Positions 1 through 64,000 of a stretch of DNA of 64,000 nucleotides are shown here, one piece after another (positions within the stretch are counted from its first letter, which is position 1; each line of letters opens with the position of its first letter). A program made the translations under genes and the position numbers. This DNA comes from an uncultured Nitrospiraceae bacterium (lineage in GTDB: Bacteria; Nitrospirota; Nitrospiria; Nitrospirales; Nitrospiraceae), in contig CAVSTP010000003.1 of NCBI GenBank assembly GCA_963730935.1, forward strand, positions 416,001-480,000. Direction: 5' to 3'. The notes beneath the pieces are model-generated. The model had not been told where the DNA came from, made no database searches, and was given only the letters and a program-made list of their open reading frames with translations.

Positions 1-263
1 GCGACGGTGTGAAATTCGATCCCGATGCCTTCAGCCCCAGACCACCGAACCTTGGCGTCATGAATGACGATGGGAATGTCCTCTCCAGGAGGGAACAGAA
101 AGAGAGCGATATTCATGCCTGGAACGACCTGAACCGTGTTTTCAATCCGACAACCATTTCGGGAAAGATCCACCGATCGGATGGCATCCGGCCCCCATTG
201 GTCATAGGCAAAGAGGGCTCCTGACAGGGAGACAGGAAATCGCTGATGGCTGCGCTCGACCAT
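1..263 (-). CDS. PilZ domain protein (3' end runs off the window)
   Basis: Manual translation from ATG at 263, with GAGG upstream: MVERSHQRFPVSL...VDLSRNGCRI...VRWSGAEGIGIEF. It has the RxxxR and DxSxxG c-di-GMP motifs. Not in the ORF track. Confidence 0.85.
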   Translation of the reverse strand, partial: MVERSHQRFPVSLSGALFAYDQWGPDAIRSVDLSRNGCRIENTVQVVPGMNIALFLFPPGEDIPIVIHDAKVRWSGAEGIGIEFHTV

Positions 264-809
264 GACCTCGGGAACATTGCAGATGCAATGCCGCCAGGAG
301 CAGCGCGGTTTCCCAATATTTTGAAGTGTTCGGTCGAGGAAAGGAGTTAAGCCAAACTCTTTTGCACATCAGTGAAGGGGATGTAGTACACGGGCTTCCA
401 TCAGGAAGACAGGTGTCGACACAAATAGACGCTGAGGTGTGGAACGTGCAGCGGAGAACGGTTCTGACAGGAGGGTGAACGATGATAGCCGGCATCTATG
501 CTAGAAAGTCTACCGAGCAAAACCGGCCTGGGCGTTGAAGGTGAAGTCCTCCGGCTGCTTCGCGATCACACAATCGCTCCCGACCACCACAAATTGCAGG
601 GCAGTTACAAGAAATTGCGCTTACCGCCTAAACATAATCCCAATAGTCTGAATAGCCCTTTTATGGCGAAGGCCGTTTGATGCACTAAACATTCGGGAGG
701 AAGGAAGAACTGCTCAAAGTATATGCTGTTGCGGTGCCGGTAGAAAGCGACCCACATGGTTGGTGCGTCTAGGTGTGGGCGTCGGTGCGGCTGTTGATGC
801 GGTAAGTCG

Positions 810-962
810 CTAGTGCTGAGGAGGAACTTCGGTCGAGATGTCCTGCTCGTCAGATACGCACCTGTATTCTGTGCGTCCACAAGAAATACAATGCCACAAT
901 GTCATCAGCCTAATTGTTAACTCTTCCTCGGACATCGGACCACCACAGCGTTCACACTTCAT
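810..962 (-). CDS. Small Zn-ribbon protein (50 aa)
   Basis: Manual translation MKCERCGGPMSEEELTIRLMTLWHCISCGRTEY... has two CxxC pairs and resembles the protein at 34792-35037. Confidence 0.6.
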   Translation of the reverse strand: MKCERCGGPMSEEELTIRLMTLWHCISCGRTEYRCVSDEQDISTEVPPQH

Positions 963-1516
963 TTTGAGGAATGTACGCTAGTGCCGAATCGGTCGAGTAG
1001 TATACGAAGGGGGGGTAAGCGATGCGATTTGGGTTGTGGCGTTGGACCGGCTGTTGATTAAATAGCCGCATTCGTCGGCGGCAGGATTGAATCCGCGAAA
1101 CCGATAGGCATCTGCGCGTGTAATTCCGGACATCGGAGCGAGGAGTAAACACACTATTCGTAGATCCGACGTGCGTACTAACAAGAACTGAGAAGGATTA
1201 TTTTAGAAATAGTGAGATAGGAGGGCAACATCAAACCGTACGGAATGCGCCACGTAGCTAATTACCCTCATGCTGTATCCTGTTGTGCAGAAGAAGCAGT
1301 TAGAGACGTTTTGCTACAAAATTATTAGGGCCATTCATCCCTATTGCAACCGATTCCATCGAATCCTACTATATGCCCCCTAATTGACTTCTTTGCTAAC
1401 CACGATGCCAGGTAAAAGCCACCACCGTTACCTGTCGAGTCCCTCCCAGAGTGATCCTCCCGCTACTTCCCTCTAATCGTACGAGCCCTCTCTTAGCTCT
1501 TGTCGTGTAAAGAGTT

Positions 1517-1726
1517 TTGTTTTTGAAAGGAGGATTGATTATGGCATTGCTAGGTGCTGTCTCTATCACGGCGGCAGTAGGATTCGCTGATCTCGCGGCC
1601 GGTGGCGCGGGGATTGCGAGAGCTCTTTTCTATTTCTTTGCAATTGTGTGCATTGGCTTGTTGCTCTACCAATTCTTGACTTTCACGCCAAGGTTACGTG
1701 CATCTCTTGATGCAGGTGATGACTGA
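1517..1726 (+). CDS. DUF1328 (UPF0391)-like small membrane protein
   Basis: Two hydrophobic segments with a GFADLAAGGAGIARALFYFF pattern. The start may be the ATG at 1541 (AGGAGG upstream). Confidence 0.65.
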   Translation: MFLKGGLIMALLGAVSITAAVGFADLAAGGAGIARALFYFFAIVCIGLLLYQFLTFTPRLRASLDAGDD

Positions 1727-1910
1727 CCTCGGCGAAGACTTAGTATCACCAGTTCATCTTCGTCCTTTAACTTTACCGCCGCGCGTACCAGAGTGGCGAA
1801 TGGCTCAGCTTGCAAAACCATATTCTAGGCTGGGCGTTCATCTATTAAGCATTTAGAATCCCATTACAGAGAAATTGTAATGGTCTGGCATGGCGTCGGA
1901 ATCGATCTCG

Positions 1911-2050
1911 TCATGGATCTCCCTCCGTTTTCGTGAATCCTTTGCGAGCCATCTGTTCGTCAATGGCTACCACAATCTCGCGATCCAGGTTTGGGTTCTT
2001 TGCCGGCATACCCTGTCCCCATCCATAGGTGCGGTAGCGGTAGGAGTCCG
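1911..2050 (-). pseudogene. Fragment resembling the N-terminal part of a DUF4136 lipoprotein
   Basis: YRTYGWGQGMPAKNPNLDREIVVAIDEQMARKGFTKTEGDP is followed by a stop, and no signal peptide is in frame. Confidence 0.4.
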
Positions 2051-2304
2051 GGCTCTTGCGCGCATTGGGAGACAGCCTACGCATTGTAAAGCGAGGCGCG
2101 TCGCGCGATTGCAAGAACTCTTTCCTCTGGCATCAGCAGAATAATGGTTCTGGCAACTTTCTGTCCTCTGTCCTCAGTACCGATTGCCAGGAGGATGAAG
2201 CTCTGGTGGTCGGAAGGAGCAGATGAGTCTCAGCGGGTTAGCAGAAGGAAACTTCTTTCGCCATCATGCCGACAAGGAGTCTAACCAGGCCACAGGGCAG
2301 GATC

Positions 2305-4053
2305 TCAGCGCTTGATCTTCAACTCGATCAACTTGCTAGCTGTTTGCGGCGTCGGTGTCGACGAATCCCGCACCGTGAAGGTCAGGTTATAGTTTCCGTC
2401 CGTGTCTTTCGCTGGTTTGCCGGTGATCTGACCCGTCGACGCATTCAGGCTGAGACCGCTCGGCAGCGGCGGTGTGACCGACCACGTAAAGGGCGCGACA
2501 CCTCCCGAGCGTTGCAACGTTCTATTGTAGTTCTTATCGACTTCGGCATCTGGTAAGTTGTTTGTCGTGATCGCCAGGGCCGCACTGACGGCGATCGAGA
2601 GCGCCTGCGTGTCGGACTGATTCAAGCTGTCTGTGACTCGTACTGTGAAATTCGCGGTGCCTGCATTGGTCGGAGTGCCTGAAATCACACCAGCCGAGCT
2701 CAGGTCAACCATCGCCGGGAGCGATCCACCGGAGAGACTCCAGACGAGTGTCCCGGTACCTCCCGTCGCTTGCAGCGTCTGACTATAGGCTCGGCCGACT
2801 GTTCCTCCTGGGAGCGTGGTGGTCGTGATGTTCGGCGGAGCGGGGAGGTTGCTCGTGATCGATAGAGGTTGCGTGTCCGATTGCCCGCCTGCGTCTTGCA
2901 CTCGGATGGTAAATGACGACGTGCCTGCCGGCACAGTCGGCGTTCCTGAAATCACGCCGGCCGTTTGATTCAAACTCAGGCCCGCTGGCAGTGCCCCTGC
3001 GCTAATGCTCCACGTCAGCGCTCCCGTCCCTCCCGTAGCGTGTAACGTCTGGTTATAGGTTTGACTGATCGTTCCTGCTGGGAGTGTGGTGGTCGTGATA
3101 TTCGGCGGTGTCGGTGGTGGGGCTGGTTGGTTGATGGTAATCGACAGCGCTTGGGTATCCGCGAGTCCGCTTGCGTCCTGAACCCGGACGGTAAATGACG
3201 ATGAGCCTGCCGCAGTCGGCATTCCTGAAATCGCGCCGTTGATCGGATTGATAACCAGCCCCTGAGGCAGTGCCCCTGCGGAGATGCTCCAGGTCAGCGC
3301 TCCCGTCCCCCCGGTCGCCTGCACGGCTTGGCTATAGGCTTGACCGACGGTTCCTCCTGAGAGGCTGGTCGTCGTGATATTCGGCGGGTTCGGTGGGGGC
3401 GCGGGTTGGTTGATCGTAATCGACAGCGCTTGCGTGTCCGATTGTCCGCGCGCGTCTGCCACTCGGATGGTAAACGACGAGCTGCCTGCCGCAGTGGGTG
3501 TTCCTGAAATCGCACCCGTCGCCGGATCCAAATTGAGCCCTGACGGGAGCGTCCCGGTCCCTGCGACGATGTTCCAGGTCAGGGGTGGGGTCCCGCCGCT
3601 CGCTTGTACAGGGCGGTTATAGGCTTGATTGACCGTCCCGTCAGGGAACGAAGTGGTGGTAATCGTCAGCACGGCCGGGGGCGGAACGACGGTTAAGCTG
3701 AGTGTTTGTTGGACGGTTTGCGAAGGGGCCGAGCTGTCGCGCAGTGTAAACGTGTGGGTCGTTGTTGCTACCGTCGTGGGGGTGCCGGTGATCGCACCGG
3801 TTGCTGTATCCAACGAGAGATTGCCAGGAAGCGCCGGCGAGACGGACCATGTGTAAGGGACCGCGCCTCCTGTACCGCTGACTGAAGGCGAATAGGCCTG
3901 GTTGACTTGTCCCTCGGGAAGTGCAGTGGTGGTGATCGCTAAGCTTCCAGGGGTCGGGCCGCTGTCGCCACCGCAGCCGGTCAACCCTAGGACGTAAACA
4001 CAAGAAAAGATGACCGCACAAAGAATATTGCCGAGTAAGTGTCCTCGCCTCAT
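2305..4053 (-). CDS. Lipoprotein with 6 putative Ig-like (He_PIG-type) repeats, paralog 1
   Basis: Lipobox LTG-C followed by GGDSGPTPG. Six ~90-aa modules of the form ITTTxLP...Y...TWS...LPxGLxL...GxISGTPT...FTVRVxD. Confidence 0.9.
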   Translation of the reverse strand: MRRGHLLGNILCAVIFSCVYVLGLTGCGGDSGPTPGSLAITTTALPEGQVNQAYSPSVSGTGGAVPYTWSVSPALPGNLSLDTATGAITGTPTTVATTTHTFTLRDSSAPSQTVQQTLSLTVVPPPAVLTITTTSFPDGTVNQAYNRPVQASGGTPPLTWNIVAGTGTLPSGLNLDPATGAISGTPTAAGSSSFTIRVADARGQSDTQALSITINQPAPPPNPPNITTTSLSGGTVGQAYSQAVQATGGTGALTWSISAGALPQGLVINPINGAISGMPTAAGSSSFTVRVQDASGLADTQALSITINQPAPPPTPPNITTTTLPAGTISQTYNQTLHATGGTGALTWSISAGALPAGLSLNQTAGVISGTPTVPAGTSSFTIRVQDAGGQSDTQPLSITSNLPAPPNITTTTLPGGTVGRAYSQTLQATGGTGTLVWSLSGGSLPAMVDLSSAGVISGTPTNAGTANFTVRVTDSLNQSDTQALSIAVSAALAITTNNLPDAEVDKNYNRTLQRSGGVAPFTWSVTPPLPSGLSLNASTGQITGKPAKDTDGNYNLTFTVRDSSTPTPQTASKLIELKIKR

Positions 4054-4107
4054 CGAGATCTTTTCCTATTACGTCCGCAAAGGCTCCACATCAGATTGTT
4101 ACAAGCG

Positions 4108-4163
4108 ATTGTAATGAAACAACTGTTGGAAGGTCTCTACCACTTACGTATGGGGGGAAACGT
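4108..4163 (-). promoter_or_regulatory. Conserved upstream element of Ig-lipoprotein paralog 1 (-10 TACAAT plus a conserved block)
   Basis: 4131-4163 matches 9417-9449 at 27 of 33 positions. TACAAT lies at a similar distance on the minus strand in both. Confidence 0.55.
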
Positions 4164-4303
4164 CATATCCATGCCCCACCCCTAGATTGAACCCGCAAGC
4201 CGGAGAGAAGCATCAGTGTCACCTAACCGCGAGGCTTATATTTGAGGGAATCGTGGCAGATCAAGGAAGAAGTCGGAGTTGTTCAAGCGCGCAGGCTAGT
4301 CGC

Positions 4304-4867
4304 TCATTCAGATTTTATTGTGGGCTGCTCACAGCTAACACCCTGAGATGCTTTCAGCCCCTCGGGTAGAGCTATCGGCGTCCCACACGCGGCATCAATT
4401 TGATCTTCAGTGAGAAAGCTGGTGTTTTTGAAATTGGCGCCATCAATGTGTGCGTTCTCCAGATGGGTACCCAATAACATGGCCCCTTCAAAGTTCGCAT
4501 TCACCAACTTTGCGCGACTCAGATTTGCGCCAAATAGCATCGCATCTGTGAAATCTGCACCCTCCAGATCAGCGTCGCGTAGGTCAGTTCCAGCTAACAT
4601 CGCCCCGCGAAGATTTTCGCCTTTGAGATGCGCTTTTCTAAGCCGCTTGCCAGCGAGCATTTGCCCGGGAGGGACCGGAGGGTGTCTCGATTCCTCCTTC
4701 ACCTCAACTTCTACAATGTAAGGCTCGAGAGACTCATGCAAGCAACCGAGAGGCGCGGAGAGCACCATTATCAGCCCGCATGGACCCAAAAATCTCCTCG
4801 ACCTCTTCAACTGAAGCATGTCCAAGATCCCGGATATTTGCCTATTGGTGGCTGACGGCATGATCAT
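4304..4867 (-). CDS. Pentapeptide-repeat protein, probable lipoprotein
   Basis: A(D/N)LxxA repeats (ENLRGAMLAGTDLRDADLEGADFTDA) and a hydrophobic stretch ending PLG-C. Start uncertain. Confidence 0.85.
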   Translation of the reverse strand: MIMPSATNRQISGILDMLQLKRSRRFLGPCGLIMVLSAPLGCLHESLEPYIVEVEVKEESRHPPVPPGQMLAGKRLRKAHLKGENLRGAMLAGTDLRDADLEGADFTDAMLFGANLSRAKLVNANFEGAMLLGTHLENAHIDGANFKNTSFLTEDQIDAACGTPIALPEGLKASQGVSCEQPTIKSE

Positions 4868-4939
4868 GAACCGTTGCCGTGCTTGGACGGTAGGGCGGCA
4901 ATCAAAAACACATCTTTCGGCCAGCTCATTGACAGGATC

Positions 4940-6655
4940 TCAGGGGGGGTTAATCAACAAACCAAGCTGCTTGTGGACTATCTGCGGCGTCGGTGCCGAA
5001 TCCTGCGCGGTGAAGGTAAGGGCAAAGGTGCCTTGCGACGTAGTGCCGGTAATCTCACCGGTCGCCTGGTTCAGGCTGAGACCGTTCGGCAGGGGCGGGT
5101 TGACCGACCAGCTCACAGGTGGGGTCCCTCCCGAGCTTTGCAAGGTTGTCGTGTAGAACTGGCCGTCGTTTGCATTTGGTAACGAATCTGTCGTGATCTC
5201 CAGGGCCGCGATGACGGTAATCGAGAGATCCTGCGTGTCGGACTGATTAAATGTGTCTGCGACTCGTACGGTGAAATTCGCGGGTCCTGCATTGGTCGGA
5301 GTGCCTGAAATCACACCACCCGGACTCAGGGAGAGCATCGCTGGGAGCGATCCACTAGCGAGAGTCCAGGTGCGTGCCCCTATGCCTCCCGTCGCTTGCA
5401 GCGTCTGACTATACGCTTGGCCGACTATTCCTGACTGGAGCGTGGTGGTCGTGATATTTGGCGCGTTGAACAGGCTGATGGTGATCGACAGCGCTTGTGT
5501 GTCACTTTGTCCGCCTGCGTCTTGAACCCGGATGGTGAACGACGCTTGGCCGGCCGGTAAAATCGGCGTTCCCGAAATCACGCCCGTCGATTGACTCAAA
5601 GTCAGACCTGCCGGGAGGGAGCCCTGGGAGATGCTAAAGTTCAGCGGTGCGATACCTCCATTGGTTTGGATAGTCTGGTTATACACCTGTCCGATACTTC
5701 CTGACGGAAGGGAGGTAGTGGTAATCGAGAGCGGGGTCACGTTGATCGAGAGGTCCTGCGTGTCATTTTGACCCACTGAGTCTGTGATCTTTACCGTGAA
5801 ATTGAAGGGTCCTCCACTGGTCGGAGTGCCTGAAATGGTTCCGCCTGTTGGCCCAGACGGATTGAGGTTGAGACCCGGTGGGAGCGATCCGGCAGAGATA
5901 CTCCAGGCAAGTGCTCCAATCCCTCCAGTTGACCGCACTCTTGCATTGTAGGGCTGACCTGCGGTGCCATCTGGCAGCGAGGTGGTCGTGATCTGAGGCG
6001 GAGTGGTCGGGATGACACGAACCGAGAGCGCTTTTGTATCTTGTTGCCCGCTTGTGTCTTGAACCCGGACCGTGAACGGGAAGGTGCCGGCTGGGGCAAT
6101 CGGTATTCCTGAGATGATGCCGGTGGTCGGATTCAGGCTGAGATTCTGGGGGAGAGTGCCTGTGCCTGGGAGGACAATGCTAAAGTTCAGGGCTCCGATA
6201 CCTCCAACGGTTTCGACAGGCTCGTTATAGGACGAGCTGATACTTGCGTCCGGAAGGGAGGTTGTAGTGATCGCGAGCGGTGGCTCGATGGTCAAGTTGA
6301 GCGGTTGTTCGACGGTTTGTGAAGGGGCCGAGCTGTCGCGCAGCGTAAACGTGTGTGTCGTCGTTGCCGCCGCCGTCGGTGTGCCGGTGATCGCACCGGT
6401 TGCCGCATCCAACGAGAGATTGCCAGGAAGTGCCGGCGAGACGGACCATGTGTAAGGGGGCGCGCCTCCCGAGCCGCTCATTGAAGCCGAATAGGGACGG
6501 TTGACTGTCTGCTCGGGAAGCGAGGTGGTGGTGATCGATAAACTGCCAGGGGTAGGGCCGCTGTCGCCACCGCAGCTGGTCAAGCCTAAGACGCTTAAAA
6601 CGGAAAGGATGACTGCACAAAAAATAGTACCGCTTGGGTTTCCGCGCACCATCAA
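4940..6655 (-). CDS. Lipoprotein with 6 putative Ig-like repeats, paralog 2
   Basis: Lipobox LTS-C GGDSGPTPG and six modules. Confidence 0.9.
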   Translation of the reverse strand: MMVRGNPSGTIFCAVILSVLSVLGLTSCGGDSGPTPGSLSITTTSLPEQTVNRPYSASMSGSGGAPPYTWSVSPALPGNLSLDAATGAITGTPTAAATTTHTFTLRDSSAPSQTVEQPLNLTIEPPLAITTTSLPDASISSSYNEPVETVGGIGALNFSIVLPGTGTLPQNLSLNPTTGIISGIPIAPAGTFPFTVRVQDTSGQQDTKALSVRVIPTTPPQITTTSLPDGTAGQPYNARVRSTGGIGALAWSISAGSLPPGLNLNPSGPTGGTISGTPTSGGPFNFTVKITDSVGQNDTQDLSINVTPLSITTTSLPSGSIGQVYNQTIQTNGGIAPLNFSISQGSLPAGLTLSQSTGVISGTPILPAGQASFTIRVQDAGGQSDTQALSITISLFNAPNITTTTLQSGIVGQAYSQTLQATGGIGARTWTLASGSLPAMLSLSPGGVISGTPTNAGPANFTVRVADTFNQSDTQDLSITVIAALEITTDSLPNANDGQFYTTTLQSSGGTPPVSWSVNPPLPNGLSLNQATGEITGTTSQGTFALTFTAQDSAPTPQIVHKQLGLLINPP

Positions 6656-6966
6656 GAGCCTTTCGTTCTATGTGTCATTACTGATGAACGAATCTAGGGT
6701 CGCTCCCATTAAATCGGTCAAGCGAACGAGGCGCTACTAGGGTTTCCACCAGTCCCATTTGGCTCCCATACTTATATTGATGGCGGCGCACTTAGCGAGA
6801 CTCTAGGTGAAAAACGGCGAGGCGAGGCCAGCGTAAGCAGCGTATTAGCCATGGAACTTGAAACTGGAGGTTTCCGTCGATAAAGGAAATGGGACCTCTG
6901 TCTGTCAGGATGGGTGCTTAGTGCAAGGTGCTTCGAGGAACGTACGGCTGTCAGGGCGTCGCGCCC

Positions 6967-7036
6967 TCAGGGCGGGTCAATCGTCAAATTAAGCTGCTTG
7001 TTGGCTGTTTGCGGCGTCGGTGCTGGCCGAATCCTA
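6967..7036 (-). pseudogene. Orphan relic of the C-terminal cap of an Ig-lipoprotein gene
   Basis: Translates as DS..PTPQTANKQLNLTIDPP*, matching the ends of paralog 1 (DSSTPTPQTASKLIELKIKR) and paralog 2 (DSAPTPQIVHKQLGLLINPP). Confidence 0.8.
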
Positions 7037-7072
7037 GTGCGGGGATGTAAGCAAGTCTTTCTATAGATTAGT

Positions 7073-9343
7073 TTATGGGTTGATCATGATCGATAGATCT
7101 TGCGTGTCTGATAGTCCTCCTGCGTCCTGAACCTGGACGGTAAATGACGCTAGGCCTGCCGCAGTGGGCGTTCCTGAAATCACGCCGGTCGGCGCATCTA
7201 AATTCAGGCCCGCTGGCAGCGTCCCCGTGGAGATACTCCAGGTCAGCGGTGCCGTCCCTCCGGTTGCCTGTAACGTCGTTGGACCGTAGGCCACATTGAG
7301 GGTTCCATCTGGGAGCGACGTGGTCGTGATATCAGGCGGGTTAGGTGGGGGCGCGGCAGCGTTGATCACGATCGACAGATCCTGCGTGTCAGTTTGACCC
7401 AACGTGTCAGTGACTCGTACGGTGAAATTCGAGGTTCCTGCGGTGGTCGGATTGCCTGAAATCACACCAGCCGGGCTTAGAGAGAACATCGCTGGGAGCG
7501 ATCCACCAGCGAGCGTCCAGGTGCGTGTCCCTACGCCTCCCGTTGCTTGTAGCGTCTGATCGTAGGCCTGGCCGACAGTTCCTGCCGGAAGCGATGTGGT
7601 CGTGATATCCGGTGGGTTAAGGAGGTTGATCGTGATCGACAGATCTTGTGTGTCACTTTGTCCGAATGCGTCTTGAACTCGGACAGTAAAATTCGATGTG
7701 CCTGCTGGCAGGATCGGCGTCCCTGCAATCGTGCCGGTCGTCCCACTCAAAGTTAGGCCCGGTGGCAGTGTCCCTCCGGAGATGCTCCAGGTCCGTGCCC
7801 CCGTCCCTCCGGTCGCTGCCACAGTCTGGCTATAGGCCTGACCGATGCTTCCACCGGGCAGCGAGGTCGTCGTGATATTTAGCGGAGGGGGTAGGTTGAT
7901 CGTGATCGACAGCGCCCGCGTGTCAGACTGACCCAACGAATCTGTGACCCTCACCGTGAAGGGGAAGGTTCCTTGAGTGGTTGGAGTGCCTGAAATGATT
8001 ACACTGGGTCCAGTTAGGGGAGCGATCGTGAGACCGGGTGGGAGCGATCCCACAGTGATACTCCAGGTAAGTGTGCCCATCCCTCCGGTTGCTTGCAATG
8101 GCTGATTGTAAAGCTGACTGACCGTGCCTGCCGGCAGCGAGGCCTGTACTATCTGTGGGGGGTTGTCTGTCCCAACGAGAATAGAAAGCGCTTGCGTATC
8201 ATTCTGTCCGAAAGTGTCTGCAACGCGGACGGTGAACGGGAAGCTGCCGGTTGCAGTCGGCGCTCCTGTGATCGTGCCGGTCGTCCCACTCAAAGTTAGG
8301 CCCGGTGGCAGTGTCCCTACGGAAATGCTCCAGGTCAGCGGTGCCGTCCCGGTCGCCAGCACAGCCTGGTTATAGGTCTGGCCGATGGTTCCAGCGGGCA
8401 GCGAGGTGGTCGTAATATTCGGCGGGCTGGGCAAGTTAACGGTAATCGAGAGAGCACGGGTGGCAAACTGCCCCAGGGTGTCTGTGACCCTCACCGTGAA
8501 GTTGAAGGTTCCTTGAGTGGTTGGAGTGCCTGAAATGATTACACTGGGTCCAGTTAGGGGAGCGATCGTGAGACCCGGTGGGAGCGATCCCACAGTGATA
8601 CTCCAGGTAAGTGTGCCAATGCCAGCGGTTGCCTGTACCGTCGTCGGACCGTAGGCCACATTGACTGTTCCACCAGGCAGCGAGGTGGTCGCAATTCCTG
8701 GCGGGCTCTGCGGGTCAATGCGAATCGAGAGAGCTCGCGTATCCTGTTGTCCACTTGTGTCTGCAACGCGGACAGTGAATGAGGAGTTGCCGGTTGCAGT
8801 CGCCGTTCCTGCGATCACACCGGTATTAGGATCCAGACTGAGACCCGCGGGAAGTGTGCCTGAGGTGATGCTAAAGGTCAGCGGTCCGAAACCACCAACG
8901 GTTTGAACAGGCTGGCCATAGACCGCGCCGATATTTCCGGCCGGCAGCGAGGTCGTCGTAATTGAGAGCGGGGGTTTGATTGTTAAGCTAAGAGATTGCT
9001 CTATTGTTTGGGGAGGGATTGAGGAATCTGCCAGGGTAAATGTATGCAAAGTGGTTCCCACCGTGCCTGATGTCCCGGTGATCGCGCCGCTTTGCGTGTT
9101 GAACGAAAGACCGGAAGGAAGCGCCGGTGTGACCGACCACAAGTACGGCAGCGTGCCTCCCGAACCACCCACTGAAGCCGAATAGGGTTGGTTGACTTGC
9201 CCCTCGGGAAGTGAGGTGGTGACGATCGCCAAACCTCCAGGGGTCGGGCCACTGTCACCACCGCAGCCGGTCAACCCTAAGATCGAAATACTAGAAAAAA
9301 TCACTGCACAAACAATATGACCGATGATGTTTCTACGCGTCAT
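7073..9343 (-). CDS. Lipoprotein with 8 putative Ig-like repeats, paralog 3
   Basis: Lipobox LTG-C GGDSGPTPG, eight modules and an internal near-exact duplication. Confidence 0.9.
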   Translation of the reverse strand: MTRRNIIGHIVCAVIFSSISILGLTGCGGDSGPTPGGLAIVTTSLPEGQVNQPYSASVGGSGGTLPYLWSVTPALPSGLSFNTQSGAITGTSGTVGTTLHTFTLADSSIPPQTIEQSLSLTIKPPLSITTTSLPAGNIGAVYGQPVQTVGGFGPLTFSITSGTLPAGLSLDPNTGVIAGTATATGNSSFTVRVADTSGQQDTRALSIRIDPQSPPGIATTSLPGGTVNVAYGPTTVQATAGIGTLTWSITVGSLPPGLTIAPLTGPSVIISGTPTTQGTFNFTVRVTDTLGQFATRALSITVNLPSPPNITTTSLPAGTIGQTYNQAVLATGTAPLTWSISVGTLPPGLTLSGTTGTITGAPTATGSFPFTVRVADTFGQNDTQALSILVGTDNPPQIVQASLPAGTVSQLYNQPLQATGGMGTLTWSITVGSLPPGLTIAPLTGPSVIISGTPTTQGTFPFTVRVTDSLGQSDTRALSITINLPPPLNITTTSLPGGSIGQAYSQTVAATGGTGARTWSISGGTLPPGLTLSGTTGTIAGTPILPAGTSNFTVRVQDAFGQSDTQDLSITINLLNPPDITTTSLPAGTVGQAYDQTLQATGGVGTRTWTLAGGSLPAMFSLSPAGVISGNPTTAGTSNFTVRVTDTLGQTDTQDLSIVINAAAPPPNPPDITTTSLPDGTLNVAYGPTTLQATGGTAPLTWSISTGTLPAGLNLDAPTGVISGTPTAAGLASFTVQVQDAGGLSDTQDLSIMINP
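7941..8617. repeat. Direct repeat of 137 bp (7941-8077 and 8481-8617), offset 540 bp
   Basis: Three mismatches by eye. The offset equals two Ig modules. Confidence 0.9.
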
Positions 9344-9394
9344 GAAGATCGTTTCCTGTTACATCCGGACAGAAGCATCCGGATCAGAAGAATC

Positions 9395-9449
9395 ATTGTA
9401 AGGCAGGAATTCCCGGAGGTCTCTACCCCTAAGGTATGGAGGGGAGCGT
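9395..9449 (-). promoter_or_regulatory. Conserved upstream element of Ig-lipoprotein paralog 3
   Basis: AGGTCTCTACCCCTAAGGTATGGAGGGGAGCGT, containing TACC-N5-GGTA, matches 4131-4163. A -10-like TACAAT follows on the minus strand. Confidence 0.55.
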
Positions 9450-9465
9450 ATGTTTTTGACTCCAC

Positions 9466-10813
9466 CTAAAAGTGGAAACGTAGGCCGAAGAGAAACATCA
9501 GGGAGGAGGCGTCATAATCGCCGGTCAGTCCGCCGCCGGTCGGCGCGCTTCTTTCGAAACTCCCACTATCTTTCTTCCACGCCATCTCGGTATTAACCGC
9601 CAGATTGGATGTGATGGGGAAGTCAAAACCGCCGGCCACACGCAGGGCGAAGGTATTCGGGAATGAAAAGGACTGATTGTTCAGCAGTGCTCCATTGCTG
9701 AATGAATGGGCATTCAGCCCGGCACCCAACGACGCGTAGGGAATCAACCATTCGAACCCTACAGTATTTCGCAGCAGATCTCGTGTGGGACGAAATTCCA
9801 CTACCGGTAAAAATGAGAACGTGTTTAAGGTTCCGACTTCAGTACCGCGCCCGTTGATCTTGTATCGTTGCCATTCGATCATCATTCCCACCCGTACCCA
9901 TTCTTTGAGGACATAGTATCCTTCGAGATTGACGAGAGGCCCTACAGAGGTGCCGCTGCTCAAGCCCTCTAATATCTGTTGGGTTGGGACGATCAATCCT
10001 GCTCGCAGGCCGACCACGAAGTCGCCCCCAACGGATCGGCCCTTCGCTTGTTCAGAACCTGTGGCAGGGGCCTCTTGCGGGGGTGCTCCCTTCGCCTCTG
10101 TTGCAGGAGTGATGGACGCCTCTTGGGCCGCCTTCGCCGCGGCGGCAGCGGCGGCAGCTGCGGCAGCGGCCTCCTGGGTCGCCTTCGGCGCTGTGGGAGC
10201 TGCACCGGGGGCCTCTTGGGCCGCCTTCGGCGGAGGGAGCTGCACCTGGGGCCTCTTGGGCCGCCTTCGGCGCTGACGGAGCTGCACCGGGGGCCGCCTT
10301 GGGCGCTGTGGGAGCTACGCCGGCGGCCTGTTGGGCCCCCTTCGCCGTAGCGGCGGCTGCGGCGGCTGCGGCAGCTGTGGCAGCGGCTTCTTCGGGCGTG
10401 GGCGTCTCGCCTTTTCCCTTCGGCTGGAGCGCTACCTGAATAGGACATCCGATTTCTAACGTTTCTCGTTTTTCGGGAACGACGAGCTCGCAGATGGCAT
10501 TTTTGTACAGTAGTAATTCACAGGAGGTTGGGCCACCGGTGGACTGCTGACATTGAAGATTGCTGATATTGATTTCGCAGATCCCGGGCTGCGGACATTG
10601 GTAGGTGGCCAGTGGTCCACCCTTGCCGGAAGTGACCGTCCAGACGCCGTACCGCAGCCCACGCTTCGCATCCAAGACATTTCCCACTTGGGAGATAATC
10701 CAATTTACTCGTGTAGGGAACTCATCCTCTGTGTGCTGTTGCCATTCAAGGGATTTCGTGGCGCATCCCGATACCAACAGCGCACAAGCCATTGCACAGA
10801 TGTGTTGCCGCAT
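9466..10813 (-). pseudogene. Frameshifted gene: Cys-rich lipoprotein domain + Ala/Pro linker + OmpW/OmpA-like outer-membrane beta-barrel
   Basis: ORF 10052-10813 (lipobox VSG-C) and ORF 9466-10287 (barrel ending GLRFHF) join if 2 nt are restored near 10230, where one APSAPKAAQEAPG repeat unit lacks CG. 1348+2 nt = 450 codons. Confidence 0.8.
10118..10390. repeat. Low-complexity poly-Ala and (APxAPKAAQEAPGA)n tandem repeat
   Basis: Repeated gcctcttgggccgccttcgg units and GCN runs. Confidence 0.85.
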
Positions 10814-10940
10814 ACCAATCTCCTGAGCAGCCTTGTTTCAGATCACGGTGCGTATCGAAATTCTAGACTCGCTGCCTATAACATCGGTCGGCAACAGACG
10901 AGGGAACACATACTATCCTGTCGATTTTGAACTGGCAATA

Positions 10941-11096
10941 TCAATTTGGAGGTGGGAAAAACGGTGTCTTGAGCCGTTTTCTAGAGCGGGCTGCGGCCAT
11001 GATCACTTTGCGCAGCCGCGCCAGCATTTTGCCTCGCCAGTCCTGCAGTTCCTTGATGTCGTGGGTAATTTGTTCTGATGCGTTCACGTTTCCCAT
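10941..11096 (-). pseudogene. Truncated DUF1801 (YdhG-like) protein
   Basis: RBS AAGGAGG. MGNVNASEQITHDIKELQDWRGKMLARLRKVIMAA matches the family N-terminus, then diverges and stops at 51 aa. Confidence 0.65.
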
Positions 11097-11147
11097 GTTT
11101 GTCGTCCTCCTTAATGGTGCTCGGTCGCTATGAAACTAGACTGGTCG

Positions 11148-11549
11148 CTAAAGCGCCCGAAGGGGCAGCATCTCTCGCAGTTGGCCATCCCGCAGCCAAA
11201 GGCCGCCCCAAAGCAGTGTGCCCACGATCACAGCGAATATGATGTTGAAAATGGGGCCACCCATACGGACATGCGTTGCAACTGCGCCGCCCAGATACCC
11301 CGTTAACAGAATCGCGCCGAGAACTGAGGTGCGTGATATGAGATAGAGCAGTGTGCTGGTGAGCAACGTCACCCCAAGCCCAACGATTACGGATTCAGGA
11401 TAGCCCAACTCAACTGTTGCCTGCACAACGACAGCTGGCTTGAACAGCTTCATTATTCCATCCACCAGCAGAAATAGGGCGGGCAATCCACTCATGATGC
11501 GTCCTGCCCACAGATGCGTGCTCGAAATCGATCGGTCATTTGACTGCAT
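11148..11549 (-). CDS. DoxX family membrane protein
   Basis: Four TM segments, motifs DGIMKL...LGYP and GAILLTGYLGGAVATHVR, RBS AAGGAG. Confidence 0.9.
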   Translation of the reverse strand: MQSNDRSISSTHLWAGRIMSGLPALFLLVDGIMKLFKPAVVVQATVELGYPESVIVGLGVTLLTSTLLYLISRTSVLGAILLTGYLGGAVATHVRMGGPIFNIIFAVIVGTLLWGGLWLRDGQLREMLPLRAL

Positions 11550-11586
11550 GCTTGGTCTCCTTTCGGTCAGTGTTCGACACTTGATA

Positions 11587-11612
11587 GTCGTTTGGCGCGT
11601 GCGAAATCGACA
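11587..11612 (-). promoter_or_regulatory. Possible ECF42-type sigma promoter
   Basis: TGTCGA-N16-CGAC upstream of the doxX/DUF1801 genes. Confidence 0.45.
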
Positions 11613-11754
11613 TCTGTAAACCGTGAGCGTATGGATATCGCACGAAAGTGAGCTCGCCCAGACAAAGGTCTAGCCAACCATCCCGCCACATCGGTGGCTT
11701 AGCATGTGATGGCTGGGGAATCCCACGTTTGATTAATTAGGTATAAGAAACATG

Positions 11755-11783
11755 TTGACATGGAACCGAAGCTTGTGTAAATT
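11755..11783 (+). promoter_or_regulatory. Sigma-70 promoter of the T1SS operon
   Basis: TTGACA-N17-TAAATT. Confidence 0.7.
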
Positions 11784-11842
11784 CGCGTCCCTTCTACAGT
11801 TTATAGCCTAAGTTGAATGACTAGGTGGGCTAAGATGACGCC

Positions 11843-14026
11843 ATGCCAGCCGAAGTAGGGAGGGTTCCTCCTGGTCCCCATTTTTCCGCGTCGCCATCGC
11901 CCGGTGTGACTGACACCGGGTTGATCTGCCTCCTGATTTTGGCCCGCTTCTATGATCTGCCGGCCGACGGATCGCAACTGCGCCACTTGTACGCGCCGCC
12001 TGGGCAATTGCTCTCAGATACCGAACTGCTTCGTGCCGCCAAGCACTTGGGGCTCAAGGCCGGAGTGGTGAAGACGCAGTGGCAAAAATTAGCCAGCACG
12101 CCGTTTCCTGCGATCGCAAAGCTACAGGATGGCCGATATGTTGTACTCGCCAGGATCGACGGCGACAAGGCCCTGATTCAGGACCCCGTCGAGGGTCGTC
12201 CGCTCGTGTTGTCTCGTGAACAGTTTGAGTCGAAGTGGACGGGCGAACTATTGTTGTTCGCGAAGCGGGCGAATCTGCGTCAGGAGGATCTCAAATTTGA
12301 CTTCAACTGGTTCATTCCTGCCATCGTCAAATACCGCACGTTCCTTGGCGAAGTGTTCGTCGCCTCGTTCGTGTTGCAGTTATTCGCATTATTGACGCCC
12401 CTCTTCACGCAAGTCGTGATTGACAAGGTGCTAGTGCACAAGGGCTTTACGACCCTGCATGTGCTGGCGATCGGGATGGTCGCACTGGCCATCTTTGATG
12501 CCATGCTCGGCGGTCTACGCACCTATCTGTTTTCGCATACCACCAATCGGATCGACGTCGGGCTGGGCGCTCAATTGTTTCGCCACATTTTAGCCTTGCC
12601 GCTGGCCTATTTCGAAGCCAGGCGTGTCGGCGACACGGTGGCTCGGGTGCGTGAACTCGAACACATCCGGCAGTTCCTGACAAGCCATTCCGTGACAGTC
12701 GTGCTCGATCTCGTGTTTACGGTCGTGTTCCTGGTCGTCATGTGGTTCTACAGCTCTACGCTCACGATGGTTGTGACGGCGTCGCTACCATTGTATGCAC
12801 TGCTGTCGATCGCGATCACACCGACGATACGCGCTCGCCTGCACGAGAAGTTCAATAGGGGAGCGGAGAATCAATCGTTCTTGGTGGAGGCGATCAGCGG
12901 GATTCAGACCGTCAAGGCTCTGGCGGTCGAGCCGTCGCTGCTGCGCAAATGGGAAGAGCAGCTGGCGGGGTATGTGCGGGCAAGTTTCCGTGCAACGAGT
13001 CTCATTACCGTGGCCGGGCAAGTTGCAGGCTGCATCCAAAAACTCACAACCGTCGCCGTGCTATGGGTGGGGGCCTATCGAGTGATCGAAGGAGACCTCA
13101 GCATCGGGCAGTTGATCGCCTTTAACATGCTGTCGGCGCAAGTGACGGGACCGTTGCTGCGATTGGTTAGTCTTTGGCAGGAGTTTCAGCAGGTGGGGAT
13201 TTCTGTGCAACGATTAGGCGATGTGCTCAACGCCCAACCGGAGCCATCGTACAAGCCGAATCGGACGACATTGCCCCAAGTCGCAGGACAGGTGACCCTC
13301 GAAGACGTGACGTTTCGCTATCGCCCTGGCAGTTCGGAGGTGCTCCGGAAGATTTCGTTCTCTGTCACTCCAGGCAGGGTCGTCGGCATTGTGGGGCGCT
13401 CAGGATCCGGCAAAAGTACGATTGCCAAACTGATTCAGCGACTGTATGTGCCGGAGCGTGGACGCATCCTCGTGGATAATGTTGATCTTGCGCAGGTCGA
13501 TCCGGCCTGGTTACGGCGGCAGGTGGGAGTGGTGCTTCAAGAAAACTTTCTCTTCAACAGTTCCGCGCGCGACAACATTGCGTTGACGGACCCCGGCTTA
13601 GCGATGGAGCAGGTCATTCAGGCGGCGAAGCTGGCGGGTGCGCATGAGTTCATTCTCAACCTGGCGGATGGCTATGACACCATGGTCGGCGAACACGGCT
13701 GTTCGCTTTCCGGTGGACAACGGCAACGCATTGCCATTGCAAGAGCTTTGGTCGCCAACCCTCGCATTTTGATTTTCGATGAAGCGACGAGCGCACTGGA
13801 TTACGAGTCCGAAGCCGTCATCCAAAAGAACATGGCGCAAATTTGCCAGGGACGGACCGTCTTCATCATCGCGCATCGGCTCAGCACGGTGCGGCCAGCC
13901 CATCGGATTTATGTGATCGATAAGGGCGAACTTGTCGAAGAAGGGTCGCACCAAGAACTTCTGCGTGCCAACGGTTTTTACGCACGCTTGTGTAAGTTGC
14001 AGGATAGCGGAACGGGCATGGCATAA
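11843..14026 (+). CDS. hlyB: Type I secretion ABC transporter, HlyB family (C39-like domain + TMD + NBD)
   Basis: FNWFIPAIVKYR, Walker A GRSGSGKST, signature LSGGQRQR, DEATSALD. The C39 Cys is replaced (DTGLICL). Confidence 0.95.
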   Translation: MPAEVGRVPPGPHFSASPSPGVTDTGLICLLILARFYDLPADGSQLRHLYAPPGQLLSDTELLRAAKHLGLKAGVVKTQWQKLASTPFPAIAKLQDGRYVVLARIDGDKALIQDPVEGRPLVLSREQFESKWTGELLLFAKRANLRQEDLKFDFNWFIPAIVKYRTFLGEVFVASFVLQLFALLTPLFTQVVIDKVLVHKGFTTLHVLAIGMVALAIFDAMLGGLRTYLFSHTTNRIDVGLGAQLFRHILALPLAYFEARRVGDTVARVRELEHIRQFLTSHSVTVVLDLVFTVVFLVVMWFYSSTLTMVVTASLPLYALLSIAITPTIRARLHEKFNRGAENQSFLVEAISGIQTVKALAVEPSLLRKWEEQLAGYVRASFRATSLITVAGQVAGCIQKLTTVAVLWVGAYRVIEGDLSIGQLIAFNMLSAQVTGPLLRLVSLWQEFQQVGISVQRLGDVLNAQPEPSYKPNRTTLPQVAGQVTLEDVTFRYRPGSSEVLRKISFSVTPGRVVGIVGRSGSGKSTIAKLIQRLYVPERGRILVDNVDLAQVDPAWLRRQVGVVLQENFLFNSSARDNIALTDPGLAMEQVIQAAKLAGAHEFILNLADGYDTMVGEHGCSLSGGQRQRIAIARALVANPRILIFDEATSALDYESEAVIQKNMAQICQGRTVFIIAHRLSTVRPAHRIYVIDKGELVEEGSHQELLRANGFYARLCKLQDSGTGMA

Positions 14027-14042
14027 GCCGAAGGCGCGAACA

Positions 14043-15434
14043 ATGGCGTTCGGTACGCTCGCGAGACATTGGACCATCTGGAAGACGACGTGGCAAGCCG
14101 TGTCGACTCGCGAACTAGGCACGGCACCAGGTGGGCGGGCCACGGAGTTCCTGCCGGCTGTGCTCGAGATCCAACAGGCGCCGCCATCTCCCATTGGCCG
14201 TGCAATCACATGGACCATTATCGCCGTATGCACTGCTGGAATTTTGTGGGCCACATTCGGGTGGATCGATATTGTCGCGACCGCTCAGGGGAAGGTTATT
14301 GCCAGCGGCTATTCCAAGGTCATTCAGCCCTACGAAACCGGTGTGATTGCGTCGATTCACGTGATAGATGGGCAGGTCGTAGCGCGTGGCGAGGTACTCA
14401 TCGAATTGGATCCGACACAAAACCGCGCAGATCACGATCGGGCGTCCAATGAATATCGCGCCGCGAAAGTCGATGCGGCTCGATTGCGGGCCTTGATCGC
14501 CGGCAAGAGCACCTTCGATGAACCTTCAGATGGGGATCCTCGGTATATCCTGCTCCAACAACAGCTGCTGCGTGACCAATTGACCGAATACCAGGCTCGC
14601 GTCGGTGCTGCTCAGCACCTGATCGGTCAACGCAGAGCGGCGCTCGATCAGACCAAAGAAAACATTCGCCGGCTGGAGGCCACGGTGCCGATGGAAACGG
14701 AGCGGGCGGATGCTTACAAGAAACTGCTCGAACACGATGCCGCCACGAAGCTCGATTTTCTGCAGGCCGAGCAGCAACGAATCGATAAGACCCAAGAACT
14801 AGCCGGACAGCGCAAGAAGCTCGTGCAAGACGCAGCCACACTCTCGGAGGCCGAAAACAATTATCGGGTTACTGTGACGGAGTTCCAGCAGGCCAAACAG
14901 GCGGAGTTGTCCACGATCGAGACGAAAGCTGGTTCGCTGGCTCAAGACGTGACGAAGGCGGGACAGAAGGCGGACTTGCAACGATTGATGAGTCCCATTG
15001 ACGGCGTCGTGCAGCAACTCTCGGTGCACACGGTCGGTGGTGTGGTGACGCCGGCTCAGCAACTGCTGATCGTCGTACCTCAAGATCATCCTGTCGAAGT
15101 GGAAGCCCAAGTGGAGAACAAAGATGTGGGGTTCGTGAGAGAGGGGCAGCCGGTCGAGATCAAGGTGGAAACGTTCTTGTTCACGCTCTACGGCACGATT
15201 CCCGGGAAGGTGTTGTCAGTTTCTGGCGATGCCGCGGCGATCGAAAAAGTCGGTCTCATCTATCCCACGAGAGTGAGCATGGACCGGTCCACAATCGAAG
15301 TCGACAGCAAGCAGGTGAATCTCTCGCCGGGCATGGCCGTCACGGTGGAAATCAAGACGGGGAAGCGCCGCTTGATCGAATACCTTTTGAGTCCTCTCCT
15401 CAAATCCGTCAAAGAAAGCCTGCGGGAGCGGTAG
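14043..15434 (+). CDS. hlyD: HlyD family type I secretion membrane fusion protein
   Basis: EFLPAVLEI, one TM, coiled coil, SPIDGVVQQL, LSPGMAVTVEIKTGKRRLIEYLLSP. Confidence 0.95.
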   Translation: MAFGTLARHWTIWKTTWQAVSTRELGTAPGGRATEFLPAVLEIQQAPPSPIGRAITWTIIAVCTAGILWATFGWIDIVATAQGKVIASGYSKVIQPYETGVIASIHVIDGQVVARGEVLIELDPTQNRADHDRASNEYRAAKVDAARLRALIAGKSTFDEPSDGDPRYILLQQQLLRDQLTEYQARVGAAQHLIGQRRAALDQTKENIRRLEATVPMETERADAYKKLLEHDAATKLDFLQAEQQRIDKTQELAGQRKKLVQDAATLSEAENNYRVTVTEFQQAKQAELSTIETKAGSLAQDVTKAGQKADLQRLMSPIDGVVQQLSVHTVGGVVTPAQQLLIVVPQDHPVEVEAQVENKDVGFVREGQPVEIKVETFLFTLYGTIPGKVLSVSGDAAAIEKVGLIYPTRVSMDRSTIEVDSKQVNLSPGMAVTVEIKTGKRRLIEYLLSPLLKSVKESLRER

Positions 15435-15438
15435 CAAC

Positions 15439-16812
15439 ATGTCGAGCCCGCTCGTTTTGTCACTCACCGAACGCTTGCGGGCCTTTGGGTCCTTGATCGG
15501 CATCGTCATTGCTTTGTCTGTACCTAATGGTGTGAGCTGGGCAATCAGTGACCAGACAGCACCAGAGAAGGCTGCGCCGCTACCGCCTCTGTCGCTCACG
15601 TTGCGCGGTGCGTTGGCAGCCGCAGTGGACAATAACCCGGATGTGCAGCTGTACAAAGAGCGTATCGAAGCGGCACACGGCCAAGTTCGAACACAACTCG
15701 GTGCGTTGCTGCCGAATCTCTCTTCGAATGTGCGACAGTCCAGGCAAACAGTGTTCCTCGGCACCTTTGGTCTTGCGCCGGTGCGGAGCGATCCCTTCAG
15801 TATTTTCGACCTCCGAGTCAACGGGTCGCAAAATGTGGTCAGCGTCAGCTTGATCCAGCGCTGGCGAGCGTCGCGAGAGAACCTCTATATCGCCGAGTTC
15901 GAATCGGATGCGAAGAAGTACGACACCATGGCGAGCGTGGCCCTCGCCTATATGGAAGGGCTGAAAGCCATGGGGATGGTCAAGATGCGCGAATCCAATC
16001 AGCAGATCATGAGTGAGCTGCTGAGCTTGGTCAAACAACGGCAGAAGACCGGCGTTGCAACGGGCATGGACATTGCGCGTCTGGATGCGCAACTCGCCAA
16101 TGAGAAGCAATTGGCCGCAGCATCGCGCTACGACGTGCAACACGCCAAACTGAACCTGATGAATCTGCTCAACTTGCCGTACGAAACACCATTGGCCTTG
16201 CAGGATGAATTCAAGACGGAGATGTACGAACAGCTGGAGTCTCAGGCTGCCGTCGAAGAGGCGCTCGTCAATCGGCCAGAAGTGCAGGCGCAGTTCACTC
16301 GAATCAAAGCCACCGAGCTGACGTATTCATCCATTACCGGAGAGCGGTTGCCGTCGCTGGTCGCACAGGGGGATTATGGGCTGATCGGGAATCGATGGAG
16401 TAACACGCTTGAGACGTACAATATGGCCTTGTTGCTGCAGATTCCGATTTTCGATGGCGCTCAGCGCGAAGGCCGAATTGCTGAGGCTCGAAGCAATCTA
16501 CGCCAGGAGGCGCTTCGAATGCGTTCCGTCCTCAATCAGGTCAAAATGGAAGTACACGATGCGCTTGCCGGAATCGTGGCGGCTAAGGAACAAGTCGCGG
16601 TCGCACAGGCTGGGCTGCAAATGGCCATTAAAGAACTTGAACTGGCGCGTGAACGCTACTCCGTCATCACGGCGGCCAGCTATTTCGAGTTAACCAATGG
16701 ACTGTATTCCGTGTCGAGAGCCCGAGAAAATCTCGTAAATGCGCTTTTTCAGTTGAACGCCTCGCGCGTCAATCTCGCCCGATCGACCGGCGCGCTGCAA
16801 TCGCTCAACTAG
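15439..16812 (+). CDS. TolC family outer membrane protein
   Basis: Signal peptide, two outer-membrane efflux repeats (NNPDV...LLPNLS; RPEV...RLPSL...IPIFDG), 4 nt after hlyD. Confidence 0.9.
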   Translation: MSSPLVLSLTERLRAFGSLIGIVIALSVPNGVSWAISDQTAPEKAAPLPPLSLTLRGALAAAVDNNPDVQLYKERIEAAHGQVRTQLGALLPNLSSNVRQSRQTVFLGTFGLAPVRSDPFSIFDLRVNGSQNVVSVSLIQRWRASRENLYIAEFESDAKKYDTMASVALAYMEGLKAMGMVKMRESNQQIMSELLSLVKQRQKTGVATGMDIARLDAQLANEKQLAAASRYDVQHAKLNLMNLLNLPYETPLALQDEFKTEMYEQLESQAAVEEALVNRPEVQAQFTRIKATELTYSSITGERLPSLVAQGDYGLIGNRWSNTLETYNMALLLQIPIFDGAQREGRIAEARSNLRQEALRMRSVLNQVKMEVHDALAGIVAAKEQVAVAQAGLQMAIKELELARERYSVITAASYFELTNGLYSVSRARENLVNALFQLNASRVNLARSTGALQSLN

Positions 16813-16962
16813 AACCTACCTTGATTGGCCCCCTCCTCTTCATTCCTCTTGACCTCAAGAACCCATTCGGCGTACAAGCGCGCACTGTGCTGTGGCCTCC
16901 CTAATAGCGTAGGAGTCTCGGCAGACTTGGATGACGAAACATCTTATGGGAGGAATTCGGCT

Positions 16963-17409
16963 ATGCATCTCGGGCGCATCGGAATGGTTTTGGCGCTGAT
17001 TGAAATACTTTCCGTCATCGGGTGCGCGAGTCACAAACACTTCCCCGAATCATCCCTTACCGGAGGAGTGTTCGAGGTAAGAATTGACAACTTGCTGACG
17101 CCACAGTCGGTGACCGCAAAACGTGGTGACGAAGTGAAGTGGATCAATACGAGCCATGCCCCGGTGGATGTTTCAGTAGTCCAAACGCGGGAGGAGCTCA
17201 TCTCCTGTCAGAGGGGGTTTGCGTCAACAAATTTGGGGTATTTCTTCGGCACATCGGAATATGAGAACATTGTGATGGCGACAGTGCGCCCCAACGAATC
17301 CGCCAGCCTGTGCTTCGCCATCTCTGGAAAGTATGTCTATACCCTGCGCAAAGATCCTTCCAGAACCGGCTCACTCGATAGGATGAGTGGATCTATCACG
17401 ATCGAATAA
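16963..17409 (+). CDS. Lipoprotein with probable cupredoxin-like fold
   Basis: RBS GGAGG, lipobox VIG-C, PQSVTAKRGDEVKWIN...GKYVY...GSITIE pattern. Confidence 0.7.
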   Translation: MHLGRIGMVLALIEILSVIGCASHKHFPESSLTGGVFEVRIDNLLTPQSVTAKRGDEVKWINTSHAPVDVSVVQTREELISCQRGFASTNLGYFFGTSEYENIVMATVRPNESASLCFAISGKYVYTLRKDPSRTGSLDRMSGSITIE

Positions 17410-17412
17410 GAG

Positions 17413-19626
17413 TTAACGGTCGCTCCGGGGAAGTATTGGGAAACGGCGAGCTGTAATGAGCCTGCCCTCAAGCTCCGACGACGACGCTGACGTGGACTCT
17501 TGGGTCCTTCCCTCAGGAAGCGTGATGAGAAAGCTTGTCCCGCTTCCCACGGTACTGCGAGCTTCGACCGTGCCGCCGTGTTCTTGAATGATCTGATGGA
17601 CGATGGAAAGGCCGAGGCCTGTCCCCACACGATCGGTGCTTTCATGTTTCGTGGTAAAGAACGGGTCAAAGATATGCGGGAGATCTTCAGGCGCAATTCC
17701 ACAGCCAGTATCCGCCACTTCGATTTGCACCCATCCACTCTTGTCGAGACGGACCACGCGGCGAGTCGTGACGGCTAGGTGCCCTCCCGTCTTCGCCATG
17801 GCGTCAATGGCATTCATGGCAAGATTCATGATCACCTGCTTAATCTGTTGGCGATCGACCAGCATGGCTGGGAGATCTTCGGCGAGGTGTTTCTCAATGG
17901 TGATCCCCAGCTTGTCCGCTTTGACCTCGATAAATTGCAGGCACGAGGAGACGATGTTGTTGAGCGATTCTGCGGAAAACTTCGGTTTCATATAACGTGC
18001 GTAGTCAAGAATTTCTTCGATGAGACGTTCAATACGGGCAAGATCGTCGACCACCTGGGCGCTGAACGAATCCATAAAATAGGGATCGTCTCGTCGCGAC
18101 GGTACCAATTGGATGAACGTACTAATCGATGTCAGAGGGTTGCGCACTTCGTGAGCAAATCCGCCTGCAATGGCTTCCAATGAACGGAGCCGATCGGCGC
18201 GCCGCAGCAGGAGTTGGGTGTGCTTCCACTCTTCATGCAAGACGGCATTTTCGAGGGCGATCGCGGCATTGTCTGCAAGCGAGCGGAGCAGGCTGAGCTC
18301 GTCGTGCGAATACAATCCCAGGCATGGCTTATGTCCGAGATTGACGAAGCCGATCAAGCTCTTCTTATTGACAAGCGGCAAGCATACTTCAGAGCCCAGT
18401 TGTGTCATGGTCTCAACCAGTGCGGCGGCCAATCGCTCGTCGAATCCTGGCGAACGTTGCTGGAGTTCTTCTTTGACGATCGGCTGATTGCACGCCAACA
18501 GGTAATTTGTAAAAGGTTCGTTGTTCATGACCCGCATGGGGCTCCGCTGCTCGTTGAGCCCGCGCGATGCCTTCGGCACATAGCACCCTTTTTCCTTGTC
18601 AAAGAGAAACAGCGAGATCTTCTCGATGCCCATGACTGTCTGGAGCGTATCTACGATTTCGGCTTGCAGATTGGCAAGATCGAGCTTCATCACCATGGCA
18701 TGCGCGAATCGGGTTAACGTCTCGTAGGCGTCATGCCGGCTGGGGAAAAACGCTCTATTGACGGCAGATTGAAGGCGTGGCTGGAAAATGAGGAGCAAGA
18801 CGGTGAAGGCGACAGTCGTGAGAGCCAGGAGCAACGAGACTGTAACGGGAGGGAGGTCATCCAGCGCATAGCCGAGGAAGACGACAAGGAGCGTGAAGGG
18901 GATGAGCGGCAGATAGACGGCGCTCCGAGACACGAGGAGGGCTGCATCCAGGAGCCGGTACCGGAGAATCGAAATTGTGATGACGGCTGTCAGCAGAAAG
19001 ATGGGAATGTATCCAAAGGGATAGATTTCATAGCCGAACGCCGGGAAGAAATCGATCGAGCCTGTATAGGCAATGACAAAGGCAGGCAGAAGGAATTTGA
19101 TCTGCTGACGCTTAATGGGAGTCGTGACGGTGCGATACGTGTGGATGTAGTCGGTGAAGGCCACGGCCATATACGAGAAGAAGATGATGAAAAATGGCGC
19201 ACTTGCCGCTCCCCATTGCGGGAAATAGCCCCACCAAAATCGATGGACGCCTGCGACAAAGTCTTCACGGAAGAGGACGGCCCCAGCCATAAGCGTTGCG
19301 AGTGCATAGCCTATCCATATCGAACGGCGACGTTGGAGTTGGAGAAACTCGGCTGAGAATCCGTAGAATGCGAGAGAGATGTACATGACACCGACATTGT
19401 CGAGTTTAAACCAGTGCAACGCTGTTTTGGCATCCGTTGAGCAAAGACCGATGCTGGTCGCGTCGAGCCAGATGGCGATGCTGGCACAGAGAACGAGGAA
19501 ATGGCGATGTGCGGGGGATTGTCTATTGGATCGGTAAACGAGGAATCCCAACGCAAGGGTGACGATCCCCACGAGAAAGATGGGAATGGCATGGACGTTG
19601 ATGAAATAGGTTGAAGCCGCGACCAT
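17413..19626 (-). CDS. Sensor histidine kinase: HisKA_7TM-like membrane domain + GAF + HisKA + HATPase
   Basis: Multi-TM N-terminus, GAF (CLPLVNKKSLIGFVNLG), H-box FAHEVRNPL, N-box NLAMNAIDA, DPFFTTK, GTGLGL. Confidence 0.92.
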   Translation of the reverse strand: MVAASTYFINVHAIPIFLVGIVTLALGFLVYRSNRQSPAHRHFLVLCASIAIWLDATSIGLCSTDAKTALHWFKLDNVGVMYISLAFYGFSAEFLQLQRRRSIWIGYALATLMAGAVLFREDFVAGVHRFWWGYFPQWGAASAPFFIIFFSYMAVAFTDYIHTYRTVTTPIKRQQIKFLLPAFVIAYTGSIDFFPAFGYEIYPFGYIPIFLLTAVITISILRYRLLDAALLVSRSAVYLPLIPFTLLVVFLGYALDDLPPVTVSLLLALTTVAFTVLLLIFQPRLQSAVNRAFFPSRHDAYETLTRFAHAMVMKLDLANLQAEIVDTLQTVMGIEKISLFLFDKEKGCYVPKASRGLNEQRSPMRVMNNEPFTNYLLACNQPIVKEELQQRSPGFDERLAAALVETMTQLGSEVCLPLVNKKSLIGFVNLGHKPCLGLYSHDELSLLRSLADNAAIALENAVLHEEWKHTQLLLRRADRLRSLEAIAGGFAHEVRNPLTSISTFIQLVPSRRDDPYFMDSFSAQVVDDLARIERLIEEILDYARYMKPKFSAESLNNIVSSCLQFIEVKADKLGITIEKHLAEDLPAMLVDRQQIKQVIMNLAMNAIDAMAKTGGHLAVTTRRVVRLDKSGWVQIEVADTGCGIAPEDLPHIFDPFFTTKHESTDRVGTGLGLSIVHQIIQEHGGTVEARSTVGSGTSFLITLPEGRTQESTSASSSELEGRLITARRFPILPRSDR

Positions 19627-19632
19627 GATGCG

Positions 19633-21351
19633 TTACACCGTGCGCGCCCGAGCGACCCGGTGTAAATCCTCCTCGGTGACGTAACCGACAGAATTGCGAA
19701 ACGGCGCCAGGCGAAACCCCAGCAAACGGCCCATGGCGGTGATGTGCTCAGCCTGGGTGGGATCGGCCTTTCCAAGGGAGTAGTGTCCGGTCCATCCAAT
19801 CGCGGTCAAAATCATGGTTTCCGACAGACAGCCGAGGGCTTCTTCTGCTCCCACGTCCAGATCGAAGTGCACATCAATATCATTAGGCGTTCTGACGATG
19901 GCGGATTCGATGACGAGGACATCGGGCCGCTGGAGTGGAACGTCCTCGGACACGTTCTTCGGCTGTGCGGCATCGATGACAATGGCACCAGCTTTCAGGT
20001 GAGCCGCGGTCAATAGAATATAGGGGTTATTCGTCATGGCGATAACAACATCCGCCTTCGACACTTGGTCGAGACTCGTCATGCCTTTGATGATTGAAGG
20101 CTGGTCGCCCAACTCTGAGATGAGACTTTGAAGTGCATCCTTCTTGATATCGATGATGAACAGTGTGCCGACAAGCCGGGCAAGAATCTTCGAGCAAGCG
20201 GAACCTACCGATCCGGCACCTCCGACAATCGCCACGGTGGCATGCGGCAGACTGAGATTGGTCAGGGCGGCTGCATGAAGGACATTCTGGACGGCAACAG
20301 CGGCCGATTGGGCGTTTCCTGTGGTCAATCCGAGCCGGACCTTGCCCTCCAGCTCTTGTCCATCCCGGGTGAGGATCGAGGTGAATGCGCCCAATCCTGC
20401 GATGGTCGCTCCCATTTTTTCCGCCAGGCGAACGGTCTGCCACACACGTAGGCGAGCGAGTCGGGGGTTGCGAATCATCTGTTCTGTCGTCAGCGGTGAA
20501 ATCAGAATGGCACCCATCGTCGGGGTTCCATTCGCCAGGGTCAGGCCAGTGATGTAGGAGGCCACCAACGGCCATTGATACCGAATCCAGCGTTCGACGA
20601 CATAGGAAGGCAGCCGGCTCGCAAACGGGAACTTACGCGCAACATCGCTCAGTGTGCGGGGATGACCAATGAAGGCAAAAGTAATGGGCGTGACGAGGAG
20701 ACGGGCGAAGGGAGCAGGCAGGAATCGGACGATCAGGTCGCGAAAGACTTGAAGGAGGTGCCAAGCTCCTAGCCATACGGCAGGCCAGGATACGCGTAAT
20801 GGAGCTTGATCCGTCTTCTTGGGTGCCTCTCGGACGGACGGTGACGCCAGGGGGTGGGCCAGACGAGCCGACTCAGCCTTACGATCCACTGTGGGCCTGT
20901 GAGCGGGATGATAAGGATTGTCTGTAATGAATAAGGATAGAATTGACCGGGGATTCGTCGTTACGAGACCCGCTCGGGCTGATGCTCGTGCAGGTCCCTC
21001 CGGCATTTCCAGGCTCTGGAGATAGGTTTCCAGCTCCTGCAAGGCAGACTCAAGGACCAGCCGTATGGTCTGCCCCAAAGCGTCGAGAGCGATGTCGACC
21101 CTAAATCGAGTGGGCGAATCGCCCTCATCCTCGGTCACTGCGGTCACGCGTCCCGACAACGGCATGTAGGCGACATTCTGGCTGTAGCACAGAACGACAG
21201 TCACTACAGCGCCTGGTGAGGAGACGCAATCAGTCAAAAATGAGATCCGATCGAGGCCGAGTTCTTGAGTGACCCCTCGCGCCTGGCTTCCTCCAAGATC
21301 GACCACGACGGGCAGGCTTACGGCGAGCTGACTCGAAACGGTACTTCCCAC
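19633..21351 (-). CDS. Acyl-ACP reductase-like (COG5322-type) oxidoreductase with an extra N-terminal domain
   Basis: FAFIGHP, GLGAFTSI, TTGNA, Rossmann motif VGGAGSVGSAC and GCLSETMIL (position of the catalytic Cys) parallel cyanobacterial AAR. About 220 aa of N-terminal extension. Confidence 0.85.
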   Translation of the reverse strand: MGSTVSSQLAVSLPVVVDLGGSQARGVTQELGLDRISFLTDCVSSPGAVVTVVLCYSQNVAYMPLSGRVTAVTEDEGDSPTRFRVDIALDALGQTIRLVLESALQELETYLQSLEMPEGPARASARAGLVTTNPRSILSLFITDNPYHPAHRPTVDRKAESARLAHPLASPSVREAPKKTDQAPLRVSWPAVWLGAWHLLQVFRDLIVRFLPAPFARLLVTPITFAFIGHPRTLSDVARKFPFASRLPSYVVERWIRYQWPLVASYITGLTLANGTPTMGAILISPLTTEQMIRNPRLARLRVWQTVRLAEKMGATIAGLGAFTSILTRDGQELEGKVRLGLTTGNAQSAAVAVQNVLHAAALTNLSLPHATVAIVGGAGSVGSACSKILARLVGTLFIIDIKKDALQSLISELGDQPSIIKGMTSLDQVSKADVVIAMTNNPYILLTAAHLKAGAIVIDAAQPKNVSEDVPLQRPDVLVIESAIVRTPNDIDVHFDLDVGAEEALGCLSETMILTAIGWTGHYSLGKADPTQAEHITAMGRLLGFRLAPFRNSVGYVTEEDLHRVARARTV

Positions 21352-21772
21352 CAGTGCGTTATTCCTCCCGGCTCAATGCTGTGTTCCTTGACAGAAGCCA
21401 CCTCTCCTGAACCCTGCATTCTTTAGTACAGAGCACTCACGTGCTGTGGGCAATCAATATTGCGTGATAGTGGCTTTTTGTCAATGCGACGGAGAGGAAA
21501 AGGGGTGCCTGTAGGACAAGAACGGATCTTACGTCTAATCGCCGATAGACATATGATCTGCACGACTCGGAACGAAAAAACTGTATGAACCGGGGCGCGT
21601 TGTTGGTATACGGGAACAGGCAGGTGTTTTCACCTACACCCCCCATGACAGCTTCAAAGGGGATTTGTCTTGGCACGCAACGTAAAGTGCGGGAGTCTTT
21701 AGGACGTAAATGCTGAACCGGTGACATGATACGTAGAACAACCTGTATGACGCAGTCGACAGCGAAAGAACA

Positions 21773-23167
21773 ATGCTACAGATGTGGTTGAGACGAGTCA
21801 TCGTGGCGGCAAGTCTCGCTCTCGCTTGTCTGTCTCCGACGGTTGGTTCGGCGGGGGCCATACGGATCTTCGATCAGAGCGCCTCGGGAACGGCTCAAAG
21901 CGGCGCCTTTGCCGCACAGGCGGACGATCCCTCAGCCGTCTATTTCAATCCAGCTGGCTTGACGCAATTGAGAGGGGTGCAAACCTCCTTCGGCGTCATG
22001 TTGCTCGGTGGACATACCACATACACAAGTCCATCGGGTGGGACTGCCAGGGGGGATTTTGGCGGAAGCGTGGCCGTTCCTCCGCCAATCAATTTGTATT
22101 TCACTGCGAACTTGAAAGATCTCGGGGTCACGGCGCTCGGTGATCTCAGTGCTGGCCTTGGCGTGGTCTCTCCGTTCGGGGTTCTCTACCGTTACCCTGA
22201 CGACGGCCCTTTTTCGACGGCCGTGACGCGACAATCGCTACCCCTCATCGATATCAAACCCACGCTCGCCTATAAGCTGAACGACCAACTCTCGGTTGGC
22301 GTTGGTGCGGACATTTATACCTTTGCGAGCTTTTGGGGAAGCGGACAGGCTGTGACGAAATTCAACTCATCCGGCGGCCCCGGCCTACCGCCTCCCGGCA
22401 CGCGGATGGAGGTCAACGGCGGGGATACGGCTGCCGGGTTCAATCTGAGTCTCTTGTACACGCCGTTCCGGAATGAAGATGGAAAACCACTGGCAAATGT
22501 CGCCGTGATTTATCGCAGTCAGGCTACGATGCATCTGAATGGCAATTTCCTCGCAAATGGCGGCCTGGTCGCTGATGCCTCGACGACGCTCGTGTTGCCG
22601 CAGATCTTTACCGGCGGGATGTCGATCTGGCCGATCAGAGATCGCAACCATGAATGGAAGTTGGAGTTAGACGTGGATATGACTGGATGGAAATCTGTCC
22701 GGAACACGGACGTGCATCTGTCCAATGGCACGACCATTCCATTCGCTCAGAACTGGCGGAATGCTTATACGACGATGGTTGGCACGGAGTACAAGTGGCT
22801 CAATCTGGAGAAACTGCCGGCATGGGAGGTAGCGCTCCGTGGAGGCTATTGGCACTCGCAGACACCGATTCCTGACAGCTCGTTTCTGCCCACCATTCCC
22901 GATGCGGATCAGCATGCTATTTCAATTGGGACGGGTTTCCTCTGCAAAGGCAACGGCCACTTTCTGGGGCTGATTGAATGCGGCAAGGCCGAGGGAGGAA
23001 TACTGAGACCCAAAGCAATCGGTCTGGATTTGGCGTACCAAGCGATCTTCTATGAAACGCGAACTGTCAGTGGCAATCTCAATCCTGTGGCCATTCCCGG
23101 CGTCGTCAACGGGACGTATCAGACGACCTTACACGTTGGGATGATTAACCTTCGGGTAAACTTTTAA
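21773..23167 (+). CDS. OmpP1/FadL/TodX family outer membrane transporter
   Basis: Signal peptide, AQADDPSAVYFNPAGLTQL hatch motif, beta-barrel ending in F. Confidence 0.92.
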   Translation: MLQMWLRRVIVAASLALACLSPTVGSAGAIRIFDQSASGTAQSGAFAAQADDPSAVYFNPAGLTQLRGVQTSFGVMLLGGHTTYTSPSGGTARGDFGGSVAVPPPINLYFTANLKDLGVTALGDLSAGLGVVSPFGVLYRYPDDGPFSTAVTRQSLPLIDIKPTLAYKLNDQLSVGVGADIYTFASFWGSGQAVTKFNSSGGPGLPPPGTRMEVNGGDTAAGFNLSLLYTPFRNEDGKPLANVAVIYRSQATMHLNGNFLANGGLVADASTTLVLPQIFTGGMSIWPIRDRNHEWKLELDVDMTGWKSVRNTDVHLSNGTTIPFAQNWRNAYTTMVGTEYKWLNLEKLPAWEVALRGGYWHSQTPIPDSSFLPTIPDADQHAISIGTGFLCKGNGHFLGLIECGKAEGGILRPKAIGLDLAYQAIFYETRTVSGNLNPVAIPGVVNGTYQTTLHVGMINLRVNF

Positions 23168-23658
23168 GGTTTAAAATGTCTCGTCCGATCGACCGGCAGG
23201 CTGCAATTCCTTACTTAGCATGGTGAGACATAATACGATCTTGCTCAGACTGGCGAGCGGTGTTGGATGGCCGTCGGCGTTTAGGTCCCCACCTGATAGC
23301 GAAGTGGTAGGAAAAGACGGAGAGGATTGGCGGAAGGAATTTCAGGAAGTTCGATAAAACCTGTACGTTTGCCACACAGATCAGAAGACATAAGTCATTG
23401 AAAAAGCTCACACTTGTTTGCCGGATCTTCAACCTGCTTGCTCGTGTCGTCAATCTTTTTTATAGGTCTTACAGACCAATAGCTAGACAAGGTCGCGATT
23501 TCAAATACTTAGAATTATCGTGTTTGTCAGTTTTTTTACATTCGTAAAGGGAAGGGCAGAACGATCCCCCTAACAGGGCGAATGGTACACGACGGTCGGC
23601 ATGGAGGCGGGCAACTCAGCATCTCGATTAGTCCGTCGGAAGTATGCTAGCGTAGTGA

Positions 23659-23988
23659 ATGCGCCGCTTACATCTGACCTACCTCGCCGGGGTTGCTGTT
23701 GGGCTTGCCTTCGCGTGCTCCGGCCTTGCCGTTCATGCGCAGATGTACCCTCAAGACATCCACTCCCAGCACCGGCCGACGGGACCCAACGCTCCCGGTC
23801 AACAGTGGTCTGGCGGGATGGGTGTCGATAGCGCGTCCGCGTTTCTCCAGCGCAGGGAGGAGGAGGACCGAGAACGGCGGGAGTCGCTGGAGCGTCAACG
23901 CCGGATGATGGAGAACTTTACGAATATTCCCGACCAGCTTCGCCAGTCCTATTTCAGGCGTCCTGAGCTCCCCTTCAATTCGCGATAA
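23659..23988 (+). CDS. Hypothetical exported protein
   Basis: Signal peptide ending VHA-Q and a charged helical C-terminus. Confidence 0.6.
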   Translation: MRRLHLTYLAGVAVGLAFACSGLAVHAQMYPQDIHSQHRPTGPNAPGQQWSGGMGVDSASAFLQRREEEDRERRESLERQRRMMENFTNIPDQLRQSYFRRPELPFNSR

Positions 23989-24378
23989 CCCAACCTACAC
24001 GTGGTCGTACTATCGACACGGCCATTCTCACGAGCTGAAGCTGGGGCGAGCGGCTCGATGAATTGTCGACGCCATCCTAGACTTCCAGCCACATATGGGC
24101 TTCTAGGCCTCACCGGTGGGCCCGCCTTCGACACATAAATTAGGAATACTTGGTAAACAAAGCACTACGCATTAAACCCTTTTACTTAGATACCGATAGG
24201 GGGCTACCATTTTCTCGTATAGAGAGACATACTTTCGCCTTCTTCGGCTTTTCTCTGTAGGGATTTGAGAACTCATGAACGGCCACTTTCTCGATGTCGC
24301 AGCAATGAGCTCTACTTACACCGTCAGACGTCTTCCCGATCAATGTCTCCCATTTCGTTCGATTCGTTGAGGTGAACC

Positions 24379-26247
24379 ATGTACCTTCAGTTTTATGGTC
24401 TTACCAAGGAGCCATTTAAGACCACCCCCGACATCGATTTTCTCTTCCTCAGTCCTAGCCACAAAGAAGCGTTAGCCTGCATTGAGTATGGCATTCGGCA
24501 GCGTAAAGGCTTCGTTGCGATCACCGGCGAGGTGGGAGTCGGTAAAACAATGATCCTTCGGTCCTATCTCGACAAGGTGGGTCCAGAAAAACAGAAAACC
24601 ATTTATATCCTGAATCCCAAGGTCAGCTTCGACAATCTTCTCAGCACCATTCTCAGGGAATTGGGGGCGGAAGCCATTGCAGGGCAAGCAACGGACAAGC
24701 TCAACCAATTGCATGAGGTGTTGATCGCTGAATACCGCAACGACTATACGGTCGTTCTCCTGATCGATGAAGCCCAGAACATACCGATCGAGACGCTGGA
24801 AAGTATCCGCATGCTGTCCAACCTGGAAACGGCTACGGAGAAACTAATTCAGATCGTCCTGGTGGGTCAGCCCGAACTGGACGAATTACTCAACCGTCAT
24901 GAGTTGCGCCAGGTTCGTGAGCGGATTGGGCTTCAGGCAAGGATTGCACCGCTCACCAACGCTGAGAGTGTCGCCTACATTGATCATCGCCTCAGTCTTG
25001 TGAGCAGCGATCCACGGAAGGTCTTTTCAAAGCAAGCGCTCAATCGAATCGTTGGGTCGGCCAAGGGTATTCCGCGAAGATTGAACATTCTTTGTGATAG
25101 CGCCCTCATCACAGGATACGGCTATCAGCAACCGAGGATTTCGGGGAAGATTGCGAAAGAGGTGATTGCTGATCTCAATACACATCAAAAATACCAATCT
25201 GAACCTGCACGGAGACTCCAGCCGCGGTACGCATTGGGCCTGCTGAGTGTCGCCGTCGTCGTCGTCTTCTATTTCATGAATGTATCGGCCATACCAGAGA
25301 TCCCGATCAGTAAACCATCAACGGTTCAAAATGGCATCACGGTCAGTGAACCATCAACGGTTCAAAATGGCGGCACGGTCAGTAAGCCGTCAGCGGTTCA
25401 AAATGGCGAGCACCCAAAGACTAGTGTCAGTAGTCTGGAGACGGGTCAACACATGGCTCCAGTCGCTGGCCACGCAGAACCCATGCCACCGGCACGCGTG
25501 GTTAGGGTGCTCGATGCTACAGCGGAGACTGATTTATCCCCGGCTGAGAGGATGGAATTAAGTGAGACGGCCAGGCTTTTGGCCGTTCTTTTGGATTCCG
25601 GAAGGGTCGTGATCGGACGAGCGCAGGCGACGATCAATAACCCGAGACTGGAGGACAAAGGGTTTTCTTCGAGCGTCTTTGAAGGCCAACTGAGAAAAGA
25701 GTTTCAGGCAAGAACTCGACATGATCTGCACAATCTTGCCGCCGCCCCCATGCCGGAGTCTGCTAAGCCCTTGCTCCTGCGGCTGTCGTTTTTCATGCAG
25801 AAGGCCGTCCATGATGTGCAGCCCGACATCAATAAGAAGGGAATTGGCTTCAAAGGGTTCATTCCCGCGACGTTTGCAACGCAAGTAGCTGAGCGCTTCT
25901 CGAAGGACACAGGGTTAACATTGCGACAGATTGGTCCGCCCGGCGCAGAACCGCGAAACCCGAACAACAAACCGGATGACCAGGAGGAGCTACTACTCTC
26001 CGCCGTTCAGAAAAATCATCCTCGGGTTGGAGATCATATTGTCGAGCAACAGTTGTCTGACAGAAGTGGTGTTCGTGTCTTGCTTCCGCTTTTTTACAAC
26101 AAACAATGTCTTGCCTGTCATGGAAGTCCCAAGGGAGCGGTCGATATCTCCGGATATGAAAAGGAAGGCTTCAAAGAGGGAGATCTGGGAGGCGCCATTT
26201 CGATTGTGCTTTCTGCTCAGAACAAACTGGCGAGGAGCGGCGAATGA
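24379..26247 (+). CDS. ExeA/GspA-like AAA ATPase fused to a DUF3365 (Tll0287-like) heme c domain
   Basis: MYLQFYGLTKEPF, Walker A GEVGVGKT, Walker B LLIDEAQ, GIPRRLNILCD, one TM, then RNPNNKPD...CLACHG...GDLGGAISI. Confidence 0.88.
   Translation: MYLQFYGLTKEPFKTTPDIDFLFLSPSHKEALACIEYGIRQRKGFVAITGEVGVGKTMILRSYLDKVGPEKQKTIYILNPKVSFDNLLSTILRELGAEAIAGQATDKLNQLHEVLIAEYRNDYTVVLLIDEAQNIPIETLESIRMLSNLETATEKLIQIVLVGQPELDELLNRHELRQVRERIGLQARIAPLTNAESVAYIDHRLSLVSSDPRKVFSKQALNRIVGSAKGIPRRLNILCDSALITGYGYQQPRISGKIAKEVIADLNTHQKYQSEPARRLQPRYALGLLSVAVVVVFYFMNVSAIPEIPISKPSTVQNGITVSEPSTVQNGGTVSKPSAVQNGEHPKTSVSSLETGQHMAPVAGHAEPMPPARVVRVLDATAETDLSPAERMELSETARLLAVLLDSGRVVIGRAQATINNPRLEDKGFSSSVFEGQLRKEFQARTRHDLHNLAAAPMPESAKPLLLRLSFFMQKAVHDVQPDINKKGIGFKGFIPATFATQVAERFSKDTGLTLRQIGPPGAEPRNPNNKPDDQEELLLSAVQKNHPRVGDHIVEQQLSDRSGVRVLLPLFYNKQCLACHGSPKGAVDISGYEKEGFKEGDLGGAISIVLSAQNKLARSGE
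25309..25407 (+). repeat. 36-bp tandem repeat, about 2.75 copies (S[KE]PS[TA]VQNGxTV)
   Basis: Units start at 25309, 25345 and 25381. Confidence 0.9.
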
Positions 26248-26504
26248 GTCGAATCTTCGAGGCTCTTCAACACGCCGAGAAGGAACGCCTTCGACATAGG
26301 AAGGCTGCTGAGGAGCAGAAGAACTTTCCAAGAGGAAGTGTTGACCGGACTCGCACGGTCGGTACGGCCGATCCACACCACTGTGTGGAGTTTGCCGCCC
26401 GTGTCCGTCGAGAAGGACTCGTGGATTTTCTCTATGGCTTGGTTGGGATGTATCCCTGGCAATGCAGCCGCTGTCGTCGCGGCTTTCATCGCTTTGAGCG
26501 ATAA
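26244..26504 (+). CDS. Small protein with ExeB/GspB-like N-terminal helix and Cys/His-rich C-terminus
   Basis: ATGA overlap with the ATPase stop. MSRIFEALQHAEKER and YPWQCSRCRRGF. Confidence 0.7.
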   Translation: MSRIFEALQHAEKERLRHRKAAEEQKNFPRGSVDRTRTVGTADPHHCVEFAARVRREGLVDFLYGLVGMYPWQCSRCRRGFHRFER

Positions 26505-26554
26505 TAACCATCCATTCGAAACCCGGTTCCGCTGCAGGGGTGCGCTGCGCGGCG

Positions 26555-27280
26555 TTATTTCACCAGCCACACCCGGTAGGTCTTGGCGGAGGCAGGTTTA
26601 GGAACTTGAATAAGGCCGACGGCGCCAGGGCTCATCACGTCGTCACCAGTGGGTGTTCGCCAGGCTTCAAAGCGCTGGCTGTACAAGAGCAGACCCTCAG
26701 CATCGTAAAAGTCCACCATAATATGCGCAATGTCGCGGAGTCCCCCTTGATAATGGGTCGTGACCCAATCCAAGCGTTTCAGTGCCTGATACTGGATCGA
26801 GAGCGTACCGGGACTCTCTTCCTTCACGCTGAGCAGCTTGAGCACGCGGTTCTGATCTAGCCCTTCGGCGGGGGCAGGGCCACCGGCGAGCTGCGTCCTG
26901 ATCGCGCGCGCACTCTCCTCCGCAGGCAAATACGCCTTCACCCGGCAGAACACGGTGCGTCCCTCTTCGTTTTGCTCGAGGATTTGTTGGTCTTGAACGC
27001 GGGTGGCCAAGGTGTTCGCGATCTCGCGCAGCAGCACCGAGTCCACAACCGAGGCCGTCTGTTCCCGATAGACCGCTGAGTTGACGACGGCTTGGCGCAG
27101 TGCTTCGCGGCAGGCCAGATCTTTCGCATCGGCAGGCTGGTCGGAGGCGTGAGTGTGATATCGGTAGTCCCCGGTGATCTCGAGACGGCTGTTCGGCTCC
27201 GCGGCGTGAACGCTCACCGCGAACCATGCGACGAAGGCTGCACCCAAGACATGAAGGCCGGTGATCCAATGCGCTGACAT
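26555..27280 (-). CDS. Hypothetical exported protein
   Basis: Signal peptide ending VHA-A, 241 aa with GC-biased coding pattern. Confidence 0.75.
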   Translation of the reverse strand: MSAHWITGLHVLGAAFVAWFAVSVHAAEPNSRLEITGDYRYHTHASDQPADAKDLACREALRQAVVNSAVYREQTASVVDSVLLREIANTLATRVQDQQILEQNEEGRTVFCRVKAYLPAEESARAIRTQLAGGPAPAEGLDQNRVLKLLSVKEESPGTLSIQYQALKRLDWVTTHYQGGLRDIAHIMVDFYDAEGLLLYSQRFEAWRTPTGDDVMSPGAVGLIQVPKPASAKTYRVWLVK

Positions 27281-27498
27281 ACCGCATCCCCACAGATTGG
27301 GAGGAAAACTTCTACGATGGCTCGCGGGTTATGCTACCACGCGATCTCCCGTGCTTCCACTTCAGGGGAAACGGGAAAACGGACGGAGACGTCGGTTCAG
27401 ATTGTGATGCCGCGTCCTATACGTATTTTGAAGAAATTTCCCACAACAACAATGGGATAGCTTGACTTGCGTGCCTACTTCACGCAGACTCTCGATTT

Positions 27499-29745
27499 AT
27501 GGATGACACCGAGCAAACGCTGCTCGCCGGCCTCGCAGAACGGGTCGGCATTGCGGCGGAGTACCACGACATCAGCGGTGTCCGTCATGTCACCGCTGAT
27601 CATACCAAGCGCGACATTCTCCGTGCGATGGGGTTCCAGGTGGACTCGACCGCGGCACTGGCCGTGGCGATCCGCGAGTGGGACGAAGCCCCGTGGCGCA
27701 GGCCTTGCGACTCCGTCCGCATCGTGCACGAAGAGGAAGTGGGCGCTCCGGTGTCCTGCTGCTTCGCTTTGGAAGACGGCAGAGAGCGGTCGGTCGTCGT
27801 CAGATGGCAGTTAAACGATGAATCTGGAAACCTCATTCAAGAGGGACAGGTCGGTCCAGGGCTGGTCGCAACGGAAGTCAAGTTCATCGACGGCGGCCGG
27901 CGCGTCCGCGTGGAGTTGCCTGCGCCCAAAGGCCTTCCTCTTGGATATTACGACTTCATCATCCGCGCGGAAGGGCTGGTCGGCGGGTCGACCGGCACAC
28001 TGCGACTGATCGTTGCCCCCCAGCGGTGTTACGTGCCGACGCCCCTGGAAGTCGGACAGCGGTATTGGGGGCTGGCCCTGCAATTGTATTCGCTGTCTTC
28101 TGGACGGAACTGGGGCTGCGGCGATTTTACCGATCTTAATCAGATCGTTGAATGGGCGGGCAGGCGGATGGGCGCGGGCCTCGTGGGATTGAACCCGCTT
28201 CACGCCATCCGCAATACCGCCCCGCATCACACCAGCCCGTACACGCCCTATAGCCGTCTGGCGATCAACGAGCTATATATCGATCTCGAACGCTTGCCGG
28301 AGTTCTTCGCCTCGGAAGATGCGCAAACGCAATACCGGTCGCCGGAGTTTCAAGCCAAACTCCAGGCCTTGCGGGAGAACCGCCGAGTGGATTACGAGGT
28401 GATTGCCTCGGCGAAGCGTACGATGCTCGATCTCGCCTATCGACAATTTCTCAAGGAGGCCTATAGCGGCACCGAACCGAATCTCGAGCCGAAGACCGCA
28501 CGGGCAAAGCTGCTGGAACGATTCATCCAATCCGAAGGCGAAGCGCTCGAACTCTACGCCACCTTCCAAACATTGGAGGAGGAACGGCGCCTCATCCAAT
28601 CGAAAACGGTGACCTGGCAAGAATGGCCGAAGCAGTTTATCTCACCGGGTTCTGCCGCGCGCGAATACGGCAGACGTCATCGAAAGCGGATTCGCTTCTT
28701 CCAATACATTCAGTGGATCGCGTCAGAGCAGCTCACCGAAGTCCTGCGCACGGCCGAAGCCGCCGGGATGCCGATCGGTATTTACAACGATCTCGCGTTG
28801 GGCGCAGAACGTACAGGAGCCGAGGCCTGGATGTATCAATCGGTGATGGCGCTGGACGCGGATTGCGGAGCGCCGCCTGACGATTTTGCCCCAGAAGGGC
28901 AGAACTGGGGGCTGCCGCCAATCAACCCAGTGGCGCTGCGTCCCAGCCGATATGAACTGTTGATTCAACTCTTGCGTAAGAATATGCGCTTTGGCGGCGC
29001 TATCCGCCTGGATCATGTCATGGCCCTCAGCCGGCTCTTCTGGATCCCCAAGGGGAAGTCGGCGACAGAAGGCGCATACGTCCATTATCCGTTCGAGGAG
29101 TTGTTGTCGATCATTGCACTGGAAAGTATCCGATCTAAAACGCTCGTGATCGGAGAAGATCTCGGCACGGTAACGGATTTTGTGCGAGAGCAGCTGGCGA
29201 AGGCATGCGTGTTATCGTATCGCGTCTTCTATTTCGAACGTCGGGGAGATGGAACCTGGAAATCGCCCGGTGAATACCCGCAACAGGCGCTGGCTGTGAC
29301 CGGCACACACGATCTGCCGACGTTGACCGGGTTTTGGTCCGGAGAAGATATCCAGGTTCGCGCCGGGATGGGGGCCTTCAAGGATGAGGCCGGACGTCGC
29401 CAGGCTTGGGAGGAGCGTCAACGAGATAAGGGACGCATGCTCGCCGCGCTCAAGCAAGAAGCCTTGTTGCCGAGCGGCATGAGCGACGATCCTGCTGCTG
29501 TGCCCGCCATGACGCCCGCTCTCTGCCGGGCCATCCATGCCTATTTGGCGAGGACGCCCGCATGGCTGGTCCTGGCGAATCTTGAGGACGGCCTGGAAGA
29601 AATTTCTCAAACGAACCTGCCCGGGACCGTCGAAAGCTATCCCAACTGGAGACGGAAGTACGCGAGCCGCATCGACAACCTCGTCGATGACGAGCGGCTG
29701 CGAGAACTCGGGGCGACCTTGCGTTCGATCCGTCCAATCAGCTAA
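27499..29745 (+). CDS. malQ: 4-alpha-glucanotransferase (amylomaltase, GH77)
   Basis: WGLALQLYSL, GLNPLHA, GAPPDDFAPEGQNWGLPP, IRLDH, IGEDLG, THDLPT, NLPGT..YPNWRRK. Confidence 0.96.
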   Translation: MDDTEQTLLAGLAERVGIAAEYHDISGVRHVTADHTKRDILRAMGFQVDSTAALAVAIREWDEAPWRRPCDSVRIVHEEEVGAPVSCCFALEDGRERSVVVRWQLNDESGNLIQEGQVGPGLVATEVKFIDGGRRVRVELPAPKGLPLGYYDFIIRAEGLVGGSTGTLRLIVAPQRCYVPTPLEVGQRYWGLALQLYSLSSGRNWGCGDFTDLNQIVEWAGRRMGAGLVGLNPLHAIRNTAPHHTSPYTPYSRLAINELYIDLERLPEFFASEDAQTQYRSPEFQAKLQALRENRRVDYEVIASAKRTMLDLAYRQFLKEAYSGTEPNLEPKTARAKLLERFIQSEGEALELYATFQTLEEERRLIQSKTVTWQEWPKQFISPGSAAREYGRRHRKRIRFFQYIQWIASEQLTEVLRTAEAAGMPIGIYNDLALGAERTGAEAWMYQSVMALDADCGAPPDDFAPEGQNWGLPPINPVALRPSRYELLIQLLRKNMRFGGAIRLDHVMALSRLFWIPKGKSATEGAYVHYPFEELLSIIALESIRSKTLVIGEDLGTVTDFVREQLAKACVLSYRVFYFERRGDGTWKSPGEYPQQALAVTGTHDLPTLTGFWSGEDIQVRAGMGAFKDEAGRRQAWEERQRDKGRMLAALKQEALLPSGMSDDPAAVPAMTPALCRAIHAYLARTPAWLVLANLEDGLEEISQTNLPGTVESYPNWRRKYASRIDNLVDDERLRELGATLRSIRPIS

Positions 29746-29832
29746 GACCCGCCGTTCAGATGTTGCAATGTCCTGCGACTGCGTTCTCGCTCACATGTTG
29801 AGCATCTGCGCAACCTTGTGACCAGGTCGCTC

Positions 29833-30987
29833 ATGCCCAAGCAGAACCGCATCATTCTTGCTATCGCGGCGACGCTTTTTCTCGTGATTGTCGTATTGGA
29901 GACCGTCGCGCCGGCGAATATCGTCGGCGCCTATGCGTTCGTCTTGCCGATCCTGCTGGTCGCGACGGTGCGCAGCCGCCCAGTGATGCTGGTGACCGTG
30001 ATCGCCTGTATCGCGGCAACCTATCTGGGGCTTATGCAGCCAACGAAGCCCGGCCGTTTTCAAGCGGCTGTGATCAACCGCACGGTGGTGGCGGGCGTAT
30101 TGATCATGGTCGCCTACATTGGAATGACCCGGGAAGAACGAAAGGCGCGAGAGGAGACCGCCCGTCAGGCCTTGGCGCAGCAGACCGAGAGCCTCTTACG
30201 AGCGAACGCCCTTCTGGTCGATGCCAAGGATCAGTTGAATCGCTCGGAGCGGCTGGCGGCCGTCGGCCAGCTTGTGGCGTCGGTAGCGCATGAAGTCGGA
30301 ACCCCGTTGCATTCCATCGCCTGGCATGTCCAGGCGCTCAGTGAGGAGCCTGGCGTCACACCAGAAATGAAGAAGCGCATTACGGTCATCGACGAGCAGC
30401 TCAACCGTGTCGTCAGGATTATCCAGGACCTGCTGTCGTCCACCCGCCAGCGCAAGCCGGATCCGATTTGGATGTCGGTCGAGCAGGTTATCGGACCGGC
30501 CACCGCGTTGATGGAGCCGGCCTTCCATGCCAAGGGTGTTGCACTGACGAGCGAGCTTGCGATCGGCGTTCCGCAGGTCTGGGCCGATGCAGAGAAACTG
30601 CATCAAGTGCTGGTGAATCTGCTCACAAACGCGCTTGCTGCCACGCCGCACCAGGGAACTGTGGACGTACACGTCGGAGCCCGCGCCGCCACTGCCAAAG
30701 AATTGGACACGGGGCAGCGTGTCGCGCAGGACATGTCTCCGATGGTGGTCACGGTCGCCGTCCGCGATACCGGCATCGGGATGCCGCCGTCGGATGTTCA
30801 AAACGCCTTCCAGCCGTTTTTCACGACCAAGGAGGTTGGCAAGGGAACCGGCTTGGGTCTATTCTTGAGCCGTGAAACCGTGCATGCCCACGGCGGGACA
30901 CTCTCGCTGGTGAGCGAGCAGGGGCGAGGAACGACCGTGACGATTGCGTTACCTGGGAAGCTCGTGTTGCCGGAAGGGATGGTGTAG
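29833..30987 (+). CDS. Membrane-bound sensor histidine kinase
   Basis: N-terminal TMs, H-box VAHEVGTPL, NLLTNA, PFFTTKEVGKGTGLGL. Confidence 0.92.
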   Translation: MPKQNRIILAIAATLFLVIVVLETVAPANIVGAYAFVLPILLVATVRSRPVMLVTVIACIAATYLGLMQPTKPGRFQAAVINRTVVAGVLIMVAYIGMTREERKAREETARQALAQQTESLLRANALLVDAKDQLNRSERLAAVGQLVASVAHEVGTPLHSIAWHVQALSEEPGVTPEMKKRITVIDEQLNRVVRIIQDLLSSTRQRKPDPIWMSVEQVIGPATALMEPAFHAKGVALTSELAIGVPQVWADAEKLHQVLVNLLTNALAATPHQGTVDVHVGARAATAKELDTGQRVAQDMSPMVVTVAVRDTGIGMPPSDVQNAFQPFFTTKEVGKGTGLGLFLSRETVHAHGGTLSLVSEQGRGTTVTIALPGKLVLPEGMV

Positions 30988-30994
30988 AGACGTC

Positions 30995-32404
30995 ATGCAG
31001 GCTGCAAAGATTCTGGTGGTAGATGACGATACGGTTGCGCGGGATCTGTTGGCGGAGGCCCTGAAGAAAGAGGGCTACAGCGTCGAAGCCTACGGCAGCG
31101 GGGAAGAAGCCATTGCGCGGGGCCGCGAGGGCCGGGTGGATCTGGTGCTCACGGATATCCGTATGGGGGCGGTCGATGGACTGACAGTGCTCCGCGAGTT
31201 CAAGCGCATGAGCCAGGACACCGCGATCGTCGTGTTGACCGCCTTCGGATCGCTTGAAGGCGCGATTGAAGCGATCAAACAAGGTGCGTACGACTATCTG
31301 GCCAAGCCGTTTAAAAAAGAAGAGATCAAGCTGGTCGTTCAGCGCAGTCTCGACCATTGCCGCCTGTTACGAGAAAACACGAAGTTTCGGGAGGAGCTCA
31401 AGAGCAAGGACGAATGGTCGCCGTTGGTCGGCAGCAGCCCGGCGATGCTGGAAGTGTACAAACTGGTGGCCCGGGTGTCCGAAAGCCGAAGTACCGTGCT
31501 CTTACAAGGAGAAAGTGGAACGGGGAAGGAACTGATCGCTCGTGCAATCCATGGCAACAGCCCCCGCCGCGACAAGCCGTTCGTCCCGGTCAATTGCGGC
31601 GCCTTGCCGGACACGCTGCTCGAATCCGAAATGTTCGGCTATGAGAAGGGGGCGTTCACCGGTGCTGTCGGCACGAAGACCGGTCTATTCGAATCGGCAA
31701 ACGGGGGGACCTTGTTTCTCGATGAGGTCGGCGAGTTGGGGCAGGCCCTTCAAGTGAAACTGCTGCGGGTAATGCAGGACCATGAAGTCCGCCGGGTGGG
31801 CAGCACCAATTCCATCAAGGTGGATGTCCGTATCATTGCGGCAACAAACCGGGATCTCGAGCAGTTCGTGAAGGAGGGAAAATTTCGGGACGACCTGTTT
31901 TATCGCTTGAACGTCGTGCGGATCACGCTGCCCTCGCTCAAGGAGCGGCAGGAAGACATCCCGATGCTCGCCCATCATTTTTTACAGAAATGTGCCGCCG
32001 GGACGACGACGGCGGTGCGAGGCTTCCATCCGGATACCTTGGACTGTTTGAATCGATACCGCTGGCCGGGAAACGTTCGCGAGTTGGAGAATGCGATCGA
32101 ACGCGCGGTCTCACTCAGCCACGGGCCGTTGTTGACTCCAGACGATTTGCCGGCGGCCATCCGGCAAGCGCCCGGTCCCGTCGAGCAAAAATCCGATGTG
32201 CCCGACACGGCCGAGTCCGTCTATCTGACCCTCGAGGAAGTGGAGAAACGCCATTTGGTGCGCGTGCTCAAGGAAACCAAGGGAAACAAAGTGAAGGCGG
32301 CAAAAATCCTCGGCATCGATCGACGGACGCTCTATCGCATGGCCGAGCGGTTTGGTTTGGATCTGGGGCCCGATGCCGAAGGGAGCGACAAGGACGCAGG
32401 ATAG
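30995..32404 (+). CDS. Sigma-54-dependent response regulator (NtrC/AtoC/ZraR family)
   Basis: Receiver domain, [24 protein letters not shown] and Fis-type HTH. Confidence 0.95.
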
Positions 32405-32406
32405 CG

Positions 32407-32853
32407 TTACAGAAGGTGGAGTGCGTTTTTGATTAGTCGAAGCTGATTCTCTGCGCTCTGGGGCAAGGCCGTGGGTGACTCCTCCCACCGTGTAAAGAGT
32501 CCGTCCTTTCCCTCGTACAGCACGTGGAGTCTGAGTCTGGTGCTCTGTTCATCAGCGGTCGTCACTACGGCATCGACCCGACTTCGTCCAGTGGCAAAAC
32601 GCCACCGAAGAAGTCCATCCCAGGGACCGCGGATTTCTTCCCGATAGCCCGTCGTCAAGTTCTGATCATCTTCCTGTTCGATCTCATATCCCCCGTATGT
32701 GAGGACCTGGATCACGGCGGTTCGCACGTGGTCAACCGAGGCAGGCAAGGTGACGTCTACGACATCGGGGTCATGAGGAATCGGGGGGCCGGCGCATGCT
32801 GCACTTGCGAGGAGTGAAAGAGCAGCCAGGAGGCGGAGGCAGGGTGAGGTCAC
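32407..32853 (-). CDS. Hypothetical lipoprotein
   Basis: Lipobox SAA-C. GTGA overlap with the upstream gene. Confidence 0.75.
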   Translation of the reverse strand: MTSPCLRLLAALSLLASAACAGPPIPHDPDVVDVTLPASVDHVRTAVIQVLTYGGYEIEQEDDQNLTTGYREEIRGPWDGLLRWRFATGRSRVDAVVTTADEQSTRLRLHVLYEGKDGLFTRWEESPTALPQSAENQLRLIKNALHLL

Positions 32854-33104
32854 TTGGCTTTCGTGTCCTTCAACCGATACACCAGATGTGTATCGGTTTG
32901 TGAGACGCCTTCGATCGAATGAATGCGGCTGAGCACGAGTTGCGTCAACGCGTCTTGATCCGGCACTTCGACGACCGCAATGATGTCCGGCTTACCCCAG
33001 CAAGGATCGATCGTTTTGATCTGCTTGATCTCGCCGAGCGCTCTTACCACACGGCTTGTCTGACCCGGTTGTACGTGAATCAAGATATACGCTCGGTCGG
33101 CCAT
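32850..33104 (-). CDS. Lrp/AsnC ligand-binding domain protein (stand-alone)
   Basis: MADRAYILIHV...WGKPDIIAVVEV...IHSIEGVSQTDT, RBS GGAG. The long upstream extension in the ORF track is likely spurious. Confidence 0.88.
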   Translation of the reverse strand: MADRAYILIHVQPGQTSRVVRALGEIKQIKTIDPCWGKPDIIAVVEVPDQDALTQLVLSRIHSIEGVSQTDTHLVYRLKDTKAK

Positions 33105-33270
33105 GACCACTCCACCGTCTACCGGTGCATGGATCGTGCAAGGCACCGCCGGAATGGCAGGCTCCTTGCCAACGTAGCGGATACCAGAAGCACCTGTCAA
33201 TGTGGCCGAAGCGGGCCAGGAAACTTGATTGGAGACACCTGCCACAGGTTTGGGCTTCTTCATGACCGCC

Positions 33271-34692
33271 TCACTTGGGTGCGACGACGACGTCGACAGC
33301 AAAATGTTCGCTTGTGGTGCAAAGCTCACTCTCCAATCCGCGCGGGTTACCGATGCGGCCTTCCGGGTCATAGATGAAACACAACAGATGCGCGCACCGT
33401 CCGCGGTTTCGATAACGCTCGACGTCGGCGCGGACTTGATCGGCGAGATCGGTCCGGCTGAGCCCCGTCCGTGTTTTCTTGACGACGATGGCGAGTCGAT
33501 CGTGATCGAGCAGATAGGTGGTGCGGAGAGCGCCATTGCTATAAGACGGAGTCCACTCGTCCGTGCCGATGTCATCAAAATGCTGACGAAGGAGCGCATG
33601 CACGAGGTCTTGTACGTCGCACTCGTCCTCGACGTTGATCGTCGATCGGTACTCGCCGCGCAAGCGTAATTGGCGCGCCACGACATGAAATCGTTGGCAG
33701 ACTTTCTTCGTGATAGAGAGGTGATCCGTCTCGGCGGCGGCCGACGAGTTGGCTGTGGCCAGTGGTGTCGTGGGTAAAGTCGGCTGCGTCACGCTCGGCG
33801 AAGCGGGGAGGGGAACTTCTTGCGTGCTCGTAAATGCGCCTGCGGCGGCCTGCGATTTTGGCGCCGGCGTGGCTGGAGCTGCCAGAACATCGGAAGGGGA
33901 AGCGACAGGTGTTGGAGACGGTGAAGTGACCGCAGCAGGCGCAGGAGGTGGTGAAGGTAGAGCGGCTCGTGCAGGTGCGGCGACAGCAGGAGGTGGACTC
34001 GGAGCAGGTACATTCAGGTCTGGTGCCGGCGGTACGGGTTTAGTTTCTTGTGTGCGGAATAGCGAAGAGATCGGTTCGATCGGTGTCCGCGGCGGTATCG
34101 ATTGCACGGGCGGCACGACTGCCGTCGATGTCGGTTCCACCGCTGGAGGGGTCGATGTGCCGGCTGGTGGTGCAGCGGCGGCGACTGGAGGTGCTGTCAC
34201 GGCAGCATTGGCAACGCCGGGAACCAGATGCAAGGCTGTGCCAGTCGGTCGGGAAGACGCGGTCACAGTTGTCATAGTTACCTGAGCGGTGGAAACCGAC
34301 GGAGGGACCAGCGCCATCTGAGGGGGAGCGGATGAAGGGGCCGCTTGAGCCACCGCCGGCTTGAGCCCTTGCAATTCCAACTTCTTGTCCTCGAGCGACG
34401 CGATCAGGCTTCGAATCAAGGTCAGGGTTTGCTTCTTCTCGGTCGGTGACGAAAGCGCCAGTTTGAGATGGCGATGCGTCTGAGACTCCGGCGATTTATC
34501 GCCGAAGGCTCGCTTGATGCACTCTCGAAGCTGGAGCTCAGTGCGGGTTAGGGCGCCCTCAAGATAAGGGAAGCCTTCCCGTCCGAGATCTTCAAGTTTC
34601 GGGATAAAGGCTTGCAATTGTTCAATGCTTTGGGTGAGGTCGTCGATCGCAAGCGATTTCGACCGCGCCCGTTCAGATTTTGCCCGTGGCAT
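33271..34692 (-). CDS. Protein with N-terminal helical domain, Pro/Ala linker and C-terminal REase_DpnII-MboI-like PD-(D/E)XK domain (degenerate)
   Basis: EDECDVQDLVHALLRQHFDDI..EWTPSY...KKTR...CFIYDPEGRIGNPRGLE. Confidence 0.8.
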   Translation of the reverse strand: MPRAKSERARSKSLAIDDLTQSIEQLQAFIPKLEDLGREGFPYLEGALTRTELQLRECIKRAFGDKSPESQTHRHLKLALSSPTEKKQTLTLIRSLIASLEDKKLELQGLKPAVAQAAPSSAPPQMALVPPSVSTAQVTMTTVTASSRPTGTALHLVPGVANAAVTAPPVAAAAPPAGTSTPPAVEPTSTAVVPPVQSIPPRTPIEPISSLFRTQETKPVPPAPDLNVPAPSPPPAVAAPARAALPSPPPAPAAVTSPSPTPVASPSDVLAAPATPAPKSQAAAGAFTSTQEVPLPASPSVTQPTLPTTPLATANSSAAAETDHLSITKKVCQRFHVVARQLRLRGEYRSTINVEDECDVQDLVHALLRQHFDDIGTDEWTPSYSNGALRTTYLLDHDRLAIVVKKTRTGLSRTDLADQVRADVERYRNRGRCAHLLCFIYDPEGRIGNPRGLESELCTTSEHFAVDVVVAPK

Positions 34693-34791
34693 AGTGTGTG
34701 GGAAAAGTGTAGCCCACGTCCATTGGACTGACAAGAAAACACCTGAAAATCAACAAAATAGCCGCTCGACCCGCTCAGGAGACTCGACCTA

Positions 34792-35037
34792 TCAGGCGGC
34801 CAGGTCGCTCGAGTGCTCGGAATCCTCCTGAACCACCGGTTGGGCGCTCAGTACCGGCTGAACGTTTGCCGAAGTCATCGCTGCTGCATGTAGGCTCCGG
34901 TTCCTTTCCAGTACCGGGTCGAAGACGTGCCCGCAATTGATGCAGCGCCAGCCTTCGAGCCACCATTCGCCGCCGCTTTCTTGTAGATCGAGGAAGTGAT
35001 CCCGTGCCATACATCCTTGACACCGTCGACAAGTCAT
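34792..35037 (-). CDS. Small Zn-ribbon protein
   Basis: RBS AAGGAGG. MTCRRCQGCM...WRCINCG. Confidence 0.8.
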   Translation of the reverse strand: MTCRRCQGCMARDHFLDLQESGGEWWLEGWRCINCGHVFDPVLERNRSLHAAAMTSANVQPVLSAQPVVQEDSEHSSDLAA

Positions 35038-35277
35038 TGGGTCCTCCTTTGGTTCTCGGCACGCATCAAGCCTAACGGGTAAGGCCGGGCTTGTTGAGAC
35101 CCAAATGGGGTACCCCAAAAGAGGCAGAGCCGCCGGCGTTAGCGGGATGCCCAGGGGTACTACCAATTCCGTGGAAAGCGCAGGCGTACAAGGCTGGAGG
35201 GGATATCAAGTGCGACATCGAGCGTCTCGAGCCTGTTAATAGTTACAGGGCAAATACACCTACGCCATTATCCTACA

Positions 35278-35316
35278 TTGACAGAGGCCCCCTAATTTGG
35301 GACGATCGTCCCAAAT
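35278..35316 (+). promoter_or_regulatory. Sigma-70 promoter overlapped by a perfect 22-bp palindrome (candidate operator)
   Basis: TTGACA(35278)-N17-GACGAT. Palindrome ATTTGGGACGATCGTCCCAAAT at 35295-35316 covers the -10 and the ATG. Confidence 0.75.
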
Positions 35317-36154
35317 GGTGAAGACCCGACACTCGCAACCGCTCATCGCTGCACTGACTGTCCTCCTCCGTCCGCTCGTCCGCATTCTTCTTCGGCACGG
35401 GATTCCTTGTGATGTGCTCTTAACCGTCGCGCGCCAACTGTATATTCGCGTGGCGAGCGAAGAGTTTGTCCTCCCTGGGAAAAGACAGACCACCTCACGG
35501 GTGTCAATTCTCACCGGCCTTAGCCGCAAAGCGGTACGGCGGATCTTGAGGACCGGTGATGTGGACAATCAGGAAGCAACGGACCGGTACAATCGTGCAG
35601 CGCGAGTCATCACTGGGTGGGTACGGGATAAGGAGTTCCTCGACCACGCCGGCCAGCCAGTTGCTCTGCCAGTCGATGGCACGGACGCCTCGTTTGGGTC
35701 GTTAGTCCGCCTTTACAGCGGAGATATCCCTGTCCGAGCAATGTTGGATGAGCTCCTCCGTGTGGGTGCTGTGCGCTGGACAAAGGATGGTCGCATACGC
35801 CTCAAAGCCCGCTTTTACGTGCCGGAGCAGAGCGAAGCGGACAAGCTTCACATCTTGGGAACCGACACGGCCGATCTTATCGCGACGATTGCCCACAATC
35901 TTACCCCGAAGGGGAGTCCACGATACCAACGCAAAGTCATGTATGACAACGTGCCGGTGGAGGCCGCCCAGGAATTCAAGCGTCTGTCGGCCAACCGTGC
36001 TCAACTCTTTCTTGAAGACATTGATAGCTGGCTCTCGGGCTGGGACCGCGATGTTAATCCTTCTGTGCAGGGAAGTGGGCGCAAACGCGTTGGTATGGGC
36101 GTCTATTATTTTGAAGACGACGTTGTGGAATCACAATCAGGGCCCCGACCATGA
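35315..36154 (+). CDS. DUF6502 family protein (putative HTH regulator)
   Basis: LLRPLVRILLRHGI, SRVSILTGLSRKAVRR (HTH-like), RAMLDELLRVG, TIAHNL, RVGMGVYYFE. Confidence 0.8.
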   Translation: MVKTRHSQPLIAALTVLLRPLVRILLRHGIPCDVLLTVARQLYIRVASEEFVLPGKRQTTSRVSILTGLSRKAVRRILRTGDVDNQEATDRYNRAARVITGWVRDKEFLDHAGQPVALPVDGTDASFGSLVRLYSGDIPVRAMLDELLRVGAVRWTKDGRIRLKARFYVPEQSEADKLHILGTDTADLIATIAHNLTPKGSPRYQRKVMYDNVPVEAAQEFKRLSANRAQLFLEDIDSWLSGWDRDVNPSVQGSGRKRVGMGVYYFEDDVVESQSGPRP

Positions 36155-37587
36155 GATGCATCGCCTCATCCGCCACCCTCAGTGTTCTCGGTGTGTGCAT
36201 GGGGCTCGCCTTGGCGTGTTCAGGTGGAGGCGGAGGAGGGACTGGCCTACCCAGCGCCACCACCACATCATCGACGAGTTCAGGTGTCATCACAGGATTT
36301 GGCAGCGTGAAGCTGGTCGGGAAAGAGTATGGAACTCAGAATACCTCGTTCACCGTCGATGGGCAACCGGGATCGCAGAACGATCTCAAGGTCGGCATGG
36401 TTGTGACAGTGAATGGTTCATTGTCTTCGACGGGTGTGAGGACAGCGTCGACTATCGCACAGGAAGACGTGGTGGAAGGTGCCGTTCAAGGCATTCCGAG
36501 TAATGATCGTCTTGTCGTCTTGGGTCAGACTGTCCTAATCAACGACGACACCGTGTTTGACAACAATATTCCCGGACAGAATATCGGTGGACTGACCGTA
36601 GGAGACCTCGTGGAGGTCAACGGCTTCGTGAAGGGTAAGGGGCTGATCATTGCCACGCTGATCGAGAAGAAAAATCCTCCCGCGACCTGCGAAGTGAAGG
36701 GTATCGTCGAAAAGCATAACAGCAGCGTCCAGTCCTTTATCCTCGGTGGGTTGACCGTCACCTACAGTGGTGCGGCCATCAACGACATGCCGAATGCCAA
36801 CGGCAATGCATGGAATGATTTGTTGGTAGAAGTGAAAGGCAGTCCGTGCACACTGGCCTCCCAACCTTTGATCGCCACCAACGTTGAGCCTGAGCGGGTC
36901 AACGTGGCGAATGCCGATGAAATAGAAGTGGAAGGGGCAATTACGCAGTTCAATTCTCCAGGCAGCTTTACGGTGAATGGCGCGCCTGTTGTCATAGATT
37001 CCAATACCAGCTTTGAAGACGGAGTTTCTGACGATTTGGCACTGGGCCTCGAGGTAAAGGTTGAAGGCTCGTTGTCTAATGGAGTGGTGACCGCCAAGGA
37101 AATCAAATTTAGAGACAACGTTGAGATTCAAGCCAACGTGACCACTGTGACGTCGGGAGGGGGGACCCCTAATCTTATGGTCTCTGGTCTCCCCGGCATC
37201 AGGGTATTCGTGAATGCACAGACCGAGTTCAAAGCGGGAATTTCTAACCTCGGTGAACTGGTCTCTGGGGATCACATCAGAGTCCTTGGGCGCCCGACTG
37301 GGGCCACGACGGTGATTGCATCCCGGGTCGATAGGCGCCCACAGGACACGCGAGTGCTCCTTGAAGGAGCAGTACAGGCCGTTGCCGACCCAAGCGTAAT
37401 CGTGCTTGGTGTGACCATTAATACATCGACGATTGACGACGGAAATTTTGAGGGTCCGAAGGGCGCTGCGGTTGGTCGGACTGTCTTCTTCAGTTCGGTT
37501 CAGGTGGGAACGGTGGTTAAAGCCCGTGGTGACTTGATTGGCGGAATAGTGCGCTGGAACAAAATCGAAATTGAGGGCGGGAAGTAG
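36151..37587 (+). CDS. DUF5666 repeat lipoprotein
   Basis: Lipobox ALA-C plus Gly run, SGVITGFGSV, repeated LxVGxxVEVxG modules, ATGA coupling. Confidence 0.85.
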   Translation: MRCIASSATLSVLGVCMGLALACSGGGGGGTGLPSATTTSSTSSGVITGFGSVKLVGKEYGTQNTSFTVDGQPGSQNDLKVGMVVTVNGSLSSTGVRTASTIAQEDVVEGAVQGIPSNDRLVVLGQTVLINDDTVFDNNIPGQNIGGLTVGDLVEVNGFVKGKGLIIATLIEKKNPPATCEVKGIVEKHNSSVQSFILGGLTVTYSGAAINDMPNANGNAWNDLLVEVKGSPCTLASQPLIATNVEPERVNVANADEIEVEGAITQFNSPGSFTVNGAPVVIDSNTSFEDGVSDDLALGLEVKVEGSLSNGVVTAKEIKFRDNVEIQANVTTVTSGGGTPNLMVSGLPGIRVFVNAQTEFKAGISNLGELVSGDHIRVLGRPTGATTVIASRVDRRPQDTRVLLEGAVQAVADPSVIVLGVTINTSTIDDGNFEGPKGAAVGRTVFFSSVQVGTVVKARGDLIGGIVRWNKIEIEGGK

Positions 37588-37602
37588 GCAGGTGGAAATC
37601 GA

Positions 37603-37860
37603 ATGACCCGTAGGAGGATGCGGACTAGCGACCTCTTCTGGAACAGCGATGACTGGCGCCGTGCGTGGAAAACTGCTTTGATGCAAATCAATCGAGTACC
37701 TGCCGCGGTCAAGGGGCATATGGCGTTCCACCGGGCAATCCACTTGCTGGACAGTGCCTTTGTCAGAGGCGATGCGCTCCAGTTTCAGCTTGCTATCTTG
37801 CTGCTAGATTGTGGCAACGAGGGGATTGGTCGCGGTGACTATTCTCCGTTACGGAATTAG
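37603..37860 (+). CDS. Hypothetical protein
   Basis: 85-aa ORF right after the DUF5666 gene, helical composition, no motif recognised. Confidence 0.4.
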   Translation: MTRRRMRTSDLFWNSDDWRRAWKTALMQINRVPAAVKGHMAFHRAIHLLDSAFVRGDALQFQLAILLLDCGNEGIGRGDYSPLRN

Positions 37861-37957
37861 ACCAGTGATTGGCGAGCGAAGTGATTCAGCGTATGCCTCG
37901 CGCTCTAAGTTGATTTCGCTTGGGAAGGGGTTGCATTCAGTCTCACAGAACACGGAT

Positions 37958-38368
37958 ATGACGCCCTCTACGACTGTTCTTCTAATCGATGATGATACAG
38001 GTGACCGAGAGTCCTGGGCACAGCGCCTTAACATTCTGTCAAACGACTACCATATTCTTGAGGCCGACACTGGGGAGAGAGGACTCGCCATCTGGGATTC
38101 ACAGCGGATCGACTGCGTCGTTACTGAGTTGAATCTGCCCGACATGACGGGCTTTGAAATCATTGTAAAGTTGGTCCCACGTGTCACCCACCCCGAGATT
38201 GCGGTCATAGTCTTAACTGACCTGACTCTTCCTGCATTGGCCAAGCTTGCGAGGAATAGTGGTGCTCACGCTTATTTGCAAAAGTCACGAACCTCGGGCG
38301 AGGACTTAGACCATGCCATCCGTAAGGCCATCGCTACTGTTGACCCCAACAAGAAGCGTGGGGGCTAG
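37958..38368 (+). CDS. Single-domain response regulator (atypical receiver)
   Basis: VLLIDDD...CVVTELNLPDMTG...VIVLT...GAHAYLQK. The phospho-Asp position holds Glu. Confidence 0.85.
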   Translation: MTPSTTVLLIDDDTGDRESWAQRLNILSNDYHILEADTGERGLAIWDSQRIDCVVTELNLPDMTGFEIIVKLVPRVTHPEIAVIVLTDLTLPALAKLARNSGAHAYLQKSRTSGEDLDHAIRKAIATVDPNKKRGG

Positions 38369-38487
38369 CGTGTTAGCGCGGCAGTTTTCGCTCCGACAGA
38401 AATCGTCACGATTACTGGGAAAGCAATTGAAGACAAATTCCTCAAAGACCTAACCTGCACTCGCTTATGAATGACGTAGGAGGACCC

Positions 38488-38754
38488 ATGGATAAGAACA
38501 ATGCGAAAAAACATCCCTTGCAGTGCCGAAAATGCACCGGCACAGTCTTGCCGGATCGAGCTATTTGTTTACCCAATGGGGTCTGGGTCTTGAGGTATGT
38601 CTGCATCTATTGTGATTGCCGATGGCATGCAATAAAGACGGCACGCCAGTGGGTGCTCGTCAAAGCGAGTACACCCGTCTTCACAACGATTACCGCACAG
38701 ACCGTTATTGCCACTGATAATGATGATAGCGCTGGACCAGCGATTGCCGTGTGA
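38488..38754 (+). CDS. Small Zn-ribbon-like protein
   Basis: RBS AGGAGG. CRKC...CIYC. Confidence 0.55.
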   Translation: MDKNNAKKHPLQCRKCTGTVLPDRAICLPNGVWVLRYVCIYCDCRWHAIKTARQWVLVKASTPVFTTITAQTVIATDNDDSAGPAIAV

Positions 38755-39364
38755 GTGTATCTAATAGCGATTCCCCACCAAAGTCGAGGCTTCCGAACAC
38801 TGTGTATGCTGCTCTACCTGGTTGACAGTCGGCCATGCTTCTCGTCCTCCATGACAATGTGCCCTCCCTTTCATCAGTGGTTTGGCCAAGAAGGACGGTG
38901 TGCTATCACCAGCTACCTAAGGAAGCTAAATTGGCCTTACATCTACCCGGCCTCGTCCTTCGCGTCGTCTTCCTCACACGGTCTCGGTGCCCCTGTAGGT
39001 TCCCTCGCCACGGTTCAGACCGTTGAGACTTCTCGATCAAGTGAGTGGCTGTGCATTGTCGAATACCACGACAGGAGGCAGCCCAGGCAGGGGACCCGGC
39101 TGTATCGGTCGCATTTGTGGGCGAATGACCTCGGACGGTTCGAGATTGTGAAGGATGTAATGCCTGTTATCGAGGCGAAAATAACGGGATCAGCAACACG
39201 AACTAAAACCTGGACTCAACTCTCCCTGCCGTTCCCTCAGATTGAACTTAAATCCGCAACGACTCATCACCCCGTCGTAGGTTCTCGACTCATACCTAAA
39301 ATTTTTCCGCTGAAGCAACCGGCCCTCCAGAACGTTCCGAACTGCCAAGAAGGCGGCGGGCTCA

Positions 39365-39508
39365 ACGAACCTCCGCCGGGCAGGCATCGACACCGCCACG
39401 GCAATGAAGATCGTGGGTCACAAGTCCGAGAAGATGTGGAAGCGTTATGACGCGATCGAGGAAAGTGACCTAGTGAATGCAGCCAGCAAGCTCAATACCT
39501 ACTTGTAA
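39365..39508 (+). pseudogene. C-terminal remnant of a tyrosine recombinase/integrase
   Basis: Manual translation TNLRRAGIDTATAMKIVGHKSEKMWKRYDAIEESDL... keeps the GH and the catalytic Tyr region. No upstream body. Confidence 0.8.
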
Positions 39509-39551
39509 ATGAACACGGGTGAAGGTCAGGATTAATTTTCTAAGTGTAAGT

Positions 39552-40451
39552 CTAGTTGATCACGATCGACAGATCTTGCGTGTCTGGATTTCCTGATACG
39601 TCCTGAACCTGGACGGTAAATGGCGATGTACCTCTCGCAGTGGGCGTTCCTGAAATCACGCCGGTGGTCGGATTCAAATTCAGGCCCGCTGGCAGCGTCC
39701 CTGCGGAGATGCTCCAGGTCAGCGGTGCCGTTCCTCCGGTCGCGGCCATCGGCTCGTTATAGGCTTGATTGACTGTTCCTGCCGGCAGCGAGGTCGTCGT
39801 GATATTAGGGGTGACACGAACCGAGAGCGCTCGCGTATCTTGTTGCCCGCTTGTGTCTTGAACCTGGACGATGAACGGGTAGGGGCCGGCTAGGGCAGTC
39901 GGTATTCCTGAGATCATGCCGGTGGTCGGATTCAGACTGAGAGTCGGCGGGAGTGTGCCTGTGCCCGGGAGGACAATGCTAAAGGTCAGCGCTCCGATAC
40001 CTCCGACGGTTTCGACAGGCTCGTTATAGGCTGCGGCAATACTTGCGTTTGGAAGGGCGGTTGTCGTGATCGCGAGCGGAGGCTCGATGGTCAAGCTGAG
40101 CGTTTGTTCGACGGTCTGCGAAGGGACCGAGCTGTCGCGCAGCGTAAACGTGTGTGTCGTGGTTGCCGCCGTCGTCGGTGTTCCGGAGATTGCGCCGGTC
40201 GCCGGATCCAACGAGAGATTGGCAGGAAGCGCCGGCGAGACGGACCAGGTGTAAGGAAGCGCGCCTCCAAAGCCGCTGACTGAAGTCGAATAGGGGTGGT
40301 TGACCGTTTGCTCGGGGAGTGAGGTTGTCGTGATCGCCAAACTGCCGGGGGTCGGGCCGCTGTCGCCACCGCAGCCGGTCAATCCCAAGATGGCAATAGC
40401 AGAGAGGATGACGACACAAACGATAATACCGATTACGTTTCTGTGCTTCAT
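39552..40451 (-). CDS. Lipoprotein with 3 putative Ig-like repeats, paralog 4
   Basis: Lipobox LTG-C GGDSGPTPG. Modules 1-2 are very close to those of paralog 2. Confidence 0.9.
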   Translation of the reverse strand: MKHRNVIGIIVCVVILSAIAILGLTGCGGDSGPTPGSLAITTTSLPEQTVNHPYSTSVSGFGGALPYTWSVSPALPANLSLDPATGAISGTPTTAATTTHTFTLRDSSVPSQTVEQTLSLTIEPPLAITTTALPNASIAAAYNEPVETVGGIGALTFSIVLPGTGTLPPTLSLNPTTGMISGIPTALAGPYPFIVQVQDTSGQQDTRALSVRVTPNITTTSLPAGTVNQAYNEPMAATGGTAPLTWSISAGTLPAGLNLNPTTGVISGTPTARGTSPFTVQVQDVSGNPDTQDLSIVIN

Positions 40452-40594
40452 TGAGAGCCAGTCTGCAACTCATCGGAAGATTTCTTACCGACCGCCAGAC
40501 ACATAAACTCGCCTGACATTGTAACAATCGGGATAAAGCGAAGATTCGAGTCGCACCGCTTTCCAGGGCGCCGCGAGACGAGGAGATACTGTAT

Positions 40595-40671
40595 TGGTGC
40601 CCCCGACACGAATTGAACGTGCGACCCGCGGTTTAGGAAACCGCTGCTCTATCCAACTGAGCTACGGGGGC
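40595..40671 (-). tRNA. tRNA-Arg (CCT)
   Basis: GCCCCCGTAGCTCAGTTGGATAGAGC...TTCCTAA loop...GGGGGCACCA. Confidence 0.95.
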
Positions 40672-40763
40672 GTGGCTTGAATTTAGCGCACTTACGCGAA
40701 TTGTGTCTAGCAGTTGAAGGTAGCCGAGTTGTCGATGTACGGATTTTTCGGTAATGTGCTCGT

Positions 40764-41245
40764 ATGAGAGTGATAAGGGGCCTTGCGGGGCTCACTGTTA
40801 CATTAGTCTCGATGTTCGGCTTGTTCTAGGCGAATGACGCTTCGGCGCTCGATAACCCCGAAAAGGTGATTGAGGAGACCTGCGAGCGTGACTGGTCCCA
40901 TAATTCACAAATGCGGGCGGCCTGCATCGAGCAGCAGTTGAGCGTACTCGAGAAATCCCGCTCGACGCCGCTTGATCCCGTCTACAGCAGGAGGATCCCT
41001 CGTTGATCCAGGAACGATGCGCGAGAAATTGGCCTGACGACGTCCGCATGCGGCTCCAATGCCAACAGCAAGAGATCCGAGCGTTTCAGAAGCTGCAAGG
41101 TCCTCCGCCGAAGGGCGTCACCTTGAAGGATTATTCGGTAGCAATTGCGCAATGCTCCAAGGACTGGCCCGACGATTTCCGGCAGCGCGCGCGCTGTATG
41201 GACCAGCAGATTGCGGGAAAGCGCAAAGACCAGGAACGCGACTAG
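40764..41245 (+). pseudogene. Disrupted exported protein with three CxxxW...RxxC..QQ repeats
   Basis: Signal-peptide start at 40764, in-frame TAG at 40827 and a 1-nt deletion near 40980 joining it to ORF 41003-41245. Confidence 0.7.
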
Positions 41246-42639
41246 TTCCGGGCGTTGGAGCGTGGAGGGGACGAAGAGTCTTCTCCACCGGGCGACAACA
41301 GGGCGGTGCGCGTCGGTATCTGCTTCAGCAGATCGGCGCGGATTTGATAGACGCCGGGGAGCCGGTGGCCCATGGCAAAGGCCAATCCGTTGGTCTGGTC
41401 GCCGATCAACAGTTTACCCACCAGTTTGCCGTCCTTTCCCGTCGCCAGAAATTCCGCGGACGGGTTCACGAGGCCATAAGGAGCCAACGGACCAGGCTGC
41501 TTGACCACCCGCTCCTCTGCCGGAACAGCCACGACCCGGCTCACAAATAGATTCGCAGTTTGTTGATCCATGTGCTCCGTCGGGCGGTCTTCCAACACCC
41601 ATTCCCCGTTCTGGTTGATAAGGGTATAGGTCTCGGCGTGCGTCTTGACGTTCAGCATCGCAATATCGGTGTCCTCGGCGCCCAGGAGGCGCTTGTCCTG
41701 AAGGTGATACAGTTCTTTGGTGAAGTCTTTGACGAACGTGGGGTTGATTCGATAGAGCGGCGCATCAGGTGCGGTTTCGGCGAAGGCTTCGCCGCTTGAC
41801 GGATCAGGCTGATACAGCTTGACGGTCTGGTCTCCCTCGGACGCATGCAAGGTGATTTTCACTTTGGCTTGTTTCAACGTTTTGGCCAGCGCGTCTCGGC
41901 CGGGCCCCGGATCGACGATGCCCATGGCCTTCAGATCCTCCAGGCGAAACAAGAGCATTCGGACCTCATTGAGGTCAGCTTCCGCTTCCACGGGGTACCG
42001 GATTTTCCATTTGGGTTTCGGTTTGTCGCTGACGCGATACAGAACGACCTCGGTGGTTGGATAGGTTAACCGAACTCGATCGATCTCCCCCGACATGACG
42101 TGCAGAATGTCCTTCCTGCGAAAGGTCATCAGCGATTTATTCACAAAATCCTTCGGGGCGAGATCGGTCAACAACACAGCATGATCCGAGGTCCGAAGCA
42201 CATAGAGCGTTGAGGACAGCGGACCGGTATCGCCAATGAGGAGGGTCTCTTCCATTGAGCCGCCCTTCATGGTGACGGCGGCCACTGGCTTCTCGAGTCC
42301 GAATGGAGCGAGTGTCGATGGATTCTCCTCGACCACCCGATGGACGGATCCCAACACGATGGCTCTGATCAGGCTGTGAAGTTCGCGAATGTCCGCCTCG
42401 GTGCGGATCGGCTTGATCAGCGTCCACCCCTTGTCCGCATGCCGTTCAAAGACCAGTTCTTCGCGATCGTTTTTGAAGCTCAGCGAGGTGATCGCCTGTT
42501 CCTCCACAGTGACCACTCTCTTTTTGGCGGACTCCTGTTGTTCCTGCGACTGTTTGGCGGGAAATTCCACGAGATATAGATAGAGCCCGAGCGCCGCGAG
42601 CACGAGCGCCATTACCGCTGTCGGCCAATAACGATTCAT
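41242..42639 (-). CDS. DUF4340 domain protein
   Basis: N-terminal TM and repeated W...P....AD / PFGLEKP motifs. Last gene of the Gld-like ABC operon. Confidence 0.85.
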   Translation of the reverse strand: MNRYWPTAVMALVLAALGLYLYLVEFPAKQSQEQQESAKKRVVTVEEQAITSLSFKNDREELVFERHADKGWTLIKPIRTEADIRELHSLIRAIVLGSVHRVVEENPSTLAPFGLEKPVAAVTMKGGSMEETLLIGDTGPLSSTLYVLRTSDHAVLLTDLAPKDFVNKSLMTFRRKDILHVMSGEIDRVRLTYPTTEVVLYRVSDKPKPKWKIRYPVEAEADLNEVRMLLFRLEDLKAMGIVDPGPGRDALAKTLKQAKVKITLHASEGDQTVKLYQPDPSSGEAFAETAPDAPLYRINPTFVKDFTKELYHLQDKRLLGAEDTDIAMLNVKTHAETYTLINQNGEWVLEDRPTEHMDQQTANLFVSRVVAVPAEERVVKQPGPLAPYGLVNPSAEFLATGKDGKLVGKLLIGDQTNGLAFAMGHRLPGVYQIRADLLKQIPTRTALLSPGGEDSSSPPRSNARN

Positions 42640-44163
42640 CTAGAGGCGACGGCGTTTGCGCCACACATTCACACCGGCGACGAGCACCACGGCGGGCAGG
42701 AAGAACACCTGCACGTACAGCAGCGTGCGTTCTTGAATGGGGTTCGGGACGAACGGCCGCACGGACTGCTCTCTTGGGCTAATGGCAATCATGTCTCGAT
42801 CCTGGGCCAACCAGGCGGCCGTGTGGAGAAAAAAGTCGCTGTTGCCTGGAAAGTTCACGAACGCATTGCTCGCGAACGTCGAGTTCCCGATGACGACGAT
42901 GGCCGGGTGGGGTTTCCCCTCGACAGGAGGCGTTCTCGGTGCGAGCGCGGCAGCCATGGGCAGCGGACCTTTGATGTCCGCTTTCTCGTCGAGGGCGATG
43001 ATGCGACCACTGGCCTTCATCACTGCCCGGCTGTTAGGGGACGTCCTGGCGAGCTGAACAAAGTCCCAATCCTTCCCCACCTGCTCATCGAACGTGACGT
43101 GGCGAGCCAAAGGAAACAAGACGGCGGCGGTCAGATCCTGTGTAATCTCATGCTCGGTAAAGGTTCGGACGAGTAAGACGGTGGGTTCGCCCTGCGCAAG
43201 ACGGTCTTGAAAGTCTACCAATACACCAGGACCGAACCCGACTCCCCAATGCTTCAAGAGGGGATTGAGCTCCGCTTGGGTCTCGGGATCGACCATCAGC
43301 AAAAGATGTCCGCCTTTTTCGACATACGCATGAATGCGGTCTAATTCCTCCGGGGTCATCGGCTTCCGGGGGCCGGCGATGGCCAAGATGGACGTGTTGT
43401 TGGGAACGGCGGTCTGGGTGAGGAGACTCAAAGTGCTGACCTCGTAGCCCTGCTTAGTCAAAATTTCTTTGGCCATCGAGAATCCTGTCCGGTCGCGATT
43501 GTCCGTGCTGGGTTCCCCGTGTCCCTCCAGAAAGAGAATGCGCTTCTTGTCGTCTTTCGAGACGCGGATGAGGGCGCCGGTCAATTCGGCTTCTGACGGA
43601 TTGGTCACGCGAACGGTTTGAGCACCGCTTTCGAAGACGGCCGTGTCGCTCCTTGTGATGCCATAACTCTGTGCGACTTTCGGTTGCCGCTCCGGGTCCA
43701 CGAACTCCACGGCGATCTTAGCGCTGGCTTGCCTATAGCTATCCAGCCGCTCTTTATAGGGCTGATAGCCGGGGTCCTTCTCGCGCGTGAAGACGGTGAT
43801 TTTCACTTCGCGAGGCAGACTTCTGATCGCTCGGTGGGTCTGCGGCGCTAATGAGAAATTCTGATTTTCTGACAGGTCCCAGCGAAGGGAGTGGCGTGCC
43901 GCAAGAAAATTCAAAATGGAGAGGATGCCGATGAACAAGAGCACCATGAACAGGCTGTTGGCGCCCATTCGTGTCGAACGGCGGGACGACACAGCCTTGA
44001 CGGTGTCGGCATGAACAATAAAAAAGAGAATCAGGCAGATGAGCGCCGCTCCCTCGATTGCCGTCACGATCCCGAGGTGTTCCGGCGAGAAGTGGTACCC
44101 GATCATGCCTGCGAGCGCCAACGATAGGCCGATGACGCCGAAGGGAATCGTTTTCAAGCTCAT
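42640..44163 (-). CDS. GldG-family ABC auxiliary component
   Basis: RWDLSENQNFSL, FVDPERQP, LEGHGE, GNSDFF and a C-terminal TM. Confidence 0.88.
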   Translation of the reverse strand: MSLKTIPFGVIGLSLALAGMIGYHFSPEHLGIVTAIEGAALICLILFFIVHADTVKAVSSRRSTRMGANSLFMVLLFIGILSILNFLAARHSLRWDLSENQNFSLAPQTHRAIRSLPREVKITVFTREKDPGYQPYKERLDSYRQASAKIAVEFVDPERQPKVAQSYGITRSDTAVFESGAQTVRVTNPSEAELTGALIRVSKDDKKRILFLEGHGEPSTDNRDRTGFSMAKEILTKQGYEVSTLSLLTQTAVPNNTSILAIAGPRKPMTPEELDRIHAYVEKGGHLLLMVDPETQAELNPLLKHWGVGFGPGVLVDFQDRLAQGEPTVLLVRTFTEHEITQDLTAAVLFPLARHVTFDEQVGKDWDFVQLARTSPNSRAVMKASGRIIALDEKADIKGPLPMAAALAPRTPPVEGKPHPAIVVIGNSTFASNAFVNFPGNSDFFLHTAAWLAQDRDMIAISPREQSVRPFVPNPIQERTLLYVQVFFLPAVVLVAGVNVWRKRRRL

Positions 44164-44927
44164 TTCCACCTCGTCGAATCCACGACGCGGTGAGTGAGAA
44201 ACAGCATGAGCACGAGCGCGCTGACGAAATAGACCAGATCTCGTGTGTCGACGAGTCCGCGGACGAGATGGTCATAATGCTCCATAAACGACAGGTAGGA
44301 AATGATTTGTCCCGCCGTCGTATCGCCAAGCAGGGAGCCGACGCCGGCTAAGAGCCAGAGAAAGAGCAGCAGGCCGAAGCTGACAAAGGCCGCGACGATT
44401 TGGTTTTCGGTCAACGCGGAGGCAAGGACACCGACGGACAGAAACAGCGCACCCAGCAATGCGAGACCCAAATAGCCCGTCAGGATCGGATACCAATCGA
44501 AATCGCTGAACAGGGCAAGTGTGAGGGGTATGAGACCCGTGAGGCCCAACAGGCCGAGAAACAACAAGAATGCGCTCACGAATTTTCCCGCGACGATCTC
44601 GTTTAGGCCGATCGGAGAGGTCATGAGCAATTCGAACGTCCGCAGTTTCTTCTCCTCGGCGAACAGCCGCATGGTGAGAATCGGCAGCACGATCAGCAGA
44701 ACGAATCGGATGCTGCTGAAAAGATTTCGAAACACCAAGTCGTTGAGATTGATTTGGGCTTGGCCCTGGACCTGCATCAACTGGATCGCTTGAGCGCCGG
44801 TGAAGACAATATAGATGTATGCGAGCAGGCCGACGATCAGGAGAAATACTGCTCCCACCACGTACACGACCGGCGAGACGAAGTACGAACGTAATTCCTT
44901 GGCCACGAGGGTATTCACCGGCGTCAT
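44160..44927 (-). CDS. ABC-2 type permease (GldF-like)
   Basis: KELRSYFVSP, TMRLFAEEKKLRTFELLMTSP, TENQIVA. Confidence 0.92.
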   Translation of the reverse strand: MTPVNTLVAKELRSYFVSPVVYVVGAVFLLIVGLLAYIYIVFTGAQAIQLMQVQGQAQINLNDLVFRNLFSSIRFVLLIVLPILTMRLFAEEKKLRTFELLMTSPIGLNEIVAGKFVSAFLLFLGLLGLTGLIPLTLALFSDFDWYPILTGYLGLALLGALFLSVGVLASALTENQIVAAFVSFGLLLFLWLLAGVGSLLGDTTAGQIISYLSFMEHYDHLVRGLVDTRDLVYFVSALVLMLFLTHRVVDSTRWK

Positions 44928-45925
44928 GACGGCACACCTGTGTTGTCCTCTCTCACCGCAAGAGCGGGCCCTGCCGCCGCGTCGGAGTCCTGTGCCAGCC
45001 CTTCTTCGTGCCTGGTCAGTTTGAGGAACACGTCTTCCAACGTCATGGAAATCAATTTGAGTTCGATGAGCCCCCAGTTGTTGGTCACAGCCAGCCGCGC
45101 AATGTCTTCCCTGATGTCTTTGCCCAGGTGGCTTTCAAGTAAAAAATGTCCTGTCGGCCCGTTCGCGTGCACATCAAGCACGCCGTCGACTTGGCGGAGC
45201 CGCGCTTCGGCGTTCCCGGGCGGCCGAGTCAGGGTCAGGGCGATCTTTTCCGAATGGCGCAGTCGGGTGGACAATCGGTCAGGGGTGTCCTCGGCGACAA
45301 TGCGCCCACCGCTGATGATGACGACGCGTTGGCAGACCGCGGTGGCTTCAGGGAGAATGTGAGTGCTCAAGATCACGGAATGCGATCCTGCCAGGCTTTT
45401 GATCAATTCCCGGATCTCGATGATCTGTTTGGGGTCGAGGCCGACGGTCGGCTCGTCTAAAATCAGCACGGGTGGATCGTGGATGAGCGCTTGCGCAAGA
45501 CCGACGCGCTGGCGGTAGCCGCGCGAGAGGTTGCCGATCAATCGGTGTTGCACAGAGCCCAGACCCAATCGTTCGATTTCACGCGACATGGCGGCGGTGA
45601 GCATGGCGCCGGCCAACCCACGGAGCCGGCCGACGAAGCGAAGATATTCATCGACCGTCAGTTCCTGATAGACCGGCGGCGTTTCCGGCAAGTAGCCGAT
45701 CCGTCGCTTGACGTCCATGGATCGCTCGAGGCAGTCATAGCCGGCCACGGTGGCCCGGCCTTCAGTCGGCGGTATGAAGCAGGTCAGGATGCGCATCGTC
45801 GTCGTTTTTCCCGCCCCGTTGGGGCCGAGAAAGGCCAACACTTCGCCCTTGGCGACGGAAAATGTCACTTGGTCGATCGCAGTGTGTTGGCCGTAACGTT
45901 TGGTGATCTGTTGAACGTCAATCAT
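44924..45925 (-). CDS. ABC transporter ATP-binding protein (GldA-like)
   Basis: GPNGAGKTT, LSRGYRQRVG, LDEPTVGLDP. Confidence 0.95.
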   Translation of the reverse strand: MIDVQQITKRYGQHTAIDQVTFSVAKGEVLAFLGPNGAGKTTTMRILTCFIPPTEGRATVAGYDCLERSMDVKRRIGYLPETPPVYQELTVDEYLRFVGRLRGLAGAMLTAAMSREIERLGLGSVQHRLIGNLSRGYRQRVGLAQALIHDPPVLILDEPTVGLDPKQIIEIRELIKSLAGSHSVILSTHILPEATAVCQRVVIISGGRIVAEDTPDRLSTRLRHSEKIALTLTRPPGNAEARLRQVDGVLDVHANGPTGHFLLESHLGKDIREDIARLAVTNNWGLIELKLISMTLEDVFLKLTRHEEGLAQDSDAAAGPALAVREDNTGVPS

Positions 45926-46143
45926 AGAAACGGATCAATGAACTCGGTGCTCTGGATGGGATCGGGGGTCCGCGGCGGGCGTCTACTCGCCATTCTTTAC
46001 ATGTGCTTGCTCGGCATCTTACTCATGAGAATGGAGGCAGTCAACCACCCCTGGGTGGTCTGCGCAGCTTTACATGGGTGACTTGGTCCTGGTAGAGTCC
46101 CGCTCGGTCACGCCAACGCCTCCTCTAGAATCATATCGACATC

Positions 46144-46479
46144 ATGAAATGTCGTATTTGGCTCACGATCTGGGCTGTTTCCCTGTCCCTCTGTTTGGTT
46201 GCCGTGGAGGTACAGGCCGGTACGGGCAGCAGGTATAAGGTCCAAGGCACGGTGGTCGCTATCACGCTCACACAGACGCCCCCATTGATCGTGGTGAAGA
46301 CTCCCCTGGGCCCCAAAAATCATATGACGGTTGGAGCCACAGTCACCGCCCAGACAAAGATTCTGCGGGGGAAAAAGCGGATCGCGCTCAATACGATTCG
46401 AGAGGGGGAAGTCGTTTGGCTGACCTATGTGAAGGCGCCTGGAGGAGTGCTTGCGGAAATTATCCGGGTGGGGGCTTAA
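46144..46479 (+). CDS. Hypothetical exported protein (OB-fold-like)
   Basis: Signal peptide ending VQA and a beta-rich domain. Confidence 0.7.
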   Translation: MKCRIWLTIWAVSLSLCLVAVEVQAGTGSRYKVQGTVVAITLTQTPPLIVVKTPLGPKNHMTVGATVTAQTKILRGKKRIALNTIREGEVVWLTYVKAPGGVLAEIIRVGA

Positions 46480-46700
46480 CACGATGACTGGGGGGTGTGC
46501 CTTGCCTTTAGATGGGAAATATTCCCGTCGTTCGATAGCGCATTCCCGCCACCGGTACGCAGGTTGTTCACTTCATACCAAGGTAGGGGCGTAGTCTACG
46601 GTCGCGGTATTGTTCACTGCTCGGTTCGGGCTTACCGTGGACCTTATCGGCGAGGTGTCCGCGGTCCTGTCAGATCAACCGAGCACTACAGGTGTTGACA

Positions 46701-47330
46701 ATGACAAACTATACTTCGCGATCGAATCAGGCGGTATTCTGCACCCTTACTGTTGCCGGTATGCTGTTGGGCGCCTGTTCCTGGACTCCAAAAGGGGAGG
46801 CCCAATTTGACGTCGGGATCAAGGACCGTGGCGTGGCCTCCTGGTATGGCGAGCAGTTTCATGGCAGGCAGGCAGCCAACGGCGAAATATTCGACATGGA
46901 AGCGCTGACCGCCGCACACCGGACGATGCCCCTTGGCAGCATCGTACGGGTGGTTAACCTCTCGAACGGTAAGCACCTCCATGTGCGCATTACCGATCGG
47001 GGCCCGTATGTCAATGGCCGCATACTCGATCTCTCCCACGCTGCGGCCGTGCAACTGGGAATGGACCATGAGGGTACTGCCCACGTCCAGATTGAGATCG
47101 TCGGGCAACGGCGTCCGGAACTGTTGCAGTATTCAGAAGCCACATCGGGACGGGCTTCATCGCTGTTGATCGAGAAGACGGTGGCCGACCGTCCGACGCC
47201 GCTCATGACCTCGTGGCTGCGCGTGCTTCCTAGCGATGTATGGCTTACCCGCCGAATTCGTCGTGTTCCTGCGATGCTTGCCGCTGATCACACCGCTCAT
47301 GCGGAAGTTGCCACTCTCGCCTTGGCCTAA
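46701..47330 (+). CDS. rlpA: Septal ring lytic transglycosylase RlpA family lipoprotein
   Basis: Lipobox LGA-C, GVASWYG, TAAHRTMP, DRGPY, RILDLS. Confidence 0.92.
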   Translation: MTNYTSRSNQAVFCTLTVAGMLLGACSWTPKGEAQFDVGIKDRGVASWYGEQFHGRQAANGEIFDMEALTAAHRTMPLGSIVRVVNLSNGKHLHVRITDRGPYVNGRILDLSHAAAVQLGMDHEGTAHVQIEIVGQRRPELLQYSEATSGRASSLLIEKTVADRPTPLMTSWLRVLPSDVWLTRRIRRVPAMLAADHTAHAEVATLALA

Positions 47331-47357
47331 GGACGTCCTTCTCGCGTCTCCTTCGGG

Positions 47358-47387
47358 TTGACAGTGCGCGAAGTGCTCCACTAGACT
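47358..47387 (+). promoter_or_regulatory. Sigma-70 promoter
   Basis: TTGACA-N18-TAGACT. Confidence 0.55.
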
Positions 47388-47447
47388 GTCTTTTCTTGGC
47401 CGACATTGACGAGGCCGACTTCAGACAGACGACCACGAGGGAAACGC

Positions 47448-47666
47448 ATGGCAAAAAAGCAGACCGCCGAATCCGACGAATCCAGATTAAAAAAGAACAT
47501 CGCCCAAAAACTCGCCAATCACTCCAATCCGGAAGCGGATGCCAGCATGCGGTCTTTGCGCAAGCGGTTGAAGCGCGAGCAACGCAGACGGCGGGCATTG
47601 GCGCTGAGGCGGAAGCACGCCGGCGGGAATAAACCGGCTGAGGCTGCTGCACCGGCGGCGGGATAA
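47448..47666 (+). CDS. Small basic hypothetical protein
   Basis: RBS GAGG. MAKKQ..., Arg/Lys-rich helix. Confidence 0.7.
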   Translation: MAKKQTAESDESRLKKNIAQKLANHSNPEADASMRSLRKRLKREQRRRRALALRRKHAGGNKPAEAAAPAAG

Positions 47667-47692
47667 GAAGCAGCAGTTGAAGGAACAGTGCC

Positions 47693-48523
47693 ATGGATGA
47701 AGTACGCAACGAAGAGCAGCAGCAGACGCACGGCGACGCCGGCCTCGCAAGTGATGAAGTAGCGGACAAGGTGTCGGCGGAATTCACGGGCGATCAGACT
47801 CCCACCACGGATCTCCCCGGCGAGCAGGCCGAACCGGTCATGCTCGAAGAGGAAAAAGTCAAAGACGAGATCGATATCCAAATCGATCTGTTGAAGGATC
47901 AGGATTGGGTTGTGCGGCGTGAAGCGGCGATCACCCTAGGGGAAATGGGCGACGAACGCTGTGTCGAGCCGCTTTGCAAGGCGCTCTACGATGGCGATTG
48001 GCAGGTCCGTGAGGTGGCCGTTGAAGCGCTGGGGCAAATTGGATCGCCGGCCGTCGAGATGCTGATCAAGATGGTGCGGGATTGGGATGTCCGTAAGTAT
48101 GTCATCATGGCGTTGGGGAAAATCCGCGATGAGCGCGTCCTGGATCCGCTCATGCTTCAGCTGCGGAGCGATGAATTCAAAGACGATGCGACCAATGCGC
48201 TGGTCGAATTGGGGGAGCCGGCCCTTGAGCGCCTGGTCAAAGCCTTAAAAGACAAAGATGAAATGGTGCGAAAGCAGGCCGTCCTGGCGCTGGGACGGAT
48301 CAAACACGGCGGCGCCGTGGATCCATTGATTGAAATGCTTGCCGATGCCGATTGGTTCACCCGGCTTACCGCCGCGGCAGCGCTTGAGGCGATCGGCGAT
48401 CCCCGCGGGCGCGACGCGATCAAGCCGTTGACCAAAGATCCCGATCTGGTCGTTCGGATGAGGGTCGAGCGAATCCTGGTGAAGTGGAAGAAGCAGCCCG
48501 CCGGCTCGGTTTCGATGAACTGA
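47693..48523 (+). CDS. HEAT repeat (PBS lyase-like) protein
   Basis: Repeated DxDWxVRxxAAxxLG motifs. Confidence 0.9.
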
Positions 48524-48527
48524 CCGG

Positions 48528-48983
48528 TTACCTGCTCAGTTCACTGTCCAGATTCTGCTGCAGTTCCGTCAGTTTCCGAAGGGGCACCGGTTTCCCCATC
48601 GTCAATTCCAGCCGCATTTCCTGCAGTTGCCCTACCAGTCCCCGCATTGCCTGCGTCTGATCACTGGGCTTCGCGCCTTTCATGGCGCTTTCCAACGCAT
48701 CCACACCCTCGGCGAGCTGTTTGGCCGCCTCCCCGAAATTCTTGTCGACCAGCTCCGACTTCGCCTGCACCACTCGTGATTTCGTATCCAGGAGCGCTTG
48801 CCTCCTGCGAAGATCGCGCTCAATGCCCATGGTGGTATCGACCACGTTCCTGGACATGTCCTTTAACGAATGTTGGAGGTCACCCACCGTTTCTTGAAGG
48901 GTGCCCACCGGGCGCTGCCCGAAATAGTACCCCAGCGCAAACGAAGCGAGGGTAAGTACCAGAACGCCAGTAAATTTCCACAT
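48528..48983 (-). CDS. Hypothetical membrane-anchored helical protein
   Basis: N-terminal TM and coiled-coil composition. Confidence 0.75.
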   Translation of the reverse strand: MWKFTGVLVLTLASFALGYYFGQRPVGTLQETVGDLQHSLKDMSRNVVDTTMGIERDLRRRQALLDTKSRVVQAKSELVDKNFGEAAKQLAEGVDALESAMKGAKPSDQTQAMRGLVGQLQEMRLELTMGKPVPLRKLTELQQNLDSELSR

Positions 48984-48985
48984 GA

Positions 48986-50314
48986 CTATCCTTTCCGTCC
49001 TCTGCCGGACGAGGACTTTGCGGCGGAGTTCAGCTGATGGAGCAGACTCCCGGCCGCGGTAATGCGGACCGCTGGATCCGAGTCATGGAGACCTTTTTTG
49101 ATCATAGACAGTACGGGCAGGGAGAGTTTTCCCAAGGATTTGGCCGCGTAGAGACGCGGTTGGGGTTGCTGATCTTGGAGGAGCGTCTGGAGGATAGAGA
49201 GCGCTTGTTTGTCGGATGCTGCGCCCAGGGCCTGAGCCGCGGAGGCCCGCACAGACGGATCTGGATGACGTGCAAGGTCGGTCGCCACGAGAACCGCACT
49301 GTGGTCGCCCAATCGTAGGAGCCCTTCGACCGCGCTGGCTCTGACCTGCATGGACGCATCACGTGTTAATGCATGAAGGAGCGGACGCGAGTCTTTGGTG
49401 CCGACGCGGCCCAGACTGGCGGCCGCAACTGCTCTCACGCGAGCGTGCTCATCTCCGAGTGCATGCGTGAGAGGGGCCACCGCACCTGGCTGGCCGAACT
49501 CACCCAACGCACCTGCGGCGAATGCCCGTACGGGCGGTTCCGGATCATACACACCTTGGCTGAGCACACTGAGACTGGAGGGACGTTTCAGCCGGCCCAG
49601 GACCCCGAGTGCAGCCATTCGCGTCTCGGGGTCCGGCAACGTAGCTGCTCCGATGATATCGGCCAGCATGCCCTGTTTGCCGAGTCTGTACAGGGCGGCA
49701 TAAGCAAAGACGCCTTCAGGCCCATCCTCTGTTCTCGCCACCTCGATCAATTGCGGCATGATGTCGGCCACCTGTGCTTCGCTCAGCGCATTCATCGCTG
49801 CAATACGTACCGAGGCTGAGTCATCTTGAAGTGCACGCCGCAAGGGTTGCGATTTAGCGGCAAGCCCTGCCCGTGCAAGCGCTTCGATGGCCCGTGCGCG
49901 CACGATGGGTGAGCTGTCCAACAAGCCACCCTCTAAGAGAGGATGCTGGTCCGGCAGGCTCAAGTCCGCAAGCGAGCTGTACGCGGCAATGCGAAGGTGT
50001 TCCCTGGTGTCGCGCACATAGGCGCTGAGGAAACTGATGCTCAATGGGCGCAGCAGGGCCGGATCGTCAACCTGGGCGGCTTTGACGAGCCGTTCATATA
50101 TTTCGAGCCCTTTCTCGGGTCGGCCAAGTTTGGTCGCGCTTTGCACGGCCAGCCGAAGCAGCGCTTTTGACGGAGTGACTTCAGAAGATTCCAGAGGTAG
50201 GAGTTGCAATACTGCGTTGTAGTCGGCACGGCTGAAGGCTTCGGTCGCTTCTCGTTCCAGGGAAGCCTCCGTGGCGGCCACGGTGTGAGAGGGGACCGCG
50301 AAGGCGAGCAGCAT
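48986..50314 (-). CDS. HEAT repeat protein, probably exported
   Basis: Many DxxxxVRxxAxxALG repeats. The start is uncertain (see findings). Confidence 0.88.
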   Translation of the reverse strand: MLLAFAVPSHTVAATEASLEREATEAFSRADYNAVLQLLPLESSEVTPSKALLRLAVQSATKLGRPEKGLEIYERLVKAAQVDDPALLRPLSISFLSAYVRDTREHLRIAAYSSLADLSLPDQHPLLEGGLLDSSPIVRARAIEALARAGLAAKSQPLRRALQDDSASVRIAAMNALSEAQVADIMPQLIEVARTEDGPEGVFAYAALYRLGKQGMLADIIGAATLPDPETRMAALGVLGRLKRPSSLSVLSQGVYDPEPPVRAFAAGALGEFGQPGAVAPLTHALGDEHARVRAVAAASLGRVGTKDSRPLLHALTRDASMQVRASAVEGLLRLGDHSAVLVATDLARHPDPSVRASAAQALGAASDKQALSILQTLLQDQQPQPRLYAAKSLGKLSLPVLSMIKKGLHDSDPAVRITAAGSLLHQLNSAAKSSSGRGRKG

Positions 50315-50342
50315 GCAGATGAGGGAGATCAGCGATTCATCC

Positions 50343-52502
50343 TCACCAGGTTGTGGGGACGTCAGTCATCGCGGGGCAGTACAACATCTCGACATAGTCC
50401 TTCACCATCCGCTTGGTGCAGAACCGGGGAGCGACGGTTCTGATGCTTTCCTTGACCATCTGGAGCCAGCCGCGCGGAATGCCGTCGAGATCGCGCTGGT
50501 AAAATAACGGCACCGCCTCCTGCTCCAACTGACGGTAAAGTTGTTCGGCATCGTGAGCGTCCTGTGCTGGCACATCGGAGTTGCCCTCTAAGGGCTGAAT
50601 GCCCCAGCCGTTTGCCCCGTTGTAGCCTTCCTGCCACCAGCCGTCGAGCGTGCTGAAATGAAGCACGCCATTTAGCGCTGCTTTCATCCCGCTGGTGCCG
50701 CTGGCCTCCATGGGAAACCGAGGGGTGTTCAGCCAGATGTCCACGCCTTGGACCAAGAATTTGGCCATGTGCATTTCGTAGTCTTCGAGGAAGGCCACGT
50801 GTCCGCCGAGCTTGTGATCGTTGCAAAAATTCATGACTTCGTGGATGAAAAAGCGGCCCGGTTCGTCGGCGGGGTGGGCTTTCCCGGCGAAGACAAGCTG
50901 GACCGGCCGCCACTTGTCCTGTAACAGTCGCTTCAATCGCTCGAGGTCATGGAAGAGCAGGGTGGCGCGTTTGTAGGTCGCAAAGCGTCTCGCGAATCCG
51001 ATCGTCAAGGCTTCCGGATCGAGCAGCGTGCCGCGGCTCAGTACCTGTGATGGCTGCAGATTCCCCTGCATCCATCCTGTGCGCGCACGTTCGCGGATGA
51101 ATCCCATCAACTTGCGTTTCATGGTTTGACGGACCGCCCACAATTCAGGGTCGGGAATGTCGAGTACGCGCTGCCACATTGCCGGGTCGTCGCAATGCTC
51201 AGACCAGGCGGGATGGAGCGATTTGCTGTAAAGGCGATGCAAATCCTGCGCAATCCATGTCGGGGCATGAATGCCGTTGGTGATATGCCGGATCGGCACC
51301 GTTTCGACCGGCAATCCTGGCCAAAAATGTTGCCACATCTCCCGACTGACGCGGCCGTGTTCACGGCTTACCCCGTTGACGTGCGCTGAAAGGCGCATCA
51401 CGAGGGCCGTCATGTTGAACCCATGCCCACGCGATTCCGGCGTCTCACCTAACCGCAGGAATTCGTCCCTTGAGAGATTGAGCTGGTCCCAATATCCGGA
51501 AAAATAACGATCTATCAGGTAATGCGGGAAGACGTCATGGCCAGCGGGGACCGGCGTATGGGTCGTGAAGACCGTGCTTTGGCGGACCGCGTCACAGGCC
51601 TCAGCATGGGAGCGGCCGCTTTGGACCATTTCGCGCACTCGCTCCAACGTCAGAAACGCAGAGTGACCTTCGTTCGCGTGCCAGACTGCCGGCGCAATGC
51701 CCAGCGCACGAAGCAGGCGCACACCGCCGATGCCCAAGAGAATTTCCTGACAGAGCCGCATCTCTTGGTCGCCACCGTACAATCGCGCCGACAACGCACG
51801 GTTCTCAGGGCTGTTCTCGGGCACATCGGTATCGATCAAATACAGCGGGATGCGGCCAACCAGCACCTTCCAGACCACGGCTGAAACATTGCGTCCGCCC
51901 ATGTCGACCGTGAACCGGCATTGTTCACCCGAGGGTGTGAGGGCCGGATGGATGGGGGAATCCTCCCGATTGAACGGGGCGTATGCGGCTTCCTGCCATC
52001 CTTCCTGGGTGATCCGCTGGCGAAAATAGCCCTGAGGATACATGAACCCAATGCCGACGAGAGGGACGCCCAAATCGCTTGCCTCCTTGCAATGATCGCC
52101 CGCAAGGATGCCGAGACCTCCGCTGTAAATGGGAATGGAGGTATGGAGGCCGAATTCGGCGGAAAAGTAGGCGATGATATTTTTGGTTTCCGCGGCGTGC
52201 TTCGTGCTGAACCAACTCCGTCCGTTGGCCTTGTACTCGTCGAACAGTTTGAGCACGGCGGAGTACTGTCTGAGATACGACGGGTCATCCGCGAGCTTGG
52301 CCAATCGCTTGGGGCTCACGTCGGCCAGCAGCTTGACCGGATTGTGGTGCGTGTAGAACCACAGTGTGGGGTCGATGGCCTCGAAGAGCTGGCGGGCCTC
52401 CACGGTCCAACTCCACCAAATATTCAGGGACAGTTCGGACAGCCGAGCGAGGCTGGCTGGAATATGTGTGTGCACAGAATCGATGGGCCTCGTCGTGTTC
52501 AC
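50343..52502 (-). CDS. glgP: Alpha-glucan (glycogen/maltodextrin) phosphorylase
   Basis: YSGGLGILAGD, FARRFATYKRA, EASGTSGMKA (PLP-binding Lys). Confidence 0.96.
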   Translation of the reverse strand: MNTTRPIDSVHTHIPASLARLSELSLNIWWSWTVEARQLFEAIDPTLWFYTHHNPVKLLADVSPKRLAKLADDPSYLRQYSAVLKLFDEYKANGRSWFSTKHAAETKNIIAYFSAEFGLHTSIPIYSGGLGILAGDHCKEASDLGVPLVGIGFMYPQGYFRQRITQEGWQEAAYAPFNREDSPIHPALTPSGEQCRFTVDMGGRNVSAVVWKVLVGRIPLYLIDTDVPENSPENRALSARLYGGDQEMRLCQEILLGIGGVRLLRALGIAPAVWHANEGHSAFLTLERVREMVQSGRSHAEACDAVRQSTVFTTHTPVPAGHDVFPHYLIDRYFSGYWDQLNLSRDEFLRLGETPESRGHGFNMTALVMRLSAHVNGVSREHGRVSREMWQHFWPGLPVETVPIRHITNGIHAPTWIAQDLHRLYSKSLHPAWSEHCDDPAMWQRVLDIPDPELWAVRQTMKRKLMGFIRERARTGWMQGNLQPSQVLSRGTLLDPEALTIGFARRFATYKRATLLFHDLERLKRLLQDKWRPVQLVFAGKAHPADEPGRFFIHEVMNFCNDHKLGGHVAFLEDYEMHMAKFLVQGVDIWLNTPRFPMEASGTSGMKAALNGVLHFSTLDGWWQEGYNGANGWGIQPLEGNSDVPAQDAHDAEQLYRQLEQEAVPLFYQRDLDGIPRGWLQMVKESIRTVAPRFCTKRMVKDYVEMLYCPAMTDVPTTW

Positions 52503-52567
52503 TCAGTCTCCTTGTAAGGTGGACATGAAAGCGGCGAGAAGACGGTCGCGCGTGGCGCGTGGAACGT

Positions 52568-53410
52568 TCAGGCGTGACCTGCCTTGTGCCAAGAGTTCCA
52601 CTCATCGGAGAATGCCACGGCGGCATACCGTTCGCCAAGCACTTTCGCAACTCGATTCATCAGCTTGGTGAGCTGTTGAGTCTCCTCGGTGGTAAGGTCT
52701 TGACGAAAACGCGGGTGCAGTCCCCAGCGCGTTTCAATTTCGTCGCCGGAGACATCTGACATGACACTGATGAGTTTGATTTCGTTTCCTGTCTGCCCTC
52801 GTGGCGGCCCGCTTGCGACCGATTCGGTTTGGCCGGCAGATGGTGAAGCTGCGGGGCCGGCCTCCGGGGGCTGTTCGCCTTTGAGGATTGCTATGATAGC
52901 AGGAACCATCGCTGTCGCGCACAACGTGGCCGCAGAGGTGATTTGGGGATTGTCAGCGACGCCGAGAGCATCGGCCACGCGTCCGCCGAAGGCGTCGAAC
53001 ATGGCGTTCTGGGCCTTGCTCTCTTCCGTAATCGAGAATCGATAGCCCTCGTAGAGTTTTCGACTTTCCGCCACCACACCGCTGATGGTCATCATGATCT
53101 CGTTTTGATCGACCGACGAGAAGGCTGGCTCCAGCACCGCACGCAATCGAGTCGTCATGGCATCTTCCAGTCCATTCATGAAGTCCGGCTGATCTTTAAT
53201 GGGAATATGAAATGCCGACAGGCGGTCGGCTAGGTTGAACGTGATCTTGAGGAACTCGAGGTAGAGTTTCCACTCGTCCTGCCGTTTCAGCTTGAGCGCC
53301 TGTTCGGGGGCGTTCTTCTTCATGACGGTCACCGATTCTCCGGCGACGGCCAGCATCAGATCGGCGAGCAAGCGTTGCTGTTCACTATAGGAGATACTGG
53401 TTGTGGCCAT
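52568..53410 (-). CDS. Hypothetical protein
   Basis: 280-aa ORF with RBS GGAGG. No motif recognised. Confidence 0.75.
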   Translation of the reverse strand: MATTSISYSEQQRLLADLMLAVAGESVTVMKKNAPEQALKLKRQDEWKLYLEFLKITFNLADRLSAFHIPIKDQPDFMNGLEDAMTTRLRAVLEPAFSSVDQNEIMMTISGVVAESRKLYEGYRFSITEESKAQNAMFDAFGGRVADALGVADNPQITSAATLCATAMVPAIIAILKGEQPPEAGPAASPSAGQTESVASGPPRGQTGNEIKLISVMSDVSGDEIETRWGLHPRFRQDLTTEETQQLTKLMNRVAKVLGERYAAVAFSDEWNSWHKAGHA

Positions 53411-53590
53411 GAGCGGAGTGCTTCCTCCCGTTTAGGTTGGGGTATTATAACCGAGTGGTCCTCTAGGCTCCAAGAGGGAGGCGGGTCGGCGACTCCTTGC
53501 ATGGTTTCGCGGGTTTTCTGCTGGCAAATCGCCGGCCAGTCGTCCACAATGCGCGAAATGAAATGAAGGAGTTGTGACCCGGCCTACCCG

Positions 53591-54421
53591 ATGGAAGCGC
53601 TACCGCTGCTGTTGTTGAAGACCGTCCTTCTGCGCCCTTACGTCTTTGCCTTTCTTGCCGCCTTTCTCTTCATCGGCCACGGGCTCCTCGGTTGGCGAAG
53701 GACAAGCGCCTTTCTGCTCGTCAGTTGGGTGACGGCGTTTCTCTGCGAATTCTCCTCGACACGCATCGGTGTGCCGTTTGGATTTTACTATTACAACGGC
53801 TCCACGGTGGGGGAGGAACTCTACATCGCAAACGTTCCCTTCATGGATTCTCTTTCATTCACGTTTCTGTTGTTTGCGAGTTATTGTCTGGCGCTGGTTT
53901 TTGTACTGCCCTCCCACCAGCTATTGGGCCCCTATCGGTTGCGCCTCCTGCTGGATCCGGCCATCAGAACCGCATGGCCGGCACTGGTGCTGACGGCCGC
54001 GTTTTTGACGTTCATCGATGTCATCATCGATCCCGTCGCGCTGCGGGGCGACCGCTGGTTTCTCGGCCTGATCTACGGATATCCGGACCCAGGGGTGTAT
54101 TTCGGGATTCCGCTCATGAACTTTGTGGGATGGGCCGTGGTGGGACTCATCGCCCTCTCGATCTACTTCGTCATCGACCGGCGGTTGCCGCCAGTGCATG
54201 CGGACGCCACGGTGACTAGGCACCTGCTCCTTGGCTGCGGCCTCTATTACGGTGTCCTCACTTTCAATCTCGTCATCACATTCTGGATTGGAGAACCCCT
54301 CCTCGGTCTGGTCGGCGTCATGATTTATCTCCCGGTGACCCTCTTGTTTGTGCTGCGCCTGCTCAACCGAGTTCCCGGAGCGGTAGTTGCTCGAACTTCT
54401 ACTGCACAACTCTCACATTAG
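53591..54421 (+). CDS. Carotenoid biosynthesis (DUF422/CruF-like) membrane protein
   Basis: E...TRIGVPFGFYYY, DVIIDPVA, YFGIPLMNFVGW, multi-TM. Confidence 0.8.
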   Translation: MEALPLLLLKTVLLRPYVFAFLAAFLFIGHGLLGWRRTSAFLLVSWVTAFLCEFSSTRIGVPFGFYYYNGSTVGEELYIANVPFMDSLSFTFLLFASYCLALVFVLPSHQLLGPYRLRLLLDPAIRTAWPALVLTAAFLTFIDVIIDPVALRGDRWFLGLIYGYPDPGVYFGIPLMNFVGWAVVGLIALSIYFVIDRRLPPVHADATVTRHLLLGCGLYYGVLTFNLVITFWIGEPLLGLVGVMIYLPVTLLFVLRLLNRVPGAVVARTSTAQLSH

Positions 54422-54515
54422 AGAACTAGAGTACTCCATGTTACCGATGGGCAGCGCTCTGCGTTGAAACATTCACGTTGTAATGTTATACAGCGCAGTC
54501 ACGTTTCTTTCCTTC

Positions 54516-56540
54516 ATGAGTCGCGACATCACACCATACGTCTTAAAGCGCCCGCCGGAGGACTCCACTCCTCGGAAGCTCTCTATCGATTACGCTGCAG
54601 CATTGAACCCGCAGCAACTTGCGGCGGTGACGGCAGGCGACGGGCCTTCCTTGGTAATTGCCGGTGCTGGCAGCGGGAAAACGCGCACACTGGTGTATCG
54701 CGTGGCCTATCTGATTGATAGCGGTGTCGATGCCTCGAATATCCTCCTGCTGACCTTTACGCGCAAGTCGGCGCAAGAGATGCTGCAACGGGCTGGGGAA
54801 TTGATCGGTGTGCGCAGCGAACGCGTATGCGGCGGCACGTTTCACTCGGTTGCGAACATGCTGCTCCGGCGCTACGGCCGGGCGATTGGGTTGGAGCCGG
54901 GATTTACGATTTTGGATCGAGGCGATGCCGAAGACTTAATTGCCCTCGTCCGGTCGCAACTCGGACTCAACGAAAAAGACAAGCGATTTCCACGGAAGGG
55001 CACCATCGCGGAAATCTTCAGCAAGTCCGAGAATACGTTGCGGACATTGGACGACATCGTCATCGAGGAATTCAGTCATTTCGCCGATCATCTCGAGGCG
55101 CTTTCGCAACTTCAGACGGGCTATCGTGCTGCAAAGCGCCAGCGGCAGCTCGTGGACTACGATGACCTCCTTGTGTTGTTGCGCCAGCTTTTGGTGCAGG
55201 ATGCTCATGCCAGAGAGGCGATTTCGCGACTGTATCGTTACATTTTGGTCGACGAATATCAGGATACGAATCGATTACAGGCGGACGTGATCAGAAATTT
55301 GGCGGCCTCTCATCAGAACGTCATGGTCGTCGGCGACGACAGCCAGTCGATTTATGCCTTCCGGGGCGCGACGTTCAAGAATATCATGGAGTTCCCGACG
55401 CTATTCACGGGCGCCACGATCTATAAATTGGAGGAAAATTATCGAAGCACGCAGCCGATTTTGAACCTCGCCAACTGCATCATTGAAGAAGCGGCTGAGA
55501 AATATACCAAGCACCTGTTCACACGGAAGCTTGACGGACCCTTGCCGACGCTGGCTGAGGCGGCAGGAGAGAATGCCCAGTCGCGGTTCGTGGCCCAGAA
55601 AATTCTGGAATTGCGTGAAGAGGGCGTGCCATTGAGCGAGGTGGCGGTTTTGTTCCGTTCCAGTTTTCATTCGTTCGATCTGGAGATTGAGTTGTCCCGA
55701 TGCGGATTGCCCTTCGTCAAACGCGGCGGAGTGAAGTTCATTGAAACCGCCCATGTCAAGGATCTGCTGGCGCACCTTCGTGTCGTCGCCAATCCGCTCG
55801 ACGCTGTGAGCTGGCATCGGGTTCTAATGCTTGTCGAGGGGGTTGGCCCCAAGAAGGCCCAAGATCTGTTGACCACATTGGTGAAATCGGAGAGGCCCTA
55901 CGACGTGTTGCGGGCTGTAAGTGGGCGATCGACTCAGGGACTGAAGAACTTGGCGCATACGCTGGAAGGTCTCTCAGGTGCCGACGATCGCCGGACGGCA
56001 GAACAAGTCAATCACATTTATGAATATTACCTCCCGATCCTCAAGGAGCAATACGACGATTATCCCAAGCGGATTCGGGACCTCGATCACCTCCATACGA
56101 TTGCCGAGGGATATCCGGAAGTGGAGACCTTCCTTTCCGATCTGGCCCTCGAACCCCCGGACGGTAGTGCGGTAGACGTCGAAGCTCCGGATCGCGACGA
56201 TGAGCGGATGGTGTTATCGACTATTCATTCGGCCAAAGGGCTGGAATGGCAGTGTGTGTTCGTCATTTGGGTGGTCGACGGAAAATTTCCGTCGATCTAT
56301 TCGTTCGTCACCGATGAAGAACTTGAAGAAGAGCGGCGACTGTTCTATGTGGCAGTGACGCGCGCCAAGCGCCATCTCTTTTTAACATACCCCATTAACG
56401 TCTTCGATAAGAGCAGCGGTATGTTGTTGTCGAAGCCCACTCGATTCCTCGATCATATCTCTCCGGCGATGTTTGAGCAGCTGGCCTTGGTCGAAGAAGG
56501 TCAGGCCGACTGGGGCCACTATCGAGACAGCGATTATTGA
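54516..56540 (+). CDS. UvrD/PcrA/Rep family ATP-dependent DNA helicase
   Basis: AGAGSGKT, VDEYQD, VGDDSQSIYAFRGA, LEENYRS, STIHSAKGLE, EERRLFYVAVTRA. Confidence 0.95.
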   Translation: MSRDITPYVLKRPPEDSTPRKLSIDYAAALNPQQLAAVTAGDGPSLVIAGAGSGKTRTLVYRVAYLIDSGVDASNILLLTFTRKSAQEMLQRAGELIGVRSERVCGGTFHSVANMLLRRYGRAIGLEPGFTILDRGDAEDLIALVRSQLGLNEKDKRFPRKGTIAEIFSKSENTLRTLDDIVIEEFSHFADHLEALSQLQTGYRAAKRQRQLVDYDDLLVLLRQLLVQDAHAREAISRLYRYILVDEYQDTNRLQADVIRNLAASHQNVMVVGDDSQSIYAFRGATFKNIMEFPTLFTGATIYKLEENYRSTQPILNLANCIIEEAAEKYTKHLFTRKLDGPLPTLAEAAGENAQSRFVAQKILELREEGVPLSEVAVLFRSSFHSFDLEIELSRCGLPFVKRGGVKFIETAHVKDLLAHLRVVANPLDAVSWHRVLMLVEGVGPKKAQDLLTTLVKSERPYDVLRAVSGRSTQGLKNLAHTLEGLSGADDRRTAEQVNHIYEYYLPILKEQYDDYPKRIRDLDHLHTIAEGYPEVETFLSDLALEPPDGSAVDVEAPDRDDERMVLSTIHSAKGLEWQCVFVIWVVDGKFPSIYSFVTDEELEEERRLFYVAVTRAKRHLFLTYPINVFDKSSGMLLSKPTRFLDHISPAMFEQLALVEEGQADWGHYRDSDY

Positions 56541-56547
56541 GATCTCG

Positions 56548-57438
56548 ATGTATCCGATCGTGGGTTCCCTTGTAGCGCTTCTCGTCTGCCTGTCGACGCT
56601 TCCGGCCCTCGGGAGCGGGACAGCCTCGGATTCTCCGGGGCATATCTGGAAACAAATCACGGCTGAAGCCGAGAGTTTGGGGTTGCCCACCAAGTTTTTG
56701 CGAACGGTCCCTGCCGAGTTTGTCGGCTTTGAGTTTGACGATTTGCAGGCCTTTGCGGCCGAGTATCATCCGTCCGAGCATCGCATGGTGTTGAATCGAA
56801 CCCTCTCGTTCAACGTGGCGGGAGGAACGTTGCGTCCACTGGCTCGGCTGACGCATGCAGAATTGGAGACCCTGTACCACGAACTCTTCCATGCGTACAT
56901 GGACTATCTGTCGACCACGGAAGCGCAAGGACAGCCTGATCCCTTCTTAAGCTTTGCGCGGGAACAGCAGCAATGCCGGTACGGCGCCGTCTTCATCACC
57001 CCCGTGGTACAACGGAGAAAGGAAACGGAAGAGCGGTTTCTCAGCGAGCGTGAATCTTGGGAAGCGTTGAACGAAGGGTGGGCTGTCTTTGTCGGCTGGA
57101 CGGTCTGGAGCCAACTGGAAATGCGGCATGGCGGCGGCCAGTCCATCCACAAGCCCGGCAAACTGCGGGATGCATGGCTTCGCCGGCTCGAAGAGGCGGA
57201 TCGAGAGGGCAAGCTCCGCGGCTACTATGAGCCGGAGAACCCCGCTGAGCGAAGCGTCACCAGAAAACGGTTTTTAGGCTCAACTTCACGTCTTTCGAGT
57301 GAAGAAATTGGACGCTTGATGTCAGGGCCACTGGAGTTTCCCTCGGATCTCGTCAAGCAGGCCCTCAAGAGGCTAGCCGGGACCCAGGGAACCCTGCACC
57401 ACGCCAAAGCCTGCGATCAGATTCCTGGAAATAATTGA
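56548..57438 (+). CDS. Exported protein with HExxH motif (putative zinc metallopeptidase)
   Basis: Signal peptide, LYHELFHAY and a downstream EALNEGWA. Confidence 0.7.
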   Translation: MYPIVGSLVALLVCLSTLPALGSGTASDSPGHIWKQITAEAESLGLPTKFLRTVPAEFVGFEFDDLQAFAAEYHPSEHRMVLNRTLSFNVAGGTLRPLARLTHAELETLYHELFHAYMDYLSTTEAQGQPDPFLSFAREQQQCRYGAVFITPVVQRRKETEERFLSERESWEALNEGWAVFVGWTVWSQLEMRHGGGQSIHKPGKLRDAWLRRLEEADREGKLRGYYEPENPAERSVTRKRFLGSTSRLSSEEIGRLMSGPLEFPSDLVKQALKRLAGTQGTLHHAKACDQIPGNN

Positions 57439-57584
57439 ATAAGTTTGTCTTTTCTCACGTTTTTCTCGGAGAAGATTACCGAAAAGTGTAGCGAGTTTCC
57501 TGAACATGAGGGTGGGGCAGGAGCTTGCAGAGCATATTAATGCGAAATAATGGTCCGAAAAGTGCTCCGCTCCCCCAGGAGGTC

Positions 57585-57613
57585 TTGACTTCGCATCACT
57601 TCATCAATAGAAT
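57585..57613 (+). promoter_or_regulatory. Sigma-70 promoter of the tRNA-tuf operon
   Basis: TTGACT-N17-TAGAAT. Confidence 0.7.
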
Positions 57614-57776
57614 CAGCCGTTTCCTGAACAAGGCTGAGTCCGCTGCTCATCACTTCCATCCTTAATTTTAAGGAGGGAGGTGCTGTGCGTGGACTAGCCT
57701 GCTCTTCTTTTCCCATCTTTCTCGATGCGAAACGAGGGCCCCTTCGTAGCTGGAATTTTTTACGTTGAGAGATTTC

Positions 57777-57861
57777 GGGCAGGTACCCAAGTGGCCAAAG
57801 GGGGCAGACTGTAAATCTGTTGCCATCGGCTTCCAAGGTTCGAATCCTTGCCTGCCCACCA
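57777..57861 (+). tRNA. tRNA-Tyr (GTA)
   Basis: Anticodon loop CTGTAAA, long variable arm, CCA end. Confidence 0.95.
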
Positions 57862-57952
57862 CAGCAGGCAATGCGGACGACAGTGGTGAGTGTCGAGCCC
57901 CGGTCATGACGGTTCTGTGGCTTCCACGCTCAACATCACGTTGGAGATCAAG

Positions 57953-58027
57953 GCGGGCGTAGCTCAGCGGTAGAGTCCCAGCCTTCCAAGCTGGCTGTCG
58001 TGGGTTCAACTCCCACCGCCCGCTCCA
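57953..58027 (+). tRNA. tRNA-Gly (TCC)
   Basis: GCGGGCGTAGCTCAG...CTTCCAA...CCCGCTCCA. Confidence 0.95.
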
Positions 58028-58140
58028 AGTGGCTACGACCTCAACGTTGTTCGTGACGCAGTTGGAGACATGAGTTGACGATTGGATTGAGACCGACGAC
58101 CTACGGAACCTTTTCACGGATGACGCAAGACAATTACATG

Positions 58141-58216
58141 GCCCACGTAGCTCAGTTGGTAGAGCACGTCCTTGGTAAGGACGAGGTCACGCGTTCGATC
58201 CGCGTCGTGGGCTCCA
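58141..58216 (+). tRNA. tRNA-Thr (GGT)
   Basis: GCCCACGTAGCTCAG...TTGGTAA...GTGGGCTCCA. Confidence 0.95.
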
Positions 58217-58299
58217 TACCACATTGTGCCGCAGGCGTGCGCCTCGGAGTGAGCCTGCGCTCGCGGGAATCATATTCGTTTTAGCAAAGGAGCTGAGGC

Positions 58300-59505
<1,206 letters not shown>

Positions 59506-59535
59506 TCCGGCTAGCGAAGGGGACAGGAGCAAGAG

Positions 59536-59685
59536 ATGCGAGAAATCATCGACCTGGCCTGTACGGCCTGCAAGCAGCGTAACTATTCGACAATGAAAAA
59601 TAAGAAAAACGATCCGGATCGGTTGGAACGAAACAAGTTTTGCAAGTTCTGCCGGAAGCACACGCCTCACAAGGAAGTGAAGTAA
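59536..59685 (+). CDS. rpmG: 50S ribosomal protein L33 (Zn-binding type)
   Basis: [49 protein letters not shown], below the ORF-track cutoff. Confidence 0.97.
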
Positions 59686-59716
59686 GGGTTCTGGGGAACT
59701 CAGAATCGCGATGTAG

Positions 59717-59791
59717 AGGGGCATGGTGTTAATGGCAGCACATCGGTCTCCAAAACCGAGAGTCTGGGTTCAAATCCTAGTGCCCCTGCCA
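59717..59791 (+). tRNA. tRNA-Trp (CCA)
   Basis: AGGGGCAT...CTCCAAA loop...TGCCCCTGCCA, in the usual position before secE. Confidence 0.95.
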
Positions 59792-59953
59792 AACAGAGCT
59801 TGCTCGACCCGGAGGGCTACTGGATTGAGCCCGACGGGATAAGCACCTTATGTGGGTTCTGTTTCCGTCTGAAGCTTGCTCGTGCCGGCTGCCATTGGAT
59901 GGTTCTTGGCAGACTGATAAAGGTTTGGCTTAGTTCAGAGGGAGTTGTCGTCA

Positions 59954-60148
59954 ATGATTACGAGGATGATCGAAAACATCAAAGAGTTTCTCGGCGATGT
60001 ACGCAATGAGCTTAAGAAGGTCTCGTTTCCAACGAAGGCGGAGACCATCGGATCTACAACGGTTGTGATCGTGTTCTGCGTGCTCATGTCGATCTATCTT
60101 TCAGTCATCGATTCGTTCTTATCTTGGCTGGTGGGGAAAATCATATGA
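59954..60148 (+). CDS. secE: Preprotein translocase subunit SecE
   Basis: ELKKVSFP motif, single TM and synteny. Confidence 0.95.
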   Translation: MITRMIENIKEFLGDVRNELKKVSFPTKAETIGSTTVVIVFCVLMSIYLSVIDSFLSWLVGKII

Positions 60149-60720
60149 GTGAGAGTCTATCAACCAAGGAACCGAAGACGGGCACGGGAAAAAACTGGTA
60201 CGTCATCCATACCTATGCCGGCTTCGAGGGACGCGTGAAAACCAGTTTGCTCGAACGGGCCAATCAGATGGCCCTCACGGAGAAGATGGGGCAGGTTCTG
60301 GTTCCAACGGAGGACGTCATCGAAATCAAGGACGGCAAACGGCGGACCTCACGGCGGAAATTTTTCCCCGGCTATGTCCTCGTCGAGTTGGAAACACCCG
60401 TGACCGATGAAACGCTTCAAATGATCAAGGAAACCCCCAAGGTCACCGGGTTTGTCGGGGGCGGGGCACAGCCGACTCCGTTAACGAATGAAGAAGTCGC
60501 TGAATTGTTGAAACAAGTCGATGCGGGCAGCGCGGGGCCCCGTGAGCAGGTCAAATTCATTAAAACCGACAATGTCCGCATCGTCGACGGACCATTCCTG
60601 GGCTTCAACGGCGTCGTCGATGAAGTCGATCAGGACCATAACCGCCTGAAGGTCATGGTCAGCATCTTCGGACGTTCAACGCCCGTCGAACTCGGATTCC
60701 TGCAGGTAGAACGCATATAG
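60145..60720 (+). CDS. nusG: Transcription termination/antitermination factor NusG
   Basis: WYVIHTYAGFE, FPGYVLV, KOW domain, VSIFGRSTPVEL. Confidence 0.98.
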   Translation: MSESLSTKEPKTGTGKNWYVIHTYAGFEGRVKTSLLERANQMALTEKMGQVLVPTEDVIEIKDGKRRTSRRKFFPGYVLVELETPVTDETLQMIKETPKVTGFVGGGAQPTPLTNEEVAELLKQVDAGSAGPREQVKFIKTDNVRIVDGPFLGFNGVVDEVDQDHNRLKVMVSIFGRSTPVELGFLQVERI

Positions 60721-60731
60721 AGGAGTAGCGC

Positions 60732-61157
60732 ATGGCGAAGGAAGTCTCGGCTCAGATCAAGTTACAGATTCCGGCAGGAAAGGCGAACCCGGCTCCTCCG
60801 GTCGGCCCTTCCTTGGGTCAGCACGGCGTGAACATCATGGAATTTTGCAAGCAGTTCAACGCCAAGACCCAAAAGGAAGGGGACAGCATCATCCCGGTCA
60901 TCATCACCGTCTATAAAGACCGGTCGTTCACCTTCATCATGAAAACGCCACCGGCCTCCGATCTGCTCAAGAAAGCGGCCGGTATCATCAAGGGATCCGG
61001 CGTGCCACAGAAGGACAAGGTCGGAAAGATCACGCGCAAGCAGTTGACGGAAATTGCACAAAAGAAGATGGCCGATTTGAACGCCGCCGATCTCGAGGGC
61101 GCCGTCAAGATCATCGAAGGGACCGCCCGCAGCATGGGAGTCGTGGTTCAGGGGTAA
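60732..61157 (+). CDS. rplK: 50S ribosomal protein L11
   Basis: [24 protein letters not shown]. Confidence 0.99.
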
Positions 61158-61180
61158 CGACAACGCAAGGAGTATTTGTA

Positions 61181-61873
61181 ATGGGCAAGAAAATGAAGGC
61201 CGCGCTGACGAAGATGGAACCGCGTCCGTACGCGCTCCGAGATGCCGTCGCGCTGGTCAAAACTTCAGCATACGCGAAATTCGATGAGTCCGTCGATCTG
61301 GCGATCCGACTGGGTGTGGATCCAAAGCGTTCGGATCAAATGGTGCGCGGGACGACGTCTCTTCCTCATGGCACCGGCAAGAAGGTACGGGTGATCGTCT
61401 TCGCGAAGGGGGAAAAGGAACAGGAAGCGCGCCAGGCCGGAGCGGATTTCGTCGGCGCCGATGATCTCATGGAGAAGATCAAGGGCGGCTGGATGGATTT
61501 CGATTATGCGATCGCTACGCCGGATTTGATGGCCTCGGTCGGCAAGCTCGGCAAGCAATTGGGTCCTCGCGGTCTCATGCCGAATCCGAAAACCGGGACT
61601 GTGACCTTTGAGGTCGGCAAAGCCGTCGCCGAGATCCGAAAAGGCCGGGTCGAGTACAAGGTGGAAAAGGCCGGCATTGTGCAAGTGCCGGTCGGCAAGG
61701 TGTCGTTCCAGCCGGATCAACTCTACGACAACGCGTCTGCGGTCTTAGAGGCTGTGGTGAAGGCCAAGCCCGCCTCGTGCAAGGGGCGTTATCTCAAGAG
61801 CGTCACCATTTCCAGCACGATGGGGCCAGGAGTGAAATTGGACGCGGTGGCCCTGGCGAAGCAGTGGAGCTAG
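61181..61873 (+). CDS. rplA: 50S ribosomal protein L1
   Basis: [36 protein letters not shown]. Confidence 0.99.
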
Positions 61874-61908
61874 GCGTCGAGCCCGCGGTCTAGACAAGAG
61901 GGGATGAG

Positions 61909-62844
61909 ATGAAGAAGGAAGAGAAAGCCACAGCGGTTGCGGAACTGACGGAAAAGTTCGGTCGTGCGCGATTGGCCATCGTCACCGAATGTGTGGGCCT
62001 CCCGGTCAACCACGTCACGGAACTGCGCAAGCAGCTACGAGGAGCCAAGGCCGAATACAAGGTCGTCAAGAATACACTGGCGATCCGAGCGGCCGAGGGC
62101 ACGACCGTGGCCGAGTTGAAGGCATATCTGAAAGGGCCCACGGGCGTCGTCATCGGGTACGACGATCCGGTGTTGCCGACCAAGATCCTCAAGGACTTCA
62201 TCGCCGCCGAAAAGCGCGAAGAAAAGATTCGGATCATGCTCGGGGTCCTCGAGGGCAAGGTCCTACAGCCGGCGGAATTGGCGGCCGTCGCCAAGCTTCC
62301 CAAGAAGGAAGTGTTGATCTCGATGCTGTTGTCGGCGATGCAGGGGCCGATTCGCGGCGTCGTCTATACCTTGAACGCGGTGTTGACAAAGTTTGTGAGA
62401 GTCATTGCAGCCATTCAGGATAAACGGAAAGGAGAAGGGGACATGTCAGCTACAGCTACGAAGTTGTCACAGGAGGAGTTAATCAAGGCCATTGAGAGCA
62501 TGAGCGTGCTGGATTTGGCCGAGTTGGTGAAGGGGTTGGAGAGCCGTTTCGGAGTTACGGCCGCCGCTCCCGTCGCCATGGCGGCGGCGCCTGCCGCCGG
62601 TGGAGCCGCTGCTGCTCCGGCCGAAGAGAAGACGGCATTCGACGTCATTCTCGCCTCTGCCCCGGCCGACAAGAAGATTCAGGTCATTAAGGTGGTTCGT
62701 GAACTCACGAGCCTCGGACTCAAGGAAGCCAAAGATCTGGTCGAGGGCGCTCCGAAGCCCGTCAAGACGGGCGCGACCAAGGAAGAGTCCGATGCCATGA
62801 AGAAGAAGCTCGAAGAGAGCGGCGCAAAGGTCGAGATTAAGTAA
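61909..62844 (+). CDS. rplJ: 50S ribosomal protein L10, fused in frame to L7/L12 (L10 part 61909-62442)
   Basis: L10 motifs (ELRKQLR, VVKNTLA, LKGPT, LPKKEVL) continue without a stop into L12. Confidence 0.93.
62443..62844 (+). CDS. rplL: 50S ribosomal protein L7/L12 (internal start)
   Basis: AAAGGAGAAGGGG precedes ATG 62443. [43 protein letters not shown]. Confidence 0.93.
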
Positions 62845-62867
62845 GCTCGGTCCCGTTCAGCATCTGC

Positions 62868-62892
62868 GGGCACCCGTGACGAACGGGTGCCC
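62868..62892 (+). other. GC-rich hairpin between rplL and rpoB (attenuator or processing site candidate)
   Basis: GGGCACCCGT-gacga-ACGGGTGCCC, a 10-bp stem with no U tract. Confidence 0.55.
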
Positions 62893-62924
62893 AAGCCCAA
62901 CCATATGTAGTGGAGGACTGCGGA

Positions 62925-64000
62925 ATGCCCGAAACGACTCTACAAGAGTTCGTCGAACGGAAGGATTTTTCCCGTATTCGGACCAGCATTGATATTCCGG
63001 ATCTCATCGAGATCCAGAAGCGTTCCTACGAGGAATTCCTCCAGTTCGAAGTCGAGCCGGAACGACGAAAAGATCACGGATTGCAGGCGGCCTTGGCCAG
63101 CGTGTTTCCGATTCCCGATTACAACAATACGGCGATTCTCGAATTCACGAGCTACACGCTTGGAACGCCCAAGTACGACGAGCGTGAATGCCTCGAGCAA
63201 GGTATGACCTTCGCCGTGCCGCTCAAGTTGCGCGTGCGGCTCGTGGTCTTCGACAAGGAAGACAAGGGCCCGAAGAAAAAGGTGCTCGACGTGCGCGAGC
63301 AGGAGGTCTATGTCGGCGAACTGCCCCTGATGACCGAACGCGGCACGTTCATCGTCAACGGAACCGAGCGCGTCGTGGTGAGTCAGTTGCACCGGTCGCC
63401 CGGCGCCTCCTTCACGCACGACAAAGGCCGCACCCATGCCAGCGGCAAGGTGCTGTACAGCGCCCGCATCATTCCGTACCGCGGGTCATGGCTGGATTTC
63501 GAGTTTGATGCGCGCGACATCCTGTACGTCCGCATCGACCGCCGGCGAAAGATGCCTGTGACTATTCTGCTCAAGGCCTTCGGATTTTCGAGCGACGACC
63601 TGCTGAAAATGTACTACCCAGTTGAGGAGATCCGGGTGGTCAAGGGCAAGCTGTTGCGCAAGCTGGATCCCGAGATCCATCAGGGGATGCGGGCTTCGAC
63701 GGAAGTTGTGGACAAGAGCGGCAAAGAACCGCTCGTGCGGGAAGGCGCCAAGCTGACGAAGGGCATTATCGCCAAACTCAAGGCGGCGGGGGTCAAAGAG
63801 ATTCCTGTGGCGCCCAGCGAGTTGGTCGGACGAGCGGTGTTGAGCGAAGTGGTCGATGCCAAGAAGAACAAGTTGGTGGAGAAAAATCAACGCCTGACCG
63901 CCGAGATGATCGAAAAGATCCTTGAAAGCGAAATCGAAGAATTCAAAGTCATCTTCTTTGACGGGGCAACTTCGACGCCTGTCATTCTCGACACGCTCGA
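62925..64000 (+). CDS. rpoB: RNA polymerase beta subunit (5' part)
   Basis: RBS GGAGG. PDLIEIQKRSY, GELPLMTERGTFIVNGTERVVVSQLHRSPG, IIPYRGSWL. Confidence 0.98.
   Translation, partial: MPETTLQEFVERKDFSRIRTSIDIPDLIEIQKRSYEEFLQFEVEPERRKDHGLQAALASVFPIPDYNNTAILEFTSYTLGTPKYDERECLEQGMTFAVPLKLRVRLVVFDKEDKGPKKKVLDVREQEVYVGELPLMTERGTFIVNGTERVVVSQLHRSPGASFTHDKGRTHASGKVLYSARIIPYRGSWLDFEFDARDILYVRIDRRRKMPVTILLKAFGFSSDDLLKMYYPVEEIRVVKGKLLRKLDPEIHQGMRASTEVVDKSGKEPLVREGAKLTKGIIAKLKAAGVKEIPVAPSELVGRAVLSEVVDAKKNKLVEKNQRLTAEMIEKILESEIEEFKVIFFDGATSTPVILDTL

Follow-up and report, generated by a model that had tools for sequence, protein, structure and literature searches.

Several bacterial signalling systems combine the synthase of a signal derived from an acyl thioester with an adjoining membrane kinase, for example, CqsA/CqsS, LqsA/LqsS, RpfF/RpfC/RpfG with the signal DSF, and PhcB/PhcS with the signal 3-OH PAME. 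CqsA and LqsA are PLP-dependent synthases. In the agr and ComQXP pherotypes of Gram-positive bacteria, the signal-making gene and the N-terminal part of the sensor are swapped between conserved flanks.

The locus described here lies in a window of 64,000 nucleotides from an uncultured Nitrospiraceae bacterium and is organized like the former systems, in that a putative synthase adjoins a membrane kinase. With the DSF system it shares the proximity of an HD-GYP output, and one of the alternative enzyme classes described below carries a methyltransferase, the type of enzyme to which PhcB belongs. Nevertheless, the enzyme is not a PLP enzyme like CqsA and LqsA, a crotonase like RpfF or a LuxI protein, the sensor is a HisKA_7TM domain, and five exchangeable enzyme classes are found with one kinase family. 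A genome search for LuxI (PF00765) gave no match, the positive control likewise being without a match. With agr and ComQXP the locus has in common a variable block of enzyme and sensor N-terminal domain between conserved flanks, whereas the alleles would be enzymes of unrelated folds with fatty acyl chains as substrates and not the variants of one peptide. We suggest, with a probability of roughly 0.6, that these loci are exchangeable cassettes of a synthase and a receptor which make and sense fatty-acid-derived small-molecule signals. In the literature searched we found no published description of a swappable cassette of a reductase and a 7TM protein.

The preliminary description of this locus listed an AAR-like gene with an intact Rossmann motif and the cysteine of a GCLSE motif, ending 6 nt before the gene of an orphan multi-TM/GAF histidine kinase, and a divergent FadL-family gene. 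Our results are in agreement with this arrangement (Table 1). The GGAGSVG loop and Cys508 of the reductase align with the cyanobacterial AAR (6JZU, E 2e-18) and with PigE's N-terminal domain (4PPM, E 6e-19), and the FadL gene is 421 bp away. By Pfam and hydropathy the kinase comprises, from the N- to the C-terminus, the 7TM domain, two more hydrophobic helices, a GAF domain (residues 317–458), a HisKA domain with His492, and HATPase_c. Its 7TM domain matches PF16927 with 52 bits (gathering cut-off 28.6, E 1e-13) and is the single match of a profile search of the genome; a response regulator is absent from the cassette. The −35 box and the spacer length of the candidate promoter facing the reductase–kinase pair are kept in all eight aligned reductase loci. 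As a separate observation, four soil or rhizosphere metatranscriptome assemblies contain short fragments of the three genes that stem from related strains. Their contigs cannot show transcription, and none of them spans the reductase–kinase junction with 31 nt to each side.

Table 1. Features of the cassette and its flanks (positions in the window)
Feature	Position	Strand	Basis or remark
40-nt imperfect direct repeat, left copy, end of the TolC-like gene	16773..16812	+	
Orphan sensor histidine kinase, 737 aa	17413..19626	-	Pfam, hydropathy
HisKA_7TM sensor domain, kinase residues 16–227	18946..19581	-	AF2 model, trees
PilZ-like domain fused to AAR/PigE-type (COG5322-like) thioester reductase, 572 aa, putative signal synthase	19633..21351	-	
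Cys508 codon	19828..19830	-	Alignment: equivalent of AAR Cys294 and PigE Cys296
Degenerate PilZ-like domain, reductase residues ~10–114	21010..21324	-	
Putative sigma-70-type promoter (TTGACA, 17 nt, AATATT), facing the reductase–kinase pair	21456..21484	-	Consensus match
FadL-family outer-membrane channel, cassette copy	21773..23167	+	PF03349, E 3e-38, 131.9 bits (cut-off 29.7)
40-nt repeat, right copy, directly past fadL	23179..23218	+	80% identical to left copy

The full-length layout 7TM–GAF–HisKA–HATPase is also that of PrsK from PEP-CTERM systems (TIGR02916, E 1.5e-40), which goes together with an NtrC-type partner, as is predicted here. However, our kinase reaches only 139.5 bits against a cut-off of 300, PrsR and PrsT are not adjacent, and a lipid enzyme is paired with it. 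The stimulus of PrsK is described as obscure (PMC1569441).

The reductase shares its fold with AAR (6JZQ, 6JZU, and 6JZY; TIGR04058; Foldseek E 6e-14) as well as the dinucleotide loop, the TTG motif, and the catalytic cysteine (PMC7089970). This cysteine is present throughout the 24 linked and the 11 unlinked homologues compared. The full-length model is poor (pLDDT 57) and served the fold assignment only. On the other hand, the identity to AAR is ~25%, the TIGR04058 score is 88 bits against a curated cut-off of 449.7, and our enzyme differs in the PilZ fusion, the neighbouring receptor, the NAD-type Asp401, the replacement of Tyr247 by Gln463, and the lack of an aldehyde-deformylating oxygenase (ADO). 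The last point had been stated before and holds genome-wide, as PF11266 matched nothing in the 99.9%-complete genome but did match the control Synechococcus. Tyr247 lies in the acyl tunnel and is reported as essential in AAR (PMC7089970). In 24 of 24 linked homologues this residue is Gln463, and the substrate or the chemistry may therefore differ from that of AAR.

PigE belongs to the same superfamily and its N-terminal domain is the top NCBIfam match (132 bits), but in contrast to PigE, TamH, and related domains a fused aminotransferase, an NRPS, or a pigment cluster is missing here: searches with Pfam and NCBIfam detected a class III aminotransferase neither fused to the reductase nor in the flanking genes, and no match of the reductase to a PLP-enzyme family. 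The terminal amidation domain (TAD) of carmabin has the NAD-type Asp in common with our enzyme, whereas the Asp of its loop (DDSG-P) corresponds to Ala461 in the DAAQP loop, a small residue as in AAR, and our reductase is a stand-alone gene without NRPS. That terminal amidation domains use the same fold counts against the reading as a signal synthase.

Rossmann strand 2 ends in Asp401 in 23 of 24 linked homologues, and by analogy with the TAD structure the reductase is thus probably specific for NAD(H) rather than for NADPH. Such a specificity would also suit a catabolic or quenching pathway, in which a fatty aldehyde or lipid from outside is imported by FadL, detected by the receptor, and oxidized by the enzyme with NAD+ so as to be loaded onto ACP or destroyed. 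We consider this improbable, as the alternative enzymes found in the same slot off-load or build acyl chains (a UndA-like decarboxylase, LuxD thioesterase with a methyltransferase, FabH), as in one lineage a PilZ–FabF gene precedes the reductase, and as the TamH thioester reductase is reported to carry out an NADH-dependent reduction (PMC9594044).

The PilZ-like domain of the reductase was overlooked in the preliminary description. The assignment is based on a Pfam E-value of 0.012, an Atlas value of 0.93 to PilZ clusters, and relatives that exceed the PF07238 cut-off. PilZ domains bind c-di-GMP by the motifs RxxxR and D/NxSxxG. Neither is found in the domain of our reductase; both are present in distant PilZ fusions, for example, P0127, P0136, and P0139.

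If reductase and receptor form a functional unit, their linkage should recur in other genomes, as had been proposed earlier, and it does. Among 244 Nitrospiraceae genomes the reductase has a patchy occurrence in 25, and the close 7TM receptor stands beside it in every one of them. On a wider scale a HisKA_7TM gene adjoins the reductase in 19 of 28 informative clusters from several phyla (GC 0.33–0.62), a share which is inflated because the loci are the best matches to patterns of the linked subfamily (the best 80 of 243 and the best 80 of 158). A reductase clade of Bacillota and Armatimonadota (support 100) has no adjacent 7TM gene. Inside the linked subfamily there are two exceptions in which another sensor-type domain follows the reductase, a V4R-like domain (L050; Pfam E 0.004, below the cut-off) and a sensor look-alike judged by eye (L059). 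At depth the reductase tree and the 7TM tree show a modest agreement (Mantel r 0.35, Spearman 0.19, 8 of 20 splits in common). Relatives of the reductase were found neither in viral contigs nor, at E 1e-15, in plasmids, and the cultured Nitrospira moscoviensis carries the reductase cassette (locus L027).

At 23 of 24 informative loci where the same kinase family occurs without the reductase, another lipid enzyme adjoins the receptor: a HMG-CoA-reductase-like enzyme (seven loci), a UndA-like enzyme (seven), LuxD with a methyltransferase (six), or a FabH-like enzyme (three). Nearly all of these are PilZ-fused. The UndA product 1-undecene has been reported as an intraspecies signal (PMC10614000). 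Receptors with unlike enzymes are 84–95% identical in their cores and 24–35% identical in their first 7TM domains. For the same 36 labelled receptors the enzyme class requires four changes on the tree of the first 7TM, which is the minimum, and 13 on the tree of the kinase core; for 21 double-7TM receptors the numbers are four with the first 7TM and 11 with the second, the shuffled mean being 12.6. Profiles trained on Nitrospiraceae placed 34 of 36 reductase-adjacent 7TM domains from outside lineages in the reductase class, corresponding to 14 of 16 clusters, compared to 7 of 28 other 7TM domains in the same outside loci. They also classified three of three held-out receptors correctly. A receptor of another class stands beside the reductase in 2 of the 16 outside clusters. 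Together these sequence comparisons show the cassette as one of five interchangeable units of enzyme and sensor domain on one Nitrospiraceae kinase family.

Two conserved anchors, the shared PilZ domain and the kinase core, enclose the adjoining enzyme and first 7TM, so that recombination would move both together even if they were functionally uncoupled; gene linkage alone accounts for part of the co-transfer. Plain hitchhiking without a ligand link would make use of this arrangement, and so would an enzyme protein that acts as a co-sensor by docking on the 7TM domain; the extra N-terminal helical hairpin common to the linked reductases (R204/D205, 23 of 24) could dock on a membrane protein. 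Yet docking would need an own site for each of five unrelated folds, and the class match persists across lineages at about 30–40% identity, with a divergent enzyme gene (L227) and with a gene in between (L057). We therefore judge this explanation the least probable of those weighed here. Some receptors in the outside loci belong to other classes and have no cognate enzyme close by (L104, L150, L159, and L161), and one receptor of the reductase class occurs without a reductase (G210). Five enzyme-less PAS-type 7TM proteins matched the reductase-class profile best, at 136–164 bits, but were not called solo receptors, because second 7TM domains score 106–142 bits.

The AF2 model of the 7TM domain (pLDDT 92) is a seven-helix bundle with an outer beta-hairpin. 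It superimposes on the 7TM domain of GABA-B with a VIA Z-score of 16.6 (rmsd 3.5, 221 residues aligned), the top 50 hits being GPCR-fold entries. Foldseek gave E 3e-4 and TM 0.58. The 7TM profile has no sequence match in the PDB at E 1. The modelled domain appears GPCR-like in fold, a likeness which, in a predicted helical bundle, does not establish homology. A rhodopsin-like sensing of an aldehyde as a Schiff base was rejected, as there is no invariant membrane lysine; the best column is K74 with 13 of 22 cognate receptors. A predicted complex of reductase residues 186–572 with receptor residues 1–470 had a score of 0.00 and lies outside the evidence. The HisKA_7TM sensor domain occurs in bacteria as well as archaea, and in the literature searched we found no ligand for it.

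In some bacteria FadL takes up long-chain AHLs, and it had been proposed that the channel belongs to the circuit. FadL recurs but is optional: where 1 kb or more of upstream sequence is available it is present at 21 of 25 loci from Nitrospiraceae genomes, it is found at 4 of 16 other receptor-linked clusters, and it is absent from most loci outside the family. The cassette FadL, one of four PF03349 matches in the genome, is 57% identical to a second copy, and the FadL partners of the cassettes are drawn from different FadL lineages.

An optional FadL would also be expected if the receptor read the enzyme product in its own membrane as a private gauge of acyl-ACP or NADH, gated by c-di-GMP where PilZ is intact and not involved in signalling between cells. 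This reading explains the pairing of enzyme and sensor equally well, and is in line with the class-specific receptor residues not being significantly enriched on the outer face (eight out, five in, p 0.78). Nevertheless, we regard it as unlikely, though as the strongest of the alternatives, since neither the patchy occurrence nor repeated swaps among five chemistries in close relatives are expected of a housekeeping gauge, the receptors without enzyme fit eavesdropping, and FadL has recurred from different lineages.

The proposed lipid-signal circuit is supported in part, in so far as the linkage of enzyme and receptor is conserved and the sensor domain follows the enzyme class. For a control of the type I secretion and surface genes next to the cassette there is no support: these genes are adjacent at 3 of 30 Nitrospiraceae genome loci, the type I secretion genes at 3 of 13 loci with at least 5 kb downstream, and an intergenic sigma-54 site was not found near them. 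The cassette is flanked by the 40-nt repeat, which with up to nine mismatches has just these two copies in the genome and could be an insertion scar; an empty site was not found in five relatives.

In the signalling reading which we prefer, an acyl chain would be transferred from acyl-ACP to Cys508, and NADH would serve to reduce it to a fatty aldehyde or further to the alcohol, neither an ADO nor an aminotransferase being present as a consumer. The hydrophobic product would leave the cell, re-enter the periplasm, aided by FadL where present, and bind the first 7TM of the co-encoded receptor, which may alter the autophosphorylation of His492, as the co-segregation of enzyme and sensor suggests. 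The genome has a locus with NtrC and HD-GYP genes (G000:C3:780600-783405, with the NtrC gene at 781957-783405) whose kinase lacks a sensor domain and has a DHp helix near-identical to that of the cassette kinase. The orphan kinase therefore probably feeds this distant locus, where the phosphate would pass to the sigma-54 activator and/or the receiver–HD-GYP protein, with transcription and c-di-GMP as the output.

A wider interpretation, which we put forward as tentative, is that HisKA_7TM proteins are bacterial receptors of GPCR fold for self-made fatty-acid derivatives, with at least five chemical dialects in Nitrospiraceae and several uncultured lineages, switched by swapping the block of enzyme and sensor onto one backbone of kinase and c-di-GMP output. 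The putative dialects would be an aldehyde or alcohol (AAR type), a 1-alkene (UndA type), a methyl ester (LuxD with methyltransferase), and the products of the HMG-CoA-reductase-like and FabH-like enzymes. The enzyme pairing supplies candidate ligands for HisKA_7TM and a first role for the stand-alone AAR-like subfamily, and the five natural enzyme–receptor pairs are a ready matrix for cross-specificity. A signalling system other than that of AHLs is predicted for the nitrite-oxidizing bacteria that live in soils and treatment plants.

The positions that the preliminary description had assigned to the sensor kinase, the reductase and the FadL channel could be confirmed, and the anatomy of the cassette is established (see table). 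The kinase is the sole PF16927 match in its genome, which the names of near homologues assign to Nitrospiraceae. Residues ∼225–570 of the reductase resemble, by sequence and by fold, the PigE N-terminal domain and the cyanobacterial acyl-ACP reductase (AAR), and the protein scores far under the cut-offs of both families. Residues ∼10–115 form a PilZ-like domain from which the c-di-GMP motifs are absent; distant PilZ–reductase fusions retain them. A putative sigma-70-type promoter directed at the reductase–kinase pair is conserved in 8/8 aligned reductase loci, and a search of the own genome for an aldehyde-deformylating oxygenase found none. The cassette is flanked by a direct repeat which has no further copies in this genome, is also present in genome G030 and may be an insertion scar; an empty site was not found for it in five relatives. 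In G030 (contig C3, locus L020) frameshifts split the reductase, the kinase and hlyB, reflecting decay or sequencing error. Control of the adjacent surface and secretion genes, which had also been proposed, was not borne out: the He_PIG proteins and the type I secretion system are not conserved beside the cassette, and type I secretion genes adjoin it in just 3 of 30 loci.

Features of the window, of the own genome (G000, contig C3) and of fetched loci (L numbers)
Feature	Position	Strand	Remarks
Sensor kinase	17413-19626	minus	737 aa; HisKA_7TM, GAF, HisKA, HATPase domains
Reductase	19633-21351	minus	572 aa; ends 6 nt before kinase
FadL	21773-23167	plus	divergent, 421 bp apart
Direct repeat	16773-16812 and 23179-23218		40 nt, copies 80% identical; encloses cassette and small gene 16825-17409
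Three tandem He_PIG Ig-repeat proteins and HlyB/HlyD/TolC type I secretion system	2305-9343 and 11843-16812
ExeA-like/PEP-CTERM-associated AAA ATPase	24379-26247		Tll0287-like domain fused on
Short GAF-like kinase	G000:C3:783402-784661		419 aa, without 7TM; followed by NtrC-type regulator and receiver-HD-GYP protein, beside recN
Resident locus L228	G000:C3:780600-788955		1394-aa receiver-PAS-PilZ-LuxD-methyltransferase, sensor-less GAF kinase, NtrC regulator, receiver-HD-GYP
V4R-like sensor domain, uncharacterised	L050:9052-12009; L059:9159-9638		replaces 7TM behind linked-type reductase; likeness weak in L050
Receptors with strong UndA-class or LuxD-class profile scores	L104:6894-9599; L150:1360-2967; L159:543-2843; L161:4518-6084		locus shows reductase alone

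Among 244 Nitrospiraceae genomes, each at least 90% complete, the reductase is present in 25 including the own genome, and each of these 25 also carries a 7TM domain that shares 57% identity or more with that of the window, although in two of them the match spans residues 3–90 only. This 7TM lies immediately downstream of the reductase in 24 genomes and ∼570 nt off in the remaining one. The linkage in other genomes on which the preliminary description depended thus exists; since kin are not independent, the 25/25 co-occurrence speaks for tight coupling and not for many origins. In one further genome, G210 (640 contigs, contamination 9%), the 7TM match is 48% and no reductase was found. FadL is found in 21 of the 25 genome loci having at least 1 kb upstream; with such a channel the cassette could serve uptake and catabolism, which we consider unlikely.

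Cys508 of the reductase is the counterpart of PigE Cys296 (PMC8341465) and of AAR Cys294 (PMC7089970). Comparison of 24 receptor-linked with 11 unlinked reductases showed that the former are a distinct subfamily: 23/24 have an additional N-terminal helical hairpin with R204 and D205, and 23/24 have Asp401 following Rossmann strand 2. According to a report on the related terminal amidation domain (TAD), a comparable Asp excludes NADP(H) and CoA in the TAD structure (bioRxiv 2024.10.28.620694), which makes NADH and acyl-ACP the probable substrates. AAR Tyr247 is replaced by Gln463 in 24/24 linked reductases. The loop Asp of TAD is missing, which favours reduction over amidation as the predicted reaction. 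Some distant homologues (P0174, P0185, P0194, P0214, P0256; P0167, P0203, P0212, P0261) are fused to a PlsC-type acyltransferase or a polyketide-cyclase/START domain.

More distant 7TM matches occur in 62 further Nitrospiraceae genomes. Of 31 such loci taken for genus spread (the largest genus with 1 of its 30 matching genomes), five have PAS-type or other architectures without such an enzyme, and 26 have the cassette kinase family: two at a contig edge, G210, and 23 with an enzyme adjoining the receptor. These enzymes are HMG-CoA-reductase-like (7), haem-oxygenase-like diiron proteins similar to UndA (7; E 1e-33), LuxD-like thioesterases similar to 1THT (E 1e-20) with a methyltransferase (6), and FabH-like (3); most carry a PilZ domain resembling that of the window reductase. 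At L203 an UndA-like gene stands in the layout of the window cassette, and the divergent FadL there shares 75% identity with that of the window. Genomes G219, with a reductase, and G218, with an HMG-CoA-reductase-like enzyme, have their cassettes at a common chromosomal site, where the flanking genes are 85–90% and the kinase core 83–100% identical, whereas the first, N-terminal 7TM is just 17–43% identical; that of G219 is 52–67% identical to the window's.

The first 7TM indeed co-segregates with enzyme class. Receptor trees comprised 36 labelled and 2 unlabelled receptors, excluding the truncated L219, L220 and L214. For the labelled receptors the first-7TM tree requires 4 enzyme-class changes, the minimum, and the GAF-kinase tree 13; on the former, a single branch sets each class apart from all others (support 97–100 with the 2 unlabelled rows ignored). 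On the core tree, AU tests excluding the long-branch L227 and the unlabelled rows rejected every class as a clade (p ≤8e-5). For 21 double-7TM receptors 4 changes on the first 7TM compare with 11 on the second, the latter close to the shuffled mean of 12.6. Class profiles trained on Nitrospiraceae only assigned the reductase class to 34/36 reductase-adjacent 7TMs of other lineages (14/16 clusters), one 7TM subtype by margins down to 7–47 bits, and to 7/28 other 7TMs in those loci. As enzyme and first 7TM sit between two conserved anchors, linkage alone would co-move them, and docking or hitchhiking could account for such pairs; linkage does not account for the class match seen in distant lineages, where the gene is divergent (L227) or where another gene is inserted (L057), and we hold docking or hitchhiking to be quite unlikely.

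In a survey reaching beyond the family, 80 genome loci (the best of 243) and 80 metagenome loci (the best of 158), found with patterns derived from the linked subfamily, gave 33 clusters (65% identity), of which five with <500 nt downstream were excluded. A 7TM gene immediately follows the reductase in 19 of the 28 informative clusters. Record titles name Elusimicrobiota, Omnitrophota, Planctomycetia and Clostridia, although certain MAG labels may be wrong. Seven of the nine unlinked clusters form a separate clade, mainly Bacillota/Armatimonadota (support 100); the other two, L050 and L059, have another sensor-type domain after the reductase. The reductase tree matches the 7TM tree at shallow level and only modestly at depth (Mantel r 0.35, 0/2000 permutations; 8/20 splits). 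The output part may be a kinase or HD-GYP, and in some loci no enzymatic domain was found. FadL is within the cassette in 4/16 non-Nitrospiraceae linked clusters (L048/L057, L138, L146, L180; weak matches in L028 and L171 not counted), at varied positions and just 23–27% identical to the window FadL.

In L028, L104, L133, L138 and L146 the cognate receptor (409–494 aa) has no kinase domain; those of L028, L104 and L146 adjoin tandem 7TM kinases, with five consecutive 7TM genes in L104, and are possibly heteromeric receptors. Some reductases have further biosynthetic neighbours that may tailor the signal, namely PilZ-FabF, a radical SAM enzyme, an HMG-CoA-reductase-like gene or another reductase (L056, L151, L153–L156, L158, L159; L048, L057; L105, L172; L168). 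Receptors that score strongly as UndA or LuxD class in reductase-only loci are possible eavesdroppers.

In the model of the first 7TM (pLDDT 92) seven helices are accompanied by an outer beta-hairpin, and the Lys/Arg bias of the domain (13 vs 4) is consistent with an outside N-terminus. No sequence match to it was found in the PDB; its top structural matches are GPCRs (GABA-B, Z 16.6, rmsd 3.5, 221 residues), a predicted common fold which by itself does not indicate function. Cognate receptors retain Y7, N10, T57 and W132, all predicted to lie towards the outside, and have no invariant Lys; class-specific 7TM positions were not enriched on the outer face (8 out vs 5 in, p 0.78). The receptor might serve as a private metabolic gauge, which we regard as rather unlikely.

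As most likely reading, with a probability of roughly 0.6, we infer the chemistry, the ligand, the partner regulators and the action between cells as follows: the reductase would convert acyl-ACP to a fatty aldehyde or alcohol, which would be released, re-enter via FadL and be sensed by the first 7TM, the signal being passed on to sigma-54 and c-di-GMP outputs. UndA offers a supporting precedent: its product 1-undecene is reported to act in Pseudomonas as a signal within the species (PMC10614000). The cassette falls into none of the known families tested. Its logic, as we take it, is like that of CqsA/CqsS, RpfF/RpfC/RpfG or PhcB/PhcS, and the swapping of enzyme and sensor presumably like agr pherotypes.

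A near-identical DHp helix occurs in one other kinase of the genome (E 2e-33; next best 1e-9), the short kinase of the resident locus, arranged as at L202, the site of a full LuxD-class cassette; the window kinase would pass its signal to the regulators of this locus. The LuxD-methyltransferase upstream of it has a broken glycine motif and Asp where L202 and LuxD have Ser, which we take to be the nucleophile; it is therefore probably inactive, judged by these catalytic residues. A full-text search, largely outside subscription journals, found no literature that connects HisKA_7TM receptors with AAR-like enzymes or with the four alternative enzyme classes, and the cassette is a real, undescribed module. 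Since the family of the sensor-less resident kinase is near-universal (229/244 genomes, mainly in short form among the matches listed), the window cassette looks like an add-on that would give sensory input back to a resident backbone.

Follow-up and report, generated by a model that had tools for sequence, protein, structure and literature searches.

An in-frame L10-L12 fusion with a conserved internal start codon in the ribosomal stalk operon of Nitrospirales

Introduction

How can a ribosomal stalk that holds several copies of L12 on each L10 be made when both proteins share one reading frame? The canonical bacterial stalk, uL10(bL12)4-8, is assembled from the products of separate rplJ and rplL genes (PMC3299993, PMC4538822, PMC10931766). 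According to the available text of PMC3299993, L12 folds as a dimer, each dimer site takes up 10 residues of the L10 helix, and the stalk needs its dimers, E. coli with a single one growing poorly. The L10(L12 NTD)6 complex of T. maritima is known from crystal structures (PDB 1ZAV/1ZAW/1ZAX). In the 64,000-nucleotide window from an uncultured Nitrospiraceae bacterium that was analysed here (coordinates refer to it, and all features lie on the + strand), a sequence-only reading had proposed that the two genes form one frame with an internal ribosome-binding site, that the cell makes the fusion plus free L12, and that one L12 is thereby covalently tethered. We asked whether the missing stop is real, whether the internal start is conserved, and what stalk such a gene would build.

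Results

L10 and L7/L12 are encoded by a single frame

The gene, rplJL (61909..62844), translates as a single 311-codon frame without a stop, and the profile searches agree with the proposal that a 178-codon L10 runs directly into L12. On the 311-aa chain, Pfam assigned residues 1-97 to L10, 188-234 to the dimerisation domain of L12 and 244-311 to its C-terminal domain, while NCBIfam placed L10 at 4-173 and L7/L12 at 184-311, each above its cut-off. The RNA-binding domain of L10 was recognised by PF00466 (96.5 bits against a cut-off of 22.8) and NF000955 (168 against 85), and the dimerisation domain, hinge and C-terminal domain of bL12 by PF16320, PF00542 and TIGR00855, which likewise exceeded their cut-offs. 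The L10 part (61909..62442, 178 codons) is full length by its NCBIfam match and by comparison with the L10 of unfused relatives (172-178 aa), and the L7/L12 part (62443..62844), 133 aa when counted from the internal ATG, comprises the dimerisation domain, an Ala-rich hinge and the C-terminal factor-binding domain. A whole-genome search returned no second L10 or L12 gene, leaving rplJL as the sole copy of either half.

The gene follows tuf, nusG, rplK and rplA and precedes rpoB (names assigned by reading the translations). The 35-nt rplA-rplJ spacer (61874..61908) gave no Rfam match to an L10 leader at E values up to 1; across the order the spacer ahead of rplJ is mostly shorter than 100 nt, and in family f2 it measures 21-38 nt. 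Between rplJL and rpoB, at 62868-62892, two GC-rich 10-bp arms form a perfect inverted repeat around a 5-nt loop; it lacks a T-run and is possibly a pause or processing site. Four tRNA genes surround tuf (57777-59788), which is a usual arrangement.

The junction is real and marks the order

The fusion was present in 105 of the 106 order loci read as DNA, representing four families with L10 identity down to 44%, and a canonical pair of two frames with a stop after L10 was found in none of the 105 intact loci, a count to be read with the kinship of these genomes in mind, since the loci are not independent. The 106th locus, L105 (G028:C3:367600-369300), has several indels in its L10 part and an intact junction, which looks like uncorrected long-read error. 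When 61 order genomes were searched, 56 had a match and 53 of these were full-length and stop-free; the other three were a match that reached a contig end after crossing the junction, a match split over two contigs that missed it, and G028 with its indels. A phylum-wide sample of 301 genomes contained 86 from the order, of which 85 had a match, all of them stop-free among the matches listed, and the 197 matched genomes outside the order yielded no stop-free full-length frame among the matches listed, which exclude 290 weaker ones. In a class-wide sample of 121 genomes, exactly one of the 68 matched genomes outside the order was fused (G680). That locus, L235 (G680:C122:783-1706), comes from a single genome of another order of the class and has a stop-free L10-L12 frame with its own Shine-Dalgarno (SD) sequence and ATG; because its L10 groups with unfused relatives, the fusion there looks like a separate event. 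Of four RNA libraries, three, from three studies, gave contigs that span the junction without an indel there, although contigs do not prove transcription. The fusion is real and not an error, and within the phylum it cleanly sets the order Nitrospirales apart.

These data also bear on the notion that L10 truly ends at the TAA at 62421..62423, with the frame joined by a programmed frameshift or by a sequencing error. A stop in the -1 frame does precede the internal ATG in 69 of 105 loci; it is missing in the other 36, a TAA in any frame within 30 nt upstream of that ATG occurs in only 61, and a slippery heptamer is found in only 6. We therefore rejected a programmed -1 frameshift, neither of its signals being conserved. 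The error version is refuted, as the same frame recurs in many independent assemblies and in the RNA-library contigs, and the notion as a whole retains next to no probability. The sequence-only reading had itself worried that an indel might hide a true stop near 62421 or that close relatives might keep separate genes. Neither worry was borne out, as the TAA lies in the -1 frame, is not the L10 stop and is unconserved, and the relatives, which that reading had wished to see checked for the missing stop, are fused as well.

A putative internal start precedes the L12 part

Codons 174-178 (62428-62442) read K-G-E-G-D and stand directly before ATG 62443. They overlap a putative Shine-Dalgarno sequence, GAAAGGAG (62427..62434), which doubles as codons K174-G175-E176, lies 8 nt ahead of the ATG and can base-pair with the 3' end of the genome's own 16S gene, from which the anti-SD was read (the end of the mature 16S may differ). 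The suggestion that the last L10 codons double as an SD was thus upheld. Its pairing energy, -11.5 kcal/mol, compares with -8.5 kcal/mol for the SD-like site of the rplJ start (61897..61903) and with -7.8 to -9.7 kcal/mol for tuf, rplK, rplA and rpoB. Among 4000 ATGs sampled from the 14,652 internal ATGs in long ORFs of this genome, only two matched 62443 in both SD strength and openness of the local fold, so the signal exceeds what chance would give.

The same signal recurs across the order. An ATG stands at codon 178-181 in all 105 intact loci (predicted L12 of 130-135 residues), the SD before it is the strongest of all in-frame ATG, GTG and TTG sites in 93 of 105, and it exceeds the rplJ SD in every one of the 105. 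Constraint was visible at the level of codons: Gly175 is encoded exclusively by GGA or GGG (95/95 loci) and Lys174 by AAA in 96 of 105, whereas AAG predominates elsewhere. When 17 conserved Gly columns were ranked for purine-ending codons, position 175 came first (1.00) and 177 second (0.91), and when 28 Lys columns were ranked for AAA, position 172 came first (0.98) and 174 second (0.91). In one family the SD is shifted by one codon and P-K-E-E is encoded instead, which indicates that an RNA signal rather than a peptide has been kept. Around the internal ATG, GC3 falls to 0.43-0.45 against about 0.7 across most of the ORF, and local folding weakens to -2.8 kcal/mol against -7 to -12 kcal/mol in most of the ORF, a double dip that resembles the one at the gene's 5' end. 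The locus thus combines a conserved internal start codon, an SD and an open structure, as internal starts of the infB type do. When the codons were redrawn synonymously, roughly one draw in five yielded an SD of the same strength (median P 0.19-0.27 in three families and 0.04 in the fourth), a weak result because K-G-E-G is purine-rich anyway. A search for long-range pairing that would mask the internal SD found no partner position shared among loci (best bin, 14/105). Judged by this conservation, the internal start appears to be under selection.

An internal promoter was considered and rejected, since the TTGACA at 62383-62388 has no -10 partner and the codons beneath it vary among relatives; a promoter scan of 59400-63100 returned 0 promoter-like sites. 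Two RNA-library contigs start at 62385 and 62392, positions to which we gave no weight because contig ends cannot reveal an RNA start.

Had the SD arisen merely as a by-product of the linker's amino acids, the fusion would be the sole product and ribosomes would run with one L12 head. The K-G-E-G codons are indeed inherently SD-like, and the roughly twofold protein abundance described below is compatible with one copy; against this stand the codon-level constraint, the GC3 dip, the open fold and the invariant Met, as well as the retention of a three-site helix and the folding of L12 as a dimer, and we regard a fusion-only cell as highly improbable. Of the earlier proposal that the fusion is accompanied by free L12 from internal initiation, the fusion and the retained start hold, the latter through its conservation, the constraint on the SD codons and an SD stronger than that of rplJ, while free L12 is still a predicted product.

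Predicted architecture of the stalk

The L10 part aligns to 1ZAV, the T. maritima L10 with three dimers, through residue 173, and to the L10 of E. coli and B. subtilis only through residue 158. AlphaFold2 predicted a helix at residues 133-175 (62305..62433), a disordered and exposed linker at 176-187 (62434..62469) and then two L12 helices, with a mean pLDDT of 63.7 and a pTM of 0.43 (confidence fair for L10 and low beyond, the model showing no docking of L12). By comparison with relatives, the linker would derive from the former spacer 5' of rplL together with L12's N-terminal extension. With 10-residue dimer sites, the predicted helix and the 1ZAV match are consistent with three sites as in T. 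maritima, and the distance from Pro147 of the helix to the internal Met is held at 31-34 residues in 105/105 loci. Given 10 residues per site and a 12-residue linker, the outermost site should be within reach of the tethered L12, hence a stalk of composition [L10-L12](L12)5.

The proposed mechanism runs as follows. One mRNA would carry two starts in one frame; initiation at 61909 followed by read-through would yield the 311-aa L10-L12 chain, and initiation at 62443, behind the stronger SD, would yield free 133-aa L12. The chain would bind 23S rRNA through its L10 part, its tethered L12 would dimerise with one free copy, most likely on the outermost of the three dimer sites, and four further free L12 would occupy the remaining two sites, giving six factor-binding heads of which one is covalent. 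We consider it likely that the gene makes the L10-L12 chain plus free L12 and so gives [L10-L12](L12)5; use of ATG 62443 in vivo, survival of the bond in the mature ribosome, the position of the tether and the 1:5 ratio are parts of this scheme that we infer. Three dimer sites still fit on the L10 helix, so helix length probably continues to determine how many L12 a ribosome carries. The idea that the fusion offers a different way to set stoichiometry therefore survives in part, applying to how a 1:5 ratio of chains is produced and not to copy number, for which the three-site helix is kept. Similarly, covalent tethering of one L12 is backed by an in-frame fusion conserved order-wide, and persistence of the bond in the mature ribosome is presumed.

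That bond would be lost if a cut within the linker split the fusion into a normal L10 and an unattached L12, with the other copies coming from the internal start. Precedents exist for ribosomal proteins released from a precursor by cleavage, the ubiquitin-S31 fusion being an example (PMC5027506), and residues 176-187 are predicted by AlphaFold2 to be disordered and exposed. The linker peptide, by contrast, differs by family (KGEGDM, PKEESM, KGMGEM) while the SD stays constant, the independent fusions described below share no motif except the SD-coded Gly/Glu, no conserved cleavage motif was found in the linker across the order families or those fusions, and the gene cluster as read contains no dedicated protease gene. 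We hold cleavage to be unlikely.

Both products might also be made with six free L12 filling the three sites, so that the tethered copy became a seventh head or was clipped. In the model the tethered domain makes no confident contact with the helix, which leaves some room for such an arrangement. It sits poorly with the identity of the tethered copy to free L12 and its very high local concentration, and with the fixed distance from Pro147 to the Met; moreover, an unpaired L12 N-terminal domain would leave its dimer face exposed, to judge from the available text of PMC3299993. A seventh head thus seems quite improbable, and a tethered L12 seated in one of three dimers remains the preferred reading.

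Abundance in published proteomes

The proteome supplement for N. moscoviensis contains rplJL as a single entry of 312 aa (PMC9381531) and that for N. marina a single 311-aa entry named 'L7/L12' (PMC8115632), both tables giving per-protein and not per-peptide values. In two of the six N. moscoviensis samples, those computed, rplJL ranked 3rd and 7th of 47 ribosomal proteins, at 2.2 and 1.7 times the median of the 46 others. The expected ratio is 1.0 if only the fusion is made and 3.0 with five free L12; the values are below 3.0 and within the scatter of one-copy proteins, so that the abundance in these tables is compatible with fusion alone and with fusion plus free L12 alike.

Origin of the fusion and its recurrence in other phyla

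In nine loci of unfused relatives within the phylum, L10 has 172-178 residues and ends in a stop, with a 30-100 nt spacer behind it, and in family f11 of the class the GAAAGGAG signal occurs together with a similar N-terminal extension of L12. In the simplest history, which we infer from this unfused sister family, a short deletion in an ancestor of Nitrospirales would have taken out the rplJ stop together with the greater part of the rplJ-rplL spacer, so that the native SD and ATG of rplL came to follow L10 in the same frame and the former ribosome-binding site became linker codons. Codons such as CAG170 and AAA172 are one base away from a stop, yet no reversal was seen among the 105 loci, an observation that points to maintenance of the fusion by selection but does not prove it.

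From the best 150 matches in a search against 1.84 billion representatives, 21 full-length fusions with 32-47% identity were chosen by eye, and four read-through artefacts were dropped; 17 of the 21 have a Met within a Gly/Glu-rich linker. Twenty of the fusion clusters were looked up, of which eight have more than one member and four are named by taxon, as Armatimonadota, Chloroflexota, Bipolaricaulia and Fervidibacterota. In 301 genomes from the phylum of a Dehalococcoidia record, seven stop-free junction crossings occurred among the matches listed, and all five of the Chloroflexota-sample fusions that were read (L207, L212, L216, L217 and L231) retain an SD with ATG or GTG, the GTG being found in one. 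Among 79 complete loci from metagenomes, an unrelated set in which in-frame pairs were enriched, one was fused, and a DNA scan aimed at the P0159 lineage found three loci, all with separate genes. On a metagenome contig, L167:1501-2418 encodes a fused L10-L12 with a long charged N-terminal L12 extension and groups with P0155. Two further proteins, P0156 and P0169, consist of six or seven L12 C-terminal-like domains in tandem, with a repeat region following in one of the two, and are unrelated to the fusion.

A tree built on L10 from 74 rows, 37 of them fused and with P0161 and P0173 excluded, required 12 changes of state, and a single origin of all fusions was rejected by the AU test (p 0.0013), both analyses using LG+G4 and L10 alone with long branches present. 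On this phylogeny, similar fusions arose independently in other phyla.

Discussion

With the canonical stalk, rplJL shares its domains, the operon position rplK-rplA-rplJ-rplL-rpoB and a three-site helix (PMC3299993, PMC10931766, in their available text). It differs in that rplJ and rplL form one frame, free L10 is impossible, one L12 would be covalent and no L10 leader was found in the 35-nt spacer. In-frame internal starts are described for infB, clpB and mrcB of E. coli (bioRxiv 10.1101/520783, available text), and in the infB type, as proposed for rplJL, a single frame yields a long and a short product, the latter identical to the C-terminal part and able to enter the same complex. Unlike that type, rplJL stems from a gene fusion, encodes a core ribosomal protein, and is predicted to make the short product as the major one (about 5:1). 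In archaea and eukaryotes, P0/uL10 carries a P1-like acidic C-terminal tail. The stalk base there bears its own factor-binding end as it would here, but only by analogy, for P0 has a tail and not a whole dimerising protein, no free partner comes from the same frame, and P1/P2 are structurally unlike bacterial L12 (PMC4379515, available text). Both parts of rplJL and internal starts are textbook, and rplJL is not a new system.

The same gene is in databases for Nitrospira as rplJL, 'Fused 50S ribosomal proteins L10 and L7/L12' or 'Multifunctional fusion protein', P0031 being one so labelled (91% identity); the labels seen are silent on the internal start. Close relatives that carry names put the organism within Nitrospira. 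In other records either the 133-aa L12 alone is called or the 311-aa chain goes under the name L10 or L7/L12, and the fusion accounts for the failure of gene callers to find one half, L10 or L12, in Nitrospirales genomes. A full-text literature search, with most subscription papers outside its reach, found no paper on an L10-L12 fusion, and by term search the available text of a ribosomal-protein phylogenomics study (PMC3353972) and of a Nitrospirales genome comparison (PMC12342949) does not mention it, so that the fusion, already labelled in databases, seems unstudied.

A covalently tethered [L10-L12](L12)5 may be a recurring bacterial design, kept by selection after several independent origins (Nitrospirales, Chloroflexota lineages, Armatimonadota, Fervidibacterota, Bipolaricaulia and others), which we put forward tentatively, as a serious possibility though not the likelier outcome. 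If true, the tether would guarantee each ribosome a factor-recruiting head and would steady the outermost dimer, which is the easiest to lose. Among ribosomal proteins only L12 is multi-copy and loosely held, and the need for several exchangeable copies is debated. A stalk in which nature has fixed one copy, in Nitrospira that can be cultured, would offer a test of whether L12 needs to exchange and of how a multi-copy ratio is set.
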